IMG/VR virus record: IMGVR_UViG_3300017963_000192 | Location: 124,001-188,000 of that record | DNA: 64,000 nt | Reading direction: 5' to 3' (one strand) | Shown: positions 1 to 64,000 of the stretch, piece by piece | Layout of the letters: each line of letters opens with the position of its first letter | How positions within the stretch are numbered: position 1 is the first letter of the stretch | Position numbers and translations under genes: made by a program | Notes under the pieces: model-generated | Told to the model about the DNA's origin: nothing | The model's input: the letters and a program-made list of their open reading frames with translations, nothing else | Database searches by the model: none

Positions 1-60
1 AAATTTTCTTAATATTTTGATAATCTAGGTCATTTTTTGCCTCCTTAACTTATAAGGTTC

Positions 61-89
61 AATTTATTATAAAAGTTACAGTTTGTCAA
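61..89 (-). promoter_or_regulatory. sigma70-like promoter firing out of the left window edge
   Basis: TTGACA (89-84), 17 nt, TAAATT (66-61); AAGGAGG RBS at 46-40. Confidence 0.5.
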
Positions 90-90
90 T

Positions 91-125
91 AAAAAAACCC
101 TTCTAAAAATAAGGAGGGTTTTTTT
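91..125 (-). terminator. intrinsic terminator closing the RNA array (possibly bidirectional)
   Basis: A7-CCCTTCT..AGGAGGG-T7 hairpin flanked by A and T runs, just downstream of the last pentamer tract. Confidence 0.75.
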
Positions 126-223
126 ATTGGTTTTCTGTTCAATTCTGCTCAATTCTTATCTCTTCTGTTCAGTTCTCGTCATATCTTTTCAGCTCTTGCC
201 ACCTCACTTCTTTTAACTAATTT

Positions 224-270
224 GACCAGCTAAGTAATGAACTTAGAAAACTTCTTTAAAAGTTCTGGTC
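224..270 (-). repeat. tRNA-like separator repeat (copy 4)
   Basis: GACCAG-AACUUU uaaa GAAGUU-uu-CUAAG uucauua CUUAG-CUGGUC. Confidence 0.8.
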
Positions 271-363
271 TTTTCTACTCTTAACTTCTCAGATCTAAAC
301 TATTCAAATCTCGTCTACTCTTAACTTGCCTGATCTAGTCTGTTCCTATCTTATAACTAATTT

Positions 364-410
364 GGGCAGTTAGGTAACGAACCTAATTAATTTCTTTAAA
401 AATTCTGCCC
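364..410 (-). repeat. tRNA-like separator repeat (copy 3)
   Basis: GGGCAG-AAUUUU uaaa GAAAUU-aa-UUAGG uucguua CCUAA-CUGCCC. Confidence 0.8.
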
Positions 411-518
411 TCCTCTGTTCTGGACAATTCTTTTCTTTCCTATTCTTTACTCATCAAAACTATCCTACTCTACTCATGTCTGCTCTTTTCTTCTCTCCTC
501 TTTCCATTTAACTAATTA

Positions 519-565
519 GGGCAGCCAAGTAATGAACTTGAACAATTCCTTTAAGAATTCTGCCC
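519..565 (-). repeat. tRNA-like separator repeat (copy 2)
   Basis: GGGCAG-AAUUCU uaaa GGAAUU-gu-UCAAG uucauua CUUGG-CUGCCC. Confidence 0.8.
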
Positions 566-704
566 TCTTTGCTATTCTTGTCTTCTCAGATCTAAACTAT
601 TCAATTCTCGTCTATTCTTAACTTGCCTGATCTAACCTGATCTTATCTTATAACTAATTTGGGCAGTGGAGGATTAGAACCTCCACTAACAAACCAAAGT
701 TATA

Positions 705-1448
705 TTAACCAACCTTTGCCCAATTCTTATCTTTGATAACTGGATTAAATGGTTCAATGGTGTCTGATGCAACAATGCCTTTAATTGAATATGTTCCATA
801 TGTTCCAGAATTTTCCGGTCTCCAGGCACCGTATCCAGATAATGCTCCAGCTTTTACTATTATCTCAGTCATTTGTTCTGGACTAATAACGTTTTCATCA
901 AAAGCAACTCTTAAATTTAAAGTCCAATCAGAAAACATTGCTCTGTAAAAAGGCACCAAACTCCCTTTCTTACCACCGAGATTTCCAAGTTCAATGCTTT
1001 TATCGTACTTTTTATATTTAATTGGAATTAAACCTCTCCTTGCTGTAGGAACTACAAAAATAGCCGCCTCTAATGCTTTTTTCATTTTTCTTCCTAGGAG
1101 ATTTTGACCAACATTTACAAACGATTTTTTAAATCCTATTGCAGGTACTCCTACTAAACCTTTTTTTTCATCGAGCCAATGAGCCTTTCCTTTACATTCC
1201 TCATCAGGGTCAACTGCTTTGGTTCTTTTAAGGATTTTATTTTTTTCTTTTTCAAAATCTTCTCTTCGCTCTTTTAAAAGATTTTTTGATTTTGCGTTTT
1301 GAAGAAGCTCTGTTTGCCCTTCAATAACAAACTCAATCCACGAAATAAATCGAGATGGCTCTATAATATTTAGATTATCTTTTACAGAGCCTCCCTTTTT
1401 TTCTGCTTTTTTGCCTAATTCTTGTACACTATCCTTTTTCTTTGGCAT
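705..1448 (-). CDS. stand-alone Cas7/RAMP-like RNA-binding protein (Vipr-like)
   Basis: RAMP-style motifs: N-terminal strand IEGQTELLQN, GVPAIGFKKS (cf. IPgsslKG), YRAMFSDW, Gly-rich loop GALSGYGAWRPENSGTYGTY; GAGG RBS. Confidence 0.75.
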   Translation of the reverse strand: MPKKKDSVQELGKKAEKKGGSVKDNLNIIEPSRFISWIEFVIEGQTELLQNAKSKNLLKERREDFEKEKNKILKRTKAVDPDEECKGKAHWLDEKKGLVGVPAIGFKKSFVNVGQNLLGRKMKKALEAAIFVVPTARRGLIPIKYKKYDKSIELGNLGGKKGSLVPFYRAMFSDWTLNLRVAFDENVISPEQMTEIIVKAGALSGYGAWRPENSGTYGTYSIKGIVASDTIEPFNPVIKDKNWAKVG

Positions 1449-1474
1449 AATTAATTCCTCCTGCTAATTTAATA

Positions 1475-2101
1475 TTAAATCAAAGGCTCATATTCATTCA
1501 CAATTTCTTGTAAAATACTAATCACCTTTTTTAATCTTTTTTCTATTGCTATAAAATGTAAATTTGCTTCACAATCATTTATAAGTGCTTTAGCTAATTT
1601 AACATATTGTAATGCTTGTTTCTTATCATCTATAATTATATCCGATAAATATTGAATCCTTTTATATTTTTTGTTAGATGTTGTTTTTACTCCATGAGAG
1701 CTATATTGAACAGGTATCTCTTTAAGAGAGTGTTTTATTATTTTATTGGCTGGTGCTTTTATTCTTGGTATAGGAACAAATGTAATAGACCTTTCTAATT
1801 GAGATATTTCTCTTGAAACATAAAGCAAATGCCCTTTCTTTTTATCCATAGTTAGAAGCTTGTGTATTTCTCTAAAATTATTAGAATCATATTGCTTTAT
1901 TAACATCTTTGCTATTTCTTTTGTAGTTTCTGCTCCAGTTTCATTTAAAAATTTGTAATAATCTTCTATACAAAGATTTTCATCAATATTTTTGCTTATC
2001 GCTTTTTTATGAAAAAAACTTTCTTCTTTGAACTTCCAACTTTTAATTTCGATTCCAATGTCATTTAGTTCTTTTTTTATAGACGATGTAAACTTAACCA
2101 T
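1475..2101 (-). CDS. conserved phage protein, putative partner of the Cas7-like protein
   Basis: co-oriented 26 nt upstream of the RAMP gene; IHKLLTMDKKKGHLLY..ISQLERSI resembles the LHxxFEWDDxxAAxxYRxxQARxLIRSI family I recall beside such genes. Confidence 0.55.
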   Translation of the reverse strand: MVKFTSSIKKELNDIGIEIKSWKFKEESFFHKKAISKNIDENLCIEDYYKFLNETGAETTKEIAKMLIKQYDSNNFREIHKLLTMDKKKGHLLYVSREISQLERSITFVPIPRIKAPANKIIKHSLKEIPVQYSSHGVKTTSNKKYKRIQYLSDIIIDDKKQALQYVKLAKALINDCEANLHFIAIEKRLKKVISILQEIVNEYEPLI

Positions 2102-2123
2102 TAATTGTCCCCTAATATAATGT

Positions 2124-2160
2124 GTACATTAAATATACATTACTATTATCCAATAGTCAA
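2124..2160 (-). promoter_or_regulatory. sigma70-like promoter for the RAMP operon
   Basis: TTGACT (2160-2155), 17 nt, TATATT (2137-2132); shares 20 nt with the promoter at 6926-6962. Confidence 0.7.
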
Positions 2161-2178
2161 GTATTTTTTAAAAAAATT

Positions 2179-2246
2179 AAAAACCACCTTCTTATAAGAG
2201 GGTGTTTTTTTAACTAAAAAAACCCCCCTGTTTCCAGAGGGGTTTT
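2179..2246 (-). terminator. tandem intrinsic terminators after the major capsid gene
   Basis: two GC hairpins (CACCTTCTTATAAGAGGGTG; CCCCCCTG..CAGAGGGG), each with an A-run on the + strand. Confidence 0.7.
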
Positions 2247-2277
2247 GTTAAAGACTAAATTATATCGTAGTTAGAAT

Positions 2278-3444
2278 TTATGAACTCATCCAGCCAGGTA
2301 TAGTAGCTGAAGATTTAACAGCACACGCAACCGAACGTGGGTTAACAATTACTTGACTGATTTGCTCAAGGAATAACCATCCATAGGCTGGCTGGTTAAA
2401 CACGAACATATCAGCAGGAAGTACTGTAAGCTCTACCCTTATAGGCATTGCTCCAAGATATCTTCCTTCTGTAACAGCGAAGATAACGCCTTCAGGAACT
2501 GAAACGTTTTCAATTCCAGCTTCGTCAACACCCGCAGTTACGAATATGTTAACGCCCCAAATACTTCCAAAAATACCTGTTAAGAGAAGATCTCTTGAGG
2601 TAATTGGATCGTAATCGATTGCGTTGATGTTTTTCTTCAAGTCACCAAGTTCCGCCCTATTCATAATGAACTTGTCAACAAGTAATCTGTGTCTTTCAAC
2701 TTCGTATTGAAGTGTTTCAAGAACAGATTTGCTTATTGTTGAAGTAACATTAATCTGTGAGTTCTCAAGCGTAGATGCTTGGTAAAGCTCTTTAAGACCA
2801 TTTCTATCTTCTTTCAGCATAATCTGAAAGGTGGTCTTGTCGTGTGTTCTGTCTACGATGTCATACTGTCTTTGTGCTATCTCTGAGATAGTGATGATTG
2901 GTCGTGCAGTTACTAAGAATTCAGGTGGGAAAATCCTGTTTCCTTTAACTACAGTCTCAACTGTCTGACCATCTTCTTGGATAATAAGAGCAGTAACGTT
3001 TACGTCTTTTTCATAGGAGTTAATCTGACCTTGTGCCAGATTGTGAGTCCTATATACCTGTCTGATGAATCCTTCATAGTCTAGTCTATCAAGGATGAGT
3101 GGAATCATCTCTGCTCCAAATCGTAGCCTTTCAGCTTCGTCTGCCGCAAATACAGACTCAACGATTCTTTGCTTTTCTTCTGGAGTGTAAAAAGATTGTG
3201 CTTGTTTTCCTGGTCTCTGATACTGTGCTCGAAGTCCTGCGAACTTCATTTGCTGGTTTATTAAGTCTTGGTGATCATACGCATTAAGATTGCCTTTTGA
3301 GTCAAACATGTCTTCCTTGGATTCTACAAGTCTTCCGGCAGAGTTTTGTCCACCAAAAGATTTAGGGTTTAACAGCCTTTCGTCATATTTCTTTGCTATT
3401 GCAGCAGTTTTGACAGTTTTCTTTTCCATTTTTTCAGCCCACAT
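2278..3444 (-). CDS. major capsid protein (HK97 fold)
   Basis: 388 aa; PLILDRLDYEGFIRQV, RTHDKTTFQIMLKED, GIFGSIWGVNIFV, GWLFLEQISQVIVNPRSV; last gene of scaffold-decoration-capsid block; strong GGAGG RBS. Confidence 0.85.
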   Translation of the reverse strand: MWAEKMEKKTVKTAAIAKKYDERLLNPKSFGGQNSAGRLVESKEDMFDSKGNLNAYDHQDLINQQMKFAGLRAQYQRPGKQAQSFYTPEEKQRIVESVFAADEAERLRFGAEMIPLILDRLDYEGFIRQVYRTHNLAQGQINSYEKDVNVTALIIQEDGQTVETVVKGNRIFPPEFLVTARPIITISEIAQRQYDIVDRTHDKTTFQIMLKEDRNGLKELYQASTLENSQINVTSTISKSVLETLQYEVERHRLLVDKFIMNRAELGDLKKNINAIDYDPITSRDLLLTGIFGSIWGVNIFVTAGVDEAGIENVSVPEGVIFAVTEGRYLGAMPIRVELTVLPADMFVFNQPAYGWLFLEQISQVIVNPRSVACAVKSSATIPGWMSS

Positions 3445-3454
3445 AGTAGCCTCC

Positions 3455-4153
3455 TTATGATAATCTCATTTGAAATTGAAGTTCAGGATCGTTGGCTGAT
3501 GGAACCTTTGTTACGAATCCTATTGTGACACCAGTGCCACCTATAGTTGGAAGACCGTTTGCACTAACTGTAACTGCTGCATTTAATGCCCAAGCAGCGT
3601 CAGTTTCATAAGCCAATGTAGCAATCTCACCAGAACCTTCAATAATCGCAGCACGACCACTACCAAGAGTCTGATCTATTCCTGTTAGATTAGGATCTTG
3701 ATATCTATAGTCAATTAATACAGTTTCAGTTGCACCGATACTTGAACCACCTCCAGCGTGGGTAATTATACCATTAGTTGCATTAACAGTATAGTCAGTA
3801 GTTACGGTGTAAGCGGTTCCATCAGAATCTGTTACTCTAACTGATGCACTTTGGATATTTGCGTTATTCAAAGTTATTGTTGTACCAGAACCTGTAAATG
3901 TTCCACTTTCATCAATCACAGGACGATAGAAACTAGTAGTCTTGTGGCAGAAAAACATACCAATAATTTTAATGTCGGCTGTGTTATCTGCAACTTTAGC
4001 TAGTCCAGTAGTTCCATCAAGAGTTGCAATATAACCTGCAATGAAGTCCGCAGAAGAATCTACGTCTCTCCATCCAGATATTATGTTGCCGCTCAGTTTA
4101 CGAACAGAATTAACAATTCCATTCCTCCCGATTGGGGGCAATACTGTACTCAT
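3455..4153 (-). CDS. head decoration/cement protein with inserted beta-rich domain
   Basis: between scaffold and capsid; Gly/Thr rich; DQTLGSGRAAI, IGFVTKVPS; insert TTDYTVNATNGIIT. Confidence 0.65.
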   Translation of the reverse strand: MSTVLPPIGRNGIVNSVRKLSGNIISGWRDVDSSADFIAGYIATLDGTTGLAKVADNTADIKIIGMFFCHKTTSFYRPVIDESGTFTGSGTTITLNNANIQSASVRVTDSDGTAYTVTTDYTVNATNGIITHAGGGSSIGATETVLIDYRYQDPNLTGIDQTLGSGRAAIIEGSGEIATLAYETDAAWALNAAVTVSANGLPTIGGTGVTIGFVTKVPSANDPELQFQMRLS

Positions 4154-4178
4154 AATTGCCGTTCCTCCTTACGATTGA

Positions 4179-6212
4179 TTAGTATCCTCGCCTTTCACGG
4201 GATACATCTTCCCAATATTTACGAAATTCCTCTCTTCGATCTTTGCTTGCTTGAGTACCTCTAAGAGGAGCAGTGTCTTTTTCTTCAACACTCGCTGTTT
4301 TATCTCTCGAACTTTCCTCTGAAGATTCCTTTACAGGTTCCTGAGTTCCATCTTTTATTGTATAGTCCTGTACGAACTTTGCAATCTTTGTAAATTCGTG
4401 AATATCTTTTTCCATAAATGTCTCAAAAGCTTCTTTCATAATCAATTTCTGATTATCTTCATAACCATCTATAAATGAATTATGAGCAATAGCTTCAGCA
4501 GCCTCTTTCTCAATACCATACTCGACAAGATTAGTAATCATTGCCTCTTTAAGAGGACAATCAAGTATGCCTTTCAATTGCTGAAGTGATGCCAATTCAA
4601 CAGCGAGCTTTGCTTTATTAACATTGTTTTCAACGCTGTGCTGTCTAATTCTCTCAGCAACTTCTACAGAAACTTTTCCTTTCTGTGCTTTAAGATTAGA
4701 ATCAAGACCATCTGGATGAATAGTTGGAGCTAACTTATCCTTTGCAGGTTGTTGCTTAATCTCCTTATTAATTTCATTAGCTTGATCTTTTGCAGTCTGT
4801 GCGTTAATAGGATCTTGGTTTTGCTTGTTTAAATCCTTAAAAGGATATAGCTGTGCTTCCTTTTTCATTTCTGATAACCTCGTTTTTATTTTGTCGATTA
4901 CATTAGAAGCCGTAATCTCCGAAATTTCATCTTCAGAAGCTTTCTTTTTCTCTTTCTTTTCACTCTTTGATCCTTTCTCTCCTGTTGTTACTTTCATAGC
5001 ATCATCACTCCCCTTTCCTCTAGTAATGTTTCCTGGAGTACCGGCAGTACCTTCTTTTGTCTCCTCATCATCGTCACTTTTTTCTCCGCACTCGTCATCA
5101 TCTTCTTCCGCTTGCTTAACAACCTCAGTTTCTTTACTGGCAACAGCTTCCGGTTTCTTGTCTTCTTCTTTGTCTTCTTTCTTTTCGAAAGGACTCTTTG
5201 ACTTTTCTAAAGTACCTTTGCCTTTGTCCATTTCACCTTCAAGATCATCGAAATCTTTTTTAGGAATACCTGCGTCTCCTTTAAGACCTTCGCCTTTCTC
5301 AAGCCAATCTACAAGCTCTTGAATTGCGTCTTTTAATTTACTTATGATTCCTTCTAATCCGCCACCTGCTGGTTTAATGTCTGCGATTCCACCTGGCTCG
5401 CCCATACCCAGCGCGTCAAGACCAGCTAGTCTTATACGAGTATCATTGTACTTTTTTAAAAGAGCTTCAACTCTTCTTCTAGACGATGATAGTCCCTCGA
5501 CCACACTAGAAACATCAGTAGCTTCTTTGAGTTCTAAAACTCCATCCTTTAGTTGAACTTTTCTCATTAGAACACTCCTTTTAGTATTTTGGTTTGAACT
5601 TTCCTTTGGCGGGTTTACACCCGTTGTATCGTTGTCTGGTTTTTTAGCTAATTGAGTAGGTTGGGGTGTTCCGACCGATTGACTAGTGGGAGGTAGTTGT
5701 GTAGGTTTTCCTACATCAACTCCGACTAACGACTGATCTTCCTTTTCTTCTTCAGGTTTTTTCATTAAAACATCTTTGAATAATTGCTGAACGTCTTCTA
5801 CGTCCCTATAATCAATTAAATCTTGAATTCGATCAGTTCTCCAACCTTCTTCTATTAAAGTATCTAGCAATGAATCTAGATCTTCTATTTCATCTCTTTT
5901 AACTATCTTATTAATATCTTTTCTTAAACTTGACAAAGAGTCATCGTTTAATTGTTCTTCTGGCGATTTTTGAGGAACTGCTCCTGGTACGGGAGGTTTA
6001 GCTCCAGTTCCAGGGGGTGCTCCTACTCCACCTAAAGGAGGTGCTCCAGCTTGACCCGTAGGTTTAACTTGCTTTCCTCCGCCTTGTTGTGCTGGAGGTC
6101 CTAGCTTATTAGGGTCAGGAGGAGTCTTGCTCCCTTCTCCTTGTGTTGGTGTATGTAAAGAGGGCAATTCAGTTAAATTCGGATTACCCGCACTATCCAT
6201 TGTTTCAGGCAT
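4179..6212 (-). CDS. putative head scaffolding/core protein
   Basis: 677 aa; Pro/Gly-rich N-terminus, acidic/Lys-rich coiled segments, many KxA motifs; position upstream of capsid. Confidence 0.6.
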   Translation of the reverse strand: MPETMDSAGNPNLTELPSLHTPTQGEGSKTPPDPNKLGPPAQQGGGKQVKPTGQAGAPPLGGVGAPPGTGAKPPVPGAVPQKSPEEQLNDDSLSSLRKDINKIVKRDEIEDLDSLLDTLIEEGWRTDRIQDLIDYRDVEDVQQLFKDVLMKKPEEEKEDQSLVGVDVGKPTQLPPTSQSVGTPQPTQLAKKPDNDTTGVNPPKESSNQNTKRSVLMRKVQLKDGVLELKEATDVSSVVEGLSSSRRRVEALLKKYNDTRIRLAGLDALGMGEPGGIADIKPAGGGLEGIISKLKDAIQELVDWLEKGEGLKGDAGIPKKDFDDLEGEMDKGKGTLEKSKSPFEKKEDKEEDKKPEAVASKETEVVKQAEEDDDECGEKSDDDEETKEGTAGTPGNITRGKGSDDAMKVTTGEKGSKSEKKEKKKASEDEISEITASNVIDKIKTRLSEMKKEAQLYPFKDLNKQNQDPINAQTAKDQANEINKEIKQQPAKDKLAPTIHPDGLDSNLKAQKGKVSVEVAERIRQHSVENNVNKAKLAVELASLQQLKGILDCPLKEAMITNLVEYGIEKEAAEAIAHNSFIDGYEDNQKLIMKEAFETFMEKDIHEFTKIAKFVQDYTIKDGTQEPVKESSEESSRDKTASVEEKDTAPLRGTQASKDRREEFRKYWEDVSRERRGY

Positions 6213-6337
6213 AAATTATTCTCAATAAAACGCTATTATTTTCGTACTTAAAAAAATAAGAACGGATATCCAAATTTTAAGGATGGAGGGGTAAAAAATT
6301 CCCTTTTTTGTGTAGACAGATATATATTTTTGTGCAA

Positions 6338-6844
6338 TTACATTATTAGAGATTCGAAAAGACTTTTATCTCCTTTATCTTTTTCCGGTTCTTCTCTCTC
6401 TATACTAAGAGGAACTCCGGTTATATCTCCTGATTCTCCTGTTGGAAGTTCTGTTTTTTCTTCTTCAAGTTCCATTTTACCTTTTTCTTTAGGTATTGCT
6501 CTTTCATCGATTGGAGGAAGATCAGTACTTTCTGGAAGTTCTTCGGAAACTTCAGACATGGTTGGATCGGAAACACCTATGTCATTATCTTGTTTGTTAT
6601 AAAATTCATAAAATTCTTCAGGAGTATCAAATTTTAGTTCCATACCTCCTTGTTTTATCCCAAACTTTTTATTAATTTCATAATTAACATAAGCCCATGT
6701 ATATTTAAACTCATCTACGGTAACTTCAGCTTTTTTAGCCCATTCAAAAAAGGCAGTATCTAAATCCATAACACCTTTTGTATTACTTATAAAGTCCCAA
6801 AAGCTCGCTACATGATCTTTTACTTTTTCTTTATTAAGAGCCAT
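6338..6844 (-). CDS. hypothetical acidic virion protein
   Basis: GGAGG RBS; FWDF..DTAFFEWAKK..TW segment resembles FWKY..EDVFIDWVEK..IW in 7632-9413. Confidence 0.6.
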   Translation of the reverse strand: MALNKEKVKDHVASFWDFISNTKGVMDLDTAFFEWAKKAEVTVDEFKYTWAYVNYEINKKFGIKQGGMELKFDTPEEFYEFYNKQDNDIGVSDPTMSEVSEELPESTDLPPIDERAIPKEKGKMELEEEKTELPTGESGDITGVPLSIEREEPEKDKGDKSLFESLIM

Positions 6845-6925
6845 ACTGAATCCTCCATTTCCATTTAATAATGTTTAAATATTAATAAAAAACATGGCAA
6901 TTTTAAGGTTTTTTTTAAAAAAGAT

Positions 6926-6962
6926 TTGACTTTTATCAAAAAGTAATGTATATTTAATGTAT
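6926..6962 (+). promoter_or_regulatory. sigma70-like promoter
   Basis: TTGACT (6926-6931), 17 nt, TATATT (6949-6954). Confidence 0.65.
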
Positions 6963-7640
6963 ACTAAAAAGAGGTTGGTGTATATGCATTCAAACTTATC
7001 GTACATAAAAGAGTTCAAGGAAGATAATTTTTATAACATGAATTATTATGATTTAGAATTTTGGAGAGTTTTAGAATATTCTCTTTATCTTTTATATTCA
7101 AGACCTGTTGACCCAGACTTTGGGCAAGCACCAAAAAATTTTAACCCTATTTTAAGATGTGCTGGTATTGGTTTGTTTGATCCTTATATGATTGGTGGTA
7201 GCGAGGCTCGATATTTAGGTGTTGAAGGTTGGAAAGCTTGGCCAGAAAAAAACGGTTTAGAAAGAACCGTATTGTTATTAGAAAAAAATGTTGATGCTAT
7301 AAATAATCCAAACTTTTACAATAAACCTATTGTAGGAGAAACAAAGTATACAAGACACAGCCTATTAATAACAAATCATTTTATGTTTACAAAGGAAGTC
7401 ATTTCAGAAAATGAGATTATAATAAATTTTTGTAATATGAAAACCAAAAAGTTTAAGAGAGTTCACATAAAAAATTTAAGCATAATTAAAGATATGGTTT
7501 TCAACAAACAAAACTATGATGAAAATTTGATAAAATCAAATGTAGTTGATGGTTCTAATCTAGAAATAAAGGATGAAAATGTTAAAGAAATTCTAAAAAG
7601 GTTAGGTTTTTTAGAATCTGAAATAATCTATTTAAAATAA
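6957..7640 (+). CDS. hypothetical protein (counter-oriented insert in head module; true start likely the second ATG near 6984)
   Basis: 227-aa ORF with own promoter and GAGGT RBS. Confidence 0.6.
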   Translation: MYTKKRLVYMHSNLSYIKEFKEDNFYNMNYYDLEFWRVLEYSLYLLYSRPVDPDFGQAPKNFNPILRCAGIGLFDPYMIGGSEARYLGVEGWKAWPEKNGLERTVLLLEKNVDAINNPNFYNKPIVGETKYTRHSLLITNHFMFTKEVISENEIIINFCNMKTKKFKRVHIKNLSIIKDMVFNKQNYDENLIKSNVVDGSNLEIKDENVKEILKRLGFLESEIIYLK

Positions 7641-9413
7641 TGCAACTTCTTCAACAGGTTCAATCTCCTCACCATATGGAGCAACTTCATAAAAATAAGA
7701 TCTTCTGTTTATAGGGTTTCCTCCAACAGAATCTCTTTCATTTATAGTTATTTTTATGTGTCTTGTTTCTCTTGAAGTTGCCAAAACTATTTTTGCAAAT
7801 GAACTCATAGCTTCTTGACCAGCTAATGTTTCTAATGCTTCAGAAACTCTTCTAAAAGCCTCCTCTTCATCGTTTATATACATAAATCTTGACATTACAT
7901 CTTTAACAACGTTATACCCAATATCTGAACCAGTTACCGAAATAAGTCTGCCCCCAACTTTATCCCATTCAATGTAACCTCGTATTGCAGGAAAGCCCTC
8001 TGATTCAATTAAATAATCACCAATCGAATGTCTTTCTTCAGTAGCCTCTTTCTCTCTATCTAATTCAAATGCATCAAGAACATCTTGACCTATTTTATTC
8101 CAAATATCAGTAACTTCTTTTATTGATAAATTCTCTTTTTCTACCCAATCAATAAAAACATCTTCTATTGTAGATACTCCTTTAACGTTGCTTGCGTATT
8201 TCCAAAATTCTTCAGATCTACTTTCTATTTTTTGGATGTATGTCTCTCCTATTTGTAATTCCTCTTCAATCCATTGTTTTGCTGCGGCTTGACATTCGTT
8301 GAGATTTCCCTTATCTTCTAATACCGAATGCATTTTCTTTAGAATTTCTCTCTCATCTTTTATATCTAAATCTTTTGCAATATCTGCTATTGATTTTGCA
8401 CTACCAACAGTTTGAATTTGTCTCGTGAATTCTCCTAATTTATCTATAACATTATCGTGAGATGCCGCTTTAGGCATATCCCCTTCTTCTGGTTCTTTTT
8501 TTGTTTCTTCTGGATTTCCTCCCTCAAGTCCACCTTTTTCTGCCTCTCCTGGTCTTCCTATGTTGGTTTCGGCTATCTCTGCTATTAATTCTGCATCTTC
8601 TTCAGTAACTTGCATACCAGTATTTTGAGAAATTAAATTAGGATCTCTTGAAGTTAATATTTTTCCTGTATCAGAAGTAATATCTTTTAAATCTTCTTCA
8701 GTAAGTACCGTTTCTGCAACTTTGATTCTATCAAAATTTTCGTAACTTATTTTATTATAATTTTCTATAGTATCTTTAAGTTTTTGATACCACCCTCTTA
8801 AAGGATTGGAAATCTCATCAGTTTCGTTTTCGTCAACCATTTGTGCTTTTTCTAACACAAAAGCAACAAACTTCTTTATAATTTCATCAGAGATATACCT
8901 TTTAATAGACTCTTTATCTTCAGTAACACCTTCTGGTGCTGGAGTCTCTGGTACGCTTGAAATGTCACTTTCTAAAACAGCATCCTCTTGAGCCCCCCTA
9001 ACTTTTAGGGGGAGTTCTGGGTTTGTTAGTCTATGTAACAGTTCCCTTATTCTACTTGCTTGTTTTAATAAAACGTTATCTAAAGAAGCCATTGGTTGTT
9101 CTCCTCTTTCCTTTTTAGATTTATAAGTTACATGCAATTGCATCTCATTTTGAAAAGCCCTATCAGTATGGTACTTTTCTTTAAATTGTTTCACAAGTTT
9201 TGACACTTCTTTTTTAGTAGCCAGTTCTATTGTGTCTACTTTAACACCACCCTCATAAATATCAACTAAGTAACCTTTTCCAACTTCAGCACCTGGTCTT
9301 TTTTTCTTAATAAAAATATCAACGCCAGCACCTGGGGTAACTTTTTCTCTACGTTTTGTTTCATCTTGAGAAGTGTCTTCCTCTTCGTGTATGTCTTCTT
9401 TAATTACTGGCAT
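7632..9413 (-). CDS. hypothetical acidic virion (head) protein
   Basis: 593-aa Glu-rich ORF next to the protease; KQAS/KAAS/KYAS motifs. Confidence 0.6.
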   Translation of the reverse strand: MPVIKEDIHEEEDTSQDETKRREKVTPGAGVDIFIKKKRPGAEVGKGYLVDIYEGGVKVDTIELATKKEVSKLVKQFKEKYHTDRAFQNEMQLHVTYKSKKERGEQPMASLDNVLLKQASRIRELLHRLTNPELPLKVRGAQEDAVLESDISSVPETPAPEGVTEDKESIKRYISDEIIKKFVAFVLEKAQMVDENETDEISNPLRGWYQKLKDTIENYNKISYENFDRIKVAETVLTEEDLKDITSDTGKILTSRDPNLISQNTGMQVTEEDAELIAEIAETNIGRPGEAEKGGLEGGNPEETKKEPEEGDMPKAASHDNVIDKLGEFTRQIQTVGSAKSIADIAKDLDIKDEREILKKMHSVLEDKGNLNECQAAAKQWIEEELQIGETYIQKIESRSEEFWKYASNVKGVSTIEDVFIDWVEKENLSIKEVTDIWNKIGQDVLDAFELDREKEATEERHSIGDYLIESEGFPAIRGYIEWDKVGGRLISVTGSDIGYNVVKDVMSRFMYINDEEEAFRRVSEALETLAGQEAMSSFAKIVLATSRETRHIKITINERDSVGGNPINRRSYFYEVAPYGEEIEPVEEVALF

Positions 9414-9440
9414 TATTACATTTCTTCTAATTTAAGATTC

Positions 9441-10325
9441 TTATGCCACTTTTAAATTTTCTAATCTATATATTAATTGATCAAACTGATTTGATAGTCT
9501 CTTTTTTTCGCTAATTGTACTAGCGTCCTTAATCATTCTATATATTGTGTTCATAAGATATATAACTTCTTGACCTTCTTCTGTATTAGCTACTTTAAGT
9601 AATCTTCCAGGAAGTATATCACTAACAGCATCAATAACGTATGCAGTATTACATGCGGGACTAGAAACTACAGACAATTCATAAAAATCCACACCTTTTA
9701 GTAATTCTGCAACTCTTCTCCCGTTATACCTTCCACCTCTTTGATATGTGAGGTGTGAGCACATATCAGATTCCTTAACAATCTTTTTACCACAACATGT
9801 TGCTATTGAATATTTAATAGAACATCCCATAGAAACAGGAACTCTTGTAGGATATTTTTGAAGAGTTCTAGCAATACTCGGTGCTTTTTTAGAATCCAAA
9901 CCATACAGACACACAACGTGACCATCTTCATAATCCTTAGTCATCATCATAGAATCGAAAAGCAATCCTATAGAATTTTCAAAAGACTGACTCTGGTGAT
10001 CTTTATAAAGAGCGGCAGTTCTAAATGTTTGGTATCTTGGTATCCCTTTTTCTGGGTGAATCTCTTCCAATTCAGTACGATCAAAATAATCAGCATTTTT
10101 ATTAACCTTAGATTCCCAAATACCTTTACCGTATTTACCATAGAAATCGCCAAAGTCTAATGCTCTTGTTGTACCGTAAATATAATCTTCAACAATTGGA
10201 GAAAGCCAATGCGTTCCTCTTTTAGTTTCAATTATTTCAGCTATTTTGTCCTTGTCTTTTTTACTGAACTCTTTGAATTGTTTATAGGTACTCGTTCTTC
10301 CGTAAATTGGTCTTACATTACTCAT
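9441..10325 (-). CDS. prohead maturation protease
   Basis: NKNADYF, YKDH (His), VSMGC (catalytic Ser), FYELSVVSSPAC; CCG..CSH zinc insert. Confidence 0.8.
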   Translation of the reverse strand: MSNVRPIYGRTSTYKQFKEFSKKDKDKIAEIIETKRGTHWLSPIVEDYIYGTTRALDFGDFYGKYGKGIWESKVNKNADYFDRTELEEIHPEKGIPRYQTFRTAALYKDHQSQSFENSIGLLFDSMMMTKDYEDGHVVCLYGLDSKKAPSIARTLQKYPTRVPVSMGCSIKYSIATCCGKKIVKESDMCSHLTYQRGGRYNGRRVAELLKGVDFYELSVVSSPACNTAYVIDAVSDILPGRLLKVANTEEGQEVIYLMNTIYRMIKDASTISEKKRLSNQFDQLIYRLENLKVA

Positions 10326-10547
10326 TGATAATCTCCTATTTAAAGTTCTCCTAGATTTTCTTCCTCTTGATAAATTGCAGCCTCTAAATCATCATCACTT
10401 ATTAACATACTTTTAAGTTCAAGTCCTAAAAGATATTCCTCATCACCTTCTGTTGATTCTAACATTAAATTGTATGCTGCATCTTCTACTAGCTCTGCCG
10501 GAACACTATGTCCAGCACAAATTACCTCATTATGGTCTATAGTTTTC

Positions 10548-11303
10548 TTAAATATTATCCATCATTCTTCTTTGTTCTTTAATTTTCTTTTTATCTATAA
10601 GGTGAGATTCACTTATAAAATCTATATCCACATTTAAATGCAAATCATCACCCTCTATTTTAGTTACAATTATTTTAGGAGTTTCAAAATTAGGAACTCC
10701 CTCAATACCTCCAGAGATATCTTCAGCCAAAATCTCTCTAAACAAGTAATCCTCTTCTTCAGTTGAAAAATAAATTGAAATTGCATAGTTAACATCATCT
10801 TCGGTAAGTTCTCTTTCCTCATCAGCACTATAAAGAATATCTTCAACAGCTTTTAATAAAAGAGACAAACTCACTTTACTATCAAATGATGCATCTCCTT
10901 CTGGCATTATATACTCTTGTCCATAATCATCTTCTTCTTTGTAAAAAGATAGATTAACATTAAGGTTTTCGACATTAGTTTTAAATTGGTTAGCAATTTT
11001 TACATCTGGAGAATCTTCAAAAATTGCTGTTTTCAAGAGTTCATTTATCCCATCAATATTCTTTAAATTCATTCTTAAACTCCTTTCTTCAGCTTCTTTT
11101 TCCATCTTTTTTAACTTTGTATAATAATCTGGTATCTCGTAAAGGTGATCGAGTGCTATAAGTTCAGCAACTTCTCTATTATTAGTATGTTCCATTTCAA
11201 CTTCAATACCCATATCTAATTGTTTTTGATCAACCTCGTTCGGAGTTAAATGTTTTCCAATCCCTTCCCAATTATCTGTATTAATTGTTACAGAAAACTT
11301 CAT
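10548..11303 (-). CDS. DUF5661-like N-terminal domain virion protein
   Basis: QLDMGIEVEMEHT..IALDHLYEIPDYYTKLKKME. Confidence 0.65.
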   Translation of the reverse strand: MKFSVTINTDNWEGIGKHLTPNEVDQKQLDMGIEVEMEHTNNREVAELIALDHLYEIPDYYTKLKKMEKEAEERSLRMNLKNIDGINELLKTAIFEDSPDVKIANQFKTNVENLNVNLSFYKEEDDYGQEYIMPEGDASFDSKVSLSLLLKAVEDILYSADEERELTEDDVNYAISIYFSTEEEDYLFREILAEDISGGIEGVPNFETPKIIVTKIEGDDLHLNVDIDFISESHLIDKKKIKEQRRMMDNI

Positions 11304-11368
11304 GGCAATTCTCCTTTTAACCTTTTAAATTTAAAAAGTAATAAAATTTTGGCTAATTTTAAGTTTGT

Positions 11369-11827
11369 TTAGATAAGTTTTCTTGATTCCAATGCCATTT
11401 TTAAGAACTCCATAAATAACTGTAATGTTTCAGCATCCATCTCTACAAGACACGTTTCTGGTAGGGTTTCTTGCTGTTCTTCTGTTATAAATAAAATGGC
11501 ATTATCAATAATTTGTGATGGGTTTTCTTGCGGTAAAATTTGTTCAAAATCCTCTATACACTCTTCTTCTTGACTACTCAATCCATCAGGATATGTTTTA
11601 TAATATAATCTTTCAGCATCCTCATCAGATATGTTAAAATCATCCATTATTAAATCTTTTATTTGTTGTTTGTCTAATCCTTTTTGCTGTCTAATCCATA
11701 CAATTATTTCTTGTTCTTTTTGTGAGTCAAATCTTTGATAAGCCTGGGGTTTAGCAGGAGAATTTATAATTGAAGGATTGCTCTGCATCATAAAAGCAAA
11801 TTTTCTTTTTATTAATTCTTTATACAT
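11369..11827 (-). CDS. hypothetical protein
   Basis: 152-aa ORF in the head operon. Confidence 0.55.
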   Translation of the reverse strand: MYKELIKRKFAFMMQSNPSIINSPAKPQAYQRFDSQKEQEIIVWIRQQKGLDKQQIKDLIMDDFNISDEDAERLYYKTYPDGLSSQEEECIEDFEQILPQENPSQIIDNAILFITEEQQETLPETCLVEMDAETLQLFMEFLKMALESRKLI

Positions 11828-11829
11828 AA

Positions 11830-11976
11830 TTATCTGTTTATTTCCTTAAAAGAAAATTTCTTATCAATTACTGTTACAACAATATTTAAATAATATTCCT
11901 TATTGCATTTAGAACATTTTACAAAATAAGAATCTTCCAATATTAAAAAAGATTCATTTCCACAAGTACATTTCAT
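11830..11976 (-). CDS. small zinc-ribbon protein (48 aa, not in ORF track)
   Basis: MKCTCGNESF..VKCSKCNKEY; fills the gap between neighbouring genes exactly. Confidence 0.6.
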   Translation of the reverse strand: MKCTCGNESFLILEDSYFVKCSKCNKEYYLNIVVTVIDKKFSFKEINR

Positions 11977-11979
11977 TTT

Positions 11980-12225
11980 TTATTGCAAAAGAATTCTCTC
12001 TAAATCCTCAATTGCAAGTTCTTCTTTTTCTTCAGCAGCCATAAAATCTTTGCACTTTTGTAAGTATTCACCCATCATTTGTTTTTTCTCATCAATAACG
12101 GCATGTTCCTCTTGTTCCGCACTTTGAAGATCTTGTAAAGCATCCCTTGCTTCCTCAACTTGTTGTTCTGCATCCATTGATTTTCTTACTAGTTCATTTA
12201 TATTATTTGCTTTTCTAAATTCCAT
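11980..12225 (-). CDS. small coiled-coil putative internal head protein
   Basis: GAGGT RBS; N-terminal MEFRKANNINELV motif. Confidence 0.65.
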   Translation of the reverse strand: MEFRKANNINELVRKSMDAEQQVEEARDALQDLQSAEQEEHAVIDEKKQMMGEYLQKCKDFMAAEEKEELAIEDLERILLQ

Positions 12226-12236
12226 TTTAACACCTC

Positions 12237-12614
12237 TTATATTGTGTATCCTAACAACTTCAAAAAATCATCTCTATAATCCATAATTTTTTGAATGGTT
12301 TCCGCATCTTGTTGCACAGAAAGTTTATTAATTAACCCATTTGCAAATTCATTTATTAATTCTTGAAGTTCTTGCGTAGTCCATTTAAATGCTTGATCTT
12401 CTTTTACCATTTCTTCCATACTTTTAATATTTCTAAACTCCATTTCAAATCCTCCATGTATCTTCATATCCCTTAAATGAGATTTAGCCTCTTCCTCCGT
12501 TTTGTGGGAAGATATTATTTTCCCGTTCTTATGATCTTTTATAACCCAAGGTGCTGATTCACCTTTAGAGTTTTTATGACCTTCTACGTGTTGTATGTAA
12601 CTATACTTGTTCAT
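12237..12614 (-). CDS. putative internal head protein
   Basis: WVIKDHKNGKIISSHKTEEEAKSHL module; internal MEFRNIKSMEEMV motif with its own GGAGG RBS. Confidence 0.6.
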   Translation of the reverse strand: MNKYSYIQHVEGHKNSKGESAPWVIKDHKNGKIISSHKTEEEAKSHLRDMKIHGGFEMEFRNIKSMEEMVKEDQAFKWTTQELQELINEFANGLINKLSVQQDAETIQKIMDYRDDFLKLLGYTI

Positions 12615-13251
12615 CTTTTATTTTAAAATTTATTGTTCCTTTTTCTTTGTCTAAATAAATAAAAGCCTCTTCAATATTTTCGATGTTGTTTTCTTTAGCT
12701 ATTTTTCTCAAAGTTCTTTCAATATTAAAATAATCATCATCACTTAATTTCATTTCGTTTGCATAAACGTTGCGTCTAAAAAAATCAGCTTCTTGTTCCA
12801 TTCCATTTTCCATAAGAAAGTCATATACTTGATGTTTTAATTCAGTATTCCCTTCTGTTTCTCTTTTTACATATGATATATTACCATTAATAAAACTCTC
12901 CGCAAGTTTCATTACAATTCTTTCTTGCATCCCTGATTCTTCAGAAGATTTTCTCTTTTGTGATAATGGTCCTGATTTTCCAGGTCCATGAACTTTTGTT
13001 GGTTCGTCTAAATATTTCTTTGGTATTTTATCTATAATAGTTCTCATGATATACTCCTTTGATTTATTATATTTTTTACCGCTTTCTTCAATAGCTTTTA
13101 TCTGATCTAAAAGTTTTTTAGGAGCACCTTTAGATTTTAGATAACTAATCCATTGTCCAGGGGTTCTCCCTTTCTTTGCAAATTTGTCGTAAAAATTATT
13201 TATCTTCATTTCTCTTGATATTTCCATATTACTCTCCTTTATGTTTTTCAC
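12601..13251 (-). CDS. hypothetical virion protein (start probably MEISR near 13227)
   Basis: ORF in head operon; AGGAG RBS before the second Met. Confidence 0.55.
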   Translation of the reverse strand: MKNIKESNMEISREMKINNFYDKFAKKGRTPGQWISYLKSKGAPKKLLDQIKAIEESGKKYNKSKEYIMRTIIDKIPKKYLDEPTKVHGPGKSGPLSQKRKSSEESGMQERIVMKLAESFINGNISYVKRETEGNTELKHQVYDFLMENGMEQEADFFRRNVYANEMKLSDDDYFNIERTLRKIAKENNIENIEEAFIYLDKEKGTINFKIKDEQV

Positions 13252-13723
13252 TATGAAAAACTATTTTTTCTTTTGACTCCTCTTCAAGAGGAAAATCTTC
13301 ATATTTAAATATATCTGGCATATCTTCTGGGACATCAACAGTTTTTTTGTTTGATGCAACATCTAACATCTTTAAAATTTCATCATATATTTTAGGATTT
13401 GGATTTTTTACACCTAAACTTCTGGCTACTTCTTTAAATTTATCTAAATTAATAAAAGGAGATGCCTCTAATTCATTGTTTATAATGTATATATAAGCCT
13501 CTATATCATTTCTCCAATTAGGTAAATGCCCATACAAATTTTCTAGCTTTCCCCAAGTAACATCGTAGTATCGACTATCTGCTTTTCTATCTAATACTTT
13601 GTTTATAAGATTTGACAATCTTATTTCATCTCGTATCCGAGACGCTATGTCTCTTCTTTTTTTAGAAGATAACAATTTATTGATGTCTACAGCATTTCTA
13701 AAATTCATATTATAATTCCTCAA
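13229..13723 (-). CDS. putative internal head protein
   Basis: MNFRNAVDINKLL motif; RKAD site. Confidence 0.55.
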   Translation of the reverse strand: MRNYNMNFRNAVDINKLLSSKKRRDIASRIRDEIRLSNLINKVLDRKADSRYYDVTWGKLENLYGHLPNWRNDIEAYIYIINNELEASPFINLDKFKEVARSLGVKNPNPKIYDEILKMLDVASNKKTVDVPEDMPDIFKYEDFPLEEESKEKIVFHSEKHKGE

Positions 13724-16700
13724 ACGATTTTTTTAACTCATCATTTAATAGGTGTGGATAGTCAATCCATAATCTTAAATTTTCTACAAATATAAGTACT
13801 TCATCTGTTTCGTGACCGTTAAGACACTTACCATTGACATCCCACAACTTACCTTGTTTTAACTTATAATTAACTTCGGGACTATCCTTGAATTTTTCAC
13901 TTAATTTAAAACCTCTAGGATTATCTGGATCATCAGATATTGGTTCAATTTGATTGAAAACTTTGTATGTACTCATTTCTTCTTGAGATAAATCAAAATT
14001 GCTTTGTTTAAAAGCTTTTCTTATAACTTTTTCATTAGAGTCATTTACAACTGTTATATGTTTAAGTAGACTTTCAGTAAAACTACACTCTTCCATACCA
14101 ACCCAATTAGATATATAGAGATTTTTACCTTGATTAAAGACAGGAATCATTCCTTTCTTTTGAATTTTTTCATAAGAAAGAGTATTCCTAATTAAATTGT
14201 TTTTAGCATCTTTATCCGGTATATCACTATATTTCTTCTCTAGTTTTTCTTTTTGACTTGTCTCCCATTCCTCTAAATCAACAACATCTAACACAAAAAT
14301 TATATTATCATAATCTTTCTTTATAAACTTACCCACTTTATTTAAAAACCTAGAAAGTTGAGGAATATATTCAATAGGACAATCCTTTACATTTATTCCA
14401 GCTATTGAATGTGAACGATGTCTTTGAATATGAGGATCAACATTGTTTCCAAATTCTTCATCATCAAATCCTTCAATACAAGGATACATTATCAAAATTT
14501 CGTTTTTAGCAGAAATTATAGAACCTAGATTTCTACCTTTGCTTAACAATTGTTTAACACCATATCTTAAACCATCATTTTTAACGACATTACTTAATTT
14601 AACAGTATAAACCCCTTGTTCCTGGTACCCTTTTAACTGTCCGTATGCAAAGCAAGTGTTACCAAGATTTCTTAAATGTTTGAAAATTTCAGATTTATCT
14701 AAATTTGAAGATGCAAACATTTTAGTCCATTCCTCAAATTCTCTTGATAGCATTAAATCAGAATAATCTGTTAAATCATCACTATCAGAATAATATTCCT
14801 GATGTATAGGGTAGAATTCAGTAACGCTATATGAATGGAGTTTGCCTTGTTTATATAAATTGGTGAGTATTTTAGAAATATCTTCATTTTCTTGAAGTAT
14901 CCCCTCTTTAAAATCACCATTGCTCTTTTTATCAATCACACTTAATTTATTATTTAAATTAATTAGTAATAATTTAACTTCAGAAGGTATACTAGGTGAT
15001 TCAAGATTTTTGAACCAAGTATCATCATCAACAGGATGAAGATTTTTAGTTATTTCACTATCAAAGTCAGCTTCTTTAACTTTTATTTCTTCTGGACTTG
15101 GTTTAGCTGTTTCAACAGTTCCCTCTTTTCCAATAAATTCTCTTGATTCAGATTCTAAGTCTTCAATATCTTCTTTTGAAATTTCTTCTGTTTCTGCTGT
15201 TTTTTTCTTACCAAGTCCCAACTTGTCTTTAATCTTTGCCGTAACACTACCCGTAGGAGGAGGTGTTCCACCAAGAGGTGAGCCAACACCAGCAGCACTA
15301 CCAACTAATGGATGAATAAAAGCACCAATCTTTTCTTCGAGTTCTTTTTGTTTCTTTTTATTACTTAATTCGTCTTCTAAGCTCATCCCCATTAATTGAA
15401 GAAGTGTTATAGCACTTATAGGTCCTTTACCTTGAGCATAAACATTATTCATAAAAGTCATAAATGCTTGGTCGTCACGCATCATTAATTTTTTATGCCA
15501 TAGTATTTTAGGAACAATGAGACGTTCTTCTAATTCTCTTCCAGATCTACTTACTCTGTATTGTCCAACTAATTCTTTCTTGTCCCTTCTGTACCAATTA
15601 TTTTTCTCTGCCATTATTCTAAAAAATTTATCTTGTATCCAAAGTACTTGAAATAAGTCTCTTTTAGCTTTATACCTTGATAGCTGAACTTGAAGACCAA
15701 CATTTGCTGAATTATATGTTCCTACATTATCAACAAGATAGCTATGGCTGTTTTCAACAGTTAAATTATAAACTTTTTTAGTATTTTTAATCGATTCAAC
15801 AGATTTTACCATTAAATAAACATAATTATCATCAACAAATGCTTTTTGTCCTTTAAATTTATGAGAATCATCAAAGTCAAACGTGCATTCTTCTTCCCAA
15901 ATTAATTTTGCCAAATCAAATGCAAATTTACCATAAATATCGAGTCTAATAATTGGTTTTCTTTTATATTTTGAAGTTAAATTTCTCTTATTGTTATCTT
16001 GTATTGTCCAATTAACTGGAAAACCTATTTGAGCTAATATCAATTCGATTTGATTTGCTAAAATTTTTGAGGTGGTAGTAAAATGAACAGTATGTTGTCC
16101 ATTTCTTTTATTTATTTGATGACAACCATCCCCTCTAAAAATTCCTTTAATCAGTTCTTTCTTTAAATTTAAAGACCAGCCCATCACTTCTTTAGATAAT
16201 TGTTTTTTGTGAGAATATTCTCCAGCGTGTTTCTTAAACCAATTTACTTTATCTTTAACTATATTTTGAGTGATTGATCTTAAATGCAGTGCCCCTTGCT
16301 TGTTAGAAAAACTTGAAATTGGAATTCCTTCTATTGCACAAAGATTTGTTACATCATCTATGTATTTACTTTCATTTTCTCCAAAACATAATCTAATTCC
16401 ATGCAATTCTTTTGTGGTGTGGTGCTTTTCATAACAACCTTCAGCTATAAAATAACCAAGAAGTCTGGCTGATGTTTCTGTAGTATTTGTATCAACTTCT
16501 ACAAAATTTCTTGGAATCATTAAGTAATCCCATTGTTTGATTTCTTCTGCTTTTAATTTCTTAATAGGGTTATAATTTATAGGTAATCCACTTATATATT
16601 TTTTTCTAATTGTTGTCCTTCCTATATCTATTGGATTTAATTTAATTCTTGGTGATTTTCCAATAGAATGAGCGTAGAGTTTGCCCGCATTAACCTCACG

Positions 16701-18068
16701 ACCACATCCACACGCACATTTACGAGGCCATGTCCACACAGACCACTTGTGATTATCAGTACATTTAAACTTCTTTCCTCCCCAAAGGGTTATTTCAATT
16801 ATATTGTTAGGAATCCCCTCGTCCCAATTATCTGTAACTTTTTGTTCCATACCATCTTTATCAATAACAGAATCCCCTACTTCAATATCTTCAACGTTTT
16901 TATATCCTTGAGGAGTTGTGATTTTTGTACCTTTTGTAAAACAAGCATAAGTTGATTCCCCACTTAAAAATTGTTTTCCTACTCCAAGAGCAACCATTTT
17001 CTTCTCTGTAATGTCTGACCACTCTTTTTCAAGTCTCATAACCTTGTCTGCAACAGTAACATATTCAACATTTAAGCCATAATGATAGATTAAACTAAAG
17101 TTTGGGTCGAAAGTTGACTGTTGTAACATTTGAGCCAATGCTCTTTGGTGCGTTTCGTTAGGAATCCACCCCTTGTTAGCGTCACCTAGTTTAAAAATCT
17201 TTAAAGGATAGATAAAGTTGTCAGCAATTGTGATTTGAGCCTCTCTTAATTTGTCTTCGTACATCAAAAGCCTAAAAATTCGGCTTATTATTGAAGTTCC
17301 TCTAACATCATAAGGGTTACTTCTTCTTGCAATGTGTGTAACCTCATCTGGATCAAGTGTTATGTTTTTTCCTGTTAAAACTCTTCTAAAAACGTCTTGT
17401 GGGAGTCTTCCTTTAAGTCTTTGATCTTCGGGTTTTGTTGAATGTACTAAAGATTTAAGTTCATCGTCTGGTATAAGCTCAATTACGCTTTCCTGGTCTG
17501 CAAAAGGAGTGAATCTTACTTCAATAAAATCAGGATTATGAACTATAATATCTTCCCACATTCCAGTTTTACTGTTCCAAGGAGTGTGAATGAAAATTTC
17601 TCCAATTTTCATAAATTCCAAGTCTATTGCGGGTAATTTCGAGAAAAATCCTGTTTTTTCAATACATTCTTGAATATGTGTGTTAATATGAGGGTCATCA
17701 ACTACAATTTCTGCTTTTGAATAAGGTAATTCTGCATGAACATCTAAAACGGCTCCTACTAATTCATCATGATCGTAAAACCATCTACACCATCTATTTA
17801 TTTGCTTTAAAGTTCGTGGTAAATAAATAGCTGTGGTAGTAATCTCTGGATCATAGAATCTTCTGGAAGGATTTCTTAATATATTATTTCCCGCACCGTA
17901 TGCGGCAATTTGATTAAGAAGATTTCCACCACCTAATCCCAAAGATTGAAACTGACCACTCGTTCCTTTCTTAATTCTTTCCCTATCTGTTTCAGCATTA
18001 ATTGTTCTTGGTAACATATCCTGAAAACTTTCAGGTAAAGGAACATTTTCTTGATTGATTGTAGGCAT
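13710..18068 (-). CDS. portal protein with intein and long C-terminal extension
   Basis: WCRWFYDHDELVGAVLDVHAELP, THIARRSNPYDVRGTSII, PLKIFKLGD, GESTYA/SANVGLQ. Confidence 0.85.
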   Translation of the reverse strand: MPTINQENVPLPESFQDMLPRTINAETDRERIKKGTSGQFQSLGLGGGNLLNQIAAYGAGNNILRNPSRRFYDPEITTTAIYLPRTLKQINRWCRWFYDHDELVGAVLDVHAELPYSKAEIVVDDPHINTHIQECIEKTGFFSKLPAIDLEFMKIGEIFIHTPWNSKTGMWEDIIVHNPDFIEVRFTPFADQESVIELIPDDELKSLVHSTKPEDQRLKGRLPQDVFRRVLTGKNITLDPDEVTHIARRSNPYDVRGTSIISRIFRLLMYEDKLREAQITIADNFIYPLKIFKLGDANKGWIPNETHQRALAQMLQQSTFDPNFSLIYHYGLNVEYVTVADKVMRLEKEWSDITEKKMVALGVGKQFLSGESTYACFTKGTKITTPQGYKNVEDIEVGDSVIDKDGMEQKVTDNWDEGIPNNIIEITLWGGKKFKCTDNHKWSVWTWPRKCACGCGREVNAGKLYAHSIGKSPRIKLNPIDIGRTTIRKKYISGLPINYNPIKKLKAEEIKQWDYLMIPRNFVEVDTNTTETSARLLGYFIAEGCYEKHHTTKELHGIRLCFGENESKYIDDVTNLCAIEGIPISSFSNKQGALHLRSITQNIVKDKVNWFKKHAGEYSHKKQLSKEVMGWSLNLKKELIKGIFRGDGCHQINKRNGQHTVHFTTTSKILANQIELILAQIGFPVNWTIQDNNKRNLTSKYKRKPIIRLDIYGKFAFDLAKLIWEEECTFDFDDSHKFKGQKAFVDDNYVYLMVKSVESIKNTKKVYNLTVENSHSYLVDNVGTYNSANVGLQVQLSRYKAKRDLFQVLWIQDKFFRIMAEKNNWYRRDKKELVGQYRVSRSGRELEERLIVPKILWHKKLMMRDDQAFMTFMNNVYAQGKGPISAITLLQLMGMSLEDELSNKKKQKELEEKIGAFIHPLVGSAAGVGSPLGGTPPPTGSVTAKIKDKLGLGKKKTAETEEISKEDIEDLESESREFIGKEGTVETAKPSPEEIKVKEADFDSEITKNLHPVDDDTWFKNLESPSIPSEVKLLLINLNNKLSVIDKKSNGDFKEGILQENEDISKILTNLYKQGKLHSYSVTEFYPIHQEYYSDSDDLTDYSDLMLSREFEEWTKMFASSNLDKSEIFKHLRNLGNTCFAYGQLKGYQEQGVYTVKLSNVVKNDGLRYGVKQLLSKGRNLGSIISAKNEILIMYPCIEGFDDEEFGNNVDPHIQRHRSHSIAGINVKDCPIEYIPQLSRFLNKVGKFIKKDYDNIIFVLDVVDLEEWETSQKEKLEKKYSDIPDKDAKNNLIRNTLSYEKIQKKGMIPVFNQGKNLYISNWVGMEECSFTESLLKHITVVNDSNEKVIRKAFKQSNFDLSQEEMSTYKVFNQIEPISDDPDNPRGFKLSEKFKDSPEVNYKLKQGKLWDVNGKCLNGHETDEVLIFVENLRLWIDYPHLLNDELKKSFEEL
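15711..16943 (-). mobile_element. LAGLIDADG intein in portal (411 aa)
   Basis: CFTKGT..KCTDNHKW..LLGYFIAEG..GIFRGDG..VGTYN|S. Confidence 0.9.
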
Positions 18069-18094
18069 TTAAATCTCCGTGTATTTATTTCATC

Positions 18095-19162
18095 TTATCT
18101 TAAAGGTTCTACTACGACTTCTTCTACGCCTTGTGCCTTTTCTTCTTCTGTTATTTCTTCTTCTTCTGGACTTTTGTAATACGTAAATTTAACAAAACCC
18201 AAATCTTTTACCATATTTTCAAAATTATCAACGAAGAATATTACATCTTTTAATCGAATATCATTTCTTTGACCTTTCGATTTTGGTGTAATAAAAGATG
18301 TTCCTGCTGGTTGGAATGCCATATAAACCCAAACACAAGTTCTACACAAATTTTCAACATAATTCCAATAATCTTCTTTTATTCCTGTATAATCTATTGT
18401 CCCATCTTCACGTTTAACATAACCATCAAAAAACCTTTCTGGATGTGTTAAGTACCTATCATTAATAAGTTTATTTAAATGTAAAGCCCTTTCCATTCCT
18501 GATTCTAAAAGTTTTTTAATTCTTTCCATTCTCTCTCTTTGAAGTGGTGTTACTGCCATTATTCCAGGAGATTTAAACTTTTGACCAACCTCTTCTTCTG
18601 TTTTAGCATGGGGACTTCCTGGGGGACTTTTTAATTTCTTGCCTCTCGTTTTTTGTTTCTTTTCTGCTACGTTAATCATCCAGTCTAACATTGGAATTTT
18701 TTGTTCAAGTACCGCAATAGTTTCTAATATTCTACTTCCTAAAGTACCCCTTAATTCTTTTGCACCTTCAGTAATTTCATCAGAAGTTTGATCGCCTACA
18801 ATATCTTTCATCATCTCTTTACACCTGTCAACATAATTTCTGTAATAGGAAAGAGTTTCTTCAACGTAGCGTGTTTTTTCTTCTTTCTCCGCTTTTTCTA
18901 CTCTAGCCTTTAAATCCTCGCTTTCAGCTATGCCTATTCCACCCTGTAACAATATAGGGTCATCCCATATTTTAAAATCTTCTTCAGTTTCTTGAGTTTC
19001 TTGTTGTTGGGTTTCTTCTTCTTGGGTATCTGAAAATTTAAGAATATTACTATTAACAAGTGCATCCTTAATAAGAATATCAAGTTCTTTTTCGGTAATA
19101 ACATCAACGTATGGAAATAACTCTTCTGAAATAATCTCAACAATTAATCTTTCAACATCCAT
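18095..19162 (-). CDS. hypothetical protein
   Basis: 355-aa ORF with GGAG RBS, upstream of portal. Confidence 0.6.
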   Translation of the reverse strand: MDVERLIVEIISEELFPYVDVITEKELDILIKDALVNSNILKFSDTQEEETQQQETQETEEDFKIWDDPILLQGGIGIAESEDLKARVEKAEKEEKTRYVEETLSYYRNYVDRCKEMMKDIVGDQTSDEITEGAKELRGTLGSRILETIAVLEQKIPMLDWMINVAEKKQKTRGKKLKSPPGSPHAKTEEEVGQKFKSPGIMAVTPLQRERMERIKKLLESGMERALHLNKLINDRYLTHPERFFDGYVKREDGTIDYTGIKEDYWNYVENLCRTCVWVYMAFQPAGTSFITPKSKGQRNDIRLKDVIFFVDNFENMVKDLGFVKFTYYKSPEEEEITEEEKAQGVEEVVVEPLR

Positions 19163-19182
19163 ATCAACTCTCCACTATATCA

Positions 19183-19746
19183 TTAATATTCAATAGTTGG
19201 AAGGGGTTCTTCTATACCACCACCTATTCCCTCTTCCATAATCTCAGCAACGCCTTCATCAAAATATTGTTGAATAACATTTTCATTAACATAAAGGACT
19301 TTTCCACTATCTGTTCTAATTCCTATTTTACCATCGTCTCTTGGACCAACTATTTCGTAGAACTGATTTCTTTTAAAATACTTATCTAGTTGAGGATGGG
19401 ATTTTGTATATAAAATCTCATTTTCTAAAACATTTTCTTCAACTTCTGGTTGTAACTGTTTTCTTTCTGGTTCAATAGTTTTAAATCTACCCATTTCTTC
19501 TGGGCTTAAAACATCTTCTGCACCTATACCTTCAATGTCACCATACGTATCCTCTTCTTCAATAACAGCAAACTTTAATGTTCTTCCATCGTTTATGATA
19601 AAAGAAAGAACCACCAAATCATCTTCAACATCTATTGAATAACTTTCAACAACATCATCCAATGCTGATTCACCTATTAAATAAGCTTCCTCTAAATTAT
19701 CTACAGTTAAAATACCACCTTGTGAGTCTATTACTTCACTTTTCAT
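19183..19746 (-). CDS. hypothetical acidic protein, possible SH3-like C-terminal domain
   Basis: GGAGG RBS; YEIVG..IGIRTDSGKVLYV. Confidence 0.55.
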   Translation of the reverse strand: MKSEVIDSQGGILTVDNLEEAYLIGESALDDVVESYSIDVEDDLVVLSFIINDGRTLKFAVIEEEDTYGDIEGIGAEDVLSPEEMGRFKTIEPERKQLQPEVEENVLENEILYTKSHPQLDKYFKRNQFYEIVGPRDDGKIGIRTDSGKVLYVNENVIQQYFDEGVAEIMEEGIGGGIEEPLPTIEY

Positions 19747-19762
19747 TACTATCCTCCATAAA

Positions 19763-20188
19763 TTAATCTTCAGTACTTAGCATACTATCTAAAATTTCAG
19801 ACTCTTTATTTAAATGTAATAGTTCAATATCTTGAGCTAACCGAACTATGATATCATCAACAGAATCTTTAGTATTAATTTTACTTACTTTATTAGCATC
19901 AATTTCTCGACACTCACCAAGAATCTCAACTTGCACATACTCTCTATTAATATCTCCTCCCATACCAACAACTCTACCCACAGACGTATTGCTAATGGCA
20001 CGAACTATATCACAATTTTCTCTAGGTGCGTCCAAAACAAAAACTTCATCACCTATACAAATGTCTCTTTCAGAAATATCTCTAATCTTCATATAAATAT
20101 CCCTTAATTTATTTATTTGCTGACTCTTTTTCTTGCTTTCTAAATACCGCAACATCGGGATGATTTTCATAAAAACCTTCAGAAACAT
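19763..20188 (-). CDS. hypothetical protein with SH3/KOW-like domain
   Basis: ICIGDEVFV..VGRVVG..VQVEI. Confidence 0.5.
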   Translation of the reverse strand: MFLKVFMKIIPMLRYLESKKKSQQINKLRDIYMKIRDISERDICIGDEVFVLDAPRENCDIVRAISNTSVGRVVGMGGDINREYVQVEILGECREIDANKVSKINTKDSVDDIIVRLAQDIELLHLNKESEILDSMLSTED

Positions 20189-20462
20189 CTTTTGATACTC
20201 GAAGTATTACATCAACAGATGTATCTCCCTTTTCGTTATACTTTAACATACACTTTTCAGCCATCTTAACTTGATCACTAGGGAATTTTTCTTTATACAT
20301 ATCCGATGCAACAGTCTCAAAAGGATGTTCAGTTAGAAGACCTCTCTTTCCTATTCCCTTAAAAGATGTTCTAACATATCTTAAAAGGTTATATTCTATA
20401 AGATCTTTTTGAGAAAAAGATACTAAACCTTTACCAGAATTTAATTTTGTTACTTCAGCCAT
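20109..20462 (-). CDS. hypothetical protein, first gene of the leftward late operon
   Basis: AAGGAG RBS; upstream CTTAAAATT motif. Confidence 0.6.
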   Translation of the reverse strand: MAEVTKLNSGKGLVSFSQKDLIEYNLLRYVRTSFKGIGKRGLLTEHPFETVASDMYKEKFPSDQVKMAEKCMLKYNEKGDTSVDVILRVSKDVSEGFYENHPDVAVFRKQEKESANK

Positions 20463-20577
20463 TTCGCTTCTCCTTATACGAGATTCTTTTTACCTTATAA
20501 ATTATAAGAAGAAATGTTTGAATTTTAAGTGATGATTATTGATTTTAATTAATTAATACATAAAAAATAATGAAGCA

Positions 20578-20614
20578 AAAAAAATCCTTGAGGGGCGACT
20601 CCCAAGGATTTTTT
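20578..20614 (-). terminator. intrinsic terminator downstream of HTH gene
   Basis: AAAAATCCTTG..CAAGGATTTTT hairpin. Confidence 0.65.
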
Positions 20615-20703
20615 AGAGGATTTAACACCTTCTTATTAAGTCATTTAATAAAAGTAGGTTAAGGTTGCACCTTAAATAATATATGCTTATTGTCAATAAA
20701 AAT

Positions 20704-21294
20704 TCAAAATGAACTGAATAAAAATTTTTCTTCTTCAAGAATTTTAGGAATGTCTGGTAAATCTACTACAATATCTTTGTATCTTGGATTTTCAATGTTA
20801 TCTTTTATTTTATTAACAACATTCTTCTTGTCTCTAGGATCGATTAACCCTTTATATTCTGAAATCAGATTTAATAATCTCTTTCTTCGTATCAATACTA
20901 TTAAAGTATTCATAAATGTTGAGTCCGGTAATGGGTTTAGGTTGACTTTATATAAATTATTTTTAAATTTTCTTTTAATTCTACTAATTAATCGTACTTT
21001 CTCTAATTCTTCAATTCTTCGTATCTGTGTTCTAATAGATGTTCCTAAAGATTTAGAAATATAATCCAAAGAAACATTAATCTCATCTTTTCCTGTTTTT
21101 GATTGACTAAATTGAGCCATTTCTTTAAGAAAATAGTAAGTTTCCTTTTCTTTAGGAGAAATAATCTTATATCCAAGAAGAACATAAGAGTTCATTTGAC
21201 CTATTTCTATAATAGGGTGCTCCTTTAAAAGGATTTGAAGTCTTTTTAGTTGAGATTCTTTAGACAATAAGAACCATTGATTGTTTTTATCCAT
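20704..21294 (-). CDS. winged-HTH replication-initiator-like protein (paralog 1)
   Basis: SPKEKETYYFL..VSLDYISKSLGTSIRTQIRRIEELEKVRLI..NLYKV; start MDKNN with GGAG RBS; adjacent to iterons. Confidence 0.65.
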   Translation of the reverse strand: MDKNNQWFLLSKESQLKRLQILLKEHPIIEIGQMNSYVLLGYKIISPKEKETYYFLKEMAQFSQSKTGKDEINVSLDYISKSLGTSIRTQIRRIEELEKVRLISRIKRKFKNNLYKVNLNPLPDSTFMNTLIVLIRRKRLLNLISEYKGLIDPRDKKNVVNKIKDNIENPRYKDIVVDLPDIPKILEEEKFLFSSF

Positions 21295-21396
21295 AAGACG
21301 CTCCGATATCATCAAAATAGAGAAAAATAGAGAAACTTTAACACACAATATAATAACCTTTTATTAAAAAGGATATTTTGTCAATAAAAAAACAGA

Positions 21397-21580
21397 GTGA
21401 CAGTTCTGTCACCTATGAAGTGACAGTTCTGTCACCTATAGAGTGACAAGGTTGTCACTCTATAGAGTGACAAGGTTGTCACTACAGGCAAAAGTCCCAC
21501 TTTCCCCCGTAGTGACAGTTTTGTCACAAAAATGCCGATTTTTGAAGTCCCACTTTCCCCCGTAGTGACAGAACTGTCAC
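21397..21580. repeat. six palindromic GTGACA-N4-TGTCAC repeats plus a 27-nt direct repeat; probable replication origin or parS-like site
   Basis: copies start at 21397, 21420, 21443, 21467, 21512, 21565; AAGTCCCACTTTCCCCCGTAGTGACAG at 21492 and 21545; AT-rich flank; at the strand switch. Confidence 0.8.
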
Positions 21581-21780
21581 TCTATTATTATCTGATATAT
21601 AAGAATATTATTAGTTGATATATGCAAAAATTTTTTAGGGGGGAAATTTTAAGATAGGGAAAGAAAAGAAAAAAACCATCTTAAAACTTTCTTATAAAAA
21701 AAAGATTGCAAAAAAACCCGCCCCCTTGTATGTTGTCCATACGACATAGTTATTAAAATAAAGTTTATGGAGGTGAAAAA

Positions 21781-21978
21781 GTGAAAGTAAGTGATTCCTC
21801 TCAAAAGGAATACAAAACAGGGATTCATGTAACTTTGCCATTGTCTCTTGTTGAGAGAATGGACATGTTTTTAATGAACTCTAAAGAGGCTAGTACAAGA
21901 AGTTCGTTACTAGCAGATATATTATCAACATTTTTAGATAATGTTGATAATAAAAATGATGAGATTAAACAATATTAA
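21781..21978 (+). CDS. ribbon-helix-helix (CopG-like) regulator
   Basis: IHVTLPLSLVERMD..TRSSLLADIL; GGAGGT RBS. Confidence 0.7.
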   Translation: MKVSDSSQKEYKTGIHVTLPLSLVERMDMFLMNSKEASTRSSLLADILSTFLDNVDNKNDEIKQY

Positions 21979-21996
21979 ATTAAAGGAGGTTTAAAG

Positions 21997-22971
21997 ATGG
22001 AAGTGATTAATGTTTCTATTAAAAAAATCAAACCTGATCCAAATCAGCCAAGAAAGAGATTCGATGTTGATGCTCTAGAAAGGTTGAGACTCTCTGTTAA
22101 AGATGTTGGAGTGGAGCACCCAATATTAATAAGGGAGAACGGATCTGGTTACACTATTATTGACGGAGAAAGGAGATGGAAAGTTTCTAATGAATTGAAT
22201 TTAAAAACAATTCCAGGTATAGTTGTAGATACGGACAGTGCTCTCGAAGTACAGTTACGTTCAGATTGTTTGAAAGAGGGTTTAAACGTTGACGAAAAGG
22301 ACAAAGCAATTTATCTGTATTACCAACATTGGAACCCTAAAACAAAAACTATACAAAAAGAAAAAAGTGTGGATACTAGTATCCACCCTAATACATTTAG
22401 AGAAATTTCTCGTAGACTTGGTTTATCTAAAGATAGGGTTTTAATTGCGATAGATAGGTTTGAATTGAAAAATAATGATCCAGAATTTATTGAAGAGGTT
22501 GATAAAAAGTACAACCCAAAAAGCAAAAGCTCTTTTGGTACGGTTGATTCTACTATAGCAATGACAAGGGCTTTAAAAGATAAGCCAAAAGTTAGGAAGG
22601 AGCTAATTAAAGATACACTTGAGAGAAAAAAAACAGGCATTTCTAAAAATGCCGAAGTTAAAGATACTATTAAAAGATTAAAAGATCTTGAGGAGGATGA
22701 TGTTGATACTGCAAAGAAAATTCTTAAAGCGGAAAAGGCTAAAGACATGCCTGATGTTAATGTTGTTTTTAAGCGGTATGTAGATAAATACAATTCTCTA
22801 AACGTTGATTTTATGAGTAAGAACTTTGGTAAAGTTAAGGAACACATTAACGATAGTAATGTCCTAAAATTGATGAGGTTATTTGAAGAGGTTATACAAG
22901 ACGTTACTGGAAGAAAATTCATCTTTAAAGAGGCGGATTCAAATAAAGATAGAATTAAAAAATTAACATGA
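21997..22971 (+). CDS. parB: ParB/Srx-domain protein
   Basis: IKPDPNQPRKRFD, PILIR, IIDGERRW. Confidence 0.85.
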   Translation: MEVINVSIKKIKPDPNQPRKRFDVDALERLRLSVKDVGVEHPILIRENGSGYTIIDGERRWKVSNELNLKTIPGIVVDTDSALEVQLRSDCLKEGLNVDEKDKAIYLYYQHWNPKTKTIQKEKSVDTSIHPNTFREISRRLGLSKDRVLIAIDRFELKNNDPEFIEEVDKKYNPKSKSSFGTVDSTIAMTRALKDKPKVRKELIKDTLERKKTGISKNAEVKDTIKRLKDLEEDDVDTAKKILKAEKAKDMPDVNVVFKRYVDKYNSLNVDFMSKNFGKVKEHINDSNVLKLMRLFEEVIQDVTGRKFIFKEADSNKDRIKKLT

Positions 22972-22988
22972 TGTAGAGGAGAGATAAT

Positions 22989-23534
22989 ATGAAATACAAA
23001 TTGCTTGATCGTCAGAAAAAGAAAATGCTTGAGACTTGGTATAAAGACATTATTACTGATGAAGAACATAAAATTAAAAAGTGGGAACGTATAGTTGGAT
23101 GTTTTTTTGATGATAGTAGTTATACTTTAAAAGTAGGTGTTGGAGAAAAATCTCTTACAACAGAAAATGTTATGGATGAACTTGATATAAAATCAACCCC
23201 AAAAAACAGGAGATCTACTCAAGTCGATATTAATTATGCAATGAAAAAATTGCGTAGTTTTGGTGCTCCAGCAGGAGGTATTAAAGTTAATAAAAATACT
23301 TATTATTACATTGCAAAGACAGATAATGAAGTTTCTATGTTGCAAGCTAAAAATGAGAAACGTTTGTTAGGGCATTGTAAGACGTATCTATCTTTAATGG
23401 AGCCAGAGAGTTCTACTGACAGAACATACGCTGTTTTGGAGAATTTTATTGATTCTATTGAAAAAGGGTTAAGACAAAAAGAATCCAAACAGAAAAGATT
23501 ACTTACTTTAACAAGTAGAAGATTGTCAAGATAA
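22989..23534 (+). CDS. hypothetical (possible wHTH) protein
   Basis: 181-aa ORF, GAGGAG RBS. Confidence 0.55.
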   Translation: MKYKLLDRQKKKMLETWYKDIITDEEHKIKKWERIVGCFFDDSSYTLKVGVGEKSLTTENVMDELDIKSTPKNRRSTQVDINYAMKKLRSFGAPAGGIKVNKNTYYYIAKTDNEVSMLQAKNEKRLLGHCKTYLSLMEPESSTDRTYAVLENFIDSIEKGLRQKESKQKRLLTLTSRRLSR

Positions 23535-23545
23535 TAATTATTAAT

Positions 23546-23581
23546 AAAAAACCCGATAATTTAGGTATTATCGGGTTTTTT
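23546..23581 (+). terminator. intrinsic terminator followed by a TTGACA -35 element
   Basis: AAAAAACCCGATAAT..ATTATCGGGTTTTTT. Confidence 0.75.
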
Positions 23582-23689
23582 CTTGACAAAAATTTAATGC
23601 ATCCTAACATATAGTTCTTCAAATCGGACAGTTTCCTTGTCCGTAATAGAAAGTACAACTGTGTGTAGTAAAAAATAAAGGAGCAGCTT

Positions 23690-24607
23690 ATGAATGTAGT
23701 CCAAGTTCCTCTCGATGTCATTGGTATTGATGAAAACCAGCCCAGAAAATATTTTGATGAAGATGCCTTAAATAGTCTTAAAGAATCAATCTTAGAAGAA
23801 GGTATAAGAGTTCCTTTATTAATTAGGAAGGAACTCGGATACGAGACAGGTTATTTACTTGTAGATGGTGAAAGAAGATTTAGAGTTGCTGTTGAGTTGG
23901 ATTTAGAAGACGTTCCTTGTATCGTGGAAGAGACTGATGGGACTGATGTTGAAATTTTTGAAACACAATTACGTCTGGACTGTTTGAAAGAGAAACTTTC
24001 TTCTGAAGAATTGGATAATGCACTTCATAAGTATTGGGGTTTGCTAGGGAATCTTTCAGAGGAAGACATACCAATCCCAAAAACAAACCAAGGGGATTGG
24101 AGAATACCTTATATGTCAAAGCGTATAGGAATTTCTTATACTAGAATTAAAATGGCATTAGATAAACAGGATTTTAAAGAGAGAAACAGAGAGTTTCATA
24201 AAAAGATAAAAGATAAAATAGAGAATAGTGGTGAATCTGAAAAAGAGAACAAAAAATATAATAGGATATTGGAAGAAACTAACAGAATAGCTAATTTAAG
24301 AAATAATGATGAAACTCGAAAAGAAATAATAGATGAATACATTAAGGAAAATGTTCCAGACAATACTCATGAGTTAAGAGAGAAGTTAAGAGAAATTAGT
24401 GAGACGGAGCAACCTTCTAGAGAGACAATTGCCAATATTTTAGGAACACCTATTAATACAAATTCAGAACGACATAGACTAGTAAATATTTTAGAAAAGT
24501 TTAATAAAGACTTGGAAAAGGAAAAAGATAATCTTAATGAACAAGATAAAGTAAAATTAATAGAACTTCTAAAAGAGAGTTTAGAAATATTATATAGATT
24601 TCAATAA
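23690..24607 (+). CDS. parB: second ParB/Srx-domain protein
   Basis: DENQPRKYFD, PLLIR, LVDGERRFR, QLRLDCLKE (cf. QLRSDCLKE in the first copy). Confidence 0.85.
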   Translation: MNVVQVPLDVIGIDENQPRKYFDEDALNSLKESILEEGIRVPLLIRKELGYETGYLLVDGERRFRVAVELDLEDVPCIVEETDGTDVEIFETQLRLDCLKEKLSSEELDNALHKYWGLLGNLSEEDIPIPKTNQGDWRIPYMSKRIGISYTRIKMALDKQDFKERNREFHKKIKDKIENSGESEKENKKYNRILEETNRIANLRNNDETRKEIIDEYIKENVPDNTHELREKLREISETEQPSRETIANILGTPINTNSERHRLVNILEKFNKDLEKEKDNLNEQDKVKLIELLKESLEILYRFQ

Positions 24608-24626
24608 GTTTTAGCAGGAGGACATA

Positions 24627-25178
24627 ATGCCAGATGATAGGTTTAAGATAATACAACCTAAACCTAAATGTGATTTTTTAGAATCTCTTGAAGATGTTAT
24701 GGAAGAAGATATGGCTTTGTCTTTTTACGATTTCTATAGAAACATCATATCTATTGGTGGTACACCCAAAAAACATAAGAAACTTGGTGATTCTTTAACT
24801 AAAAGAAAAATCAAGAATTTGAAATATATAATATCAAATTATGGTTTAGAAAAAACAATTATGGCAATGAAAATTGTCAAAGATAAGATTGAACGTGGTG
24901 AATTACAAAAAAAAGTTTCTTCTCGGTATTTTGAAAAAATCGCATCAAATTTAAAAAATAATAAATATAAAAGCAGACCTCTTTTTAATCGTGAGATAGA
25001 ACATTCAAAAGAAGTTATTCCCATTCCTACTGAAAAAGTTACAGAAGAATATGATTCTAAATATGAAAGATTTAATTGGATGTATGAGTGTCCCAACTGT
25101 AACAAGGAAATTGATCCTTGGGAAAAACAATGTCCAGAATGCAATGTCTTTTTTAACTGGGCGGAGGTTAAAGTTTAA
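24627..25178 (+). CDS. hypothetical protein with C-terminal zinc ribbon
   Basis: CPNC..CPEC. Confidence 0.6.
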   Translation: MPDDRFKIIQPKPKCDFLESLEDVMEEDMALSFYDFYRNIISIGGTPKKHKKLGDSLTKRKIKNLKYIISNYGLEKTIMAMKIVKDKIERGELQKKVSSRYFEKIASNLKNNKYKSRPLFNREIEHSKEVIPIPTEKVTEEYDSKYERFNWMYECPNCNKEIDPWEKQCPECNVFFNWAEVKV

Positions 25179-25211
25179 ACGACTGTTTTTATTATTTATT
25201 AAAGAGGATTT

Positions 25212-26348
25212 ATGAAAAAAGTATTGTGCTTTTCTGATGTTCATTTAGGGCTTCGCACGTATAGTTATCAAAGAGAATCAGGGTTATTTGATGCCGAAAT
25301 TGAGGCAAGGATAGCTTTAGATGAAGTTTATGAAAAATCTAAAGACTCTGATATTGATATGATTATTTGTGCTGGAGATATTTTTCATACCTCTCATCCA
25401 ACCTCAAAGAATATTGAATTTTTCATTGGTTGGTTAAAGAAAATGGATTCTCTTGGTAAGAGGTTTTATATAATACCAGGAAATCACGATGTTAGTGACC
25501 ATTCTCATTCAATAATTTTTATGAATAAATTAAAATTAAATAATATTTATCTTGTTGACTCAAATACTGAAACAAACGGGGCATCTGCATATTCAAAATT
25601 TGGAGATTGGACTATTCTTTTTGTTCCTTATCTTCCTTACGAGACTTCAAAAGAAAAAGATTTACCCACTTTTAATATGGTTAAGGAATTAATAAGCAAA
25701 CCTTTTGATAAAGTTATACTAGTAACTCACATTCACGAGGCGGAGGCTAAAACTGGTAGTGAAGGAGTTATGTTAGCAAGACGTGTGGCTAATATGAACT
25801 TTGATGAGTTTAATAAAAAGATGATATTATTAACCGGACATATTCATCGACATCAAGTATACACAAAAAAGAAGGGAACTATGGTTGTATATCCAGGATC
25901 ACTTTTTTATAACGATTATTCAGATGTTAATCAAGATAAGGGATATGTATTAATAGATGAATCTGGAAATATTGAGTTTAAAGCACTTCAAAACATCAGA
26001 AAATTTGTATTTTATACAATATCAAAGGACAGAGACGTATTTGAATTCTTTAATGGTTTTAGAATAGGTACGAATAAGGTAGTGTTTTTGAAAATAGAGC
26101 AAGATGATAGAGTGAATGAAAGAGATTTGAGGGAGCTTTTAAAAGAAAAAGGTTGTACTTTAGGTAAAGTCTTTTACAAAAAAGAAGATATTGAAGAAGT
26201 AGATACGGATATTGATTTAGAAGAAAGCGATCCTTTTATAATATTTGATGAAGATATTAAGGAATGGACAGAAAAAGAGGGTAAAAAAGACATTTTAGAG
26301 GACTTTATCGAAATCGGACACCAGTGTTTGGGAGAAGCTATAAAATAA
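25212..26348 (+). CDS. sbcD: Mre11/SbcD nuclease
   Basis: FSDVHLG, AGDIFH, PGNHD, TH, GHIH, YPGS. Confidence 0.9.
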   Translation: MKKVLCFSDVHLGLRTYSYQRESGLFDAEIEARIALDEVYEKSKDSDIDMIICAGDIFHTSHPTSKNIEFFIGWLKKMDSLGKRFYIIPGNHDVSDHSHSIIFMNKLKLNNIYLVDSNTETNGASAYSKFGDWTILFVPYLPYETSKEKDLPTFNMVKELISKPFDKVILVTHIHEAEAKTGSEGVMLARRVANMNFDEFNKKMILLTGHIHRHQVYTKKKGTMVVYPGSLFYNDYSDVNQDKGYVLIDESGNIEFKALQNIRKFVFYTISKDRDVFEFFNGFRIGTNKVVFLKIEQDDRVNERDLRELLKEKGCTLGKVFYKKEDIEEVDTDIDLEESDPFIIFDEDIKEWTEKEGKKDILEDFIEIGHQCLGEAIK

Positions 26349-26360
26349 AAGGAGAGAATC

Positions 26361-28547
26361 ATGGCGTATTCACCACCAGCAAATCAACAAGAATCTAATG
26401 AGGGTTTAATTGCTGAGATTAAACTTGGTAGTTTAACAGATGTTAATTTATATTTAAATGATGGGACTTATCCAGCAGATCCAGACTCAAGAGATACAGA
26501 CAATAAAACAGCATTAATGGTAAGTGCTGTTAATTCTCATACTGACCAACCAGACATTACAAATGCTTTATTAGGAAAGGGGGCTGACCATTCTCTTACA
26601 GATAGTGTTGAGGGTAGAACAGCAATGCATTGGTCAGCAGTTGGAAACATGGCACAAACAGCAGAGAATTTAGCTGATGGTGGTTACACAACCCTCGACC
26701 AGACTGATAATGATGGTAACACAGAACTTCATGTTTGTTGTATATATGATGGGCACAATGTTGCTGGTTTTCTTTTAGATACAACATATTGGACTAGTCC
26801 ACCAAATCCAGCTAACATTGAATATTCTAATACCGATACTCACACACCTTACTTGGCATGTGCTAAAAACGATTCTCCTAATACTATTCCAGTTTTAGAT
26901 GGAAAAGGTGCAAACGTATCTGCTACGGATACTAATGGATATAATGCAATGATCATTGCTGCCAGAAACAGTTCTGCAAATGTAATCGCCCCTTTAAAGA
27001 CTGCTGGAACAAGTATCACTTTTAAAGATGGGAATGATAGAAATGCTCTTATGCATTGTGGAATGGTTGATTCATCTTCTGCCGTTGTTGCGGCTTTAAT
27101 TTCTGAAGGAATTCCTAAAGATATATATGACAATGCAACAGACAAAAAAACTGCATTAATGTATGCTGCTGAATATGATGCCTCTACTTCAGGTGTAGCA
27201 ATGATTAACAATAATGTTAATCCAGAAACTTTAGGTAATTATAATTTTACGGCATTACTTTGGGCTGCTTATTATGATAGTGGAGATTTCATAACTTCGG
27301 TGAATGGTTTGGTTAATCTCGATGCAGTAGGGTTGGTTAGTTTTTTAAGTCCTACAACAATTTTAAGCACTACTGAATGGGATGCTTTGTGGATTGCAAC
27401 ATATCAAGAATCTGATAATGCTATTCCTTCTTTGATAGATATAGGTATGGATGTTGATGCCGTTGATACAGGTCATCCTACATCTGAAACAATATTGATG
27501 TTTGCTTCAAGAAATATGAAACCGGATTCAATTACAGCTCTCATAGACAAAGATGCAACCTTTAAAAAGAGAGATGATATTGGTAGGATAGCTATGCATT
27601 TTGGACTAGAGACTAGGGATTTACCAACTATTAATGCATTGATAAATCATCCTGATTTAGATCCTAATACAAAAGATTTGAATGGAGTATCATTGCTAAT
27701 GACGGCTGCTGAATATGATTTATCAACAATAATACCAACATTAATAACAAAAGGAGTCGCTCTTTCTACAAAAGACAATTCTGGTAAGACAGCGTTAATG
27801 TACGCATCCAAAGAAGGCAATATAGCATCTGTTACAGCATTAGTAACTGGTGGAGCAAGTTTAGATTCTAGAGATTTTAGTGATAATACTGCACTTCTTA
27901 TTGCAGCAGATATGAATGGAAAAGGTCACAAAGATGTTGTTGAATATTTAATTAATCAAGGAGCTAATGTTAATGCAAGTAATAATAGAAATCAAACGGC
28001 ATTGATGTGGGCAGCTAAGAAAAACTATACAGATACTATAACATTATTGATAAATAACGATGCTGACTATACTAAAATAGATGATAAAGAATGGACTGCT
28101 CTTAAATGGGCTATCGAATGGGGTAGTAGCAATGCTGAAACTTTATTGCGAACTTACATGAATCCTGAAGCAGAGATTCAAGTAAGACAGAGTGAAACTA
28201 TTTACGTTTCTGGAGAATCTGTGTATGATTTTGGTGAAATTGTAGCAGGAAACTCTGGTGAGGCTATCTCATTTAGAATTTTAAATCACGGTACTTCTGA
28301 TCTAGAAATAGAATATGTTTATACTGAGAGTAATGTGTTTGTTATAAATACAACATCTATGGCAACAACGATTGCTCCAAATGGTGAGACATCTTTTACA
28401 ATAACATTTGCTCCACCAATCATAGAAGATCCAGATAGTGTGAGTGCGGCTCAATATAGGGATACTATAAAGATATCTAACAATGATGTAGATGAAGGTA
28501 TGTTTGAGTTTGATGCTTTTGGTACTGCTTTGGAGCCGGAGGCATAA
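26361..28547 (+). CDS. ankyrin-repeat protein with C-terminal Ig-like (choice-of-anchor D/ASH-like) domain
   Basis: many GxTALMxA repeats; C-terminal YDFGEI..FRILNHGTSDLEI..TIAPNGETSFTITFAP..ISNNDVDEG.FEF..G. Confidence 0.85.
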   Translation: MAYSPPANQQESNEGLIAEIKLGSLTDVNLYLNDGTYPADPDSRDTDNKTALMVSAVNSHTDQPDITNALLGKGADHSLTDSVEGRTAMHWSAVGNMAQTAENLADGGYTTLDQTDNDGNTELHVCCIYDGHNVAGFLLDTTYWTSPPNPANIEYSNTDTHTPYLACAKNDSPNTIPVLDGKGANVSATDTNGYNAMIIAARNSSANVIAPLKTAGTSITFKDGNDRNALMHCGMVDSSSAVVAALISEGIPKDIYDNATDKKTALMYAAEYDASTSGVAMINNNVNPETLGNYNFTALLWAAYYDSGDFITSVNGLVNLDAVGLVSFLSPTTILSTTEWDALWIATYQESDNAIPSLIDIGMDVDAVDTGHPTSETILMFASRNMKPDSITALIDKDATFKKRDDIGRIAMHFGLETRDLPTINALINHPDLDPNTKDLNGVSLLMTAAEYDLSTIIPTLITKGVALSTKDNSGKTALMYASKEGNIASVTALVTGGASLDSRDFSDNTALLIAADMNGKGHKDVVEYLINQGANVNASNNRNQTALMWAAKKNYTDTITLLINNDADYTKIDDKEWTALKWAIEWGSSNAETLLRTYMNPEAEIQVRQSETIYVSGESVYDFGEIVAGNSGEAISFRILNHGTSDLEIEYVYTESNVFVINTTSMATTIAPNGETSFTITFAPPIIEDPDSVSAAQYRDTIKISNNDVDEGMFEFDAFGTALEPEA

Positions 28548-28550
28548 AAC

Positions 28551-28766
28551 ATGCCTAGTTATAATGAAAGTGTTTCTTGTAAGGGGTGTGGTGCTATTTT
28601 AGTAAAGGAATCTTGTATTTATTGTGGTACAGATAACGATGTTGTTTTTATGAGTATTAAAGAATACCAAGAAAAATTGCATTCTCATCTATTCTTTTGG
28701 GGAAATCCTGCTTTAGGACTTCCAGACACATATTGTGGGAGAAAAATAATATTAAGATGCGAATAA
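28551..28766 (+). CDS. small zinc-finger protein
   Basis: CKGCGA..CIYCG. Confidence 0.55.
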   Translation: MPSYNESVSCKGCGAILVKESCIYCGTDNDVVFMSIKEYQEKLHSHLFFWGNPALGLPDTYCGRKIILRCE

Positions 28767-30832
28767 ACAAAATAGAATTAAAAGGACACGGTTCTTATAG
28801 AAATTATACAGAGACAGATGTTCCTCTAGGGATTACTGGTGTTGTAGGTATATGGGATGAAGATCCACAAAGAAGTAATGCGTCTGGAAAATCAACTTTA
28901 GTTATGAGTGTTATTTATGCTCTGTTTGGGGAAGGTGAGTATAATAGGGTAGATGAGTTGGTAAATGATACGCCCATAGACAATGAGATGTTCGTTAAAA
29001 TTAATTTTGATCTTAATGGTAGAAATTATATTATTGAACGTGGTAGAAAAGGCACATCATCATTTTTAGATTTCTTTGAAGAAGGTACTCGTAGAGGAGA
29101 CAACATGAAATCCACTCAACAAGCTATTGTAGATGTGCTTGGAATGGATTATGATATGTTTACATCCTCTGTGTTCTTTGAACAAGGTAATATTGATAAA
29201 TTTATTAACGTTACTCCCGAACAAAGACGACAGTATATTGACAAAGTGCTTGGTTTAGAGGTTTGGAGGAACGCCTCCAAGTTTGCGAGCAAAAAAGCAA
29301 GAGAGCAAGAAACTCTTATAAAGACTACAACAGAAGAAATAGCAGCATTAACGACTAGAATAAAAGAGATAAGTGAAAAACTTACGAATAAAGTTGAAAT
29401 AGAAAAAAGCATAGCTAATAATTCTGAAAAATTAGAGGAAGAGAGGAAAGAGCTTGAAACATTACAACAATCTAAAACTTTAATTTCTACATCAGAGACT
29501 TTAGCAAAACAAATCCAGGTAATAGATGCTAATTTAATTACAAAGAATAGTGAAATTAATGATATTATACGAGATAAAGAAAGGTTTATAAAAAATTTAA
29601 ATGAAAGTGAGAATGCGTTATCAAACTTTGTTGAAGAAGATGAAACCGTTGTTTTGAATATGGAAAAGGAATTAAAAGAATTAAATGATAAAAAAGATGG
29701 ATTCTCTTCTTCTATAAGTGCTGTAAACTCTGACATAACTAAACTTAACACTAATATTAGTAATGTTAAAAACATAAAAAGAAATATCTCCGAAGGGTTA
29801 TGTCCAACATGTCAACAACCAGTATTAAAAGAATATGTTTCTGAACAACATCAACATTATGATAATGAAATTAATGAATATGAATCAAGCCTTAAAGATA
29901 AACAGAAAGAATCTGAAACATTACAATCGCAGTTTCAAGATATTAGGAAAACTTGTTCTGATATGTTTGATAACATTACAGAATTGCGAACTAGAATAAA
30001 TAATAATAAATTACAAAAGCAAATGCTTGAATCTGAAATTCTAAACATTAAAAATCAAATTGATGCGAAGAAATCTCTTGAGAAAAATTACAGAGGAACT
30101 ATTAGGGATTTAGAGATACAGCAAAATGAATTAAAAAATAAACATGTTGACATACAGAGTAAAATACCTCAAGGTGTCGAAGAAAAGATTGAGAATCTTG
30201 AAGAAAGCATTAAAAATATTGAAAAAGACATCTCTTATTGGAATATAAGACTAGGAGAGATGAATCAGTTAGAGGCTGATAAAGAAAATCTTGAAAAAGA
30301 TTTAAATGTTAAGAAAGCTGACTTAAATAATGCGAGAAAAGTATTATATATTTATAATGCCTTAACAACGAGATTTTTGTATATCGCAAAAAAGAAATTT
30401 GATAAGTCAATTATTGATATACAAAACGTATCTAATGATATCATACATCAAATACTCCCAGAGATTTCTGTGGATATTTATGTAGACGATTCTAAAGCTA
30501 AAAAGTTAATAATAGGGTTTAATGTAGATAATAAACCTAGAAGTTATAAGAGATTATCTGGTGGTCAACAAACGATAGTAAATATTGGTTTGCGTCTTGG
30601 TTTTTCTAAAGTTATTAAGAAAAGAGCTAAAACTAATATAGGGTTTGTTGTTTTAGATGAGCCTTTTGGAGTGTTGGATGAGTATAGTAAAACTCTTGTA
30701 AGAAGGATGCTCACTTTAATGTTGGATTGGTTTGAGCAAGTTATTGCTATTTCTCATGTTGATAGTATTAAGGAATTCCCTAATATAATTACTGTTAGGT
30801 TCTCTCCAGAGAAGATTAGTTATATTAATTAA
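28757..30832 (+). CDS. sbcC: Rad50/SbcC ATPase
   Basis: SNASGKST, Q-loop FFEQG, CPTC hook, LSGGQ, LDEPF, ISH; start MRINKIEL. Confidence 0.9.
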   Translation: MRINKIELKGHGSYRNYTETDVPLGITGVVGIWDEDPQRSNASGKSTLVMSVIYALFGEGEYNRVDELVNDTPIDNEMFVKINFDLNGRNYIIERGRKGTSSFLDFFEEGTRRGDNMKSTQQAIVDVLGMDYDMFTSSVFFEQGNIDKFINVTPEQRRQYIDKVLGLEVWRNASKFASKKAREQETLIKTTTEEIAALTTRIKEISEKLTNKVEIEKSIANNSEKLEEERKELETLQQSKTLISTSETLAKQIQVIDANLITKNSEINDIIRDKERFIKNLNESENALSNFVEEDETVVLNMEKELKELNDKKDGFSSSISAVNSDITKLNTNISNVKNIKRNISEGLCPTCQQPVLKEYVSEQHQHYDNEINEYESSLKDKQKESETLQSQFQDIRKTCSDMFDNITELRTRINNNKLQKQMLESEILNIKNQIDAKKSLEKNYRGTIRDLEIQQNELKNKHVDIQSKIPQGVEEKIENLEESIKNIEKDISYWNIRLGEMNQLEADKENLEKDLNVKKADLNNARKVLYIYNALTTRFLYIAKKKFDKSIIDIQNVSNDIIHQILPEISVDIYVDDSKAKKLIIGFNVDNKPRSYKRLSGGQQTIVNIGLRLGFSKVIKKRAKTNIGFVVLDEPFGVLDEYSKTLVRRMLTLMLDWFEQVIAISHVDSIKEFPNIITVRFSPEKISYIN

Positions 30833-30842
30833 GTAGGTGAAG

Positions 30843-31001
30843 ATGAAAGTTCAAAAAATGAGAGTAGTGTTTTGTCCTTTTTGCGGGCATCCACAATATG
30901 CTTTTGTTAAAGATGATGATGAAATAGGGGAAGTTACTTGTGAAGATTGTAAAAAAGAATACAATCCTAAAGATTATGTAGATACTCCAGCACCCTATTA
31001 A
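30843..31001 (+). CDS. small zinc-ribbon protein (52 aa, not in ORF track)
   Basis: CPFCG..CEDC; AGGTGA RBS. Confidence 0.6.
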   Translation: MKVQKMRVVFCPFCGHPQYAFVKDDDEIGEVTCEDCKKEYNPKDYVDTPAPY

Positions 31002-31054
31002 GTTTATAATTAGTTAGCAAGATTTTTATGTCTTGCTATCTTTATTTATAGGAG

Positions 31055-32518
31055 ATGAATATGATATTAAATAAAGTTTATGAAGAATTCGTAGAAACAA
31101 CAGGATTAACAGATAGTATGTACAAAACAGTCTTTGTTCAAATAGGAGACGTTTTGAGTTTAATTAACAACGTTACTTGGATGAGTTTAGTTTATAGTAT
31201 CGGAGATAGTTCTTATCCAACAGATTTTATGGGTAAAGCTCCAACACCTTTATATGTTGTGGAGATAGCCCAAAATCTTTTTGAAAAATCTTACACATTC
31301 CCAGAAAGTAGTAAAGTTGAATTGGATGTTAGATTTAAAGGAAAGTTTTTAAAAGTTACTTGCGAAGGTGATAAGGTTAATATTCCTCAAGAATTGGGGT
31401 ATGTAAAACATTATTCACTATTTCCTTTTTTTCTTATTACTAAAAAAGTTTATGATATTTTTGAGGAATTTGATAGTCTGTTTTCTTTTGTAAACAGATT
31501 TAAAACAAAAGTCAAATCTATTTACGCTCCATTAGAACAGAATTTTGAAAAGACAATAGTTAAAAAGTCAATTGATAGTGGGAATGTCACAAATTCTGGA
31601 GTTGCTTCAAGATTAGGTTTAGTAGAAAATATGAAGAAAAATAGAGATGATTTATTAAAGAGAACCGAAAAATTGAGAAATGATAGGGAAAAGCTTGTTC
31701 AAGATAAAAATAATATTTCTCAAATATTAAAAAAGAAAGAGGGTTTGTTTTTTGAAAAATCAAATCTCGATAAAGAGTACGAATTATTACAAGAAAGTTA
31801 TGATAAAGATAAGAAGAAGTTTGATAAGGTGGTGGATATTCTTGCTACAATAGATTCTGAATTATTATCTCAAAATAATTCAGAAACTCCAAACAATACT
31901 GAAATAATATATCTCAAGGAGAAGAAAGATGCTTTTACGGGAGAAAAGATAGCATTAGAGAATTCTTTAAATGATACACATTCATTAAAAGAGTCTTTAT
32001 TGGTAAGAATTAATTCTCTTAAAAACGACATTACTAACGGTGGTGATTATAATGCTACCGATGTTGGTGTTATGGAGAGTAAAATTGCAGCTGTTGATAA
32101 AGAAAGGGATGAGATATATGGTGCATTAGTTACATTGGAGAATGAGATAAAACAACAGAGTGCATCTGCCTCTAATGAAAGCAAACAAATAGAGATGAGT
32201 AAAGAGACTCCAATGCCGTCTGGAATTGATTCTATTTCTAGAAAGAATATAGTAGAACATTTATCTAGTCCTTTACAGCCAACATCTGTTACAACTGTAA
32301 TGAACTATTTAAGATATTATTTTGCGTATCATACAACTAAAATAGCGACACAATTAAGTACTGTTCATTCTAATGTTGATCAAATAGCGTTACAATCTCT
32401 TGCTTGTAAGCTTACTTTGGTTAGACATTTTGGAGTGTACTATAACAATGTGTTCTCTGCTGTTAATTTCGTTGATGATAGGGTAGGACACGTAACATTG
32501 GTAGATGTTAAAGCATAA
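31055..32518 (+). CDS. long coiled-coil protein
   Basis: 487 aa, central heptad-rich region. Confidence 0.6.
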   Translation: MNMILNKVYEEFVETTGLTDSMYKTVFVQIGDVLSLINNVTWMSLVYSIGDSSYPTDFMGKAPTPLYVVEIAQNLFEKSYTFPESSKVELDVRFKGKFLKVTCEGDKVNIPQELGYVKHYSLFPFFLITKKVYDIFEEFDSLFSFVNRFKTKVKSIYAPLEQNFEKTIVKKSIDSGNVTNSGVASRLGLVENMKKNRDDLLKRTEKLRNDREKLVQDKNNISQILKKKEGLFFEKSNLDKEYELLQESYDKDKKKFDKVVDILATIDSELLSQNNSETPNNTEIIYLKEKKDAFTGEKIALENSLNDTHSLKESLLVRINSLKNDITNGGDYNATDVGVMESKIAAVDKERDEIYGALVTLENEIKQQSASASNESKQIEMSKETPMPSGIDSISRKNIVEHLSSPLQPTSVTTVMNYLRYYFAYHTTKIATQLSTVHSNVDQIALQSLACKLTLVRHFGVYYNNVFSAVNFVDDRVGHVTLVDVKA

Positions 32519-32919
32519 TGCGTCCTTTTTTAGATTGGCTCTTTAGAAGGAAGGGTCGTGTCGCTAAAAAGTTTTTAGATGATGTAAAGATGATGAATAG
32601 TCTATCAAATGAGATTAAGACGAAGCAAGAGAGATTGGATACGCTTGAATACCATACTTTGTTAGAGAAAAAAGAAGAATTTTATTTGTCATTATCTAAT
32701 TTTTTAGAATTAATGGAAATCTCTAACCTTGGTATGCAAGAAATCCTAAAGAGGTGTAAACACGTTTCAGAGCTTGATGGTAAGTCTTGTTCTGTAATAG
32801 AAATACACGCTGTTTTAGAAGATAATCACATAGTTCTTTGTCCTGACGTTAAAGAATGTGATAAACATAAAGGTATGGATAGTGAAAAGATGAAAATAGC
32901 AATGATTAGGAGAAAATGA
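32518..32919 (+). CDS. hypothetical protein
   Basis: coupled TAATG junction. Confidence 0.55.
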   Translation: MRPFLDWLFRRKGRVAKKFLDDVKMMNSLSNEIKTKQERLDTLEYHTLLEKKEEFYLSLSNFLELMEISNLGMQEILKRCKHVSELDGKSCSVIEIHAVLEDNHIVLCPDVKECDKHKGMDSEKMKIAMIRRK

Positions 32920-32920
32920 A

Positions 32921-33226
32921 ATGGATAAATTAATAGTTTATTTTTTCAGCACTATTTTTGCGATTGGTCTTGTTATTGTAACAGTTATTTGGGAAGGTTT
33001 TGCTATTTATAAATTGTGGGAGTGGTTTATAGTTTCCACTTTTGGATTACCTGTGATATCCATTCCAATAGCAATTGGAATTAGCCTTTTTGTTAATGTA
33101 GTTAATTATAAATCCCCTTCTATTGGAGAGAGTGACAAAAAGAGTTTGAAAAAATTTGGTATAAAACAATTATCAATTGGGTTTTCATTGTTAATAGGAT
33201 ATGTTGTTAAGACGTACTTTATGTAA
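32921..33226 (+). CDS. membrane protein
   Basis: three hydrophobic segments. Confidence 0.65.
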   Translation: MDKLIVYFFSTIFAIGLVIVTVIWEGFAIYKLWEWFIVSTFGLPVISIPIAIGISLFVNVVNYKSPSIGESDKKSLKKFGIKQLSIGFSLLIGYVVKTYFM

Positions 33227-33236
33227 AGGATTATAA

Positions 33237-34049
33237 ATGAATCAAGATAATCAAAACGAAATAATAATTAATTCTGACACAGGAGAACCTGAAACGTCTA
33301 CTGAATTAGTTCCAGTAGAAACTCCTACTACATCAATTCAAGAAGAAGATACCGCAACCTATGGAAGAGTTTTAAAAAGAAGTACTATATGTACTGTTTG
33401 CAATCATCCACAATATAGAGAAATAAATCTTATGCGTGCTCGTGACCATATGCCTTTAGACGAAATATCAAGACTTATGTTGGTATCTGTGGATGCATTA
33501 AGAATACATTTTAAGAATCATTATATGATTTCTGAATCTAATAGCAGAATTATTGCTTTAAGAGAAGACGCAAGCCCAGAAGCAAATGAGCTTGTTAGAA
33601 AAATCTTTGATAAAGAGATTGATTTATTTTCTGGTGCTCAAAGTGTTTTAGAATCTAAAGCCGAAAGGTTAAATGCGATTAGAAGTAGGATGCAACTATT
33701 AACCGATAGGCAAGAGATAGATGCGTTGGATGATATAGAGACTGCTGAATTTATTAGTTTGAATAAACTAGCAGAGGAAACAGAAAATTCTGTATTAAAA
33801 GCTTATCAAATAATCGATAAAAAGCTTTTTCCTATGAAGAAAGAGGAATTGTCCAATGCTATCCTTCAGTATAAATTAAATATTTTAAGTAAGATGCTTG
33901 ACCAGATTCAAATAGTCTTTCTTGAGTTTGAGAGTAACGCACAGTTTAAACCACTAATCGATGAATTAAGGAGGGCATTAGCATCGAGATTTAATCAAAT
34001 TGAAGATGAGATTCTTAAATCTGGTGGCATTATGCAACAAAATCAATAA
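33237..34049 (+). CDS. Zn-finger/HTH protein, possible terminase small subunit
   Basis: CTVCNHP..EISR..VSVDALRIHFKNH followed by helical region. Confidence 0.45.
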   Translation: MNQDNQNEIIINSDTGEPETSTELVPVETPTTSIQEEDTATYGRVLKRSTICTVCNHPQYREINLMRARDHMPLDEISRLMLVSVDALRIHFKNHYMISESNSRIIALREDASPEANELVRKIFDKEIDLFSGAQSVLESKAERLNAIRSRMQLLTDRQEIDALDDIETAEFISLNKLAEETENSVLKAYQIIDKKLFPMKKEELSNAILQYKLNILSKMLDQIQIVFLEFESNAQFKPLIDELRRALASRFNQIEDEILKSGGIMQQNQ

Positions 34050-34052
34050 AGG

Positions 34053-35081
34053 ATGTGTGAGGTATTTATTATAATGGCTACACAAGTTACATGCAATAAT
34101 TGTGGTAAGGATTTTAACGTTACACCATCAAGATTTGAGACGAGAGATTTTTTCTTTTGTTGTAAAAAATGTGAGGGAGAATACAGAAAAGTAGAACCTA
34201 ATATGAAATGTCCTATTTGTGATAAATCTTTTCATATAAAACCTTATAGAATAAAACGTTTATCAAATGGGGAAGAGGTTTGCTGTTCTAAAGAATGTTC
34301 TAATATCCATAAAATGGAAAGGATGCTTGGGGAAAATAATCATCAATATGGTTTAAAAGGTGAATTAAACTCAAGTTTTAAAAAAGATTTTAAATTTTCT
34401 AGATATGGATATTTATTGGTAAGATATGTAGATCATCCTTTTAGGGGTAAAGATGATTTTATTCTTTTTCACAGAATTATTATGGAAGAATTTTTGAAAA
34501 ATAATTATCCCGATAGTCCCTATTTAGTTACAGTTGAAGGTTTTGGCGAACTTTTATTTTTGGACAAAAGCATTGTAGTTCATCACAAGAATGAAAATAA
34601 ATTAGATAATAGAATTTCAAATCTTAAATGTATGTTTAAAGGAGAACATACTAGTTATCATAATGTAATTGGTAAAAAGAAAAAAGTAGCTACAACCCCT
34701 CTTGTTAAAATGGATTTAGATGATGCTGCTCAAGATATAATGAGTAATGAGAACGTAACGATTCCTCCTAAAGATTCTAAATTAATAAAAACAAACCTTT
34801 TTATAGCAATCCCTAAAAATCATGTTGGTCTTATATGGTCGAGAAGCGGAATGTCTGTTAAAAACAAAATTGAAGTTGGTGCTGGTTGTATAGATTCGGG
34901 ATATAGGGGTGAAGTTAAAGTTCATTTATACAATTATGGAAACAATTATTTTAAAGTTAATAAGGGGGATAGGATAGCACAGTTATTAACAATACCTATT
35001 AATCCTTATGAATATGAAGAAGTAGATGATCTAGATGAAACTAAAAGAGGTTCTGGAGGTTTTGGACATTCTGGAACATAA
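34053..35081 (+). CDS. dut: trimeric dUTPase fused to zinc-finger/HNH endonuclease
   Basis: HRIIME..VVHHKNENKLDNRISNL; dUTPase motifs SRSG, GCIDSGYRGE, GDRIAQL, RGSGGFGHSG. Confidence 0.85.
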   Translation: MCEVFIIMATQVTCNNCGKDFNVTPSRFETRDFFFCCKKCEGEYRKVEPNMKCPICDKSFHIKPYRIKRLSNGEEVCCSKECSNIHKMERMLGENNHQYGLKGELNSSFKKDFKFSRYGYLLVRYVDHPFRGKDDFILFHRIIMEEFLKNNYPDSPYLVTVEGFGELLFLDKSIVVHHKNENKLDNRISNLKCMFKGEHTSYHNVIGKKKKVATTPLVKMDLDDAAQDIMSNENVTIPPKDSKLIKTNLFIAIPKNHVGLIWSRSGMSVKNKIEVGAGCIDSGYRGEVKVHLYNYGNNYFKVNKGDRIAQLLTIPINPYEYEEVDDLDETKRGSGGFGHSGT

Positions 35082-35297
35082 AAATAATTCTTAAAGGAGA
35101 AAAATTATTATGCAACAGGTTATCACTAAAACTAAAAATTATGAAAGGGGTGTTATTGTAAATTCAGATATTATAAAAGAAAAATGCCCAGTCAATCCGA
35201 AACACCAATTAAGTACCAATATTATGGGTGAACTTGTTTGTTCTGTATGTTTTTTAACATTAAAAGATTTAAAAAAAATGATGGAGGTAGACAAGTA

Positions 35298-35561
35298 ATG
35301 TATGAGACAGATCAACATTTAAATAACATATATGATAATTGTAATCAAATTATAGATTTTTTAGATGAAATAAATAGTTCTGAAAGGAAAGACAATATAG
35401 CATATTATACTGTTCGTGCAGCAGAATGCCTAGGAAACATTAGGAGTATTGTTTCAATGTTGTGTACAAACGTTGTAGAGAAGTCCGACAAACTAATTGC
35501 TTTGGAAAATCAATTAAATACGGCACACGATATTCTTGATGATATTGAAATGGAGGGATGA
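35298..35561 (+). CDS. hypothetical protein
   Basis: start MYETD after GGAGG, following a 62-aa ORF at 35110-35298. Confidence 0.5.
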   Translation: MYETDQHLNNIYDNCNQIIDFLDEINSSERKDNIAYYTVRAAECLGNIRSIVSMLCTNVVEKSDKLIALENQLNTAHDILDDIEMEG

Positions 35562-35762
35562 TTATGTGTAATAATAAAAAAGTGAAGGAAGGGGCATATG
35601 TCCCTCCTTGTAGTTTTTTCTTTTGTTTTTTGGGAGATGATAAAAGAATAAAAGAATCTGATTTAGATAAGATATGGTTGGATTCAATAAGAGATAGTAT
35701 AGAATATGAAAAGGAAATAATTGAAAATGAATTATCTACATTTTTTTAAAGGAGACATATAA

Positions 35763-38700
35763 ATGAATAAGAATGTTTTCAAAACAGCATTTCAAGAGTT
35801 TATATTCGTTAGAACTTATTCTAGATGGTTAGATAAAGAAAACAGAAGAGAGACTTGGGAAGAAGCAGTAGATCGTTATTGTACATATATGAAAGAAAAG
35901 CATGGAGATAAAATATCAGATAAAGAATATAAGGATGTGCATGATTCCATTTTAAATATGGAAGTAATGCCATCAATGAGAGCTATGTGGGTTGCAGGGA
36001 AAGCTTTAGACATTGAAAACTTTTCTGGTTACAATTGTTTGGGAGAAGATACTGAATTTGTTACAGATAAGGGTGTCAAATCTTTCAGAGATTTTAAAGA
36101 CGGTGATAAGATTGTTGTTTTAACTCATAAAAACAATTGGAAGAAAGCTGTAGTTAAAAACTTCGGAAAGCAGAAACTAAACAAGATTACGTATGGTCTT
36201 GGAGGAAGAGGATTAGACAACATTGTCTATGCTACAGAGGATCACAGGTGGTTTTTGAATGATTCTGAAGAAGTTGTTACAGAAATAAAAGAAAAAGATA
36301 ATCTTTTAAAAAGTTGTTACAGAAAAACTTTTGATTTTGATTCTGCAACTCCAGAAGAAAAAACATATTGGTGTTATGGTTTTGTTTATGGAGATGGGAC
36401 TAAAATAAAAAGAAATGGAGAATATAAGCATAGTTTGGTAAGATTATTAGGTGATAAAAAAATATATTTAAATCGTTTTGAAGAAGTTGGTTTTAAAACG
36501 TCTGTGTCGGACAGTATAGATGGGGGTTGTTATGCTTATACTGGAGAATATTTAAAAACGTTACCTAAAATTGAAAAAGAGCCTTTGGGGAAAATAGAGG
36601 CTTTTGTAGACGGTCTTCTTTGTGCAGATGGAGGTAGAAAATATGTAAAAGACAATTTCTATTTTTGCAACATTCAGCAATCTGGAGAGGAGGGTATTAG
36701 TTTTATAAGAAAAGCTTTTCCTATGTGTGGTTATTTTATTGTTAGAGAGGATGATTATACTGGTGAGACTACTAATTATGGAGAAAGAAATAAAACAATA
36801 AGATTTTCTTTTAACAATCCTTACGCTACAGAGTACAATTCGTTGTATACTGTAAGAAAAATTGATGTTAGTTATAAAGAAGAGGATGTTTGGTGTCTTG
36901 TTGTTGAAGATGATAAAAGTTTTGTTTTGAAGAATGGATTAGTCACAGGAAATTGTGCTTTTACAACAATACAAAATCTAAAGGATTTTGCTGAAATACT
37001 TTATATTTTAATGAATGGTACTGGTGTTGGTTTTTCTGTAGAAAGAAAGTTTGTTAATAACCTTCCTTTAATACAGGAAGTAAATACCAACGAGGCAAAA
37101 GAAATGATAACCTTTGCAGATAGTAAATTGGGGTGGGCTAAAGGTTATGAAAAAGTTTTGAATTGTTTATGGAACGGAATTGACTTTGAGTGTGATTACA
37201 GCAAGATTCGACCAAGGGGTTCTCGATTAAAAACATTTGGTGGACGAGCTTGTCTTACAGGCAATACTGTTGTATACAAAGATAGGAAGAAAAGTAGAGG
37301 TTGCAACGAGATTACTATTAAAGATCTTTATGATATGAAGGTTTCAGGTAAAAGAAAACATTTTTCTGAAAGCAATCAACCTGGACCATCCCATTTTAAT
37401 AAGGTAAAATTGCGTTCTTTAGACGAAGAATCTGGAGTATTTTTTAGAAATCAATTAATAGATGTTGTTGACAATGGTGTTGCTCCTATATTTGAAATAG
37501 TAACTGAAAGTGGTTATAAAATCAAAGCAACTTCTAATCACAGATTTATGAAAGATACAGGAGAATGGTGTTATGTATCTGATTTTTCAAACGGAGATTT
37601 GATTGCTATTAATGGTTCTAAAGAAAAGAAGACAGGTGTTTGCATTGATTGTGGTATATTTGTTAGTAGGAGAGCTATAAGATGCAGATCTTGTGCCAAT
37701 AAAAATCAACAAAAAAATGATTGTTTGCCCACAACTGTTAGACAAAGAAAAGAATGTCAAAAAGATAAAAAAGATTTTTGTGAATTGTGTAAACACAATG
37801 GTTCAGTTAGTAAACTTCAAGTTCACCACAAAGACGGAAATCCTTATAACAATAAAAAAGAGAACAAGCAAACTTTATGTGAAAAATGCCACAGAAAAGA
37901 AGATGCTAGACGAACTACTTTTGGTAATCCTTACTCTCATAGATATTTATCTTATGATAAAATAGTTTCTGTTGACTATGTAGGTAAAGAGCAGGTTTAT
38001 GATTTGGTTATGGAGGCTCCTAACCATAATTTCGTAGCTAACGGGTTTGTTTCACACAACAGTGGTCCAGAACCTCTTAAAAATCTTGTTGATTTCACCA
38101 CAGATATAGTTGAACAAAATAGGGGTTATAGAATTCAACCTATAGACGCACACGATATTTGCTGTAAAATAGCAGAAATTGTTGTGGTTGGAGGAACTCG
38201 CAGAAGTGCTTTGTTAAGTTTATCTGATTTAACTGATAATCAAATGGCTCACGCTAAATCTGGAGAATTTTGGAATACAGCACCACAAAGGTCAATGTCA
38301 AATAACAGCGTTTCTTATACAAGAAAACCTGATATGGTTTCATTTTTGGATGAATGGAAAAATCTTTATAAGTCAAAGAGTGGGGAACGAGGGTTTTTTA
38401 ATAGAGTTGCTACTCAAAAAAAAGCTAGTGAGAATGATAGGAGAGATGGTTCTAAAGTTATTGGAACTAATCCTTCATTGAGAAAAGGAACAAAAATAAT
38501 AACAACGGATGGTCTTTTAAACATAGAAGATTTAGAAGGTAAAGAATTTGATATTATTAATCTTAATGGAAAAGTGAGTAAAGCTAAATGTTGGTTATCT
38601 GGTAAAAGCAAAAAATTATACCGAGTTAAATTTGTTGGAGGACACGAATATTATTGTACTGCTGAACACAAGTGGCCTGTTTATGAAGATGGTGAATATT

Positions 38701-41573
38701 TTAAAAAAGAAACCACAGAAATTTTTTCTAATGACTGGATTGCTGTAAATAAAAACGATGCTTTACCTTTTGGGAATCAAGGTAATTACTATGATGGTTT
38801 TTTTATTGGATGGATTTATGGAGATGGTGCTGTAGGTAATAGATCTACTGGTGAAAGAATCACTTCTTTATGTGTTTCTGAAGAAGCATTTAAAATGGGT
38901 ATTGGAGATATTCTTTTAGAAAAGTTGCATATGATAACAGGCGGAAAGCAAAAGTGGATTGATAGAACAGTCGATAAATCAACTTATGAAATGACTATTA
39001 CCAATAAAAAATTAGATGATTATCTTGATTCTTTTGAAGTTAAAAGGAAAGAACACGGTTTACCAAAATTTATTTTTAATAAAGCTAGTGAAGATTTTAG
39101 GAAAGGTTTTCTTGATGGTATTTTATCGAGTGATGGACATATTGAACAATCAACAAAAAATTCATATAGGTTAACCTTTATATCGAGTCATAAAAAAATA
39201 GCAGAGGACATATCAACTCTTTTTGGTATGTATGGTATAAAAAATTCTATTATGTTTAAACAAACTACAGCATCTTTTCCTAACGGAAGAGATTATGATA
39301 GGTTATATAATAGATATACTGTTCGTGTCTCAGATATTCATTCGATGCAACATTTATCTAGTTTACTTTCTTTAAAAAACACTAAAAATGATGAGAGATT
39401 AAGTAGTGTTCAAAACATAGAACCTCGTCATACAATAAACAAAAATAATATTAAAGTTATTAGTGTTGAAGAGACAGATTTGTTTGAAGATGTTTGGGAT
39501 GTTTCTGTTTTTGATGATACTCATTGTTTTCAATTAACTCAATGTGTTACTGGAAACTGTGGCGAAGTCCTCCTTCGGGACAAATCTCTCTGCAATTTAA
39601 CAGAAGTTGTTATTAAGCCAGAAGATAATTTTGATTCTCTTAAAAGAAAGATAAAAATAGCAACTATGCTAGGTACGTGGCAAGCAGCACTTACAAATTT
39701 TAAATTTGGTAGTAAAAAATGGAAAGAGAATTGTGACGAAGAAGCATTGTTAGGAGTATCCTTGACTGGTGCTAGAGATCACAAAATATTGGGAACAGTA
39801 AATGATACTGCAAAGAAATGGATAGCGGATTTAAAGCACATAGCTATTGCGACCAATAAGAAAATTGCACCAAAGATTGGAATTAATAGAGCCGCCGCAA
39901 TTACCTGTATAAAACCATCTGGATGTTTGTCTGTAGATTCTTTAATTACTACAAACGAAGGTATTTTAGAATTACAAGAAATAGGAGATGTTGTTGGAGA
40001 TGCTTGGCAAGATCATAAAATTTATGTTGAGCAAGAGAATTCCGCAGAACTATCAACTAAATTTCATGTTAATGGAGAAAGTCCTACTAAACTTATTCAT
40101 ATGAGTTCAGGAGTTGTGTTGGAATCTACTTTAAATCACAAATTTAGGGTTATGGAAAAAGGCGAGTATGTTTGGAAAGAGGCGAGGGATATAATAAACG
40201 GGGATTGTCTTCCTTATAAAATTGGGGGGTATGCGGGAGGTTCTTACCAAGAGTTAACAAAAGTTTCTCCTCCGTATTGTAATGTTAAAGAAATATTACA
40301 ACCAGAGAAATTAGAAGAAGATTTAGCATACGTTCTTGGACTGTATGCTGGAGATGGTAGTACTCATAAAAAAGGCATACGTATAGCAGGACATATTGAT
40401 AAGAAAGAAAGTTTGTATAAAGCATCAGAAATTATTAAAAGATTTTTTAATATAGATTGTATTATTTATGAAAGAACATCTGGAAATAATGCTGATTTGT
40501 ATGCAAATTCTACTTTTTTATTATCTTTTTTAAGAGCTAATGATTTAGTTAAAAATAAAACAGAACATGTTGAGATTCCATTGGTTATTAGAAAATCTCC
40601 TGCTTCAGTAATAAAAGCATTTGTAGACGGTTTGTTTGATGCAGATGGTTGTGAGTCTTCTAGTGGATACAAAATATTATGTACTGTGTCTGAAAAGTTA
40701 GCAAAACAACTACCTGTAGTTTTAAGATGTCTTGGATATGCTTGTTCTTGTAAATTAATGCCTCCAACGAAATCTTCATTAGGTAATAGGATGAGGTATA
40801 GAATTACAATTGTGAGAGGAAGAGATGGGGAATACAACAAAAGTGGTCTTGGAAAATACTATAAAATGTTGGATGATTTCAATATGAAAAATTTCATACC
40901 AGATATTGTTGAGTATGTTGAAGATAGTCATAGTAACACAGCAGATTTGGAAGTTCCTAATAATAATACATATATTGCCAATTCTTATGTTAGTCATAAT
41001 ACTGTATCCTTATTAGTTGATTGTTCACCAGGGGCACATACTCGGCAAACAAGCACGGGATATTATATAAGGAGAGTTAGAATATCAGCTACTGACCCAC
41101 TATGTTCATTGTTAAGGGAACAAGGTATTCCAGCACTTCCAGAAGTTGGGCAATCAAAAGATAATTGCAGTACATTTGTTTTAGAATTCCCTTGCAAAGC
41201 ACCAAAAGGGGCTAAAACAAAATATGGAGAAACAGCAAAAGAACAATTAGAATATTGGAAGATGTATAGAGATTTTTATTGTGAACACAACCCATCAATA
41301 ACAATTTCTGTTAAAGAGGATGAGTGGTTAGATACAGCAGCGTGGGTTTATAAAAATTTTGATAATATTGGAGGATTGACTTTTTTGCCATCTAGCGATC
41401 ATGTATATCAACTAGCTCCTTATGAGGATATTGATAGAGAAGAATATGAAAAAAGATTAAAAGATTTTCCTAAAAATATAGATTTTAGTGTATTATCAAA
41501 ATATGAAAAAGAAGATGCAACGGAAGGTGCTAGAGAGTTTGCTTGTTCTGGAGACAAGTGCGAATTAGTCTAA
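35763..41573 (+). CDS. nrdJ: class II (B12-dependent) ribonucleotide reductase with four inteins; about 640 aa spliced
   Basis: RTYSRW..ETW, MPSMR, YN/CAF, GTGVGFS, VVVGGTRRSA, TNP/CGE, KPSG/TVS, EHNPSIT, C-terminal CSGDKC. Confidence 0.95.
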   Translation: MNKNVFKTAFQEFIFVRTYSRWLDKENRRETWEEAVDRYCTYMKEKHGDKISDKEYKDVHDSILNMEVMPSMRAMWVAGKALDIENFSGYNCLGEDTEFVTDKGVKSFRDFKDGDKIVVLTHKNNWKKAVVKNFGKQKLNKITYGLGGRGLDNIVYATEDHRWFLNDSEEVVTEIKEKDNLLKSCYRKTFDFDSATPEEKTYWCYGFVYGDGTKIKRNGEYKHSLVRLLGDKKIYLNRFEEVGFKTSVSDSIDGGCYAYTGEYLKTLPKIEKEPLGKIEAFVDGLLCADGGRKYVKDNFYFCNIQQSGEEGISFIRKAFPMCGYFIVREDDYTGETTNYGERNKTIRFSFNNPYATEYNSLYTVRKIDVSYKEEDVWCLVVEDDKSFVLKNGLVTGNCAFTTIQNLKDFAEILYILMNGTGVGFSVERKFVNNLPLIQEVNTNEAKEMITFADSKLGWAKGYEKVLNCLWNGIDFECDYSKIRPRGSRLKTFGGRACLTGNTVVYKDRKKSRGCNEITIKDLYDMKVSGKRKHFSESNQPGPSHFNKVKLRSLDEESGVFFRNQLIDVVDNGVAPIFEIVTESGYKIKATSNHRFMKDTGEWCYVSDFSNGDLIAINGSKEKKTGVCIDCGIFVSRRAIRCRSCANKNQQKNDCLPTTVRQRKECQKDKKDFCELCKHNGSVSKLQVHHKDGNPYNNKKENKQTLCEKCHRKEDARRTTFGNPYSHRYLSYDKIVSVDYVGKEQVYDLVMEAPNHNFVANGFVSHNSGPEPLKNLVDFTTDIVEQNRGYRIQPIDAHDICCKIAEIVVVGGTRRSALLSLSDLTDNQMAHAKSGEFWNTAPQRSMSNNSVSYTRKPDMVSFLDEWKNLYKSKSGERGFFNRVATQKKASENDRRDGSKVIGTNPSLRKGTKIITTDGLLNIEDLEGKEFDIINLNGKVSKAKCWLSGKSKKLYRVKFVGGHEYYCTAEHKWPVYEDGEYFKKETTEIFSNDWIAVNKNDALPFGNQGNYYDGFFIGWIYGDGAVGNRSTGERITSLCVSEEAFKMGIGDILLEKLHMITGGKQKWIDRTVDKSTYEMTITNKKLDDYLDSFEVKRKEHGLPKFIFNKASEDFRKGFLDGILSSDGHIEQSTKNSYRLTFISSHKKIAEDISTLFGMYGIKNSIMFKQTTASFPNGRDYDRLYNRYTVRVSDIHSMQHLSSLLSLKNTKNDERLSSVQNIEPRHTINKNNIKVISVEETDLFEDVWDVSVFDDTHCFQLTQCVTGNCGEVLLRDKSLCNLTEVVIKPEDNFDSLKRKIKIATMLGTWQAALTNFKFGSKKWKENCDEEALLGVSLTGARDHKILGTVNDTAKKWIADLKHIAIATNKKIAPKIGINRAAAITCIKPSGCLSVDSLITTNEGILELQEIGDVVGDAWQDHKIYVEQENSAELSTKFHVNGESPTKLIHMSSGVVLESTLNHKFRVMEKGEYVWKEARDIINGDCLPYKIGGYAGGSYQELTKVSPPYCNVKEILQPEKLEEDLAYVLGLYAGDGSTHKKGIRIAGHIDKKESLYKASEIIKRFFNIDCIIYERTSGNNADLYANSTFLLSFLRANDLVKNKTEHVEIPLVIRKSPASVIKAFVDGLFDADGCESSSGYKILCTVSEKLAKQLPVVLRCLGYACSCKLMPPTKSSLGNRMRYRITIVRGRDGEYNKSGLGKYYKMLDDFNMKNFIPDIVEYVEDSHSNTADLEVPNNNTYIANSYVSHNTVSLLVDCSPGAHTRQTSTGYYIRRVRISATDPLCSLLREQGIPALPEVGQSKDNCSTFVLEFPCKAPKGAKTKYGETAKEQLEYWKMYRDFYCEHNPSITISVKEDEWLDTAAWVYKNFDNIGGLTFLPSSDHVYQLAPYEDIDREEYEKRLKDFPKNIDFSVLSKYEKEDATEGAREFACSGDKCELV
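36036..36953 (+). mobile_element. intein 1 in nrdJ (306 aa, LAGLIDADG)
   Basis: CLGEDT..ATEDHRW..GLLCADG..VTGN|C. Confidence 0.9.
37251..38060 (+). mobile_element. intein 2 in nrdJ (270 aa, HNH)
   Basis: CLTGNT..ATSNHRF..VHHKDGNPYNN..LCEKCH..VSHN|S. Confidence 0.9.
38475..39557 (+). mobile_element. intein 3 in nrdJ (361 aa, LAGLIDADG, Ser1)
   Basis: SLRKGT..CTAEHKW..GILSSDG..VTGN|C. Confidence 0.9.
39924..41000 (+). mobile_element. intein 4 in nrdJ (359 aa, LAGLIDADG)
   Basis: CLSVDS..STLNHKF..GLFDADG..VSHN|T. Confidence 0.9.
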
Positions 41574-41585
41574 AGGAGAATTAAT

Positions 41586-42266
41586 ATGAAACAATTATTG
41601 GATTTAACTAATGTTTCTACTAAAAGATGTTTTATAGTTGGAGAACTTAATGGTAATTATGATATTCTTATGAGGATGTTGTATGAACAAAGATTCTCTC
41701 ACAACGATACTCTTATTGTTACTGGTGATTTTTTTAATGTAGATTATATTAAATCGATAGATGCTACTGTCTTTTTAAGGAATTCTATGAATTGTTATTC
41801 TGTAAAGGGTAGCAAAGAAATCAGGCTATTGGAAAATCTGGAAAATCAAGACAAAGTTGAAGATGTTCATAACAAATTACAGGGAAAACTGAAAGAGCCA
41901 TTAGTTGAATTCATAAAAGAACTCCCTTTAATAATTAAGATTAGGGATTATTATATCATTAATGCTGGTGTTGATCCCTCAAAAACATTAGATGAACAGG
42001 ATTTGGAGGTGTTTTATAGTATAGGAGAGTATGATAAAGATAGTCGTTTCTATCAATATCCTAATCCAGAGGGATCTTCTTGGTATAATACACCATATTT
42101 AGTAGAGGGAAAGCATGTTAAGATATGTTTCAGTAAGATTTATCTAGATGATATTGAAGTTCCGGCAGGATATAATTTAGGCACTAATTCTCAAGTTCAG
42201 CCATTACTGAGGACTTTAATTCTTGATAAAACACAAGAAATTCCAGTTATTATTAAGACAAAGTAG
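41586..42266 (+). CDS. degenerate metallophosphoesterase (Ser/Thr phosphatase-like)
   Basis: VGELNG, TGDFFN, VKGSKE, INAG align with GDxHG, GDxxD, GNHE, HAG. Confidence 0.7.
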   Translation: MKQLLDLTNVSTKRCFIVGELNGNYDILMRMLYEQRFSHNDTLIVTGDFFNVDYIKSIDATVFLRNSMNCYSVKGSKEIRLLENLENQDKVEDVHNKLQGKLKEPLVEFIKELPLIIKIRDYYIINAGVDPSKTLDEQDLEVFYSIGEYDKDSRFYQYPNPEGSSWYNTPYLVEGKHVKICFSKIYLDDIEVPAGYNLGTNSQVQPLLRTLILDKTQEIPVIIKTK

Positions 42267-42329
42267 ACTTAACATTTAAGAAATAATTCTTATATTTTAT
42301 TTGTATAATGAATTAGGAGGACTTTTAGA

Positions 42330-42779
42330 ATGAATAGAAAAAATTGGAACAGTTCAGATATGGAATATATTGTACCATTATACAGAATGGCTATGTCAAG
42401 AGTTCCTAATGAGAAAATAGCAGATTGGTTGGCTGTAAATGGAATGAGATATTCAAATCAACTAGTTAAAAGGACTTTGAGGATGGCTGCAAGGGAAGAT
42501 TTAATAGATTATCTCATCAAGGAAGAAGAAATAAACCTTGGTGATGATATTAAATCAAGAATGACTGCAAGGATAGGAAAGGTTATAGGTATTAGACCAG
42601 ATGGTGATACTATTGAAGTTAAATGGGAAACGGGTGGAAGACAACTTCTATCAAAAGAAAGCGTTTTCAAATTAAGGACTAAAGAAATTGTTGAAACTAA
42701 AGACTTTTCAAAAGTTTGTACTCCAAAGGATGACACATATAAGAAAATGGAAGAACAAAATATTTACCCAAAAGGATAA
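42330..42779 (+). CDS. hypothetical protein with SH3-like domain
   Basis: AGGAGG RBS; INLGD..IGKVIG..IEVKW. Confidence 0.6.
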   Translation: MNRKNWNSSDMEYIVPLYRMAMSRVPNEKIADWLAVNGMRYSNQLVKRTLRMAAREDLIDYLIKEEEINLGDDIKSRMTARIGKVIGIRPDGDTIEVKWETGGRQLLSKESVFKLRTKEIVETKDFSKVCTPKDDTYKKMEEQNIYPKG

Positions 42780-43115
42780 AAATAATGAGACCTGATTTAA
42801 AGGATATGCAAAGTGCTGAAATTTATAGAAGGCTTGATGAAAGATTAAAAAAGAAAAAAGAAAAAGAGATTAAAGAATCTCAAGATACTCAATCAAAAGA
42901 AAATGAAGATTAAACCTATTAAAATTTAAAGGAGATATATGATATGGAAAGATTAGATGAAAACAGCACTAAATTTAAGGTTCAGAAACTTATTGAAGGT
43001 ATGATAACGAGAGTTTTCAATGGTTCTGTTCCAGAAACTACATTAATCCCCGTTGTGGAGGAAATTGACAAACTCTATAAAGAGGGGAAAGAAAATATAA
43101 CATAAGAACATAGGA

Positions 43116-44051
43116 ATGAGCATATTAGATTATCAGCACGACACATTGTCTCCAAGAATTTGGAGATCAACTGGAGAGTTACGACAAGGTGTTCAGGAAT
43201 TTATATTTGATTCTTTAAAAGCTTTTTTTGAGCATGAAGATATTACTGGTTGGGAAGAGTTTGTTAAAAGAATCTACATAGGTAGCAGTCTCGCTACCTA
43301 TTTTTATACTGAAACATCTGATTTAGATGTTAAAGTCATAGTAGATGTTGATTCATTCAGAGAAAACAATAAAAGAATGGAAAGTCTCTTTGATGATGAT
43401 ATCTTAGAATACTTGATAGATGCTGGACGAAAGAGTTACTGGTTAACCGCTATGGTTCCAGGGACTTTACATGTCCTAGACTTTTATTTTTATTCTACAA
43501 CTGAAGCTAAAGAAATAAACCTATTAAAATATGATAGTCTATATGATGTTATTGAAAACAAGTGGATAAAAGAACCTAAAAAATTAATAGGAGGGTTATC
43601 TCCTATTGCTGTTTTAAATTTTGCTAAAGAAAAAGCACAGCCATATCTAGATAGTCTAACTTTAAACATAGCTAAAACAAAGAGAGACACTATTGATTTA
43701 ATGGTCCTCATAGATTATCTAAAAACTTTGGATGGTGATGATTTAAGTAGTTATGCAATGGCTGTTGTAGAAAGTTTAGATGTGGTTAACAATGATATTG
43801 AAGAATTAATTGAAGATCGTGATATCATAAGGAATTTAAGACACACGACTTTTGAAAAGAAAGAACTACGTTCAGAATTAGAAAAAATAATGGGTTCAAT
43901 TAACTACTCAGATGAGAATCTTATTTTTAAAGTTCTTCAGCGTTATGGTTATATGAGAATTTTATCGGAGATAAAAGAATTATTTAGAGATAAGCACATA
44001 TCTCTAGAAGAAATACCTGAACTTGCAGAAATTTTAAACATAAGGGAGTAA
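43116..44051 (+). CDS. Pol-beta-superfamily nucleotidyltransferase-like protein
   Basis: IYIGSSLATYFYTETSDLDVKV (hGS..DxD). Confidence 0.7.
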   Translation: MSILDYQHDTLSPRIWRSTGELRQGVQEFIFDSLKAFFEHEDITGWEEFVKRIYIGSSLATYFYTETSDLDVKVIVDVDSFRENNKRMESLFDDDILEYLIDAGRKSYWLTAMVPGTLHVLDFYFYSTTEAKEINLLKYDSLYDVIENKWIKEPKKLIGGLSPIAVLNFAKEKAQPYLDSLTLNIAKTKRDTIDLMVLIDYLKTLDGDDLSSYAMAVVESLDVVNNDIEELIEDRDIIRNLRHTTFEKKELRSELEKIMGSINYSDENLIFKVLQRYGYMRILSEIKELFRDKHISLEEIPELAEILNIRE

Positions 44052-44052
44052 C

Positions 44053-45333
44053 ATGGAAAAGCAAGCAGGGAAAATTCTAGATTTCTTTAAATCTTTTTTT
44101 AGTAACAAGATTGAAGATATTGGTACGGAGCCTTCTTTGACAGAAGAAGAACAAGCCAAAGAAAAAGAACTTGAAGTAGAAACCACTCAGGAAAAGATAG
44201 ACGAAAGGGAAGAGCAAGGAATTCCAGAAGAACAACCCCCAATAGATAACGAAGTTTTAATTGATGATATTGAAGAAGAAACAGGAGAAGTTGAAAAACA
44301 TCCTTATAAGATAATCTTACCTCCAGAACTAGAAGCACGATTAGGTGATCCCGCAGTAGATCACTCATATTCAGCTTTAAAATATTTAGAGAGTCTCGGA
44401 TACAAGACGTTTCGTTTTGTTGTAAATCCAGCATCTTCTCACAAATCCGATATTTGTGATGAGATAGCGAAAAAGAATCCTTGGGAACTTACACCACATC
44501 TACAAAATGCTGTAGCAGAGGCCAATGCAAAAGGATATCCTGTTGCTCCGATATTTTTTTTGACTCATGTCAACTCTTGGGGTTATTTGTGGGTACATGC
44601 ACCTACAAGTATTGACCAGATTCCTAATAATGCCCCTGGAATTCATATGTATGATGACCAAGAAGATATTGATTATGATAAGGATCAATTATTAACTTTT
44701 TTGGAGGATGTTATTGTTGATAGATATACGTTAGCACCAGACATGTTTGAAACGATTACACCAGTAGGTGAACTACACAAAGAACTGTTTGAAGAGGAAG
44801 GTCCCTTTAGTTTTGAAACAGTTGAACCTACTGGAGAAAAAAGTACAAGGTTTTTTTCCAATAAAAATAAAGTAAAATATGGGGAATATAATAATGACGA
44901 AACAGTTAAGCATTCTGGAGATGTTCCAACAAGATGTTTTTCCAATAATGACATAATAAAAAAATCTGATTCTAATTGGATAGAATCAGTTAAGCCTATT
45001 AAAACTAGGAAGAACACATTTATAAGAAACGAAATAGGATTGGTTCAACTTATTCCTAAAGGCAGTATAGGAATTCAGATTGGTATTTATAATGATATTG
45101 CTAAAATATTCTTTTCTGATTTAGAAAGAGCGATATTAGTACCTAAAAATAGTGTAAAAATTGTAGAATTAAAAGAATCTGATAAAAATGAAGTTGACAG
45201 AGGAATGTTTGTGTCTATAGATGGAGACTTAGCATTGGCAATGGGAATGATGGATGAGAATCTTCTTGTCTATGAGCCAGAATATGAAGATTATGTAGGT
45301 ACAGATGAATGGCGGCTATTAGAGATCGTTTAA
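44053..45333 (+). CDS. hypothetical protein, possible degenerate MuF-like region
   Basis: MEKQAG start; SDICDEIA..PIFFLTHVNS resembles the MuF C..C..HPNC region. Confidence 0.45.
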   Translation: MEKQAGKILDFFKSFFSNKIEDIGTEPSLTEEEQAKEKELEVETTQEKIDEREEQGIPEEQPPIDNEVLIDDIEEETGEVEKHPYKIILPPELEARLGDPAVDHSYSALKYLESLGYKTFRFVVNPASSHKSDICDEIAKKNPWELTPHLQNAVAEANAKGYPVAPIFFLTHVNSWGYLWVHAPTSIDQIPNNAPGIHMYDDQEDIDYDKDQLLTFLEDVIVDRYTLAPDMFETITPVGELHKELFEEEGPFSFETVEPTGEKSTRFFSNKNKVKYGEYNNDETVKHSGDVPTRCFSNNDIIKKSDSNWIESVKPIKTRKNTFIRNEIGLVQLIPKGSIGIQIGIYNDIAKIFFSDLERAILVPKNSVKIVELKESDKNEVDRGMFVSIDGDLALAMGMMDENLLVYEPEYEDYVGTDEWRLLEIV

Positions 45334-45475
45334 GAAAGATACTCGAACAGGATTTAATATTAGAATTTAAAGATCACAACGCCCTAGAAAACCAAGAGAA
45401 ATGGAACGCCACCCTAAAAATTATTAAAACCAAAATTGAAAGTGTTATAGACAAGATAGAAGATGTTTATAAATC

Positions 45476-46063
45476 TCAATGAAACTTTGAATTGAACGAA
45501 GCTATTGTCATAATTAAATCCTCATTGTCAATGAATTCTTCCAAAGAAGATAAGTTTTGATGTGTTGATCCTTTTCTAACATATTCTTTTATTTGCAACA
45601 TTTGATTTATCCTTGTAAAAGGATTATTGCAAGTTTTGTGCATATAAAGAAGATCTCCTAACCGTTTTCTTTTTAGCAATTTAATTATTGTATTTAAGAA
45701 TGTTGAGTCTGGGAATGGCGGGGTATAAATATAATACCCTCCGTTCGGTATTCTTTTTAGTAATTTATATTTTTCAAGACGTTTTATACGGTATTCTTGA
45801 GATGTTTCGGTAGTACCTAATGCCTCTGATAGAAAGTTTAAACTAGGATTACATATAGGATTTTTATGTTTCCTTACTTGAATGTCTGATAAATCTTTTA
45901 AAATATAATAAGTTTCTTTATCCTGGGCAGATAAAACTTTATATCCGAATCTAATATACATTATGGGATTAACGGGATTACCAATATTAAGTTCTTCGAG
46001 AACAGTATCAATCCTAGATTGCCCACCATTTGATGTAATCAAATACCAATCTTTATCTTTCAT
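45476..46063 (-). CDS. winged-HTH protein (paralog 2 of 20704-21294)
   Basis: GYKVLSAQDKETYYILK, PSLNFLSEALGT, PFPDSTFLNTI..KRKRL match paralog 1. Confidence 0.75.
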   Translation of the reverse strand: MKDKDWYLITSNGGQSRIDTVLEELNIGNPVNPIMYIRFGYKVLSAQDKETYYILKDLSDIQVRKHKNPICNPSLNFLSEALGTTETSQEYRIKRLEKYKLLKRIPNGGYYIYTPPFPDSTFLNTIIKLLKRKRLGDLLYMHKTCNNPFTRINQMLQIKEYVRKGSTHQNLSSLEEFIDNEDLIMTIASFNSKFH

Positions 46064-46207
46064 GCCATAGTGTTGTATGTTATTTTATTTTGTAAGAAAA
46101 ACCTAATATCTTTTTAATGCAGAAATAAAGCAACAAAAATTTTTAAAATTAATATTTTTTTATTGTATTTTATTTTGTTTAATATATTGTTGTCACATAC
46201 AATATGA

Positions 46208-46396
46208 TTGGAGGATATGAAATTAATGGGAAGAAAGAAAATAAATCCTGCGAGCAAGGCGGTAGTTGCTTCTTTTTCAGTAAGCCCACAACATGTTAAG
46301 ATGATAGATGCCCTTGTAAAAAAAGAGAAGAAAGGTAAGTCAGTTTTAATTCAGAATTTAATAGAAAAAGAATACACCAAAAAAATAGGTAAATAG
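46208..46396 (+). CDS. ribbon-helix-helix regulator (start probably the ATG near 46217)
   Basis: SFSVSP..MIDALV..KSVLIQNLIE; GGAGG RBS. Confidence 0.6.
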   Translation: MEDMKLMGRKKINPASKAVVASFSVSPQHVKMIDALVKKEKKGKSVLIQNLIEKEYTKKIGK

Positions 46397-46398
46397 CA

Positions 46399-46986
46399 AT
46401 GCCGAGAACACTTGTTGACGAAAATAACATAAGTCCAAATACTTTTACTAATACAATGGAAGAAGTGTTTGGTAGATTTGAAGAAATGTATAAGCAGTTT
46501 CAAGAAGGTTTTTCTTATGATGAGTTTAGTAGTGTCAAAGTTCTTTTTGATACGAATATGGTTCGTTTAGATGATGTTACTGACATAGAGATAATAATAG
46601 ATGAGATAAACAAAGTTTCTGGAAGAATATTTATGTATGGTGCTTTATATGAATCGCAACAAAGAGTTCTACATCAATTAGAGGATGAGTATGAAATATG
46701 GTTTGCTGAAAAGTATGTCATCGTGGATTCAAACCCAGAACCAGCAGAAGATACTACAGAAGTAGGGAAAAAGATTAAAAAAAAGAAACAACGAACCGAA
46801 ACACAAAAAGAACAATTAATAATTGTTGCTTATGGTGATGAGTATTCCGCATTTAAAGAAAGAATTAGGAACGAAACTAGAAGATTAGGTTTAGTTAAAA
46901 GAGTTGTTAATAGCCTCGATAGTTATTCCTACAAGCTTCATAGTATTTTAAACTACAGACAAATAGCATTACAAAAAGGATTATAA
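46399..46986 (+). CDS. helical protein, possibly UvsY-like
   Basis: coiled-coil pattern EDEYEIWFAEKY..RTETQKE. Confidence 0.4.
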   Translation: MPRTLVDENNISPNTFTNTMEEVFGRFEEMYKQFQEGFSYDEFSSVKVLFDTNMVRLDDVTDIEIIIDEINKVSGRIFMYGALYESQQRVLHQLEDEYEIWFAEKYVIVDSNPEPAEDTTEVGKKIKKKKQRTETQKEQLIIVAYGDEYSAFKERIRNETRRLGLVKRVVNSLDSYSYKLHSILNYRQIALQKGL

Positions 46987-47333
46987 AATTAATAATTTTT
47001 TTAAAAAAATTGTTGACTTTTTTATGTCTCTTATATACATTGAGTTTAATGTATGATGTGTGTATAAATTAAAAAAATTTAATTTTATCATTAAAATTTT
47101 TAATTATTTAATTAATATTTATTAGTTATATGAGGGATTAGATGATTACGTGGATATTTATAGCGTGTGGCATACTTTTCCTAATTACGATAATAAGGAT
47201 TATCGTCTCTGTCAAAGTTATTACAAAAGATCCTGATGATTTACAGGTTCGATTAGACGTAAAACAAAAGATGATGAAATAATATGAATAAGATGATGCC
47301 TATTTTTAAGAATAAAAATGACAGAGGGAAATT

Positions 47334-47757
47334 ATGGAACTTAATGTTGAAGAGGCATCAAGAAAAATTTGTCCCATGTCTTTTTCTGTTTACGTTTTAG
47401 AAGATTCTGATTATAAAGAGAGTGTTTATTCTATGTGTAAATCAGAAAAGTGTATGGCATGGTCGTGGACAAAGGAAGAGGAAAAGAAAGGTTATTGTAA
47501 ATTCATAATTAATAAAATTGGATAGGAGATTAACTATGGCTGAATTACTTAAATTTTGGAAGATTCAAACATATAGTCCTGATGAGTTTTTTAAAAAAGT
47601 TTGCAATGCTGAAGATGAGAAAATTATATCGAGAAAGCAAGGAAAGAGTCTTATTAATCTTTTTTCAAGATTAAAGAGTAAGACAAGTAATAATCTGTCA
47701 AAGAAGGATAATAAATGTATCGATACTGTCTTTGAATTTTTGGAAATCGTGTTTTAA
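47334..47757 (+). CDS. two small hypothetical ORFs (47334-47525 Cys-rich; 47518-47757)
   Basis: KICP..CKSEKCMAW..GYC motif in the first. Confidence 0.5.
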
Positions 47758-47760
47758 ACA

Positions 47761-48459
47761 TTGAGTTTTATTATGAACGCAGTAAAATTAAACACTACAG
47801 CAGTTAATAATTATTCTAAAAGACCTTTTAGAATAATTTTATTTTTAAGAAGTTTTTTTTGTGTTTTTAATTTTCTTTTTATCAAATTACGGAATAATTT
47901 ATTTGGATATTCTAGTAATTGTAAACATATTAATAAAACTTCTTTTAGACCAGTTGCTGACATAGAAGAAAGAAAAACAAATATTTATGATTTTAATAAG
48001 ATTAAAAAAAATAGAAAGAAACATAAAAGAATAAAAACATCTAAACGATATAAAAAGTCCCACCTAAAATTTAAATTACCGTCCATAGGATTACCTTCTA
48101 TTAACTTCCCTAAAATAAATTGGGACGTATTTATTCCATTTTTGAAAATTGTTTTTAAATATCTTTTTATATTATCGTTGTGCTTTTCTATAGTATTTGG
48201 ATTTTTATGGTTATTTACATCAGAGATACTAGATATACTTAAAACAGAACAAGATTTGACTAGAAAAAAAGTAATTAGGTCAATAGTACTTGAAGAAGTT
48301 ACTCCAGAGAGAGCAAGAGTTGAAAGTTTTTCAAACAGATTAATAGAAGTAGAAGAGGCTTTGAATTTAAAAAAGAATCCACAACTTAAACCGAAAAAGA
48401 AGAAAAAGAGAAAATATCGAGTTATGAACAGTAAAAAAGTAAAATACATTATAAGGTAA
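47761..48459 (+). CDS. membrane-anchored basic protein
   Basis: single TM segment followed by coiled coil. Confidence 0.5.
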   Translation: MSFIMNAVKLNTTAVNNYSKRPFRIILFLRSFFCVFNFLFIKLRNNLFGYSSNCKHINKTSFRPVADIEERKTNIYDFNKIKKNRKKHKRIKTSKRYKKSHLKFKLPSIGLPSINFPKINWDVFIPFLKIVFKYLFILSLCFSIVFGFLWLFTSEILDILKTEQDLTRKKVIRSIVLEEVTPERARVESFSNRLIEVEEALNLKKNPQLKPKKKKKRKYRVMNSKKVKYIIR

Positions 48460-48465
48460 TTTATT

Positions 48466-49116
48466 ATGATTAAGAAAAAGGATGTATCAAAAGTTGTTAA
48501 AGATAGGAGAACCCATTATCATTTACCAAAAGCTCATTTTAGAGTTTTATTAGGAATTGTTATAGCCTTGTTTGTAACATCTTTTGTATCTACCACTATA
48601 ATAGTTGTGTCGAGAAATGAATCTATTGATTCAAATTCTTATTTAGGCAGATTGAAAAAAGCAAAAGAAAAATATGAATATTTTACTGAGAAATTAACAA
48701 CTCTTGAATTGCTTAATTATTGGACAAATAATTATGTAGATGTCGAATATAAAAAAAATGGAAACATTAAATTTAAGGAAGCTGATTGTGTATCAGCAGT
48801 ATACCATTGTTTGGAACATTATGGATATTTAAGAAGCATTCTTAATGTTAATAGTATGGTAAGAGAACTGAAAAGGACAAAATCGAAAAGAATCTCAAAC
48901 AAAAAAGAATTACGACCTGGAAATCTTTTGTTTCTTAATGAACATGTTGCCCTTGTAGCTGGACTAACTCCTTCAGGATTAATTATTTACATTGATGTTA
49001 ATGGTAAGAATATGGGGTTTGGGATTAACACTATAAAGTTTGATTCTAAAAGAATCGAAGGAATTTATAAAATGTCATTCGAGATGTGGGCTGGAGATTT
49101 AATAAATCAAGTGTAG
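48466..49116 (+). CDS. membrane-anchored NlpC/P60-like peptidase
   Basis: N-terminal TM; ADCVSAV, LRPGNLLF, HVALV. Confidence 0.65.
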   Translation: MIKKKDVSKVVKDRRTHYHLPKAHFRVLLGIVIALFVTSFVSTTIIVVSRNESIDSNSYLGRLKKAKEKYEYFTEKLTTLELLNYWTNNYVDVEYKKNGNIKFKEADCVSAVYHCLEHYGYLRSILNVNSMVRELKRTKSKRISNKKELRPGNLLFLNEHVALVAGLTPSGLIIYIDVNGKNMGFGINTIKFDSKRIEGIYKMSFEMWAGDLINQV

Positions 49117-49124
49117 GCACATAT

Positions 49125-49484
49125 ATGGTATTTCCTAAATTAGATGAATTTTATATTAATCTTTCCTACATTATTCAGTACATTGTGTATTATGGATATA
49201 CTATCAATGAAAGAGGATACAAGAAAAAATTCGGTAAAGAATTGGATTACCTTGTAAACCTAGAAATTATAGAAAAATATGAATTAGTATTATATAAAAC
49301 CCCCAAGTTGATAATGTGTGATGTATCTTTTACGGTTAAATCTAATAAAAAATATAAAACTTACGAGGTCAGATTAGACTTAACTAAAAATATGCATAAT
49401 GGTGTCTCGCTTTTACATAATAATAATGTATATTTTTTTGATGTATTTTGTATAAGCTATGGAAAAGATAGCGGATTATTGTAA
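49125..49484 (+). CDS. hypothetical protein
   Basis: ORF; start uncertain. Confidence 0.4.
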   Translation: MVFPKLDEFYINLSYIIQYIVYYGYTINERGYKKKFGKELDYLVNLEIIEKYELVLYKTPKLIMCDVSFTVKSNKKYKTYEVRLDLTKNMHNGVSLLHNNNVYFFDVFCISYGKDSGLL

Positions 49485-49504
49485 AGGAAGACGTATATTA
49501 AAAT

Positions 49505-49687
49505 ATGGGAAATCTCATAAAATTTTGTATTGAATGTGGTACTTGGACAAATCAGATTGAAGTTAAGCCTAATAAATTCAAATGTTTGGGATGTAAGAAA
49601 ACAAGCCACATTTTCAATCCCATCTTCAATTCAGAAGAACTGCAAAAAATAAAAAATAGATTGACAAAAAAATTAGTTGAAGAATAA
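49505..49687 (+). CDS. small zinc-ribbon protein
   Basis: CIECG..CLGC. Confidence 0.55.
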   Translation: MGNLIKFCIECGTWTNQIEVKPNKFKCLGCKKTSHIFNPIFNSEELQKIKNRLTKKLVEE

Positions 49688-49985
49688 AAAAGTTGTTGAA
49701 AAGTTAAGGGCGATATTAAGAATGATTAATCAAGAAAATCGTAAAGATGAAATTGAGAAAACTTTAATTGGCATAATTTCAAAATGTTTGTGTATAGATG
49801 GGTCGGAGATAGCACCAGAATCAAACCTCTTTAACGATTTAAGTATTGACGATTTAGATTTTATAGAAATTTTAACAACAATTGAAGGGCTTCTGAACAT
49901 AGAGATATCAGAATCGGAATCTGATGTCTTTTCAAGTGTTCAGAGCTTATTAGATTGTGTTGAAAATAAATTACAAGAAAATTAA
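49677..49985 (+). CDS. acyl carrier protein-like, lacking the conserved Ser
   Basis: IAPESNLFNDLSIDDLDFIEILTTIE..IEISE..SVQSLLDCV. Confidence 0.75.
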   Translation: MKNKKVVEKLRAILRMINQENRKDEIEKTLIGIISKCLCIDGSEIAPESNLFNDLSIDDLDFIEILTTIEGLLNIEISESESDVFSSVQSLLDCVENKLQEN

Positions 49986-50190
49986 CGTGTGTGTTAAAGT
50001 AGGAGTATAAGAAGACAAAGGTGGGGAATTCGTTTGTAAGAATAGGAGAAACTTTGGACTGATTTTTTGACATAGTACTACAATAACATTATTGCACGTA
50101 ATTTTAAATGCCTTTTTAGTTCAATAAAAATCAATAAAATCTAAAAAGCTCATTTAATAATCAATAAAAAACCAATGGAGGTATTTTAAA

Positions 50191-51432
50191 ATGATTTATG
50201 CATTAGAAACTTATTTTGGTGAACTGGATGAATCTGGTTCGTCAGGAGACTACGCAGTAGAAAAAACTATTACTTCGGACTCTAACGGAAACCCGATTAA
50301 CAACGTTTTAAGGATTGTAAATCCCGATTCAGTATTCAAGTATTGGAGATCTTGGCCAGCTTGTGATGATGGAGAAGTTCGTCCTTTTATAATTGCGAAT
50401 GATTATGAGGGTGACGGAATTCTTGCCAAGCTTTTAGGGGATTATCATCCTTTTAAATGGTTTGTTGGGGGTATTCTAGAATCAACGAAAGATGAGAATA
50501 ATCAGAAAAAGTATATTTATGAAGAGACTGACCCTGAACTTATACTTCAAATAGCTTACAACAATGATAGATCTGGTGGTTCTGGGCATTGGAGACCTCG
50601 AAAAGAGTACGCTTTTAATATTATTGACAGACAGCCTGAATCAAAAGGAGAGCATGTAGGTCAAAACTGGTGTGCTGTTAACTCTCATACTAAATTATTA
50701 AGAATGCCATCAACCGCTTTGGAACAGTTAAAAGCTGTTTATGAAGCTAATGGTAAAGTTGATGAATATGATATTAATTATACAAAGCAAGGCAAAGGCA
50801 GAAACACAAAACACTACATTCAAAGAGCTGGAGAAAAATTACCTAATATCGTAATAGGGTATCTCACACAAGAAGAAAAAACATATCAAACCTATGATTT
50901 AAAAGAAGAGTGTAAACTCTCATCTGCACAATACATATTAAAGTATCTAGCAAATACCATACAAAGAGTAGACGGTGTTTTGGGTACAAGTTATTATCAA
51001 GAACTACAAAAACAGGCTGAAATTGAAAAAGCCGAATGGAACGCCCAAAAACAGGATGCTGCTCCAGTTAATGTTGCGACAACATCTCCTCCGCCTACAA
51101 CAACGCCTTCCCCTACTGTGGTTCAACATACTCCACCACAGCAACAAACTCAACCACCAAGTACGGAGCAGGTTCAACAACCTCAAGCGATTCCAACACC
51201 GCAAGAACAGACTCCTCCAGCAGCACCTGTGAGGAGTAGGGTTCCAATTGCTTCTGACGAGAAAACGATAGATTGTCCGTTCTGTAAAAAGAGCATACCA
51301 GAGTCTTCAGAAACTTGTCCTGAATGCAATAACAAGTTAATGGAACCCTGTGATAAATGTAAGACTCCTTTTAGTATTCTCGAAACAACGTGTCCTAATC
51401 CAGACTGTAAAGCACAGTATAAGGTTGGTTAA
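50191..51432 (+). CDS. putative ssDNA-binding protein with Pro/Gln linker and double zinc ribbon
   Basis: WRPRKEYAFNIIDR, YDINYTKQGKGRNTKHY (gp32-like pattern); four CxxC-type pairs at the C-terminus. Confidence 0.55.
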   Translation: MIYALETYFGELDESGSSGDYAVEKTITSDSNGNPINNVLRIVNPDSVFKYWRSWPACDDGEVRPFIIANDYEGDGILAKLLGDYHPFKWFVGGILESTKDENNQKKYIYEETDPELILQIAYNNDRSGGSGHWRPRKEYAFNIIDRQPESKGEHVGQNWCAVNSHTKLLRMPSTALEQLKAVYEANGKVDEYDINYTKQGKGRNTKHYIQRAGEKLPNIVIGYLTQEEKTYQTYDLKEECKLSSAQYILKYLANTIQRVDGVLGTSYYQELQKQAEIEKAEWNAQKQDAAPVNVATTSPPPTTTPSPTVVQHTPPQQQTQPPSTEQVQQPQAIPTPQEQTPPAAPVRSRVPIASDEKTIDCPFCKKSIPESSETCPECNNKLMEPCDKCKTPFSILETTCPNPDCKAQYKVG

Positions 51433-51987
51433 ATGTATTTGGGATTGGATTTGTCATTATCGGGTAGTGGTGTTGTTGTAATTGATTCCAGTTACAGCAT
51501 TATTCACAAAGAACTTCTCTCTACACCAATGAAGGGTGTAGAGAGATTGTTCTTTCTCGAAGAGAAATTTGTGAATTCGATTTCTAAATATATTAGAGAT
51601 TTAAAATTAGTGTGTATAGAATCTCCAGCCTATGGGGTTTCAGAAGGAAATCTTTTTAGTTTAGGTCAATGGGGCGGAATAGTAGAATTAAATCTTTTTA
51701 AGTTAGGATTGAAATTTATTTATGCAAGTCCAACACAATTAAAGAAATATGTACTAGGTTCTGGAAAAGGACAAAAAACATTAATGCTATTAAAAACTTT
51801 TCAACAATTTAATGAAGAATTTGATGATGATAATATTTGTGATGCTTATTCCTTATCAAGGATTGCCCATGATTATCATTTTAAATATGAATTGAATAAA
51901 GATATTAAAACTAAAAAATATCAATTGGAAGTATTAAAAAGTATACACAAGAGTTTGACAGAGAAAGATGATGGAACTGTTATATGA
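51433..51987 (+). CDS. ruvC: RuvC-like Holliday junction resolvase
   Basis: YLGLDLSLSGSG, VCIE, PTQLKKYV.G.G, DNICDA. Confidence 0.85.
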   Translation: MYLGLDLSLSGSGVVVIDSSYSIIHKELLSTPMKGVERLFFLEEKFVNSISKYIRDLKLVCIESPAYGVSEGNLFSLGQWGGIVELNLFKLGLKFIYASPTQLKKYVLGSGKGQKTLMLLKTFQQFNEEFDDDNICDAYSLSRIAHDYHFKYELNKDIKTKKYQLEVLKSIHKSLTEKDDGTVI

Positions 51988-52541
51988 GTAAAGCATTTTC
52001 TCATGATAGGGTGAACACGGGAAAAGAGGAATGGTTAACTCCTCCAGAAATAATAAAAGTACTGGGGGAGTTTGATTTGGATCCTTGTGCTCCTATAACC
52101 CGTCCTTGGGATATGGCAAAGAATCATTATACTATTAATGATCATGGATTGTTACAGAAATGGGAGGGGAGAATTTGGCTTAATCCTCCCTATGGTAACA
52201 AAACACATGATTGGTTGTTAAAATTAGCAAATCATGGCAATGGTATTGCTTTGACATTTGCTAGAACAGAAACGCTTATGTTTTTTGATTGTGTTTGGGA
52301 TAAAGCAGACGCTGTTTTCTTTTTTAAGGGAAGATTAAAGTTTTATCATAGAGATGGAAGTGAGGGAGATACTGCCGGAGCACCGAGCATTTTAATAGCA
52401 TATGGTTTTGATAATGTAGTATCTCTTAAAAATAGTGGGTTAAATGGTAAGTTCATTTTATTAAATGAAGAATATAAAGTTAAATTAAAAGAAAATGAAA
52501 TTAAAGACAATATAGTTGAAGAAGTTTCATTATTTAATTAA
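51984..52541 (+). CDS. phage DNA N6-adenine methyltransferase
   Basis: EWLTPP, FDLDPCA, WLNPPYG, ARTET, GRLKF. Confidence 0.9.
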   Translation: MSKAFSHDRVNTGKEEWLTPPEIIKVLGEFDLDPCAPITRPWDMAKNHYTINDHGLLQKWEGRIWLNPPYGNKTHDWLLKLANHGNGIALTFARTETLMFFDCVWDKADAVFFFKGRLKFYHRDGSEGDTAGAPSILIAYGFDNVVSLKNSGLNGKFILLNEEYKVKLKENEIKDNIVEEVSLFN

Positions 52542-52553
52542 GGAGGGAGTCAG

Positions 52554-52775
52554 ATGTTAGATAAGCTTAAAGAAATTTTTGGAGATATGTCTAAGTGGAT
52601 TCTTTTAGGCATAGTAGGAATTGCTGTAATACTAGGTATAGTTCTTTTTGTTTTTATAATTAAAAACATTAAGATTGTTATCATATGTGGTGTTATAGCA
52701 TTGGTAGTTGGAGTTGTTGGTTATATTCTCTATATGAAATTTAAACCTAAAGCTTCAGAATTATTAATATTTTAA
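52554..52775 (+). CDS. small two-TM membrane protein
   Basis: two hydrophobic helices; GGAGG RBS. Confidence 0.6.
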   Translation: MLDKLKEIFGDMSKWILLGIVGIAVILGIVLFVFIIKNIKIVIICGVIALVVGVVGYILYMKFKPKASELLIF

Positions 52776-52804
52776 ATATGGGAGAGGTTAAATCTCTCCC
52801 ATAT
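52776..52804. other. perfect 11-bp inverted repeat (terminator or processing hairpin)
   Basis: ATATGGGAGAG-N7-CTCTCCCATAT. Confidence 0.6.
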
Positions 52805-52815
52805 ATTAATTTGAA

Positions 52816-53277
52816 ATGAATTTTGAACCGCCTGTTGGATATAGGGTGTTAATTATAAGGACTTTAGAAAGAGGTCACGAAATTAAGTATTATCAAGATG
52901 GGAAAGTATTTACATTAGAAAAAGCATTAGAAATAGTTAAGGTAGCAATCCCTATGTTAACTCCAAACAGAGAAGAGAAAAGACAAAACGGTAGACGTTT
53001 CAAAGAAGACGGTGAAGAAATGTTTACTTTAACTGCTCAAGATCAGCATGGAGTGATGGTTAAGGATGAAGCTATTCCTAAAAGAAGAATAAGAAGACTT
53101 ACCCCTAAAGAATGTGAACGTTTGATGGGATTGGAAGATGATTGGACGAGATGGGGTATTGATGAAGATGGTAATGAATATGAAGTCTCGGATACACAAC
53201 GCTATCGGATGGCTGGAAATGGTGTTGTAGTAGACGTTGTAAGAGAGATTATAAGGAGATTGGTTAATGCAAGTTGA
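52816..53277 (+). CDS. C-terminal fragment of a C5-cytosine methyltransferase
   Basis: RRLTPKECERLMG (motif IX), QRYRMAGNGVVV (motif X); no motif I or PC motif. Confidence 0.7.
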   Translation: MNFEPPVGYRVLIIRTLERGHEIKYYQDGKVFTLEKALEIVKVAIPMLTPNREEKRQNGRRFKEDGEEMFTLTAQDQHGVMVKDEAIPKRRIRRLTPKECERLMGLEDDWTRWGIDEDGNEYEVSDTQRYRMAGNGVVVDVVREIIRRLVNAS

Positions 53278-56200
53278 AGAAATAAGAGCCATACCTCAAG
53301 GAATCAGAACTCGACCTCAGATGTTGGACAAGGTTTTTGATAACAAGTTCTGTAAAAAATGTAAGCTCTATCAATGTGCAAAGAATCCTTATATAGAAGG
53401 AAGGGGCAATAAGAATGCTAAATTATTAATTATAGGTGAAGCTCCTGGAAAAAATGAAGATGAGATGGGACAAGTTTTTGTAGGAAGTTCTGGAAAGACT
53501 TTGCAGGAAAGGCTTAATAGATATGATATTGATTATTATATAACCAACGCTGTAAAATGTTTAGACGGTAAATCCTTAGTAAAAACAAAAGAAGGTAATA
53601 AGCGGATTAATTGGATAGTAAAAAACAAATGGGATGGTGAAGTTCTTTCTATTAATAAAGATGGTGAGTTTGTCTGGAAAAATATTTATGGTTGGCACAG
53701 AAGTCTCATTAATAATAGAGACATATATAAAATATCAATAATAGATGGTAAAAACAATCCAAATGGAAAACCTAACATTTTAGTAACAGAAGATCATATT
53801 ATTATTACTGAAAGAGGTGAGGTTTTAGCAAAAGATCTTGTTTCTGGAAAGGATAAAATTGCTACTGGAACTCCTTATTTTGGAGGACATAGATCAGAAC
53901 AATTAATTATTGGATCATTGATGGGGGATGCGTTTGTTTCAAATAGAAATTATTTAGAAGAAAGACATTCTCTGAAACAAAGAGAATACCTACTTTTAAA
54001 AACCAAATTGTTGGAATATTGGAAACCCTCTATAAGTAAAGGAACTATTAGAAACAACAAAAAATCTTATTCTTATATTGGGTATAGGATTTCAAGTACA
54101 TTATTTTTTAAACAATTAAGGAAACAGTTTTATAAAAACGGGAAAAAAATTTTTCCCGAACATTATGTAAATAGATTAAATATTTTTGGACTAGCTATAA
54201 TTTTTATGGATGATGGCTACGGTAGATATTATGATAATAATAAGCATTCGAGAAGTGAGGACACGTTTCAAGTTGAAATTGCATTAGGAAAGATTGATGA
54301 AAAATCAGCCAAAAACATTGTGAACAGGTTTAAAGAATTAGGGTATGATGTATATGTTACAAATAAAGATATTTATAGATTAAGATTTAAATATAAAAAG
54401 GCTTATAAATTCTTAAAGGATATTGCAAAATATGTTCCCCATAGTATGAGGTATAAGTTGCCCGAATCTTTGAGAGATTATCCTTTTATGGAAAGTGCTT
54501 ACAAACCAGAAAAAACAAAGACATACTATTCTGAAATAAATGTTTCAAAAGTGGATTATTCAAAATTATCTAATTCAAAATCGGTTTATTGTATTGATGT
54601 AAAAGATACTCATAACTTTGTAACACCTTCTGGAGTTGTTCATAATTGTAGACCTACAGATGCTCAATCTAAAAATAGAACTCCTAGACCTGTTGAGATT
54701 AAATGTTGTCTTCCTTTTACAATGAAAATAATAGAAGAAATAAAGCCTAAAGTTATATTAACATTAGGAAGAATACCGATGTCTCAAATACTTGGATTGA
54801 ATTTAAGTATGAAGATTATGAGAGGGCATACCTATTACCATCCAGAATTAAATGTTACAATAATTCCCACATACCACCCTGCATATTTAGGGAGAGTTAA
54901 CGATGCTTTATATTACAAACAATTCGAAAATGATTTATTAATTGCTAATAATTTAGCGTATGCTCCGGCAAAAAGAATATTACCACCGTCACCAATTTCT
55001 ATGAAAGATCCAATAGAAATAAAGGAGTATTTAGAATCATTATTAAACGTTGATGCTATTGCAATAGACTTAGAAACAAGTGGGACTGATCATATTAATG
55101 ATAAAATAACTGATATATCTTTTTGTGCTAAAGCTGGTGAGGGTGTTCACATATCTTGGGATGATATAATACCTCATTTTGAATTATTGAGTGAGGTAAT
55201 GATGTCAGATGCTGTTAAGGTTGGTCAGAACTTTACTTTTGATATAAAGTTTTTAAGAATGGCTGGAGTAGATGTTAACAATTATTCTTTTGATACCTTA
55301 CTAGCAGAACATATGTTAACAATGAGTTATGAAAAGAAAGAAGTGAGTGGTTTGTATAAATTGAAGAACATGGCATGGAAAGGAACTCCTATGGGAGGTT
55401 ACGAAGAAGTTCTTGGCTCTGGAGGAATCAAAAAAGCGGTTAAAAAGAAAGAGAAAAAGAAAGATGAAGATGTTTTTCAAGGAAATTTATTTGAAAATCC
55501 TAATGAAAAAAAGAATGAAGAGCTAGAAAAATTTGCAAACGTTATAGATGTTATTAGAAAGAAAAAGTTAGAGGATTCTGGATTAGAACCTTTAGAATAT
55601 TATTCAGCAATGGATGCGGACGTTACATTTAGACTTTTTCAAAGACAGAAACCTTTGATTGATAAAGATTTCTCTTTTCCTTTTTATGAAATAGTAATGC
55701 CGTTATCATGGACATTAATGAGAGTAGAGGAAAATGGTATTAGGTTAAATTCGGATTATATGAATTCTATTAAGATTGATAATCTAGAAAATATGGAAAG
55801 ATGTAAACAAGAATTATTTAATCTGGCAGGGAAAGAATTTAATTTAAACTCTACTGATGATTTAAAAGATTTAATATTTAATAAGTTAAAGATAACACCT
55901 AGTGATGAATTTAAAACCAAACCAAGCAAAACCTATCCTGATGGGCAGTACTCAACCGATGAAAAAGCAATAGCGTATTATAGCTCGAAAAATCCAGCAT
56001 TGAATTTTTTGATTGAATACAGAAAACTTTACAAAGAGAACTCTACTTATATAGACGGCTTTAAAAAATTTATGCAAGAAGATACTTGGAGAGTCCATCC
56101 TAATTATTTACAACACTCAACTGCTACTGGAAGATTGAGTTGTATTTCGGAAGGGACGAAAATAACGATGGTTGGAGAAGAAAGAAATATAGAAAATGTT

Positions 56201-59050
56201 AAAGTTGGTGATTTAGTTTATTGTTATGATGAAAAAGGCGAATTGAAAATATCAAAAGTTACGAATGTTTTTAATAATGGCATTCAAGATTGTATTAAAT
56301 TAAAATGGCAAAGTAGTGGTTCTGGAGATATTGGAGAATTAGTATTAACACCAAATCATTTAGTAAAACACAAATATAAAGGGTGGATTCGTGCTGATTC
56401 ATTAAATCGATATGATAAGATTTTTCATTTAAGAAAGTCCTTACAGAAAAATGGTAGAATTAGATTATATGGGACTAACAAGTTTATGAAATTTGAGGAG
56501 CAAGTTATAAAGGAAGAATATTTTAAAGCTCCATCTAGTTTATTAATTCATCATAAAGATGAAAATCCGTCAAATAATAAAATTTCAAATTTTGAAATTT
56601 TATCTAATTCAAAACATTCAAAATTACACTCTATAAAATTGGTAAAAGAGGGAAGAATTAAATGGGATCATTTAGATAAGTATAGAGATAAGATAAAACG
56701 AAGAACTGGTAAAAACCATTATTATTGGAAAGAATTTAATAAAGAAGATCTTATCCAAATGTTAGAAAATGCTAATGGAGTGATATCTAATTTAAAGATT
56801 GACAAAGAAACATTTAGAAATAAATGCAAATTAGTTGGTTTTGATTATAAAAAATATAAATATTTTTATTCTAAAAAAGTTGGATATCTTGATGAGAAAA
56901 AAATTGTTAATGTTTTATATAAATTTGAAAAAGAATCCAATTCATTTGATAAATGTGCAAGGTACTTAGGAATAGGTAGATCTAAACTTAAAGAGTTATG
57001 TGACTATTACGGTATTTCTACAAATCATATGATTTTATCTGTAACACCTTTTGGAAAATGCAAAGTATATGATCTAGAAGTAGAAGAACACCACAATTTC
57101 ATTGCTAATGAAATTTGTGTTCATAATTGTCTTTCCCCACCTATTCAAACCATCCCTAGAAAGAACAAGATTAGAAACATGATTGTTCCCAGAGATGGAG
57201 GAAAGCTTGTTGTTGCAGACTTATCTCAAATAGAATTAAGAATCTTGGCAATGATTAGTGGTGATCAAAGAATGATAAACGCTTTTGAAAGTGGTGTTGA
57301 TTTTCATACTGCAACAGCTTGCAGTATGTTTAGAATAAATCCTAATGAATTTGATAAAAATAATTCTAAACATAATGAATTTAGAAGTGTTGCAAAATGT
57401 GTTCATCCATCATCTTTAATTATTTATAATCTTGAAATAAAAAGAATGTGTGATATTGTTAAGAATAGTAAAGAAGATTCTTTTGAAAAAATACAAGGAC
57501 ATATTTGGAACGGTAAAAATATTGTTGATTTAAAAAACACATATAAATCTAACAAAGGTAAGAGAATATTAATTTCTGCTCACAAGTCTATTTTAGTGTG
57601 TTCTGAAAATCATCAAGTACAGTTAAAAGATGGTTCGTTAAAAAAGGCAAAAGATATTAAAGAGAAAGATGTTTTATGTGATGTATCCTTTCCTGATTTA
57701 GTGTCAATGCCACAAAGTATTAAGATAAATCCTTTTAATGGAGAAGATGAACAAGGATTAACATTATGGTTAGATGAAAAATGGGCATATTTAGCTGGCG
57801 TATATACAGGAGATGGGTGCTATGCTGAAAAACATATTAGTATTTCTACTGGAAGTGAAAGCAAACACGAAGATTGGAAGGATGTTTTAATAAAAGCTTT
57901 TGATGATGTCGGAATTTATGCTAAAAAAAGAGATTCTCATTTTGATAAAAAAAGAAATAGAAATAGTAAAAGTAGTTCTGTGTACGTTGGTTCAACTAGA
58001 ACAAGAAGATTTTTTGATAAACTTGAACTGACAAAAGAGGGTGAAGGAAAAACATTAAGAGTTCCTCTGTGGGTGTTAAATAATTATGATAATTGTTGGG
58101 CATTCCTTGGTGGATTATTGGATACTGATGGAACAGTTACAACTGATCCATTAAGTAGAACATTGTCTATTACAACAAAGTCTTGGGAGTTAATGCAGGA
58201 TTTAACAGTATTGTTAAACAGATTAGGAATTGAATACGGAATAGAAAATACTTTCAATAAAACATATAAAAGATATTATTTTAGAGTGCAGATTTATGCA
58301 CGAAATACTGAAGAGATTTTTAATAGAAAGATAATGCGTTGTCCATACAAAGTTGAAAGATTAAAGAAAAAAGTAGAGACCCTTAAAAACAGAAGAAGAT
58401 CTAACCATAACAAAGATAATTTTGTTAAAAGAATTGAAGTATTAGATGAGGGAGATTTATTTGATATTGAAGTTGATTCTAAAGATCATCTTTATTGGGT
58501 AAATGGTATAGTAACTCACAACACAATAAACTTCGGAATAGCTTACGGAAGAGGTGCTTATTCTATCGTTGTTGAGTTAAGAGACTTCTATGGTATTGAT
58601 ATTACTCAAGATGAGGCAAGTAACTTTATTAACACTTTTTATGGGACGTATAAAGATGTTAAAAGATGGATGATAGAGACAGTTAATTTTGCAAGAACTT
58701 ATGGATATGTTGAAACAATTTATGGTAGAAAGAGATTTTTACCTATGATACATAGTTCTAATACAGAAGATAAAGCGAAAGCAGAGAGACAGGCAGTTAA
58801 TACTATGATTCAATCTTCTGCATCAGACGTGAACAACATTGCACTTATTAGAATAGGGAAATGGTTGGACGATAGCAATAAAAAATCTATGCTAATCGGA
58901 TGTGTTCACGATAGTATTTTAGTAGATAGCCCAGAGGATGAGGTTGAAGAAGTTTCTGAAAAACTTGTGGAGTGTATGACTAAAGATGTACCACGAATAA
59001 CTATTCCGCTTAAAGCGGATTTAGATATATTAGACAAATGGGAGAAATGA
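53267..59050 (+). CDS. polA: family A DNA polymerase with N-terminal family-4 UDG domain and 3'-5' exonuclease; three inteins, about 860 aa spliced
   Basis: CKKCKL, IGEAPG, NAVK/CRP, YHPA; DLETSG, YSAMDAD; TGRLS, ADLSQIELR, RSVAK/TINFGIAYG, VHDS. Confidence 0.95.
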   Translation: MQVEEIRAIPQGIRTRPQMLDKVFDNKFCKKCKLYQCAKNPYIEGRGNKNAKLLIIGEAPGKNEDEMGQVFVGSSGKTLQERLNRYDIDYYITNAVKCLDGKSLVKTKEGNKRINWIVKNKWDGEVLSINKDGEFVWKNIYGWHRSLINNRDIYKISIIDGKNNPNGKPNILVTEDHIIITERGEVLAKDLVSGKDKIATGTPYFGGHRSEQLIIGSLMGDAFVSNRNYLEERHSLKQREYLLLKTKLLEYWKPSISKGTIRNNKKSYSYIGYRISSTLFFKQLRKQFYKNGKKIFPEHYVNRLNIFGLAIIFMDDGYGRYYDNNKHSRSEDTFQVEIALGKIDEKSAKNIVNRFKELGYDVYVTNKDIYRLRFKYKKAYKFLKDIAKYVPHSMRYKLPESLRDYPFMESAYKPEKTKTYYSEINVSKVDYSKLSNSKSVYCIDVKDTHNFVTPSGVVHNCRPTDAQSKNRTPRPVEIKCCLPFTMKIIEEIKPKVILTLGRIPMSQILGLNLSMKIMRGHTYYHPELNVTIIPTYHPAYLGRVNDALYYKQFENDLLIANNLAYAPAKRILPPSPISMKDPIEIKEYLESLLNVDAIAIDLETSGTDHINDKITDISFCAKAGEGVHISWDDIIPHFELLSEVMMSDAVKVGQNFTFDIKFLRMAGVDVNNYSFDTLLAEHMLTMSYEKKEVSGLYKLKNMAWKGTPMGGYEEVLGSGGIKKAVKKKEKKKDEDVFQGNLFENPNEKKNEELEKFANVIDVIRKKKLEDSGLEPLEYYSAMDADVTFRLFQRQKPLIDKDFSFPFYEIVMPLSWTLMRVEENGIRLNSDYMNSIKIDNLENMERCKQELFNLAGKEFNLNSTDDLKDLIFNKLKITPSDEFKTKPSKTYPDGQYSTDEKAIAYYSSKNPALNFLIEYRKLYKENSTYIDGFKKFMQEDTWRVHPNYLQHSTATGRLSCISEGTKITMVGEERNIENVKVGDLVYCYDEKGELKISKVTNVFNNGIQDCIKLKWQSSGSGDIGELVLTPNHLVKHKYKGWIRADSLNRYDKIFHLRKSLQKNGRIRLYGTNKFMKFEEQVIKEEYFKAPSSLLIHHKDENPSNNKISNFEILSNSKHSKLHSIKLVKEGRIKWDHLDKYRDKIKRRTGKNHYYWKEFNKEDLIQMLENANGVISNLKIDKETFRNKCKLVGFDYKKYKYFYSKKVGYLDEKKIVNVLYKFEKESNSFDKCARYLGIGRSKLKELCDYYGISTNHMILSVTPFGKCKVYDLEVEEHHNFIANEICVHNCLSPPIQTIPRKNKIRNMIVPRDGGKLVVADLSQIELRILAMISGDQRMINAFESGVDFHTATACSMFRINPNEFDKNNSKHNEFRSVAKCVHPSSLIIYNLEIKRMCDIVKNSKEDSFEKIQGHIWNGKNIVDLKNTYKSNKGKRILISAHKSILVCSENHQVQLKDGSLKKAKDIKEKDVLCDVSFPDLVSMPQSIKINPFNGEDEQGLTLWLDEKWAYLAGVYTGDGCYAEKHISISTGSESKHEDWKDVLIKAFDDVGIYAKKRDSHFDKKRNRNSKSSSVYVGSTRTRRFFDKLELTKEGEGKTLRVPLWVLNNYDNCWAFLGGLLDTDGTVTTDPLSRTLSITTKSWELMQDLTVLLNRLGIEYGIENTFNKTYKRYYFRVQIYARNTEEIFNRKIMRCPYKVERLKKKVETLKNRRRSNHNKDNFVKRIEVLDEGDLFDIEVDSKDHLYWVNGIVTHNTINFGIAYGRGAYSIVVELRDFYGIDITQDEASNFINTFYGTYKDVKRWMIETVNFARTYGYVETIYGRKRFLPMIHSSNTEDKAKAERQAVNTMIQSSASDVNNIALIRIGKWLDDSNKKSMLIGCVHDSILVDSPEDEVEEVSEKLVECMTKDVPRITIPLKADLDILDKWEK
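53558..54646 (+). mobile_element. intein in the UDG domain (363 aa, LAGLIDADG)
   Basis: CLDGKS..VTEDH..GSLMGDA..FMDDG..VVHN|C. Confidence 0.9.
56141..57127 (+). mobile_element. intein in PolA (329 aa, HNH)
   Basis: CISEGT..LTPNH..IHHKDENPSNN..CVHN|C. Confidence 0.9.
57398..58522 (+). mobile_element. intein in PolA motif B (375 aa, LAGLIDADG)
   Basis: CVHPSS..CSENH..GLLDTDG..VTHN|T. Confidence 0.9.
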
Positions 59051-59051
59051 T

Positions 59052-60164
59052 ATGGAAATAACATTAGATAAAATGAAATTAAGTACTACATTGTCGTTTT
59101 TGGACAAGGTAATCAAGAAAAAAGATGTAAGTGAGGTTTATAAAAATTGCCAGTTTAAATTTGAAAATAATTCTCTTACTTTGTATGCTTGTGGTGGACA
59201 GTATGTAGTTAAATCTAGTTATGGTAGAATTGGTGCTACGAACATGAGTTGCCTTGTTGAATATGATGCATTAAATAAATTGATTCCTCTTTTGGATAAT
59301 GATGAAATAATATTTAAGTTCAATTCGGATAATATGGTCATCTTTGATGGTGGAAACGAGTATACTTTTCAATATTTTGTGGAAGGTGATTTTGCTAATA
59401 TAATCGATAGTTTGAGTTTGCAAGTGAGTAGTGAGCCTATAGTTGTAATAGATGTTAGTGAACTTGAGAAAATAAATAAATTTGTATATCCTTGTATAGA
59501 TACTACAAAAAATGCAACTCTTTGTGGGGTTTTTTATGATGGTAATTTTGTTACTACTGATATAAAAAGTTGTGCAATTTATCATTACGATGAAAAAGAG
59601 AGTGATGATACTATATTTATACCAAAGGATGGCTTTGATATTATTAGCACTTTATCTGAAAAGGATTTAACATTTTCTTTTCATCATTCGGAAAACATAG
59701 TAATAGCACAATCTGAAAATGTTTCTTATTTAATTCCTTTAATGTCTGCGAAGTTCCCTAGCTATAAACCTCTTGTTGAGCATGTGAGTAAATATAAAAA
59801 CCAAGTAAGGATTGATAAAGGAAAATTTGTAAAATCTTGTAGTAAACTCCTTGCATTCTCAACGTCTATGTTTAGTGCTGTTAATAAAGCAGATTTTGAA
59901 ATTAATGATATAATTAATATGAAAGCTGGCTCTGATAGAAAAAGAGCTATAGAAGAATTGGCTCCTATAGAATCTAATAGTAACGGGAAAGTAGGATTTT
60001 CTGTTAATGTAGCTCAACTTTTGAGTCAGGTTTCTAAAATAGATGAATCAGAAATAACACTTAAATATGAAGAGGGATCTAAAAACCCTCTATATTTTTA
60101 TGGAGATGAAAACAAAATGTACCTTACTACGTTACTAGTTGGAGGAGAAGAGAATGGAGAATGA
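59052..60164 (+). CDS. dnaN: DNA polymerase III beta-type sliding clamp
   Basis: 370 aa; LCGVFY..VTTD, IFIP, KFPSYKPLV, NPLYF. Confidence 0.7.
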   Translation: MEITLDKMKLSTTLSFLDKVIKKKDVSEVYKNCQFKFENNSLTLYACGGQYVVKSSYGRIGATNMSCLVEYDALNKLIPLLDNDEIIFKFNSDNMVIFDGGNEYTFQYFVEGDFANIIDSLSLQVSSEPIVVIDVSELEKINKFVYPCIDTTKNATLCGVFYDGNFVTTDIKSCAIYHYDEKESDDTIFIPKDGFDIISTLSEKDLTFSFHHSENIVIAQSENVSYLIPLMSAKFPSYKPLVEHVSKYKNQVRIDKGKFVKSCSKLLAFSTSMFSAVNKADFEINDIINMKAGSDRKRAIEELAPIESNSNGKVGFSVNVAQLLSQVSKIDESEITLKYEEGSKNPLYFYGDENKMYLTTLLVGGEENGE

Positions 60165-61506
60165 TTTACCAGATGTAATAAAAGAAATTAACAAAAGCAA
60201 AAAAGCAACAAAGATAACAACACTGACAAAAGCTAAAGCGGCTCGACTTAAAAAAATGTTTTCTGGTTCTGTATCTGTAGATGCTATTTCAAATGGTGGT
60301 TATGCTTATCGAAGAATACATCTGTCTTTTGGTTCAAAGAGTGCTGGAAAGAATGCTCTCCTTTATCAAATGATGGCATATAATCAAAGACTTTGTAGAG
60401 ATTGTGGTGGAATTAGAGCAATTTATTGGGGAGTTAAAGAAGATAGACATTCACTTTTTATGAAATACGTATTAAAAATACCTCAATGTTTGTGTGGAGG
60501 TCAAGGAAAAATATTCTTAATTCTTGATTATGAAAAATCAATTGATGTTGAGGAACCTAGAAAGGTAGAGGTTGTAGAATGTTTTGACAGGACTACTGGA
60601 GAACAGGTTTCTGATGTAGAATATGAAGATGCTAATGATAAATACAAAAAGCTATGTGCTAAAGAAAAACTCACAGAGAAACAACAAAAAACACTTGAAG
60701 ATTTAGAAGTTTGGTTAGATAAGCTTGATGTTAAAAAGCAAATCATTGAACAATTGTCTACTGCTGATTATCTTGTTGCGTGTGGGGTTCTTATTGATGA
60801 ACTTCTAATTGCTGACCCAGAAGATACCGAAGAAGGTATTGAACATTGTAGAAAGATAATTAAAGAAAGAGGTGTTGACGGGATTATCTGGGATTCAATT
60901 CAAGCAGCAATACCTAAATGGGTTAAAGAGAGAGATGCCGAAGCTGATACAATGGGTAAAGAGGCAAAGCAAAACGCATTATTAATGCGTCATATCTGTA
61001 GTTCCTTTGCAGCAAGAGATTTAGAAGATGAGATGGAAGCATATAAACCAGGTTTCTTCTTGACAAGTCAAATGAGAAGTTCTATGAGTATGTATGAGCA
61101 AGATAGCTATTCTGGAGGACATGGAATAAAACATCATATAAGTTTTGCTTTAGAGCACAAACGTAATAAATTTTTAAAAGAAGATGGAACTGAAGCGTCT
61201 TTTAAAGAACAATTCTACGGGCAAGAAATAAGATTACGTGCAGAAAAGAATAAGTTTGGTCCTCCTGGAGATATGTATACTGTCGATTATTATTTCAGAG
61301 AATCTGAGCATCATAGTGTTGGAGAGATTGATCATACAAAAGAGATAGTTAATTTAGGTATTTCTAAGGGACTTATTGAAAGGGCTGGAGCATATTATAA
61401 AACTAAGGGAGAGTCATTTCAGGGGATGGCAAGACTTACAGAATTCTTTAGAGAGAATCCTGAATTTGTAGGAAACTTGTATGAAGATATACAAGAGAAA
61501 TTATAA
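60154..61506 (+). CDS. recA: RecA-like recombinase with insertions
   Basis: SGSVSVDAISNGG, GSKSAGKN, LDYEKSID, WDSIQA, SQMR, SGGHGIKH, KNK, ERAGAYY. Confidence 0.85.
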   Translation: MENDLPDVIKEINKSKKATKITTLTKAKAARLKKMFSGSVSVDAISNGGYAYRRIHLSFGSKSAGKNALLYQMMAYNQRLCRDCGGIRAIYWGVKEDRHSLFMKYVLKIPQCLCGGQGKIFLILDYEKSIDVEEPRKVEVVECFDRTTGEQVSDVEYEDANDKYKKLCAKEKLTEKQQKTLEDLEVWLDKLDVKKQIIEQLSTADYLVACGVLIDELLIADPEDTEEGIEHCRKIIKERGVDGIIWDSIQAAIPKWVKERDAEADTMGKEAKQNALLMRHICSSFAARDLEDEMEAYKPGFFLTSQMRSSMSMYEQDSYSGGHGIKHHISFALEHKRNKFLKEDGTEASFKEQFYGQEIRLRAEKNKFGPPGDMYTVDYYFRESEHHSVGEIDHTKEIVNLGISKGLIERAGAYYKTKGESFQGMARLTEFFRENPEFVGNLYEDIQEKL

Positions 61507-61985
61507 TGGATAACAAAAAGAGGTCAAAGAAACGAGAGAATAAAGGAGCATCAAATATAGGTGGAAGAAGTCACCCTAATTCTGGAGCAGTTTGGTATAG
61601 AAAAGGAGATTACTCTAACGAGAATTTCTTAATAGAAGATAAATATACTGATGCTGACTATTACTCTCTTTCTTTATCTGTTTTAAATACTGTCGAAAAA
61701 CATGCTAATAAGGTTGGTAAAATACCTGTAGTAAGCATAGGTTTTGAGTCGTATAAGAAAGATTACGCAGTTTTAAGAGAGTGTGATTGCTCTCATATTG
61801 TAGATGAAGATATAGAAATTATTGAAACCGATAAGAAAAGCAAGAGAATCTACTGTGAAGAACTACAAAAAAAATATGTAAATTGCGAAAATATTTTTCT
61901 TTTTAAAGTTAAACTACGTGATAGATTTTATTATATTTTAATGCTAAATGACTTTGAAGATAACATAGATAAATTTTTTTGTTAG
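61506..61985 (+). CDS. PD-(D/E)xK Holliday-junction-resolvase-like nuclease
   Basis: GGRSHPNSGA..KGD..LIEDK. Confidence 0.7.
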   Translation: MDNKKRSKKRENKGASNIGGRSHPNSGAVWYRKGDYSNENFLIEDKYTDADYYSLSLSVLNTVEKHANKVGKIPVVSIGFESYKKDYAVLRECDCSHIVDEDIEIIETDKKSKRIYCEELQKKYVNCENIFLFKVKLRDRFYYILMLNDFEDNIDKFFC

Positions 61986-61994
61986 GAGAGATTC

Positions 61995-62696
61995 ATGGCT
62001 AAATGTCCAGAATGTAATGGATCAGGTTTCATACTAAAGAAAGATAAATACGATGAAGATGTTTGGTCTCCTTGTGAATGCAGAAAGAAAAGAGAAGCAG
62101 AAGTTTCTACAGAGATTAAATTTACAGAGGCTAACATTAGAAAATCATTACGAAGATATACTTTTGAAGACTACCTTAAATACCCGTTTAAAAGAAAAGA
62201 CAAATTACATAACGCCCCACAAATAAAAGAATTTCAAAATTATTTAGAGAATCCTTCTGATTTTCTTGATAATTATTCTGTGTTATGGATTTGGGGAACT
62301 GATGCTAATGCTGGTCACACAACCCTAGCATCAATTTTAGGCATTAAATTACTTGAGTTTGGATATAAAGTTAGATTTTTGGAGATACAACACTTGATAG
62401 AAGCCTTTACAAAGTTTGATGAAAAAGAAGTATTTTTTACAGAACTTAAAAAATTTGATATTTATATTATTAATGATGCGTTTGATGTTGATAGGGGTCA
62501 TGTCGGAGGAAAATATTCTCAGGTTCATTTATACCAATTTATTAATGATGCATTAATTGATGGAAAACATTTTATAATGACATCAAACAGGTTAGTTCGT
62601 GACATAGACAAAGGTGATTTAAAAGATTTCGAACAATCGAAAATAATAATATCAAGGTCAGTCAAACAATTAGAGTTTAGAGGTTCTATAGATTGA
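61995..62696 (+). CDS. DnaC/IstB-like helicase loader with degenerate Walker A
   Basis: CPECNGSG..CEC, YTFEDY, WIWGTDANAGHTTLA, YIIND, MTSN. Confidence 0.7.
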   Translation: MAKCPECNGSGFILKKDKYDEDVWSPCECRKKREAEVSTEIKFTEANIRKSLRRYTFEDYLKYPFKRKDKLHNAPQIKEFQNYLENPSDFLDNYSVLWIWGTDANAGHTTLASILGIKLLEFGYKVRFLEIQHLIEAFTKFDEKEVFFTELKKFDIYIINDAFDVDRGHVGGKYSQVHLYQFINDALIDGKHFIMTSNRLVRDIDKGDLKDFEQSKIIISRSVKQLEFRGSID

Positions 62697-63013
62697 GTAA
62701 AAAAAGGAAGGGAGAAGACAGTAATTTTGAAAAATCTGTAGATGGATTATCAGCAGAAACTATAGCAACATTAAGATGGAAAGCAAATGAGTTAGGCTGT
62801 AGTGTTGGTGAACTCGTGGCAGAAATATTTTTCGGTTACATTTGTGAAATGGAAGAAGCAATGTTAAGATTTTTTAAAAGGGCTTTAGAACAAAAATATA
62901 AAGAAAGTGATATTAAAGATGTTGCAATGTTTACTTTTGGAGCAGACAAGGAAGATGTTGAATTTTTGTTTATGAAAGCTAAAAAAGAAGAATCTAAAAA
63001 AAAGAAAAAGTAG
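62693..63013 (+). CDS. hypothetical protein (possible RHH)
   Basis: LRWKANELGCSVGELV. Confidence 0.45.
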   Translation: MSKKRKGEDSNFEKSVDGLSAETIATLRWKANELGCSVGELVAEIFFGYICEMEEAMLRFFKRALEQKYKESDIKDVAMFTFGADKEDVEFLFMKAKKEESKKKKK

Positions 63014-63244
63014 GTGGTAGTTATGGCTTATGCGTGTAGTATGAGAGTCGCAGGCATAGAGTTCGATATTTATAATGGGGAAAGAGTAAGTCCTACTTTA
63101 ACAAAGTGGGATTATTACGTAACCCCAAGATTGGCTATGCAAATTGACAAGTGGCGCATACAGAATTCTGTTGATAAAATATCTACAAAAGAGCAGATGG
63201 AGTTTTTAATCAGTCAAGGCTTTATAAAAAAATATAGTGAATAA
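63014..63244 (+). CDS. hypothetical protein
   Basis: short ORF in operon. Confidence 0.45.
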   Translation: MVVMAYACSMRVAGIEFDIYNGERVSPTLTKWDYYVTPRLAMQIDKWRIQNSVDKISTKEQMEFLISQGFIKKYSE

Positions 63245-63260
63245 GTAGGAGATTCATGTA

Positions 63261-64000
63261 ATGGCGAATCCTTTAAAAGATATCGGAGGAATACCTGTAA
63301 ATGAAGATAATGAAGCTTTAATCATTACCAATGCTATTAAGAACAAAAAGAACAGAGAAATATTTGTTCGACACATTGATTATAGGTTATTCAGAAGAAA
63401 AGAATTTCAAACAATGGCGTTTGCTATTCAAGCTATTGAAACCTCAAATATGGAAATGAATACTGATGCTATTATTTTGAAATCTAAAACTTGTCCTATT
63501 AAAAAAATAGTTGATTTTGAATTTATAGAAACACTTAAAGAAAATTTTCCTGAAGTGCCGGAGTCAAATTTTATAGAACATCTTGTAACACTTCGTACTG
63601 ATAGTGTCAAAGCTCAAGCATTTGATTTGGTTCATAAGTCTCTTATTAGATCCTTTATGAATCCTCAAGCTGGAATAAAGGATCTCGAAGTTAGGGTACA
63701 GGCATTACAAGATTTAATAACATCTGGATACTCTTCAACAGAATGCCAGTTTCTTACTATGAAAGAGGCTGTAGCTGAATATGTATATGATAAAGAGCAT
63801 GGGGTAAGGAGTAGAACTACTGGTTTCAGACAATTAGACGAAAAACTTATTCAAGGCTTGAAAGAGGAATGGATTTCAATTATTGCAGGTCTGGCGAACA
63901 TGGGGAAGACACATACTTTAAACACTCCTATAATAATGTATGATGGGAGTATTAAAATGATTCAAGATATTGAAGTTGGGGATTTGTTGATGGGCGTTGA
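63261..64000 (+). CDS. dnaB: replicative DNA helicase DnaB, 5' part (runs off window), with intein starting at Walker A
   Basis: open frame MANPLKD..TTGFRQLDEKLIQGL..ISIIAGLANMGK then THTLNTPIIMYDGSIKMIQDIEVGDLLMG. Confidence 0.85.
   Translation, partial: MANPLKDIGGIPVNEDNEALIITNAIKNKKNREIFVRHIDYRLFRRKEFQTMAFAIQAIETSNMEMNTDAIILKSKTCPIKKIVDFEFIETLKENFPEVPESNFIEHLVTLRTDSVKAQAFDLVHKSLIRSFMNPQAGIKDLEVRVQALQDLITSGYSSTECQFLTMKEAVAEYVYDKEHGVRSRTTGFRQLDEKLIQGLKEEWISIIAGLANMGKTHTLNTPIIMYDGSIKMIQDIEVGDLLMGV

What the first reader, a model, noticed from the sequence alone, without database searches (positions are those of the whole stretch)
131..647. Decoded NN strings predict gapped targets; tracts 1 and 3 are diverged versions of one guide
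Seen (+ strand NN). 568-647: TT AT TG TC GA AA AT AT CG AT TA TG GA AA GA TA. 271-350: TT AC TA TC GA AA AT AA CG AC TA TG GA AG GT TA. These are identical at 10 of 16 positions and the rest differ by one base. 411-505: CC GT GG AT TT TT AT TT CA AA AT AC AC TG GC TT TC CC TT. 131-210: TT GT AT GC AT TA CT GT GT CG TA TT GC TG CC CT. Inference: if every third target base is skipped, the targets are about 48-57 bp. The paired tracts may track two alleles of one locus, which suggests duplication-and-mutation rather than spacer acquisition. Read as the first two codon positions, 131-210 gives a hydrophobic peptide (F/L-V-I-A-I-Y-L-V-V-R-Y-L-A-W/C-P-L), consistent with wobble skipping but unproven. 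I saw no obvious target in this window by eye.
Basis: partly seen in the sequence, partly recalled or inferred. Interest (0 to 1): 0.8.

Follow-up and report, generated by a model that had tools for sequence, protein, structure and literature searches.

The report
VIPR guide-RNA array, jumbo phage
The periodic tracts are four guide RNAs of a VIPR system, a phage-borne relative of CRISPR first described in 2026; this copy sits in a marine-sediment jumbo phage and uses an unusual A-G-A repeat motif, and I found no target for it.

Summary
On the minus strand, window 131-647 holds four tracts of 16, 19, 16 and 16 pentamers of the form G-A-N-N-A. G is present in 67 of 67 units.

The tracts lie at the 3' end of an operon: promoter-like site, 208-aa gene, 247-aa gene, four scaffold-plus-tract units, terminator. 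The 247-aa protein is a Vipr, a minimal Cas7-like RAMP.
- It matches phrog_4652, the family of the SUSP1 Vipr.
- BLASTP against the characterised SUSP1 Vipr gives E 3e-12.
- Its model's top five AlphaFold-cluster matches are the five founding Vipr entries named in the VIPR preprint.

So this is a VIPR locus (bioRxiv 10.64898/2026.04.26.720920). In that family the NN dinucleotides read double-stranded DNA, skipping every third base.

It departs from the type case in three ways:
- The motif is A-G-A/NN instead of GGY/NN, and the protein's G1-contact residues are replaced to match.
- The tracts are separated by three-way-junction scaffolds.
- A 208-aa gene of unknown fold travels with the module.

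I found no target above background, and no RNA data exist. It is a new, divergent member of a known kind.

The parts
2219..2246 (-). Terminator-like hairpin after the major head gene (2281-3444, minus). It separates the head gene from the VIPR operon.
   Evidence: major head protein phrog_2522 E 5e-53
2132..2160 (-). Sigma-70-like promoter candidate (10 of 12 consensus positions) upstream of the 208-aa gene. A consensus match only.
1478..2101 (-). 208-aa gene, a candidate accessory gene (vap-like). It is 42% identical to the gene directly upstream of vipr in the related phage G001, where the module lies in a different genomic context.
   Evidence: No Pfam, PHROG or PADLOC hit. AF2 model poor, pLDDT 47.5.
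708..1448 (-). vipr, 247 aa: a minimal Cas7-like RAMP. Residue equivalents to SUSP1 Vipr: R169 = R138, W209 = W178, R210 = R179, A208 = D177, N51 = H17.
661..721 (-). Leader scaffold: a three-way junction overlapping the 3' end of vipr. Hairpin III has a T-loop-like 7-nt loop.
   Evidence: weak tRNA hit of 19.4 bits, E 0.33
648..660 (-). Conserved unpaired linker (AAAUUAGUUAUAA) directly 5' of the tract
519..567 (-). Three-way-junction scaffold S_a
506..518 (-). Linker
411..505 (-). vrRNA tract T3, 19 units
364..410 (-). Three-way-junction scaffold S_b
351..363 (-). Linker
271..350 (-). vrRNA tract T2, 16 units; a diverged duplicate of T4 (10 of 16 NN identical)
224..270 (-). Three-way-junction scaffold S_c. 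Its closing stem is GACCAG/CUGGUC, compensatory to GGGCAG/CUGCCC in the other scaffolds.
211..223 (-). Linker
131..210 (-). vrRNA tract T1, 16 units. It is followed directly by the terminator, with no scaffold.
87..129 (.). Bidirectional intrinsic terminator: 18-nt arms, with an A-run on one side and a T-run on the other. It ends the operon.

Best explanation
Window 87-2160 (minus strand) is a complete VIPR (Viral Interference Programmable Repeat) operon of a roughly 218-kb marine-sediment jumbo phage. It encodes a candidate accessory gene, the vipr gene and an array of four vrRNAs. By analogy with the characterised SUSP1 system, Vipr protomers bind one pentamer each along the RNA. They sequester the constant trinucleotide (here A-G-A, in which only the central G, the equivalent of G2, is invariant). 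They present the two variable bases, which pair with double-stranded DNA while every third target base is skipped. The four guides would therefore specify targets of 47, 56, 47 and 47 bp, most probably inside protein-coding genes of a competing phage, satellite or prophage, and binding would silence transcription. T4 and T2 are duplicates that have diverged only at positions corresponding to codon position 1, so they most likely track two variants of one protein-coding target whose coding sense equals the RNA sense. Shown here: the anatomy, the identity of the protein, the conservation of the module in a second phage, and the co-variation between protein and motif. Inferred: expression, processing, the 1-nt-skip rule for this subtype, the kind of target and the outcome.
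For: Protein identity:
- phrog_4652 at E 3e-15. The same PHROG matches an Ounavirinae protein flanked by YNNGG tracts at E 2e-87.
- BLASTP to SUSP1 Vipr YP_009199429.1 gives E 3e-12.
- AF2 model at pLDDT 87.6. The top PDB matches are Cmr4, Csm3 and type VII Cas7.
- The top five AFDB-cluster matches are X1U2U4, A0A0F9A1L0, A0A661D0E2, A0A2D6XG06 and A0A1F4YLN4, the five founding Vipr entries listed in the preprint.

RNA:
- 67 of 67 pentamers carry the invariant G, with hypervariable NN, and the periodicity is unique in the genome.
- A blind DNA-pattern scan for G-periodic tracts in IMG/VR recovered loci of which at least 11 carry a Vipr-family gene next to the tract.

Co-variation:
- The G1-contact residues H17 and D177 are kept in both GGY loci examined.
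- They are N51 and A208 here, and A in the second AGA locus (its N-terminal piece was not aligned, so the H17 position is unknown there).
- The G2 contacts R138, W178 and R179 are kept here.

Conservation:
- Phage G001 (major head protein 85% identical) carries the same three-part module elsewhere in its genome. Its vipr is 57% identical.
- Its tracts use the same G-A-N-N-A units and the same scaffold and linker, but the NN strings are unrelated.

Codon phase:
- The T4/T2 differences split 6:0 between the first and second N, and the implied changes are conservative only in the sense reading.
- This parallels the invariant codon position 2 reported for SUSP1 targets.

Other:
- No self-target, as reported for the family.
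- Two U-G pairs in the scaffold stems fit transcription of the minus strand.
Against: - No natural target was found in the phage's own genome, the related phage, IMG/VR, JGI metagenomes or GTDB genomes. The few core-pattern hits extend to only 21-23 of 32 positions, which is chance level.
- No RNA run holds this sequence, so expression and the ends of the mature RNAs are unknown.
- The constant trinucleotide has a purine at position 3, whereas the SUSP1 pocket is said to exclude purines. The decoding geometry could therefore differ in this subtype.
- Positions 2 and 5 are not strictly constant (76% and 78% A).
- The last tract has no scaffold on its 3' side, unlike the type II vrRNAs, which end in a 3' tail.
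Confidence: 0.85

Rival explanations
1. It is a VIPR-family locus but uses a different code or target class in this subtype. Possibilities are a different skip length, a contribution to recognition from the semi-variable positions 2 and 5, or RNA rather than DNA targets.
For: The motif is A-G-A rather than GGY, with a purine where SUSP1 excludes purines. The pocket residues differ (S204 and Y206 against C173 and V175). Three of the ten T4/T2 differences lie at position 2, and two of them sit next to an NN change. No 1-skip target was found.
Against: The 6:0 split of NN differences between the first and second N requires a constant codon phase. Only a 1-nt skip (a 3-nt target period) gives that. 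If the guides have the same sense as the coding strand, as the conservative substitutions suggest, they cannot pair with the mRNA. The other skip rules also gave no hit in the phage's own genome.
Confidence: 0.08
2. It is a decaying or orphaned array that no longer guides anything: a relic of a VIPR module.
For: No target was found. In the related phage G001 the vipr reading frame carries an in-frame TAA.
Against: Here vipr is intact and all family-invariant residues are present. All 67 units keep the G. All four scaffolds fold and show compensatory changes. The locus has no base differences in the pieces recovered from runs filed as three separate samples (the tool warns that the two full-length holders may be the source sample or one data set filed twice). 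Failure to find a target is expected for an uncultured sediment phage whose competitors are poorly sampled.
Confidence: 0.05
3. It is a protein-sponge or attenuator RNA with phased NAG/AGA triplets, like the (G/U)AG repeats bound by the TRAP ring. The NN would then be mere spacers.
For: In another register the tracts read as NAG triplets with 2-nt spacers, which resembles TRAP sites (my own knowledge of TRAP; sequence).
Against: There is no TRAP homologue in the phage. A Vipr gene lies directly upstream in the same operon, and this pairing recurs across many unrelated viral contigs. Spacer-only positions would not show the codon-phase pattern.
Confidence: 0.02

Closest known systems
Type II VIPR of Escherichia phage SUSP1 (Vipr YP_009199429.1, vap1 and four vrRNAs; bioRxiv 10.64898/2026.04.26.720920, .720927 and 10.64898/2026.10.15.759431)
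   Same: A homologous small RAMP protein. An array of about 100-nt RNAs made of 5-nt repeats, each with a constant trinucleotide and two hypervariable bases. The array lies directly downstream of the protein genes on the same strand. The locus is phage-borne and minimal, without cas genes or CRISPR repeats. There is no self-targeting. Several guides sit in one array. The residues that contact G2 are conserved.
   Different: - The constant trinucleotide is A-G-A, not G-G-Y. The G1 contacts are replaced (H17 to N51, D177 to A208).
- Tracts have 16-19 units, against the published 9-16.
- The structured element is a three-way junction plus a 13-nt linker placed 5' of every tract, instead of a 3' pseudoknot tail. 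The last tract ends at a terminator.
- The neighbouring gene (208 aa) lies upstream of vipr and was not found to be related to vap1: it gave no PHROG hit, whereas the vap1-position gene of the SUSP1-like locus L119 is phrog_5926.
- Vipr has an N-terminal extension of about 30 residues modelled at low confidence.
- The host and the targets are unknown.
VIPR variants with NNNGG, YNNNG or NNNNG repeats, and ribozyme-interspersed or staggered arrays (same preprint, Methods and figs S17-S19)
   Same: In the authors' register this array reads A-N-N-A-G, so it falls in their NNNNG class. Structured elements between the guides recall their interspersed arrays.
   Different: The interspersed element is not a hammerhead or any other Rfam family. 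I could not see the figures or the type assignments, so I could not assign this locus to a type.
Class 1 CRISPR backbone subunits (Cas7 family: Csm3, Cmr4, type VII Cas7) with crRNA
   Same: The fold is shared (Foldseek probability 1.00, E about 1e-6). Both work by one protomer per periodic RNA segment, with thumb-induced base flipping.
   Different: The period is 5 nt with only 2 pairing bases, against 6 nt with 5 pairing bases. There are no CRISPR repeats, no Cas1/Cas2 and no other cas genes. The guides appear to evolve by duplication and point change, not by spacer acquisition.

Membership tests
VIPR system | A Vipr protein: a small single-RRM RAMP with G-loop and thumb, structurally nearest to the founding Vipr entries | tested here: met
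   AF2 pLDDT 87.6. The AFDB-cluster top five are the five UniProt entries named as the founding hits. The PDB top hits are Cas7-family subunits. The G-rich loop is at residues 200-218.
VIPR system | Sequence homology to an experimentally characterised Vipr | tested here: met
   BLASTP to SUSP1 Vipr gives E 3e-12 and 33% identity over 76 residues. Both belong to phrog_4652. HMMER finds 1443 representative proteins at E <= 0.001.
VIPR system | vrRNA: tandem pentanucleotide repeats in which a conserved trinucleotide alternates with hypervariable NN | tested here: met
   67 units. G is invariant, the flanking positions are 76-78% A, and NN uses all 16 dinucleotides. The consensus is A-G-A, not GGY, which places it in the authors' NNNNG class.
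VIPR system | vrRNAs lie in the intergenic DNA flanking vipr, in a minimal locus without cas genes or CRISPR repeats | tested here: met
   The array starts 47 nt after the vipr stop codon on the same strand, between a promoter-like site and a terminator. PADLOC finds no Cas models beyond a faint Csx21 hit elsewhere in the window.
VIPR system | A structurally conserved constant element caps the variable tract | tested here: met
   Seven scaffolds in two phages fold to one three-way junction. Nine of 12 predicted consensus pairs have compensatory changes. Its position (5' of every tract) differs from the 3' tail of type II.
VIPR system | Residues that hold the conserved G (R138, W178, R179 in SUSP1) are present | tested here: met
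   R169, W209 and R210. The G1 contacts H17 and D177 are replaced by N51 and A208, in step with the loss of G1 from the motif.
VIPR system | An accessory vap gene in the operon | tested here: inconclusive
   The 208-aa gene travels with vipr in two phages. It has no detectable domain and a poor structural model.
VIPR system | vrRNAs are expressed as RNAs of about 100 nt and co-purify with Vipr | not testable with these tools
   Only DNA metagenome runs hold the sequence.
VIPR system | NN read double-stranded DNA with a 1-nt skip; natural targets lie in competing mobile elements | tested here: inconclusive
   No target above background. Indirect support comes from the codon-phase pattern between T4 and T2.
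CRISPR array | Identical direct repeats separating unique contiguous spacers, with cas genes nearby | tested here: not met
   The unique parts are themselves 5-nt periodic. The inter-tract elements are diverged copies: the three-copy family ranges from 61% to 90% identity and their stems carry compensatory changes. No cas operon was found.
TRAP-type phased-triplet binding site | About 11 (G/U)AG triplets with 2-3-nt spacers, and a TRAP (PF02081) protein | tested here: not met
   No PF02081 match in the phage genome, while the control search rings in Bacillus subtilis. The tracts have 16-19 units.
Hammerhead-interspersed vrRNA array | A hammerhead ribozyme between the guides | tested here: not met
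   No Rfam family at gathering score in the window, and no ribozyme at E <= 5 in positions 1-800.

The most novel reading that the evidence does not exclude
This locus would represent a distinct VIPR subtype, seen so far only in two related marine-sediment jumbo phages. In it Vipr recognises an A-G-A trinucleotide, with a purine at position 3 and only G2 read specifically. The constant handle would be a 5' three-way junction with a tRNA-like T-loop, which might recruit host tRNA-processing enzymes to cut the array. The 208-aa protein would be a new accessory factor. If the altered pocket also changes how the guide is presented, the recognition code itself could differ from the published 1-nt skip.
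Probability: 0.2. Interest if true: 0.6.

Novelty: new member of a known kind. Interest (0 to 1): 0.4.

Why it matters
VIPR was described only in 2026, and the mechanistic work rests on two closely related type II systems (SUSP1 and P. fulva).

This locus is a divergent natural variant in which the constant RNA motif and the protein residues that read it have changed together: G1 to A, with H17 to N and D177 to A. That gives a ready-made test of how Vipr decodes its repeat, and of whether the scaffold motif can be re-engineered.

It also extends VIPR to jumbo phages from marine sediment. The module moves as a three-gene-plus-array cassette between related phages whose major head proteins are 85% identical, while the guide strings turn over completely.

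The pair T4/T2 is a clear example of guides diversifying by duplication and point change at positions that correspond to codon position 1.

Tried and rejected
1. Rfam at gathering score over the whole window, and at E <= 5 over positions 1-800. Only terminator look-alikes and a weak tRNA-like hit in the leader; no ribozyme.
2. A scan for the linker plus G-period pattern in IMG/VR: 0 hits. A scaffold-plus-linker pattern found only the related phage G001.
3. The search for related loci with the Vipr protein: nothing. The word-indexed protein searches found only the query itself, for both Vipr and the 208-aa protein.
4. Target searches under the 1-skip rule:
   - the phage's own genome at skips 0-3, with shuffled nulls;
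   - the window with up to 3 mismatches;
   - the merged T4/T2 full pattern in IMG/VR;
   - the 10-unit T4/T2 core in JGI metagenomes, GTDB genomes and IMG/VR. The three hits extend to only 21-23 of 32 positions, which is chance;
   - T1 and T3 with R/Y degeneracy at the first N, in IMG/VR;
   - all fetched loci, about 1.07 Mb;
   - the complete related phage G001 with up to 3 mismatches;
   - G001's two guides against this phage.
   All were negative.
5. A TRAP-like sponge idea, rejected.
6. CRISPR-array and microsatellite readings, rejected on anatomy. Most of the 116 hits of the generic G-period scan were low-diversity tandem repeats.
7. Structure of the 208-aa protein: pLDDT 47.5, so it was not used. 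The ESM Atlas look-alikes were uninformative.
8. Laying DNA contigs from four metagenome runs on positions 1-3500. The array is identical wherever it was recovered, so there is no microdiversity to exploit, and no RNA runs exist.
9. The preprint's supplementary files are not held, so I could not assign a VIPR type.

Full report
**What is in the sequence**

The window is bases 124001-188000 of a 217.7-kb IMG/VR virus record with 31% G+C. Positions 131-647 are best read on the minus strand.

Four tracts (647-568, 505-411, 350-271, 210-131) consist of 16, 19, 16 and 16 pentamers. Over all 67 units:
- position 1 is G in 67;
- position 2 is A in 51;
- position 5 is A in 52 and T in 14;
- positions 3-4 use all 16 dinucleotides.

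A 16/16 periodic C on the plus strand occurs nowhere else in the genome, and no shorter solo tract exists.

Tracts 647-568 (T4) and 350-271 (T2) share 10 of 16 NN. The similarity runs into the flanks: 90% identity over 102 nt.

**Surroundings**

Every tract is preceded by an element of about 47 nt plus a conserved unpaired linker of 13 nt. The four elements here, and three in a related phage, each fold on their own into the same three-way junction: a closing stem of 5-6 bp and two hairpins.
- In the consensus fold, 9 of 12 pairs show compensatory changes, for example GGGCAG/CUGCCC against GACCAG/CUGGUC.
- Two U-G pairs fit transcription of the minus strand.
- The first element overlaps the end of the upstream ORF.
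- The last tract runs straight into a bidirectional terminator at 87-129.

Upstream on the same strand lie a 247-aa ORF (708-1448) and a 208-aa ORF (1478-2101). A promoter-like site sits at 2160-2132 and a terminator at 2246-2219, which closes the major head gene at 2281-3444. The unit is therefore a self-contained operon next to the head module of a phage. Rfam finds no known family.

**The protein**

The 247-aa ORF matches phrog_4652 (E 3e-15). By tblastn it hits only hypothetical proteins, mostly of Ounavirinae phages.
- The best of these loci, in Shigella phage vB_SflM_004, has the same PHROG (E 2e-87) and is flanked by YNNGG tracts.
- HMMER over 1.84 billion representative proteins finds 1443 relatives at E <= 0.001, typically of about 200 aa.
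- An AlphaFold2 model built on 73 of them has pLDDT 87.6.
- Foldseek against the PDB returns Cas7-family backbone subunits only: Cmr4, Csm3 and type VII Cas7, at probability 1.00.
- Against the AlphaFold clusters, the five best matches are X1U2U4, A0A0F9A1L0, A0A661D0E2, A0A2D6XG06 and A0A1F4YLN4.

**Literature**

A full-text search found three 2026 preprints from one group describing VIPR systems.
- Vipr is a minimal RAMP found by structure search. Its founding hits are exactly those five UniProt entries.
- vrRNAs are 9-16 YNNGG repeats followed by a structured tail. The NN pair with double-stranded DNA while every third base is skipped, and the skipped base usually falls on the codon wobble position.
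- Natural targets are satellites, prophages and rival VIPR systems. Binding silences transcription.
- The Methods note alternative NNNGG, YNNNG and NNNNG repeats and variable array architectures.
- Cryo-EM shows one protomer per repeat. G1 is read by H17 and D177. G2 is held by R138 and W178. Y3 sits in a pocket that excludes purines.

I fetched the SUSP1 locus. Its Vipr (YP_009199429.1) aligns to the window's protein at E 3e-12.

**Variant features**

In the authors' register this array reads A-N-N-A-G, so the invariant G corresponds to G2. The alignment agrees:
- R138, W178 and R179 correspond to R169, W209 and R210 here;
- the G1 contacts H17 and D177 are N51 and A208.

The same pattern holds across loci that I found blind, with a DNA scan for G-periodic tracts in IMG/VR.
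- At least 11 of those loci carry a Vipr-family gene beside the tract.
- Their constant trinucleotides differ: GGY, AGY, AGT, TGT, TGC, GTG.
- H and D at the two G1-contact positions occur together only in the two GGY loci. One TGC locus keeps the D alone.

This is co-variation between protein and RNA motif. It supports the register assignment.

**A second copy**

The nearest relative of the protein (57% identity) lies in a complete 252,876-bp phage, G001, whose major head protein is 85% identical to the one here.
- Its VIPR module has a 214-aa gene 42% identical to the 208-aa gene here, then vipr, then two 10-unit G-A-N-N-A tracts with the same scaffold and linker.
- The module lies about 135 kb from the head gene, in a different neighbourhood.
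- The 208-aa gene therefore belongs to the module and is a candidate accessory gene. It has no recognisable domain and a poor structural model.
- The NN strings of the two phages are unrelated, so the guides turn over fast.
- G001's vipr is interrupted by an in-frame TAA.

**Targets**

I found no target above background under the 1-skip rule. The places searched were:
- the phage's own genome, also at skips 0, 2 and 3, with shuffled-guide nulls;
- the window;
- G001;
- all fetched loci;
- IMG/VR;
- JGI metagenomes;
- GTDB genomes.

The three hits to a 10-unit core extend to only 21-23 of 32 positions. The collection scans accept only exact pattern matches. The published criterion of at least 80% NN identity could therefore not be applied at scale.

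**Internal evidence for the code**

T4 and T2 differ at ten bases: three at position 2, six at position 3 (the first N), none at position 4 (the second N) and one at position 5. The 6:0 split has p = 0.03.
- Read as codon positions 1-2 in the RNA sense, the six changes are conservative: S/T, L/F, I/V twice, I/L-F and H-Q/Y, with mean BLOSUM62 +1.58.
- In the antisense reading they are not (mean -1.17).

A constant codon phase along 16 units requires a 3-nt target period, which means a 1-nt skip. The preprints report the same signature in targets: invariant second codon positions. The sample is small, but it points to two variants of one protein-coding target, read on the DNA, with the guide in the coding sense.

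**Processing**

Every tract here and in G001 has a scaffold plus linker on its 5' side. A 3' scaffold is present for all tracts except the last one here, which has the terminator instead. G001 ends with an extra scaffold.

The simplest reading has three parts:
- the scaffold and linker mark where each guide begins;
- any stable 3' structure caps the guide;
- the enzyme that cuts the array is unknown.

The leader's T-loop-like hairpin gives only a weak tRNA hit (19.4 bits, E 0.33). Only DNA runs from sediment and seawater metagenomes hold the sequence.

**Verdict**

This is a genuine VIPR locus. It is a new and divergent member of a family described in 2026. Its A-G-A motif, three-way-junction scaffold and unknown accessory gene are worth a specialist's attention. 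Its targets, its expression and the code for this subtype remain untested.

Noticed in passing
L122:3602-4384 (same record as L127; G001, about 93.5-94.3 kb): The vipr of the related jumbo phage is split by an in-frame TAA at L122:3845-3847. The 81-aa ORF before it aligns with the N-terminus of the window's Vipr and the rest follows in the same frame. It could be a pseudogene, a read-through or an assembly error. Its two vrRNA tracts are intact.
   Followed up: partly
G001:C1:228579-229736 against L122 (record 89912-98295): The three-part VIPR module lies next to the head gene here but about 135 kb from it in G001. The head proteins are 85% identical, whereas Vipr is 57% and the 208/214-aa protein 42% identical. 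The module therefore moves, or evolves much faster than the core genome.
   Followed up: partly
window 660-714 (minus): Hairpin III of the leader scaffold has a T-arm-like sequence (GGUUCUAAUCC) and gives a weak tRNA hit (19.4 bits, E 0.33, below the gathering score). The internal scaffolds have a 5-nt loop (UCAUU or UCGUU) instead. Processing by tRNA enzymes is possible but untested.
   Followed up: no
L107:6551-7040, L051:11360-12852, L054 and L112, L065/L078/L095, L072/L012, L017: Other IMG/VR contigs carry Vipr genes with non-GGY pentamer motifs (AGY, AGT, TGT, TGC, GTG) and other layouts. L107 has six tracts separated by only about 11 nt. In L065 and L078 the tracts are on the strand opposite to vipr. 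The G-loop residue at the D177 position varies with the motif.
   Followed up: partly
L089:1047-1121: An A-G-A-like pentamer tract (15 units, several repeated) with no Vipr-family ORF in the 6.1 kb held. It could be a solo vrRNA or an unrelated repeat.
   Followed up: no
window 53267-59050, 35763-41573, 13710-18068: Three very long ORFs are intein-laden. One is a family A DNA polymerase fused to a uracil-DNA-glycosylase domain, with several intein, LAGLIDADG and HNH insertions. One is a ribonucleotide reductase alpha chain with inteins. The third is a 1452-aa protein with an intein.
   Followed up: no
window 26361-28547: A 728-aa protein with many ankyrin repeats and an Ig-like domain, which is unusual cargo for a phage.
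   Followed up: no
G001:C1:239964-240230 and 243703-244593: The related phage has two further, more distant major-head-like genes (49% and 30% identity) besides the orthologue.
   Followed up: no

What the first reader, a model, noticed from the sequence alone, without database searches (positions are those of the whole stretch)
224..721. Array units are delimited by covarying 47-nt mini-tRNA-like elements
Seen: three separators are exactly 47 nt. Each has a 6-bp closing stem, a 6-bp hairpin with UAAA loop, and a 5-bp stem with UUCRUUA loop stacked directly on the closing stem, followed by WAAUUAGUUA. Stems show compensatory changes: GGGCAG/CUGCCC vs GACCAG/CUGGUC; UUAGG/CCUAA vs CUAAG/CUUAG vs UCAAG/CUUGG; AAUUUU/GAAAUU vs AACUUU/GAAGUU vs AAUUCU/GGAAUU. 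The first copy has a near-canonical T-arm (GGAGG UUCUAAU CCUCC) and its 5' strand overlaps the last codons of the RAMP gene. Inference: acceptor+T-arm mimics let host RNase P/RNase Z cut out individual guides, replacing Cas6. Caveat: the coaxial helix is 11 bp, not 12, and three loops lack A58.
Basis: partly seen in the sequence, partly recalled or inferred. Interest (0 to 1): 0.9.

Follow-up and report, generated by a model that had tools for sequence, protein, structure and literature searches.

The report
tRNA-like separators in phage VIPR array
This is the guide-RNA array of a VIPR system (a recently described phage RNA-guided DNA-silencing system) in a jumbo phage. Its four guides are separated by small, covarying, partly tRNA-like RNA structures, an arrangement the VIPR papers I could search do not describe. 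These structures probably mark where the long transcript is cut into guides.

Summary
On the minus strand, 721-130, four structured elements (61, 47, 47 and 47 nt) alternate with four purine-rich tracts. All elements fold as described. With three homologous elements from a second jumbo phage, 9 of 13 tested base pairs show compensatory changes.

The locus is a VIPR system (2026 preprints). The upstream 247-aa gene is a Vipr protein: the family profile matches the solved SUSP1 Vipr at E=2e-17, and the predicted fold resembles Cas7-type RAMPs. The tracts are vrRNA guides made of 16-19 pentamers with the non-canonical consensus NN-W-G-A; the G is invariant in 89 of 89 pentamers.

So "RAMP gene" and "guides" were right. 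The tRNA likeness is partial:
- A G1-C closing stem stacks on a UUCR-loop arm to give 12 bp.
- Only the first element scores against the Rfam tRNA model (19.4 bits; threshold 29).
- The T-loop A58 equivalent is missing in six of seven elements.

No internal promoters were found, so vap-vipr-array is probably one transcript that must be cut. Relatives solve this with hammerhead ribozymes, hairpin or pseudoknot tails, or a promoter per guide.

The most likely role is processing punctuation read by host tRNA-processing or other RNases. This is untested. Retention as a 3' cap is the main rival. I rate it a new variant of a known kind.

The parts
2132..2160 (-). Sigma-70-like promoter candidate (TTGACT-17-TATATT) upstream of the operon. 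It lies just after the terminator pair that ends the capsid gene transcript.
   Evidence: 10 of 12 matches. A consensus match only, so this is inference.
1475..2101 (-). ORF of 208 aa, a candidate Vipr-accessory protein (vap). It is conserved and syntenic with vipr in the second jumbo phage.
   Evidence: 42% identity, E=2e-58, to L006 1920-2564. No Pfam, PHROG or PADLOC family. The AF2 model is poor (pLDDT 47) and all-helical.
705..1448 (-). vipr gene (247 aa), a RAMP-fold protein that polymerises on the pentamer-repeat RNA.
   Evidence: phmmer to PDB 36pp_D, SUSP1 Vipr, E=1e-6. The family profile gives E=2e-17 over the full length. AF2 pLDDT is 85. The top Foldseek hits are Cmr4, Csm3 and type VII Cas7. 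phrog_4652. 1443 family members in the HMMER library.
661..721 (-). E1, a divergent 61-nt separator. It has a 4/5-bp closing stem, a 7-bp hairpin, and a 7/8-bp arm with the near-canonical T-loop UUCUAAU. It overlaps the vipr stop codon.
   Evidence: Rfam tRNA 19.4 bits. Model R1 22 bits.
566..660 (-). vrRNA 1: a conserved 10-nt 5' handle AAAUUAGUUA followed by 17 NN-WGA pentamers.
519..565 (-). E2, a 47-nt three-way-junction separator.
411..518 (-). vrRNA 2: handle UAAUUAGUUA followed by 19 pentamers.
364..410 (-). E3, a 47-nt separator.
271..363 (-). vrRNA 3: handle followed by 16 pentamers. It is 90% identical to vrRNA 1.
224..270 (-). E4, a 47-nt separator whose closing stem shows compensatory changes (GACCAG/CUGGUC).
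130..223 (-). vrRNA 4: handle followed by 16 pentamers. It runs into the terminator instead of a further separator.
87..129 (.). Bidirectional intrinsic terminator that closes the operon.
   Evidence: (I1).

Best explanation
The region is the 3' part of a VIPR (Viral Interference Programmable Repeat) operon of a 218-kb jumbo phage. The layout is promoter, vap-like ORF208, vipr, a four-guide vrRNA array, then a terminator.

By homology with the solved SUSP1 system, each guide works as follows (inferred):
- The guide is a run of 16-19 pentamers, NN-W-G-A.
- One Vipr protomer binds each pentamer and sequesters the constant W-G-A.
- The variable NN dinucleotides are presented to pair with double-stranded DNA, skipping every third target base.
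- The target gene of a competing element is thereby silenced.

The 47-nt elements (61 nt for the first) are covarying three-way junctions that stand at guide boundaries: at both ends of every guide in L006, and in the window at all but the 3' end of the last guide, which runs into the terminator. The array has no internal promoters, so the single transcript must be cut. I propose the elements are the cutting signals. Their closing stem and UUCR-loop arm form a 12-bp acceptor/T-arm-like minihelix. Host RNase P would cut at its 5' side. RNase Z would cut after the discriminator, or RNase E would cut in the adjacent A/AUU stretch, at its 3' side. The product would be a guide that starts with the conserved AAUUAGUUA handle.

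Shown: the structure, its covariation, its position, VIPR membership and the pentamer code. Inferred: co-transcription, the cut sites, and which enzyme does the cutting.
For: VIPR identity
- Vipr homology and RAMP fold.
- Pentamer periodicity is unique in the 64 kb. The best-phase G occupancy is 100%, against at most 56% anywhere else.
- The logo is N, N, A/U, G (89 of 89), A (78%).
- The SUSP1 residues that hold the conserved second G (R138, W178), plus R179, which lines the Y3 pocket, are conserved. D177, which reads the first G, is Ala here, matching G to A/U at that position.
- The papers describe the system and its non-canonical repeats.

Elements as boundary or processing signals
- An element precedes the first guide in both phages (E1 overlaps the vipr stop codon).
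- In L006 an element also follows the last guide, with no guide after it.
- No promoter-like site lies inside the array, and there is one terminator at its end.
- The distance from element to first pentamer is fixed (1 + 9 nt). The distance from last pentamer to next element varies (0, 3 and 3 nt here; 1 and 4 nt in L006).
- A Vipr relative at 33% identity carries a hammerhead ribozyme in the same inter-guide position. A processing device at this position therefore has a precedent, also reported in the discovery paper.

tRNA likeness
- G1-C and the junction G-C are invariant, and the discriminator is A in 5 of 7.
- The loop starts UUC in 7 of 7 elements and is followed by a purine (UUCR) in 6 of 7; the closing pair is G-C in 5 of 7.
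- The stack is 12 bp in all seven, even though E1 reaches it as 5+7 rather than 6+6.
- The other hairpin is variable in length and loop, like a dispensable insert.
- E1 is the only Rfam tRNA hit. Its E=0.22 covers 4227 families, so it is about 5e-5 for the tRNA model alone.
Against: - No RNA data exist for this phage, so the cut sites are unknown.
- Six of seven elements give no tRNA-model hit even at E<=10, and ARAGORN finds none.
- The U54-A58 pair that defines a T-loop cannot form in six of seven loops, which may simply be 5-nt loops on a 6-bp stem.
- There is no CCA.
- The nucleotide 5' of the proposed RNase P site is not conserved.
- In SUSP1 and in relative L047 the structured element is a 3' tail kept in the mature guide. 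Here too, every guide has a structure at its 3' side: the next element, or the terminator.
- Only two phages carry the element, and several copies are recent duplicates, so the covariation rests on few independent events.
- The host, and therefore its RNase repertoire, is unknown.
Confidence: 0.42

Rival explanations
1. 3' cap or tail. Each element is kept on the mature guide as its structured 3' end, the functional analogue of the SUSP1 pseudoknot or the GC hairpins of other VIPR arrays. It would protect against 3' exonucleases and cap the Vipr filament. Only one cut is made, between the element and the next handle. E1 exists only to free the first guide from the mRNA.
For: - In characterised VIPR systems the conserved structure lies 3' of the repeat tract and is retained and resolved in cryo-EM.
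- Relatives L047 and L045 have a hairpin directly 3' of each tract.
- In both phages every guide has a structure on its 3' side: the next element, or the terminator for window guide 4.
Against: - The spacing between the last pentamer and the element varies (0-4 nt). It is fixed at true tails in SUSP1, L047 and L045.
- The last window guide would then carry a different cap (a terminator hairpin).
- This model still needs a nuclease that recognises the element's 3' edge, so it overlaps with the tRNA-like RNase Z/E idea.
Confidence: 0.28
2. Phage-encoded processing. Vipr itself (a RAMP, as Cas6 is), or the conserved ORF208, recognises the three-way junction and the AAUUAGUUA handle and cuts there. 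Host tRNA enzymes would play no part.
For: - Cas6 endonucleases are RAMPs (established knowledge).
- The handle AAUUAG-UA is conserved between two phages whose Vipr proteins share only 50-57% identity, which suggests a specific protein partner.
- ORF208 is conserved and syntenic.
Against: - Vipr resembles Cas7-type backbone subunits, not Cas6.
- None of the three VIPR papers mentions an RNase, tRNA or guide-RNA processing on term searches.
- ORF208 is predicted all-helical and matches no nuclease family, although that model is poor.
Confidence: 0.13
3. 5' handle. The element stays attached to the 5' end of the following guide and nucleates or caps the filament there.
For: - The register between the element, the handle and the first pentamer is fixed.
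- In the window there is one element per guide, each lying 5' of its guide.
Against: - The last element in L006 is followed by a degenerate handle and no guide.
- E1 differs greatly in size from E2-E4, although under this model it would serve the same role.
- Known VIPR filaments are capped at the 3' end.
Confidence: 0.08
4. Self-cleaving ribozyme of an unknown class. It would occupy the position that hammerheads occupy in related VIPR arrays.
For: - It sits in the same inter-guide position as the hammerhead in L018 and in the published type I/V arrays.
- It is a compact three-way junction with a conserved loop.
Against: - No ribozyme family matches even at E<=10.
- The junction has only two unpaired, non-conserved nucleotides.
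- Apart from the UUCRYUA loop there is no conserved unpaired core.
Confidence: 0.05

Closest known systems
VIPR systems (Vipr protein + vrRNA), type II of Escherichia phage SUSP1 (bioRxiv 10.64898/2026.04.26.720920 and 10.64898/2026.04.26.720927)
   Same: - Phage-encoded, with a small operon of a Vipr RAMP-like protein plus an accessory gene.
- Guides are made of tandem pentamers with a constant trinucleotide and a variable dinucleotide, arranged as an array of several guides downstream of the genes.
- The residues that hold the central G are conserved.
   Different: - The repeat is W-G-A/NN rather than G-G-Y/NN.
- Guides have 16-19 repeats rather than 9-16.
- The vap-like gene lies upstream of vipr rather than downstream.
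- There is no 3' pseudoknot tail; a three-way junction stands between guides, and also before the first one.
- A conserved 9-10-nt 5' handle is present.
- Vipr carries about 45 extra residues.
Hammerhead-ribozyme-interspersed vrRNA arrays (VIPR types I and V in the discovery paper; example here L018)
   Same: Guides are co-transcribed and separated by a compact three-way-junction RNA that sits exactly between tracts. The Vipr protein of L018 is among the closest relatives found (33% identity).
   Different: The elements here lack the hammerhead core (CUGANGA, GAAA, GUH) and match no ribozyme family. If they are cut, a trans-acting enzyme must do it.
tRNA-like processing punctuation: mascRNA at the MALAT1 3' end, tRNA-linked microRNAs of murine gammaherpesvirus 68, RNase P-processed C4 RNA of phages P1/P7, engineered polycistronic tRNA-gRNA arrays (from my own knowledge, not tested here)
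   Same: A tRNA or tRNA-like fold embedded in a longer transcript recruits RNase P and/or RNase Z to release the neighbouring functional RNA. The topology is an acceptor-like stem stacked on a T-like arm.
   Different: Those elements are cloverleaf-like and are recognised by tRNA models, or have been cut experimentally. The elements here are 47-nt minihelix-plus-one-hairpin structures without a proper T-loop (except E1), and there are no cleavage data.
CRISPR arrays with Cas6 processing
   Same: A RAMP-family effector protein, an array of guides separated by a conserved structured unit, and a conserved 5' handle on each guide.
   Different: There are no cas genes, no unique spacers and no repeat hairpin of Cas6 type. 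Guides are periodic pentamers read non-contiguously, and two guides are near-duplicates.

Membership tests
VIPR system | Vipr protein: minimal RAMP (RRM core, G-loop, thumb) homologous to described Vipr proteins | tested here: met
   phmmer to PDB 36pp_D (SUSP1 Vipr) gives E=1e-6. A profile of 29 relatives gives E=2e-17 over residues 2-188 of the chain. The AF2 model (pLDDT 85) hits Cas7-type RAMPs at E about 1e-6. The G-loop motif GxGxWRP is conserved.
VIPR system | Adjacent non-coding tandem pentanucleotide repeats with a constant part and a hypervariable NN part | tested here: met
   Four tracts of 16-19 pentamers. G is invariant (89 of 89 with the L006 tracts), positions 1-2 carry about 0.1 bit, and position 3 is A or U.
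VIPR system | Canonical GGY/NN (YNNGG) repeat | tested here: not met
   The consensus is W-G-A/NN. The literature accepts alternative repeats (NNNGG, YNNNG, NNNNG; WGT/NN, TGH/NN), so this does not exclude membership.
VIPR system | Viral location and a small operon with an accessory (vap) gene | tested here: met
   The contig is a 217.7-kb IMG/VR phage with capsid and protease genes next to the locus. ORF208 is conserved and syntenic. Its function is unknown.
VIPR system | Guides target foreign DNA by the 1-nt-skip rule, with no self-targets | tested here: inconclusive
   No self-match above shuffled controls in the window or held loci. No natural target was found by exact sub-pattern scans of IMG/VR and GTDB genomes; the hits are at chance level and do not extend.
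tRNA / tRNA-like RNase P and RNase Z substrate | Recognised by tRNA models (cloverleaf) | tested here: not met
   ARAGORN finds 0 in the window. Rfam tRNA scores only E1, at 19.4 bits against a gathering score of 29, driven by the T arm. The six other elements give no hit at E<=10.
tRNA / tRNA-like RNase P and RNase Z substrate | Acceptor-type stem stacked directly on a T-type arm, about 12 bp in all, with G1-C72 and a purine discriminator | tested here: met
   There is no linker between the arm and the 3' closing strand. The stack is 6+5 bp plus the invariant loop U..A, giving 12. In E1 it is 5+7 (or 4+8), also 12. G1-C is invariant. The discriminator is A in 5, U in 1 and G in 1. This rests on secondary structure only.
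tRNA / tRNA-like RNase P and RNase Z substrate | T-loop motif U54-U55-C56-R57-A58 closed by G53-C61 | tested here: inconclusive
   UUC is present in 7 of 7, R57 in 6 of 7 and G53-C61 in 5 of 7. A58 is present only in E1; the others have U or C at that position.
tRNA / tRNA-like RNase P and RNase Z substrate | Actual cleavage by RNase P / RNase Z | not testable with these tools
   This needs end mapping and enzyme assays.
Hammerhead or other known self-cleaving ribozyme | Match to a ribozyme covariance model or conserved catalytic core | tested here: not met
   No ribozyme hit at E<=10 on either array. The same search finds hammerhead type II in the relative L018, at 29.5 bits and E=4e-4.
SUSP1-type vrRNA 3' pseudoknot tail | Conserved ~40-nt pseudoknot in fixed register after the last repeat | tested here: not met
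   The SUSP1 tails read differ in sequence and topology. Model R1 finds nothing in the SUSP1 locus. The spacing from last repeat to element varies here.
CRISPR-Cas | cas genes, direct repeats and unique spacers | tested here: not met
   No Pfam or PADLOC Cas family among the ten neighbouring ORFs. The 'spacers' are pentamer repeats, and two of them are 90% identical.

The most novel reading that the evidence does not exclude
The three-way junction is a new class of small self-cleaving ribozyme that has replaced the hammerhead at the inter-guide position of VIPR arrays. A less radical reading, which I consider much more likely (about 0.4), is the first natural tRNA-like-punctuated guide-RNA array, matured by the host's tRNA-processing enzymes.
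Probability: 0.05. Interest if true: 0.85.

Novelty: new variant of a known kind. Interest (0 to 1): 0.6.

Why it matters
VIPR is a newly described, very compact RNA-guided DNA-binding system that has been proposed as an ancestor of CRISPR effectors. How its multi-guide transcripts are matured is barely addressed in the papers. They report pseudoknot tails, staggered arrays and hammerhead-separated arrays, and say nothing about tRNA-like elements or host RNases.

A natural array that borrows the host's tRNA-processing machinery would be a third way for such a system to obtain its guides, beside Cas6 and ribozymes. It would mirror the tRNA-gRNA arrays that engineers built for CRISPR multiplexing. 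It would also give a ready-made, 47-nt, host-independent-looking module for multiplexed VIPR guides.

The W-G-A/NN repeat, together with the Asp-to-Ala change at the G1-reading residue, adds a testable protein-RNA specificity pair.

Tried and rejected
- **Close relatives.**
  - The word-indexed protein search found only the query itself for Vipr and for ORF208.
  - blastn of the locus against GenBank phages found nothing.
  - Identical copies in other samples carry an identical array, so they give no variation.
- **Pattern and profile scans.** Scans of IMG/VR, JGI metagenomes and GTDB genomes, plus a 3-protein profile scan of IMG/VR, recovered only this contig and one other jumbo phage. The six other metagenome hits were chance matches in GC-rich or odd sequence. 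A 29-protein alignment was too diverse for the locus finder.
- **Natural targets.** No self-target was found. Exact sub-patterns under the 1-nt-skip rule gave nothing, or chance-level hits that do not extend.
- **Rejected readings.**
  - A TRAP/CsrA/Hfq-type protein sponge was my first idea for the 5-nt period. I dropped it once the Vipr homology appeared.
  - Coding sequence was rejected because a period of 5 is incompatible with codons.
  - Per-unit promoters were rejected.
  - Pairing between the loop and the handle (a pseudoknot) was rejected by inspection: the loop and handle differences between the two phages are not compensatory.
- **ORF208 fold.** The model is too poor to search.
- **Tandem Repeats Finder.** It does not detect these degenerate pentamers.
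Full report
**1. What is in the sequence**

The feature lies on the minus strand. Read 5' to 3' from 721 to 87, the order is:

| Part | Coordinates | Length |
|---|---|---|
| E1 | 721-661 | 61 nt |
| Tract S1 | 660-566 | 95 nt |
| E2 | 565-519 | 47 nt |
| Tract S2 | 518-411 | 108 nt |
| E3 | 410-364 | 47 nt |
| Tract S3 | 363-271 | 93 nt |
| E4 | 270-224 | 47 nt |
| Tract S4 | 223-130 | 94 nt |
| Intrinsic terminator | 129-87 | 43 nt |

It has a 6-bp closing stem, a 6-bp hairpin with a UAAA loop, two linker nucleotides, and an arm with loop UUCAUUA or UUCGUUA stacked on the closing stem. z is about -3.
- E1 has the same plan with a larger first hairpin and a 7/8-bp arm carrying UUCUAAU. Its 5' strand overlaps the end of ORF 705-1448.
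- G.U pairs occur only on the minus strand, so that strand is the RNA.
- Every element is followed by one nucleotide and then AAUUAGUUA (3 matches, 0 expected).

**2. The tracts are not CRISPR-like spacers**

- They are runs of pentamers in a fixed register that starts at the first base after each element. G autocorrelation at lags 5, 10 and 15 is 0.44, 0.42 and 0.40.
- No other place in the 64 kb comes near this periodicity: 100% occupancy of one phase, against at most 56% elsewhere.
- Over 89 pentamers (68 here, 21 in the second phage), positions 1-2 are nearly random. Position 3 is A (82%) or U, position 4 is always G, and position 5 is A in 78%.
- S1 and S3 are 90% identical.

**3. What the system is**

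- The 247-aa ORF has no Pfam or PADLOC family. It belongs to phrog_4652 and matches one solved structure, the "SUSP1 Vipr protein" (36pp_D, E=1e-6).
- A profile of 29 relatives matches that chain over its full length at E=2e-17.
- An AlphaFold model (pLDDT 85) resembles Cas7-type RAMPs (Cmr4, Csm3, type VII Cas7) at E of 5e-7 to 1e-4.
- The family is large: 1443 representatives at E<=1e-3.

Three 2026 preprints describe the system as Viral Interference Programmable Repeat (VIPR):
- Vipr protomers polymerise on a vrRNA made of 9-16 pentamers, one protomer per repeat.
- They hide the constant GGY and present the variable NN to pair with double-stranded DNA, skipping every third base.
- This silences competing phages and satellites.
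- Non-canonical repeats are already reported: NNNGG, YNNNG, NNNNG, WGT/NN, TGH/NN.

In the pairwise alignment, the SUSP1 residues that cradle the second G (R138, W178), and R179 of the Y3 pocket, are conserved. D177, which reads the first G, is Ala here. That fits G to A/U at that position. This last point is inference from one alignment.

**4. The operon**

- A sigma-70-like promoter candidate (2160-2132, minus strand) follows the terminators that end the capsid gene.
- Next come ORF208, vipr, the array and the terminator. No promoter-like site lies inside the array.
- ORF208 is 42% identical to the gene at the same position in the second phage, which makes it a vap candidate. Its model is poor and all-helical.
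- The surroundings are phage structural genes, and the contig is a 217.7-kb IMG/VR phage.

**5. Comparative evidence for the elements**

- Identical copies in other samples are uninformative.
- The only other carrier found is a 252.9-kb jumbo phage (L006/L010/L021), whose Vipr is 50-57% identical.
- Its array reads: element, handle plus 11 pentamers, element, handle plus 10-11 pentamers, element. The last element is followed by a degenerate handle and no tract.
- On the six alignable elements, 98.7% of cells pair and 9 of 13 pairs change on both sides. No shuffle out of 500 reaches this, and slid registers give 26-50% pairing.
- A covariance model from these six recovers the divergent E1 (22 bits, E=0.14). 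It finds nothing else in the window, the SUSP1 locus or four other relatives.
- Conserved across both phages: G1-C, the junction G-C, AA/UU at the base of hairpin 1, the loop UUCRYUA and the handle AAUUAG-UA.
- Variable: the length and loop of hairpin 1, and the linker.

**6. How tRNA-like are they?**

For:
- The topology is a closing stem continuous with a T-like arm, with the other hairpin where the D and anticodon arms would be.
- G1-C72 is present and the discriminator is mostly A.
- The loop begins UUCR and is usually closed by G-C.
- The stack is 12 bp in all seven elements, although E1 reaches it with a different split.

Against:
- ARAGORN finds nothing.
- Only E1 scores on the Rfam tRNA model, below threshold and through its T arm. 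The other six give no hit even at E<=10.
- The A58 equivalent is missing in six of seven elements, so a true T-loop cannot form there.
- There is no CCA.

I conclude that these are acceptor/T-arm-minihelix-like structures, not tRNAs.

**7. What they do**

Relatives of this Vipr solve guide-end formation in four other ways:
- SUSP1 uses a 3' pseudoknot tail.
- L047 uses a GC hairpin directly 3' of each tract and nothing before the first tract.
- L045 uses a hairpin plus a U-run, with a promoter built into the hairpin, so each guide is its own transcription unit.
- L018 has a hammerhead type II ribozyme between tracts, the architecture reported for VIPR types I and V.

Here the array has no internal promoters, and an element stands before the first guide in both phages and after the last one in L006. 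The distance from element to first pentamer is fixed, while the distance from last pentamer to next element varies from 0 to 4 nt.

This pattern fits punctuation best. One cut at the 5' edge of the element and one just after it would release a guide that begins with the handle. RNase P and RNase Z are the natural candidates because of the minihelix. The A/AUU stretch after each element also fits the RNase E preference (from my own knowledge).

The main rival is that the element stays on the guide as a 3' cap, as in SUSP1. Every guide does have a structure on its 3' side.

No ribozyme family matches, and the junction has no conserved core. Term searches of the three VIPR papers find no mention of tRNA, RNase P/Z or guide-RNA processing, and the language-model survey that mentions VIPR has no occurrence of "tRNA-like". 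The literature search turned up no other paper on VIPR.

**8. Targets**

- No self-match exceeds shuffled controls.
- Exact sub-pattern scans under the 1-nt-skip rule found nothing, or chance-level hits that do not extend.

**9. Verdict**

The system is a VIPR locus (about 0.95).
- The separators are genuine, conserved RNA structures at guide boundaries (about 0.9).
- They most probably act as processing signals (about 0.65 across all nuclease models).
- Host tRNA-processing enzymes as the agents is plausible but unproven (about 0.4).
- Relative to the literature I could read, this is a new array architecture and a new repeat consensus within a known kind of system.

Noticed in passing
L001 5976-6049 (same contig, about 530 nt beyond window position 1, same strand as the operon): A tRNA with anticodon CUA (amber suppressor; ARAGORN labels it Pyl). 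Within the window, TAG ends only 4 of 56 ORFs of at least 120 aa, so stop-codon recoding is neither shown nor excluded.
   Followed up: partly
L006 about 2845-2847 and 3773-3904: In the second jumbo phage the vipr reading frame carries an in-frame TAA. A small downstream ORF ends at TAG with the frame staying open. This could be a pseudogene, a sequencing error or stop-codon reassignment. I did not read through it.
   Followed up: no
L018 2513-2849: A Vipr relative (33% identity) has GG-type pentamer tracts separated by a hammerhead type II ribozyme (29.5 bits, E=4e-4). This is an independent example of the published ribozyme-interspersed architecture.
   Followed up: yes
L045 4130-4420: Another relative has NNNGC tracts. 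Each is followed by AAAUCAUAGG, a covarying hairpin and a U-run. A TTGAC(G/A)-17-TATGAT promoter for the next guide is built into the hairpin, so each guide looks like its own transcription unit.
   Followed up: partly
L045 2644-2849 and 1403-1586: A group I intron hit (61 bits, above threshold) lies just upstream of that relative's vipr gene, with two tRNA genes nearby.
   Followed up: no
window 566-660 and 271-363: Guides 1 and 3 are 90% identical. Their differences fall mostly on pentamer positions 1 and 5, which suggests they target two variants of one sequence and that position 5 may carry some information.
   Followed up: partly
window 2170-2250: Two back-to-back, bidirectional terminator hairpins lie between the major capsid gene and the VIPR operon. 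They produce spurious PyrR and leader-peptide Rfam hits.
   Followed up: partly
L012 (Ga0255052_10177380), whole 1041 nt: A metagenome contig almost free of C on one strand, made of G/A/T-rich repeats interrupted by short palindromes. It is unrelated to the finding and was picked up by chance.
   Followed up: no
window 13710-18068, 35763-41573, 53267-59050: Three very large ORFs (1452, 1936 and 1927 aa) typical of jumbo phages. I did not examine them.
   Followed up: no

What the first reader, a model, noticed from the sequence alone, without database searches (positions are those of the whole stretch)
1475..2101. Uncharacterised partner gene of the RAMP-like protein
First gene of the operon, with no recognisable nuclease motif. 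It resembles, from memory, a helical phage family often found beside lone Cas7-like genes, but is highly diverged (the usual EWDD appears as TMDK). It is a candidate accessory, capping or effector subunit.
Basis: inference. Interest (0 to 1): 0.6.

Follow-up and report, generated by a model that had tools for sequence, protein, structure and literature searches.

The report
Accessory gene of a phage VIPR system
The 208-residue gene is the conserved helper gene of a VIPR system, a recently described RNA-guided gene-silencing system that phages use against rival mobile elements; here it sits in a jumbo phage, in a diverged form with an unusual guide-RNA repeat.

Summary
The ORF at 1475-2101 (- strand, 208 aa) is a real gene. 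It follows the capsid gene's terminators and a sigma-70-like promoter, so it starts its own operon.

The 247-aa "RAMP-like" neighbour is a Vipr protein: it matches the solved SUSP1 Vipr (E 1e-6) and belongs to a family of more than 450 proteins. Directly after it lie four guide-RNA units. Each has 16-21 five-base AGA/NN repeats and a three-helix tail supported by covariation. The locus is therefore a VIPR system, a kind first described in 2026 preprints.

The 208-aa gene holds the place of the vipr-accessory (vap) gene. Only two true homologues exist in public data. The one with DNA lies directly upstream of a vipr orthologue and the same type of array, in a related jumbo phage but about 136 kb from that phage's capsid gene. 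Nineteen other relatives lack the cassette beside their capsid gene.

Profile comparison aligns EWDD with TMDK, suggestively but not conclusively.

Fold and biochemical role remain unknown. The protein is basic and helical and has no enzyme motif. I read it as a non-catalytic nucleic-acid-binding or filament-binding helper. It is a new variant of a known kind.

The parts
2185..2246 (-). Two intrinsic-terminator hairpins ending the capsid-gene transcript (2246-2219 and 2204-2185); they isolate the cassette from upstream transcription
2132..2160 (-). Sigma-70-like promoter TTGACT-17 nt-TATATT. A similar TTGACG-17-TATATA precedes the orthologous cassette in L005.
1475..2101 (-). The finding: 208-aa gene (P0001), candidate vipr-accessory (Vap-type) protein. 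It is basic (pI 9.4, net +11) and predicted mostly alpha-helical. Conserved motif H80-x-L-L-T-M-D-K-x-K-G; TMDK is at 1852-1841.
705..1448 (-). vipr gene, 247 aa (P0005): Vipr-family RAMP with a Lys-rich N-terminal extension of about 35 aa. The C-terminal motifs YR..F.DW, FDE and G.G.WRP..SG.YGTY are conserved.
661..721 (-). First tail-like structured element (T0). It overlaps the vipr stop codon and has the same closing stem, GGGCA/TGCCC.
518..659 (-). vrRNA unit 1 (approximate limits): linker AATTAGTTATA, 17 AGA/NN pentamers, then the three-helix tail at 565-519
363..517 (-). vrRNA unit 2: 19-21 pentamers, tail at 410-364
223..362 (-). vrRNA unit 3: 16-17 pentamers, tail at 270-224; guide 90% identical to unit 1
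132..222 (-). vrRNA unit 4: 16 [AT]G-A-NN pentamers with no three-helix tail; it runs into the terminator
85..131 (.). Bidirectional intrinsic terminator closing the cassette

Best explanation
The 208-aa ORF is the accessory (Vap-type) gene of a VIPR system carried as a mobile cassette by a jumbo phage. One promoter drives, in order, the 208-aa gene, vipr and a four-unit vrRNA array, and a terminator closes the unit.

By analogy with the published SUSP1 system, Vipr protomers polymerise along each vrRNA. They hold the constant trinucleotide of each pentamer (here AGA rather than GGY) and expose the NN dinucleotides. The NN positions read a gapped DNA target and silence a rival mobile element.

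The 208-aa protein is basic, mostly helical and has no enzyme motif. It most likely helps this step without catalysis, by binding nucleic acid or the filament at the target. It would then be needed for full silencing, as Vap1 is in SUSP1. It is probably a very diverged relative of the HPLH-x-RFEWD family (phrog_15946) that accompanies vipr in actinophages and a cyanophage.

Shown here: the gene is real; the operon signals; the neighbour is a Vipr; the array and its structured tails; the conserved order and joint relocation of the three parts. Inferred: the helper role, nucleic-acid binding and the remote homology.
For: The neighbour is a Vipr.
- phmmer against the PDB hits 36pp 'SUSP1 Vipr protein', E 9.7e-7.
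- It matches phrog_4652 at E 3e-15 over residues 38-223.
- A profile that includes it retrieves 452 family members.

The guide array is real.
- The only 5-nt periodic AG tracts in the 64-kb window lie at 648-262, right after vipr. None was found in about 170 kb and about 103 kb of other phage DNA. A Felixounavirus control shows GGYNN tracts flanking its vipr.
- The tails form three helices: 97% of cells paired, 12 of 17 pairs with compensatory changes, 0 of 500 shuffles as good.

The three parts are linked.
- P0002 (42% identity) lies directly before a vipr orthologue (50% identity) and two AGA/NN vrRNAs with the same tail.
- These are the only genes shared between that 20-kb locus and the window.
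- That phage's capsid protein is 85% identical to ours, but its cassette lies about 136 kb from the capsid gene.
- Nineteen relatives show no 208-aa gene or vipr in the 0.3-3 kb held downstream of their capsid gene. Seven of them reach the conserved 304-aa gene 0.5-2.4 kb on, against 3.7 kb in our phage.

The family link is suggestive.
- hhalign of A1 against phrog_15946-type Vaps scores 23.5, P 0.006, over 103 columns. H80/H36, [LF]83/F39, [MW]85/W41 and D86/D42 are aligned.
- 0 of 400 column shuffles reach that score (mean 11, maximum 18). Reversed and unrelated real alignments score 10-15.

Literature.
- VIPR loci typically hold vipr plus one vap. Vaps of types II, VI and VII are predicted DNA binders (10.64898/2026.04.26.720920).
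- Deleting vap1 costs SUSP1 a 10^4-fold drop in plaquing on satellite lysogens (10.64898/2026.10.15.759431).
Against: - No direct evidence of interaction or function exists.
- HMMER-level searches find no similarity to any Vap, including SUSP1 Vap1. The hhalign probability is only 6%.
- The synteny rests on two loci from related phages (capsid protein 85% identical).
- The gene is upstream of vipr. The phrog_15946 and Vap1 genes are downstream.
- The vipr orthologue next to P0002 carries an in-frame TAA, so that cassette may be decaying while its 208-like gene stays intact.
- The AlphaFold models are of low confidence (pLDDT 43 and 51), so 'helical, DNA-binding' is weakly based.
- No natural target of the vrRNAs was found.
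Confidence: 0.65

Rival explanations
1. It is an integral or assembly subunit of the ribonucleoprotein rather than a target-side helper. It would recognise the three-helix tail, process or load the array transcript, or cap one end of the Vipr filament.
For: It is co-transcribed with vipr and the array. The tail fold is specific to this clade and the 208-aa family is restricted to the same clade. The array must be cut into units, and no ribozyme or Rfam element was seen between units.
Against: In SUSP1, Vipr and vrRNA alone form the RNP and silence reporters without Vap (10.64898/2026.04.26.720920). The protein has no RNase or RAMP features.
Confidence: 0.12
2. It is a local transcription regulator (a repressor or activator of the cassette promoter). 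It is co-inherited with the cassette but does not act with Vipr at targets.
For: The protein is basic and helical, with an HTH-like run of short helices at residues 60-102. Other vipr loci carry small HTH genes directly upstream (Ecliptus gp18 matches HTH_3 at E 4e-7; L033, L034). The L005 cassette has an extra 53-aa ORF at its head.
Against: No HTH family is matched. At 208 aa with conserved N- and C-terminal blocks, it is larger than a simple repressor.
Confidence: 0.12
3. It is an unrelated cargo gene that merely travels in the same variable slot.
For: The slot downstream of the capsid gene is a hotspot with different cargo in relatives; for example, an unrelated 206-aa ORF occupies it in L042.
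Against: Order and spacing before vipr are the same in a second phage at another genome position. There are shared promoter and terminator boundaries and no internal terminator.
Confidence: 0.06
4. It is a self-protection or anti-VIPR factor. It would shield the phage's own genome or cassette from rival vrRNAs, or inhibit rival Vipr filaments.
For: VIPR loci and solo vrRNAs are reported to target each other (10.64898/2026.10.15.759431). The cassette proteins diverge fast (42-50% identity) beside a capsid protein at 85%.
Against: There is no similarity to known anti-defence proteins. Its position as the first gene of the same operon is equally expected for a helper.
Confidence: 0.05

Closest known systems
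VIPR systems, type II (Escherichia phage SUSP1 / Pseudomonas fulva prophage): vipr + vap1 + vrRNAs (bioRxiv 10.64898/2026.04.26.720920, .720927, 2026.10.15.759431)
   Same: It shares a lone Vipr RAMP gene, one small accessory gene in the same operon, an adjacent array of vrRNAs built from 5-nt repeats followed by a structured 3' tail, and a phage-encoded, minimal locus.
   Different: The accessory gene is upstream of vipr, not downstream, is 208 aa rather than 146, and has no detectable similarity to Vap1/phrog_5926. The repeats are AGA/NN rather than GGY/NN, with 16-21 units rather than 9-16. The tail is a three-helix junction, whereas the SUSP1 clade has a pseudoknot. Vipr has a Lys-rich N-terminal extension. 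The host phage is a jumbo phage of 218-235 kb.
phrog_15946 family (HPLH-x-RFEWD[DN]): Gordonia phage Ecliptus gp20, UmaThurman gp41, Mycobacterium phage Quico gp58, Cyanophage Cy-LDV1 g33
   Same: These are small proteins of unknown function encoded next to vipr (7 of 7 loci checked). The profile-profile match is colinear over about 100 columns and places EWD[DN] on TMDK.
   Different: They are about 140 aa against 208 aa; the query has about 50 extra N-terminal residues. They lie downstream of vipr. HMMER finds no match between the two. hhalign probability is only 6%.
Non-canonical VIPR arrays (GAC/NN, CAC/NN, WGT/NN, TGH/NN) reported from a genomic language model (bioRxiv 10.64898/2026.10.21.760802)
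   Same: Both have a 5-nt period, a fixed trinucleotide other than GGY, and a Vipr-like fold encoded nearby.
   Different: AGA/NN (strictly [AT]G-A/NN) is not among the motifs named in that text. Their arrays repeat about 10 times; ours repeat 16-21 times. No accessory gene is described there.
Non-RAMP subunits of class 1 CRISPR effectors (Cas11 / Cas8-type helical subunits)
   Same: Both are helical, non-catalytic proteins encoded beside RAMP genes that polymerise on a guide RNA.
   Different: No sequence or fold similarity was detected. This is an analogy only.

Membership tests
VIPR system (locus level) | A gene of the Vipr RAMP family | tested here: met
   PDB 36pp SUSP1 Vipr at E 9.7e-7. 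phrog_4652 at E 3e-15. The query keeps all nine invariant residues of a 91-sequence family alignment.
VIPR system (locus level) | Adjacent vrRNA(s): tandem 5-nt repeats with a fixed trinucleotide and a variable NN | tested here: met
   Four tracts of 16-21 pentamers, [AT]G-A-NN, lie at 659-132. They are the only such tracts in 64 kb. The trinucleotide is AGA, not the canonical GGY.
VIPR system (locus level) | Invariable structured 3' tail after each repeat tract | tested here: met
   Six tails from two phages: 17 pairs, 97% paired, 12 with compensatory changes, 0 of 500 shuffles as good. Unit 4 lacks the tail.
VIPR system (locus level) | vrRNAs are expressed and form an RNP with Vipr that silences DNA matching the 1-nt-skip code | not testable with these tools
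   This needs sRNA-seq, pull-down and reporter assays. The computational target search found nothing.
Vap (vipr-accessory protein, generic) | Conserved co-location with vipr across independent loci | tested here: met
   Both loci with DNA have the same order; in the second phage the cassette sits at another genome position. With n = 2 and related phages, the support is limited.
Vap (vipr-accessory protein, generic) | Contributes to VIPR function (as Vap1 does in SUSP1) | not testable with these tools
   Genetic or biochemical assay required.
phrog_15946 (HPLH-x-RFEWD) Vap family | Significant match to the family HMM | tested here: not met
   The PHROGs scan gave no hit at E <= 1. hmmsearch of an A1 profile against family members gave none.
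phrog_15946 (HPLH-x-RFEWD) Vap family | Profile-profile similarity and the core motif H-x2-F-E-W-D | tested here: inconclusive
   hhalign score 23.5, P 0.006, probability 6%, 103 columns. 0 of 400 shuffles reach it; controls score 10-15. The motif is kept as H-x2-[LF]-T-[MW]-D.
Vap1 of SUSP1-type VIPR (phrog_5926) | Sequence or profile similarity to Vap1 | tested here: not met
   hhalign probability 0.1, score 10.3.
RAMP / Cas5-6-7 (a second RAMP subunit) | RRM-type beta-alpha fold with a G-rich loop | tested here: not met
   The protein is predicted to be almost all-helical and has no G-loop. The models are of low confidence.
Nuclease or helicase Vaps (VIPR types III-V) | HNH or other nuclease domain, or a helicase domain | tested here: not met
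   No such domain in Pfam, NCBIfam or PADLOC.

The most novel reading that the evidence does not exclude
The 208-aa protein is a true second subunit of the effector, specific to the AGA/NN-code, three-helix-tail clade of VIPR. It would bind the tail or cap the Vipr filament. This would make the system a two-protein RNA-guided complex, an intermediate between single-protein VIPR filaments and multi-subunit Cascade-like effectors.
Probability: 0.15. Interest if true: 0.75.

Novelty: new variant of a known kind. Interest (0 to 1): 0.5.

Why it matters
VIPR systems were described only in 2026, and the role of their accessory (vap) genes is an explicit open question in those papers.

This locus offers a compact natural variant for study. 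It differs in the fixed trinucleotide (AGA), the guide length, the tail fold, and an accessory gene that sequence searches cannot place.

If the link to phrog_15946 holds, one ancient Vap lineage would join actinophage, cyanophage and jumbo-phage VIPRs. The pair would help in finding which residues matter (H-x2-[FL]-x-[WM]-D).

If the link does not hold, this is a further Vap class.

In either case the cassette is small enough (about 2.1 kb) to test directly in a reporter system.

Tried and rejected
Homologue searches for the 208-aa protein
- tblastn against 50,697 phage records: no match.
- Word-indexed search of 5.8 billion proteins: only itself.
- phmmer against 1.84 billion representatives: two true homologues. 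The third hit, P0003, is a 2,774-aa Cna-B-type repeat protein whose score comes from 13 tiny repeated stretches; I rejected it as spurious.
- Scans of IMG/VR, JGI metagenomes and GTDB genomes with the family alignment: only the same two phages.
- A scan with the Vipr clade alignment: the same two phages.

Structure
- AlphaFold2 on the full length (pLDDT 43) and on residues 1-130 (pLDDT 51) gave models too weak to use.
- VIA-align's best match was Z 4.5 (generic helical repeats). Foldseek gave E > 3. I treated both as no information.

Co-fold
- The 208-aa protein with Vipr returned 'no answer' (ipSAE 0.00). This counts neither for nor against binding.

Other tests
- A DNA-motif scan for the tail end (CTGCCCAAATTAGNTA) gave 17 extra loci. 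None has periodic tracts, so they are chance matches.
- Target search: there are no self-targets under skip rules 0-2. Three exact 11-unit 1-nt-skip patterns found nothing in IMG/VR.
- Rfam found only terminator look-alikes. ARAGORN found no tRNA, although the first tail has a T-arm-like hairpin.
- My first idea, from the position after the capsid gene, was a head or connector structural protein. I dropped it because relatives lack the gene at that position.
- VIPR type assignment and naming as vap1-6 could not be done. The papers' supplementary data are not held.

Full report
**Observation**

The ORF at 1475-2101 (- strand) encodes 208 aa. A good Shine-Dalgarno sequence (AGGGGA, 2113-2108) precedes the ATG.

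Upstream, the 388-aa gene at 2278-3444 is the major head protein (phrog_2522, E 5e-53; best GenBank relatives are jumbo phages). Two terminator hairpins follow it (2246-2219 and 2204-2185). Then comes a TTGACT-17-TATATT promoter at 2160-2132.

The next gene (705-1448, 247 aa) begins 26 nt after its stop, with no terminator between. The TMDK motif is residues 84-87.

No Pfam, PHROGs, NCBIfam, PADLOC or PDB-sequence match is significant.

**What the neighbour is**

The 247-aa protein matches phrog_4652 (E 3e-15). It has weak tblastn hits to about 193-aa Felixounavirus proteins that lie near the DNA polymerase gene. Decisively, it matches PDB 36pp, 'SUSP1 Vipr protein' (E 9.7e-7).

[quoted passage not shown] In these systems:
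- Vipr polymerises on vrRNAs made of GGY/NN pentamers plus a structured tail.
- It reads DNA by a gapped code and silences rival mobile elements.
- Loci typically hold vipr plus one vipr-accessory gene (vap1-6).

A profile that includes our protein retrieves 452 family members. Our protein keeps every invariant residue of a 91-sequence alignment.

**The guide array**

A noncoding stretch of about 600 nt lies directly after vipr and ends in a bidirectional terminator (85-131).
- A scan for dinucleotides at a 5-nt period found AG tracts only at 648-262 in the whole 64-kb window.
- It found none in about 170 kb of unrelated viral contigs and none in about 103 kb from relatives' capsid regions.
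- In a Felixounavirus control it recovered GGYNN tracts on both sides of vipr.

In register, the tracts are 17, 19-21, 16-17 and 16 pentamers of [AT]G-A-NN. Three of them end in a 47-nt tail.

Six tails from two phages fit one three-helix structure: 97% of cells paired, 12 of 17 pairs with compensatory changes, 0 of 500 shuffles as good, and slid controls collapse.

This is a VIPR locus with a non-canonical fixed trinucleotide. Other non-canonical motifs have been reported (10.64898/2026.10.21.760802), but AGA/NN is not named in that text.

**Is the 208-aa gene a partner?**

Exhaustive phmmer found only two true homologues, P0002 (214 aa, 42%) and P0004 (213 aa, 34%).

P0002 lies on a 252,876-bp phage contig. 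There it is followed after 37 nt by a vipr orthologue (50% identity), then by a tail element and two 11-unit AGA/NN vrRNAs with the same tail. These are the only genes that the 20-kb locus shares with the window.

That phage is a relative: its capsid protein is 85% identical. Yet its cassette lies about 136 kb from the capsid gene.

In 19 relatives (capsid protein 37-86% identical) neither the 208-aa gene nor vipr appears in the 0.3-3 kb held downstream of the capsid gene. Seven of them show a variable slot of 0.5-2.4 kb before the conserved 304-aa gene. Our phage has 3.7 kb there, including the cassette.

So the promoter, 208-aa gene, vipr and array move together as one accessory module. They diverge much faster than the core genome. 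The DNA of P0004's 1-kb contig was not available.

**The 'EWDD' family**

About 140-aa proteins next to vipr carry HPLH-x-RFEWD[DN] and belong to phrog_15946. They occur in:
- Gordonia phages Ecliptus and UmaThurman;
- Mycobacterium phage Quico;
- Cyanophage Cy-LDV1;
- two metagenomic contigs.

A Vipr HMM confirms the neighbour in every case. In Mycobacterium phage Gorge the two are fused in gp54.

HMMER sees no link between this family and the 208-aa family. hhalign of the two alignments scores 23.5 (P 0.006, 103 columns).

No column-shuffled alignment reached this score (0 of 400; mean 11, maximum 18). Reversed and unrelated real alignments score 10-15.

I take this as suggestive remote homology, with a probability of about 0.6. 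Neither family resembles SUSP1 Vap1.

**What the protein is like**

It is basic (pI 9.4, net +11) and predicted mostly helical. It has a moderately confident four-helix core at residues 41-102 and two long C-terminal helices. The models are too weak for fold assignment.

**Mechanism and verdict**

The best reading (0.65) is a non-catalytic Vap-type helper that acts with the Vipr-vrRNA filament at the DNA target. This parallels Vap1, which SUSP1 needs to resist its satellite.

The rivals are:
- an RNP assembly or capping subunit;
- a cassette regulator;
- a passenger gene;
- an anti-VIPR factor.

The system is a new variant of a known, very recent kind. The accessory protein's biochemical role remains open.

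Noticed in passing
window 85-721 (- strand): A four-unit vrRNA array with AGA/NN pentamers instead of GGY/NN, 16-21 units each, and three-helix tails with strong covariation. Unit 4 lacks a tail and runs into the terminator. A tail-like element (T0) overlaps the vipr stop codon.
   Followed up: yes
window 518-659 and 223-362: The guides of vrRNA units 1 and 3 are about 90% identical over 102 nt (a duplicated guide). They presumably aim at the same or allelic targets.
   Followed up: partly
L005 10926-10928 (also L006): The vipr orthologue in the related 252,876-bp phage carries one in-frame TAA at codon 82. It is identical in contigs from two samples. It may be a nonsense mutation (a decaying cassette), read-through, or two-piece expression. 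The 208-like gene beside it is intact.
   Followed up: partly
L035 1212-2429 (Mycobacterium phage Gorge gp54): This 405-aa ORF joins the N-terminal two thirds of a Vipr (HMM positions 3-132, no G-loop) to a complete phrog_15946 domain. It is either a natural fusion or a deletion-fusion of vipr and its accessory gene.
   Followed up: partly
window 1343-1448 (Vipr residues 1-35): Vipr of this clade has a Lys-rich N-terminal extension of about 35 residues. The typical Viprs of about 205 aa lack it; the L005 orthologue has it.
   Followed up: no
window 1-3444 and L003 9824-13573; L042-L059: The slot between the major capsid gene and a conserved 304-aa gene is a variable cargo hotspot in this phage group. 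It spans 0.5-2.4 kb in relatives (an unrelated 206-aa and a 360-aa ORF in L042). Here it spans 3.7 kb and holds the VIPR cassette, a 144-aa ORF and a 238-aa nucleotidyltransferase-like gene.
   Followed up: partly
L005 9843-10004: An extra 53-aa ORF overlaps the start of the 208-like gene by 4 nt (ATGA) at the head of the orthologous cassette. Our phage has no counterpart.
   Followed up: no
window 3455-6212: A 232-aa protein with an Ig-like segment (phrog_807-like; duplicated in some relatives) and a 677-aa highly charged, low-complexity protein precede the capsid gene. They are likely a decoration protein and a scaffold protein.
   Followed up: no
window ~20500-22000: GC skew and AT skew change sign, and the coding strand switches from - to +. 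This marks a divergent transcription point of the jumbo phage genome.
   Followed up: no

What the first reader, a model, noticed from the sequence alone, without database searches (positions are those of the whole stretch)
10548..13723. Shared 13-aa leader motif in four unrelated head-module proteins: possible capsid-targeting signal
Seen: MEFRKANNINELV (11980-12225, N-terminus), MNFRNAVDINKLL (13229-13723, near N-terminus), MEFRNIKSMEEMV (internal in 12237-12614, preceded by GGAGG) and MNLKNIDGINELL (internal in 10548-11303). By analogy with the T4 capsid targeting sequence on internal proteins, this may direct packaging. The internal copies suggest gene fusions or internal starts.
Basis: partly seen in the sequence, partly recalled or inferred. 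Interest (0 to 1): 0.6.

Follow-up and report, generated by a model that had tools for sequence, protein, structure and literature searches.

The report
Portable protein tag in jumbo phages
A 16-residue peptide tag is attached to at least a dozen unrelated proteins of this uncultured 218-kb phage and to different proteins in its relatives; it most likely acts as an address label that loads them into the assembling phage head, as the T4 capsid targeting sequence does, but this is inferred from sequence only.

Summary
The four peptides are at the stated places. A profile built from them finds 12 clear copies plus one degenerate copy in the 217.7-kb genome: five in the head module, six at the N-termini of six consecutive genes about 100 kb away, and two among tail-side structural genes. 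It finds 34 copies above noise in nine related viral contigs. Reversed-sequence, shuffled and 596-Gb prokaryote controls stay at chance level.

Conservation is in the protein, not the DNA. The tagged proteins are unrelated outside the tag and include a deoxyribonucleotidase, a GNAT acetyltransferase and a DUF5662 protein. Most have no orthologue in close relatives.

The tag is portable. It sits N-terminally, between domains, or C-terminally. One nucleotidase carries it at the N-terminus in two genomes and at the C-terminus in a third. Models place it in flexible, low-confidence segments with a short helix.

Best reading (about 0.55): a docking peptide that recruits variable cargo into the prohead. 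It works like the T4 capsid targeting sequence but is position-independent, as encapsulin cargo peptides are. The receptor, any cleavage and virion presence are untested; one co-folding attempt gave no verdict.

The parts
13661..13708 (-). Tag copy 1: the first 16 residues of a 159-aa protein (gene 13229-13708). The ATG lies 2 nt after the portal stop codon.
   Evidence: 19.0 bits
12396..12443 (-). Tag copy 2: internal, residues 58-73 of the 125-aa protein (gene 12237-12614). It lies between a conserved three-strand, one-helix N-domain and a helical tail. It has an ATG with GGAGGA upstream.
   Evidence: (21.3 bits)
12178..12225 (-). Tag copy 3: the first 16 residues of an acidic 81-aa protein (gene 11980-12225). 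This is the best-scoring copy.
   Evidence: (27.2 bits)
11025..11072 (-). Tag copy 4: internal, residues 78-93 of the 251-aa protein (gene 10548-11303). It follows a DUF5661 domain (residues 23-70). It has an ATG with AAGGAG upstream.
   Evidence: 21.1 bits
5769..5816 (-). Degenerate copy at residues 133-148 of a 677-aa Gly/Pro/charge-rich head-module protein (gene 4179-6212). The orthologues in G2 and L005 carry a clear copy at this position.
9441..10325 (-). Prohead maturation protease. It is a candidate processing enzyme for tagged proteins and served as the anchor for finding relatives.
   Evidence: phrog_18299, E 1.9e-14
7632..9413 (-). Scaffold-like 593-aa protein with a conserved N-terminal domain (about residues 28-137). 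It is the candidate receptor by analogy with T4 and is untested. Its L-L-K-[KQ]-A segment (9039-9092) only loosely resembles the end of the tag.
13710..18068 (-). Portal protein interrupted by a LAGLIDADG intein. It forms the upstream border of the tagged head genes.
   Evidence: phrog_16240, E 3.6e-58
2278..3444 (-). Major capsid protein (HK97-type). Its N-terminus carries no tag.
   Evidence: (phrog_2522, E 5.3e-53)

Best explanation
The motif is a portable docking peptide of about 16 residues, whose second half forms a short helix. It marks otherwise unrelated proteins for recruitment into the assembling head (prohead core) of this jumbo myovirus and its relatives.

The tagged set has two parts. 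One is a group of small head-module proteins between portal and protease. The other is a fast-changing set of accessory proteins encoded elsewhere, including a 5'-3' deoxyribonucleotidase, a GNAT acetyltransferase and a DUF5662 protein. These would be packaged and possibly delivered with the DNA.

Functionally this resembles the T4 capsid targeting sequence. Unlike T4, the tag also works between domains and at a C-terminus, so it behaves like a short linear docking motif or an encapsulin cargo-loading peptide.

- **Shown:** the tag exists, is selected at the protein level, is portable, and sits outside folded domains.
- **Inferred:** the destination (head interior), the receptor (scaffold core or capsid inner surface) and any removal by the prohead protease.
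For: - **Copy number and specificity.** There are 12 clear copies plus 1 degenerate copy in the genome and 34 above noise in nine related contigs. Controls stay at chance level.
- **Protein-level selection.** Upstream DNA is 36% identical, which is background. Identical residues use identical codons in 175 of 287 cases, about what codon usage predicts.
- **Unrelated cargo.** Outside the tag there is no similarity. Families found: phrog_2643 deoxyribonucleotidase (E 2e-30), GNAT, DUF5662, DUF5661, and Rubrerythrin in a relative.
- **The tag is an add-on.** Nucleotidase homologues in other phages mostly align from residue 19-22 onward. DUF5662 homologues in G1 and G2 lack the tag.
- **Portability.** The nucleotidase is tagged N-terminally in G0 and G2 and C-terminally in G3. 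Domain order around the tag differs between genomes.
- **Location.** Five G0 copies lie between portal and MCP. In L038 and L039 the tagged gene lies directly upstream of the protease. Other copies lie among virion genes.
- **Structure.** The tag falls in low-confidence segments next to confidently folded domains, with a helix over its second half.
- **Cargo properties.** All cargo proteins are soluble. Seven of 12 G0 cargo genes have no orthologue in close relatives, as with the variable T4 internal-protein loci.
- **Precedents.** T4 CTS, P1 DarB and SPN3US propeptides.
Against: - There is no direct evidence that any tagged protein is in virions.
- The one co-folding attempt (scaffold residues 1-460 with a 36-residue tagged N-terminus) gave no verdict.
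- Six tagged genes lie far from the structural genes, and a nucleotidase is an unusual capsid cargo.
- Eight of 12 cargo proteins are strongly acidic, unlike the basic T4 internal proteins.
- The residue that would be P1 of a T4-type site is Glu in only 10 of 20 copies.
- The orthologue of the 159-aa protein in G1 lacks the tag.
- Several relatives show no copy within 10 kb of the protease. Their contigs are fragments, though, and one of them has copies elsewhere.
Confidence: 0.55

Rival explanations
1. The motif is mainly a recognition or cleavage element for the prohead protease. It would mark where propeptides are removed or domains are separated during head maturation, without itself directing packaging.
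For: - The protease gene lies next to the tagged head genes.
- Internal copies sit exactly between domains.
- The tag ends in a nearly invariant [KR]-x-[AS] after two hydrophobic residues. The scaffold has an invariant L-L-K-[KQ]-A after a variable linker.
- In T4 the targeting peptide is also the cleaved propeptide.
Against: - A cleavage site alone does not explain why cytoplasmic enzymes encoded 100 kb away carry it. It also does not explain why one enzyme keeps it at either end.
- The MCP N-terminus has no such motif.
- The scaffold segment does not fit the profile (5 bits or less).
- The I-x-E element is not conserved.
- This reading is compatible with the best explanation rather than exclusive of it.
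Confidence: 0.15
2. The motif is a docking tag for a destination other than the head interior. Candidates are the tail or baseplate, the cell membrane (as an amphipathic helix), or a phage-encoded chaperone or hub.
For: - Two G0 copies, three G5 copies and several G3 copies lie next to fibre-like or other non-head structural genes.
- The tag is moderately amphipathic (mean hydrophobic moment 0.38 against 0.23 for other N-termini) and slightly basic.
Against: - Positions 8, 10 and 11 are conserved polar residues, and F3, I9, L12 and K14 are nearly invariant. This argues for a specific protein partner, not lipid.
- The densest and most conserved placement is between portal, protease and MCP.
- 11% of ordinary N-termini reach the same hydrophobic moment.
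Confidence: 0.15
3. The shared sequence reflects nucleic-acid or translation-level constraints. It would be a repeated DNA element that promotes recombination, a favoured translation-initiation region, or hidden internal starts, with no function as a peptide.
For: - Every G0 copy begins with ATG and has an SD-like sequence upstream. This includes both internal copies, although only 6.3% of internal ATGs in this genome have one.
- The modules are clearly shuffled between genomes.
Against: - Flanking DNA is not conserved and codon identity is at the level expected from codon usage.
- Internal copies in G1 and L038 start with GTT and GTC.
- One copy is at a C-terminus.
- Conservation follows residue properties across genomes whose proteases are only 50-76% identical.
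Confidence: 0.05
4. The similarity is a remnant of common descent (paralogous N-termini) or chance in an AT-rich genome.
For: - Six tagged genes are in tandem, which could suggest duplication.
- One weak 41-residue similarity exists between two cargo proteins.
Against: - The cargo proteins belong to different families and show no other similarity.
- All chance controls are negative.
- The tag occurs at different positions of homologous proteins.
Confidence: 0.02

Closest known systems
Capsid targeting sequence (CTS) of phage T4 internal proteins IPI-III and Alt
   Same: Both are short peptides (10-20 residues) shared by otherwise unrelated and rapidly diversifying proteins, some of them enzymes. 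In both cases the phage has a portal, small core proteins, protease, scaffold and MCP in the same gene order. T4 cargo genes are likewise split between the head module and separate variable loci.
   Different: There is no sequence resemblance to the T4 peptide as I recall it (from memory, not tested). The phage is not T4-like: its nearest named relatives are Rctr197k, phiRSL1, Erwinia Y3 and Bxz1-type phages. The tag also occurs between domains and at a C-terminus. A Glu-ending cleavage site is not conserved. Much of the cargo is acidic.
N-terminal packaging signal of phage P1 DarB
   Same: It is an N-terminal segment (the first 30 residues) sufficient to direct a reporter into the capsid.
   Different: It is described for one protein, not as a motif shared by a dozen. 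The P1 capsid has no separate scaffold.
Propeptides of phiKZ/SPN3US ejection proteins (for example the identical 15-residue N-termini of SPN3US gp53 and gp54)
   Same: Both are from jumbo phages. The conserved N-termini sit on diverged head proteins and are proposed to act like a CTS.
   Different: Those proteins are paralogues, their propeptides are mostly over 100 residues, and cleavage follows an A/S/G-x-E motif. Here the carriers are unrelated and the tag is short and position-independent.
Cargo-loading peptides of encapsulins
   Same: Both are short, terminal, position-flexible peptides that load diverse enzymes into an HK97-fold shell. One relative links the tag to a Rubrerythrin/ferritin-like domain, the classic encapsulin cargo class (established knowledge).
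   Different: This is a complete tailed phage with portal, protease and tail, not a nanocompartment. I recall no sequence similarity, and binding to the capsid protein was not tested.

Membership tests
T4-type capsid targeting sequence | Short conserved peptide shared by otherwise unrelated proteins of one phage | tested here: met
   There are 12 clear copies and 1 degenerate copy in G0. The cargo is unrelated outside the tag.
T4-type capsid targeting sequence | Located at the extreme N-terminus of the precursor | tested here: not met
   Of 34 copies, 21 are N-terminal and 13 internal. One further copy is C-terminal on a nucleotidase.
T4-type capsid targeting sequence | Ends at a prohead-protease site with Glu at P1 (L/I-x-E) | tested here: inconclusive
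   I-[DN]-[ED] is present, but Glu occupies that position in only 10 of 20 copies. No cleavage data exist.
T4-type capsid targeting sequence | Phage encodes a prohead protease and scaffold core between portal and MCP | tested here: met
   Portal, protease, scaffold-like protein and MCP lie in that order.
T4-type capsid targeting sequence | Necessary and sufficient to bring a protein into proheads; cargo present in virions | not testable with these tools
   This needs virion proteomics or reporter fusions. The co-folding job gave no verdict.
T4-type capsid targeting sequence | Homology of the phage or peptide to T4 | tested here: not met
   The MCP's nearest relatives are Rctr197k (37% identity) and phiRSL1, Y3 and Bxz1-type phages (about 25%), not T4.
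Encapsulin cargo-loading peptide | Short peptide at either terminus of diverse cargo enzymes | tested here: met
   The same enzyme is tagged at the N- or C-terminus in different genomes.
Encapsulin cargo-loading peptide | Shell is an encapsulin (an HK97-fold protein without portal, tail or packaged genome) | tested here: not met
   This is a full phage head module with portal, protease and scaffold, plus tail-side genes.
Prohead protease cleavage motif | Same motif present at the maturation sites of MCP and scaffold | tested here: not met
   The MCP N-terminus lacks it. The scaffold segment scores 5 bits or less.

The most novel reading that the evidence does not exclude
The tag is a position-independent packaging 'zip code' used by a whole clade of uncultured jumbo phages. 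The set of proteins loaded into the capsid, and probably injected, could then be read directly from sequence. That set changes from genome to genome and includes enzymes (nucleotidase, acetyltransferase, DUF5662) and, in one relative, a ferritin-like domain. This would link phage capsid targeting mechanistically to encapsulin cargo loading.
Probability: 0.4. Interest if true: 0.8.

Novelty: new variant of a known kind. Interest (0 to 1): 0.62.

Why it matters
Shared capsid-targeting peptides have been demonstrated experimentally only in T4 and for one protein in P1. In jumbo phages, how dozens of internal or ejected proteins reach the head is still open.

A short, sequence-recognisable tag that works at either end of a protein would have three uses:
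- **Prediction.** It would let the packaged proteome of uncultured phages be predicted from sequence.
- **Candidate early-acting proteins.** It would point to enzymes that may act at the very start of infection.
- **A possible tool.** It would offer a compact handle for loading foreign proteins into large capsids, as the T4 CTS has been used.

The natural swap of the tag between the N- and C-terminus of one enzyme is an unusually clean argument for a modular signal.

Tried and rejected
- **Co-folding.** Scaffold residues 1-460 (with alignment) and the first 36 residues of a tagged protein scored 0.01 against a mark of 0.32. The tool gave no verdict, so this is not evidence either way.
- **Scaffold L-L-K-[KQ]-A segment as a further tag copy.** It fits the profile at 5 bits or less, below noise. 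Rejected as a copy and kept only as a lead for a shared protease site.
- **MCP propeptide as a tag carrier.** No motif is present.
- **Near and protein-level searches of GenBank phages.** The region, the 677-aa protein and a 36-residue tagged N-terminus all gave nothing.
- **Head region of Rctr197k.** No tag.
- **Foldseek of the conserved N-domain against the PDB.** No match at E 0.001 or better.
- **Tag pattern in prokaryote genomes, hoping for a host.** Only chance-level hits, which served as a control.
- **Strand bias of tagged genes.** Uninformative, because 79% of all genes are on that strand.
- **Literature on MCP maturation sites in phiRSL1-type relatives.** Nothing usable. There are no papers on DUF5661.
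Full report
**Setting**

The window is bases 124001-188000 of a single 217,703-bp virus contig of about 30% G+C. The flagged region lies in a head module on the minus strand. In order of transcription this module holds:
- a portal interrupted by a LAGLIDADG intein (13710-18068; phrog_16240, E 3.6e-58);
- seven small genes;
- a prohead protease (9441-10325; phrog_18299, E 1.9e-14);
- a 593-aa scaffold-like protein (7632-9413);
- a 168-aa protein;
- a 677-aa low-complexity protein (4179-6212);
- an Ig-like 232-aa protein;
- the HK97-type major capsid protein (2278-3444; phrog_2522, E 5.3e-53).

The capsid protein's nearest named relatives are jumbo myoviruses. Virus Rctr197k is 37% identical, and phiRSL1, Erwinia Y3 and Bxz1-type phages are about 25% identical. 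No DNA-level match exists in GenBank phages.

**The observation**

Three details change.
- The first ORF most likely starts at the ATG at 13708, two bases after the portal stop, so that copy is truly N-terminal.
- The conserved unit is 16 residues: M-[ND]-F-[RK]-x-[IAV]-x-x-I-[DN]-[ED]-L-[IL]-[KR]-x-[AS]. F3, I9, L12, I/L13, K/R14 and A/S16 are nearly invariant.
- The family is much larger than four.

A profile built from the copies finds 12 clear copies in the genome at 13-27 bits. The best reversed-sequence hit scores 7.6 bits. Ten copies begin at the first or second Met of their ORF. A thirteenth, degenerate copy sits at residue 133 of the 677-aa protein, where the orthologues in two relatives have a clear copy.

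Outside the window:
- Six copies head six consecutive genes at genome 25.3-30.1 kb.
- One heads a 154-aa gene among fibre-like genes at 108.9 kb.
- One heads a 293-aa gene at 88.9 kb.

Blind clustering of all 349 N-termini in the genome recovers a single family of nine. Shuffled peptides give clusters of at most two.

**Protein signal or DNA signal**

The 36 bases upstream of the copies are 36% identical, which is background for this composition. Where two copies share a residue they share the codon in 175 of 287 cases, close to what codon usage predicts. So the conservation is in the peptide.

Every copy in this genome has a Shine-Dalgarno-like sequence 6-10 bases upstream, including both internal ones. 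Only 6.3% of internal in-frame ATGs have that, against 64% of true starts. Internal initiation, or a recent fusion, is therefore plausible in this genome. In relatives, however, the equivalent internal copies begin with GTT and GTC, which are not start codons. The motif is thus maintained as part of the polypeptide.

**Cargo**

Outside the tag the carriers are unrelated. Recognisable ones are:
- a 5'-3' deoxyribonucleotidase (phrog_2643, E 2.2e-30);
- a GNAT acetyltransferase;
- a DUF5662 protein that itself hosts an HNH and zinc-finger intein;
- a DUF5661 protein.

The rest have no family. All are soluble and eight of twelve are strongly acidic.

The tag is an addition to its carriers. Nucleotidase homologues in other phages mostly align from residue 19-22 onward, and DUF5662 homologues in two close relatives lack the tag. 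Seven of the twelve cargo genes have no orthologue in those relatives. This turnover resembles that described for T4 internal-protein loci.

**Relatives**

The protease, and then a protease alignment, retrieved 14 IMG/VR contigs with proteases 50-76% identical. I fetched five of these or related contigs in full: G1 to G5.

A degenerate DNA pattern for the tag hit eight IMG/VR contigs. Seven belong to this clade, and three carry two matches each. The same pattern in 596 Gb of prokaryote genomes gave 14 scattered single hits with no homology to this phage, which is the chance level.

The census is 34 copies above noise in nine non-redundant contigs: 21 N-terminal and 13 internal. Several further evident copies fall below threshold. 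In L038 and L039 the tagged gene lies directly upstream of the protease.

**Portability**

This is the strongest new evidence.
- **One enzyme, either end.** The nucleotidase carries the tag on an 18-20-residue N-terminal extension in G0 and G2. In G3 it has no N-terminal extension and ends in a 24-residue C-terminal extension containing the tag.
- **A shared N-domain with variable tails.** A conserved domain of about 50 residues, with invariant G-H-K-N-S, A-P, S-S-H and H-L, is shared by seven head-module proteins. The tag follows it in four lineages, each with a different C-terminal part. One of these is a Rubrerythrin domain (PF02915, E 2.3e-6) with a weaker EncFtn-like match below Pfam's cut-off. 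In G2 the tag lies in front of that domain instead.
- **Reversible order with DUF5661.** DUF5661 precedes the tag in G0 and follows it in G3.

AlphaFold2 models place the tag in low-confidence segments beside confident domains.
- In the 125-aa protein the N-domain has pLDDT 84-94. Residues 52-63 are below 50, and a helix spans 66-76.
- In the nucleotidase the core has pLDDT 76-94. Residues 1-20 score 46-55, with a helix over 9-18.

**Interpretation**

These properties define a short, portable, protein-level docking motif. Four lines of inference point to the assembling head as the destination:
- the concentration of copies between portal, protease and capsid genes;
- the placement of the other copies among virion genes;
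- the presence of a protease and scaffold;
- the close functional parallel with the T4 capsid targeting sequence, the P1 DarB signal and the SPN3US propeptides.

I put this at about 0.55. That it is a portable docking tag of some kind I put at about 0.8. Position independence makes it mechanistically closer to encapsulin cargo-loading peptides than to a strict propeptide.

Whether the tag is removed is open. The I-x-E element has Glu in only half of the copies. The conserved [KR]-x-[AS] end, echoed by an invariant L-L-K-[KQ]-A in the scaffold, is a candidate protease site but is statistically unsupported.

**Limits**

- No virion or expression data were available.
- The only co-folding job returned no verdict.
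- The N-domain has no structural match.
- Several relatives are fragments, so absence of copies there means little.
- The host is unknown.

Noticed in passing
window 13710-18068 (-); L003 2277-6635; L004 3258-7553: The portal gene carries a LAGLIDADG-type intein (about residues 376-782), giving a 1452-aa precursor. Relatives split into intein-containing portals (about 1370-1450 aa) and intein-free ones (about 1020-1036 aa).
   Followed up: partly
L001 8901-10613 (-) = genome 26901-28613: The tagged DUF5662 protein is itself interrupted by an intein with an HNH endonuclease and C2H2 zinc fingers. Inteins usually sit in conserved active sites, so DUF5662 is probably an enzyme.
   Followed up: partly
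window 12237-12614 (-), residues 1-50; homologues in L003, L004, L030, L037, L038, L054: A small domain of about 50 residues (three strands and a helix) is confidently modelled and conserved in seven lineages of head-module proteins. It has no Pfam family and no PDB match.
   Followed up: partly
L003 7893-8492 (+): In a close relative the tag links that N-domain to a Rubrerythrin/ferritin-like domain, with a weak EncFtn-like match below the cut-off. A ferritin-like protein in a phage head module recalls encapsulin cargo.
   Followed up: partly
window 4179-6212 (-): A 677-aa protein lies between the scaffold and the MCP. It has long Gly/Pro-rich and charged low-complexity stretches and a conserved C-terminal third. 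It has no family match, and its role (second scaffold, decoration or core) is unknown.
   Followed up: partly
window 6338-6844 (-) and 7632-9413 (-): In relatives, a small protein of about 90-195 aa encoded downstream of the scaffold shares a 50-73-residue segment with scaffold residues 391-468. The window's own 168-aa protein at 6338-6844 occupies the equivalent position but was not itself compared.
   Followed up: no
L001 12589-13389 (-) = genome 30589-31389: A 266-aa ORF just upstream of the six tagged genes has a signal-peptide-like N-terminus and a pattern like an outer-membrane beta-barrel. This hints at a Gram-negative host.
   Followed up: no
genome 205017, 205826, 208064 (minus strand; outside the window): A second, smaller family of three similar N-termini turned up in the blind clustering of N-termini. 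They are probably paralogues.
   Followed up: no
L052 (IMG/VR contig of 111,658 bp) and the contig of L035/L051: A near-identical copy of the six-gene tagged cluster lies on a contig that IMG/VR classes as a provirus, as it does one more distant relative. If that classification is right, host flanks could name the host.
   Followed up: no
window 6957-7640 (+): A 227-aa ORF lies on the opposite strand inside the otherwise minus-strand head module. It was not examined.
   Followed up: no
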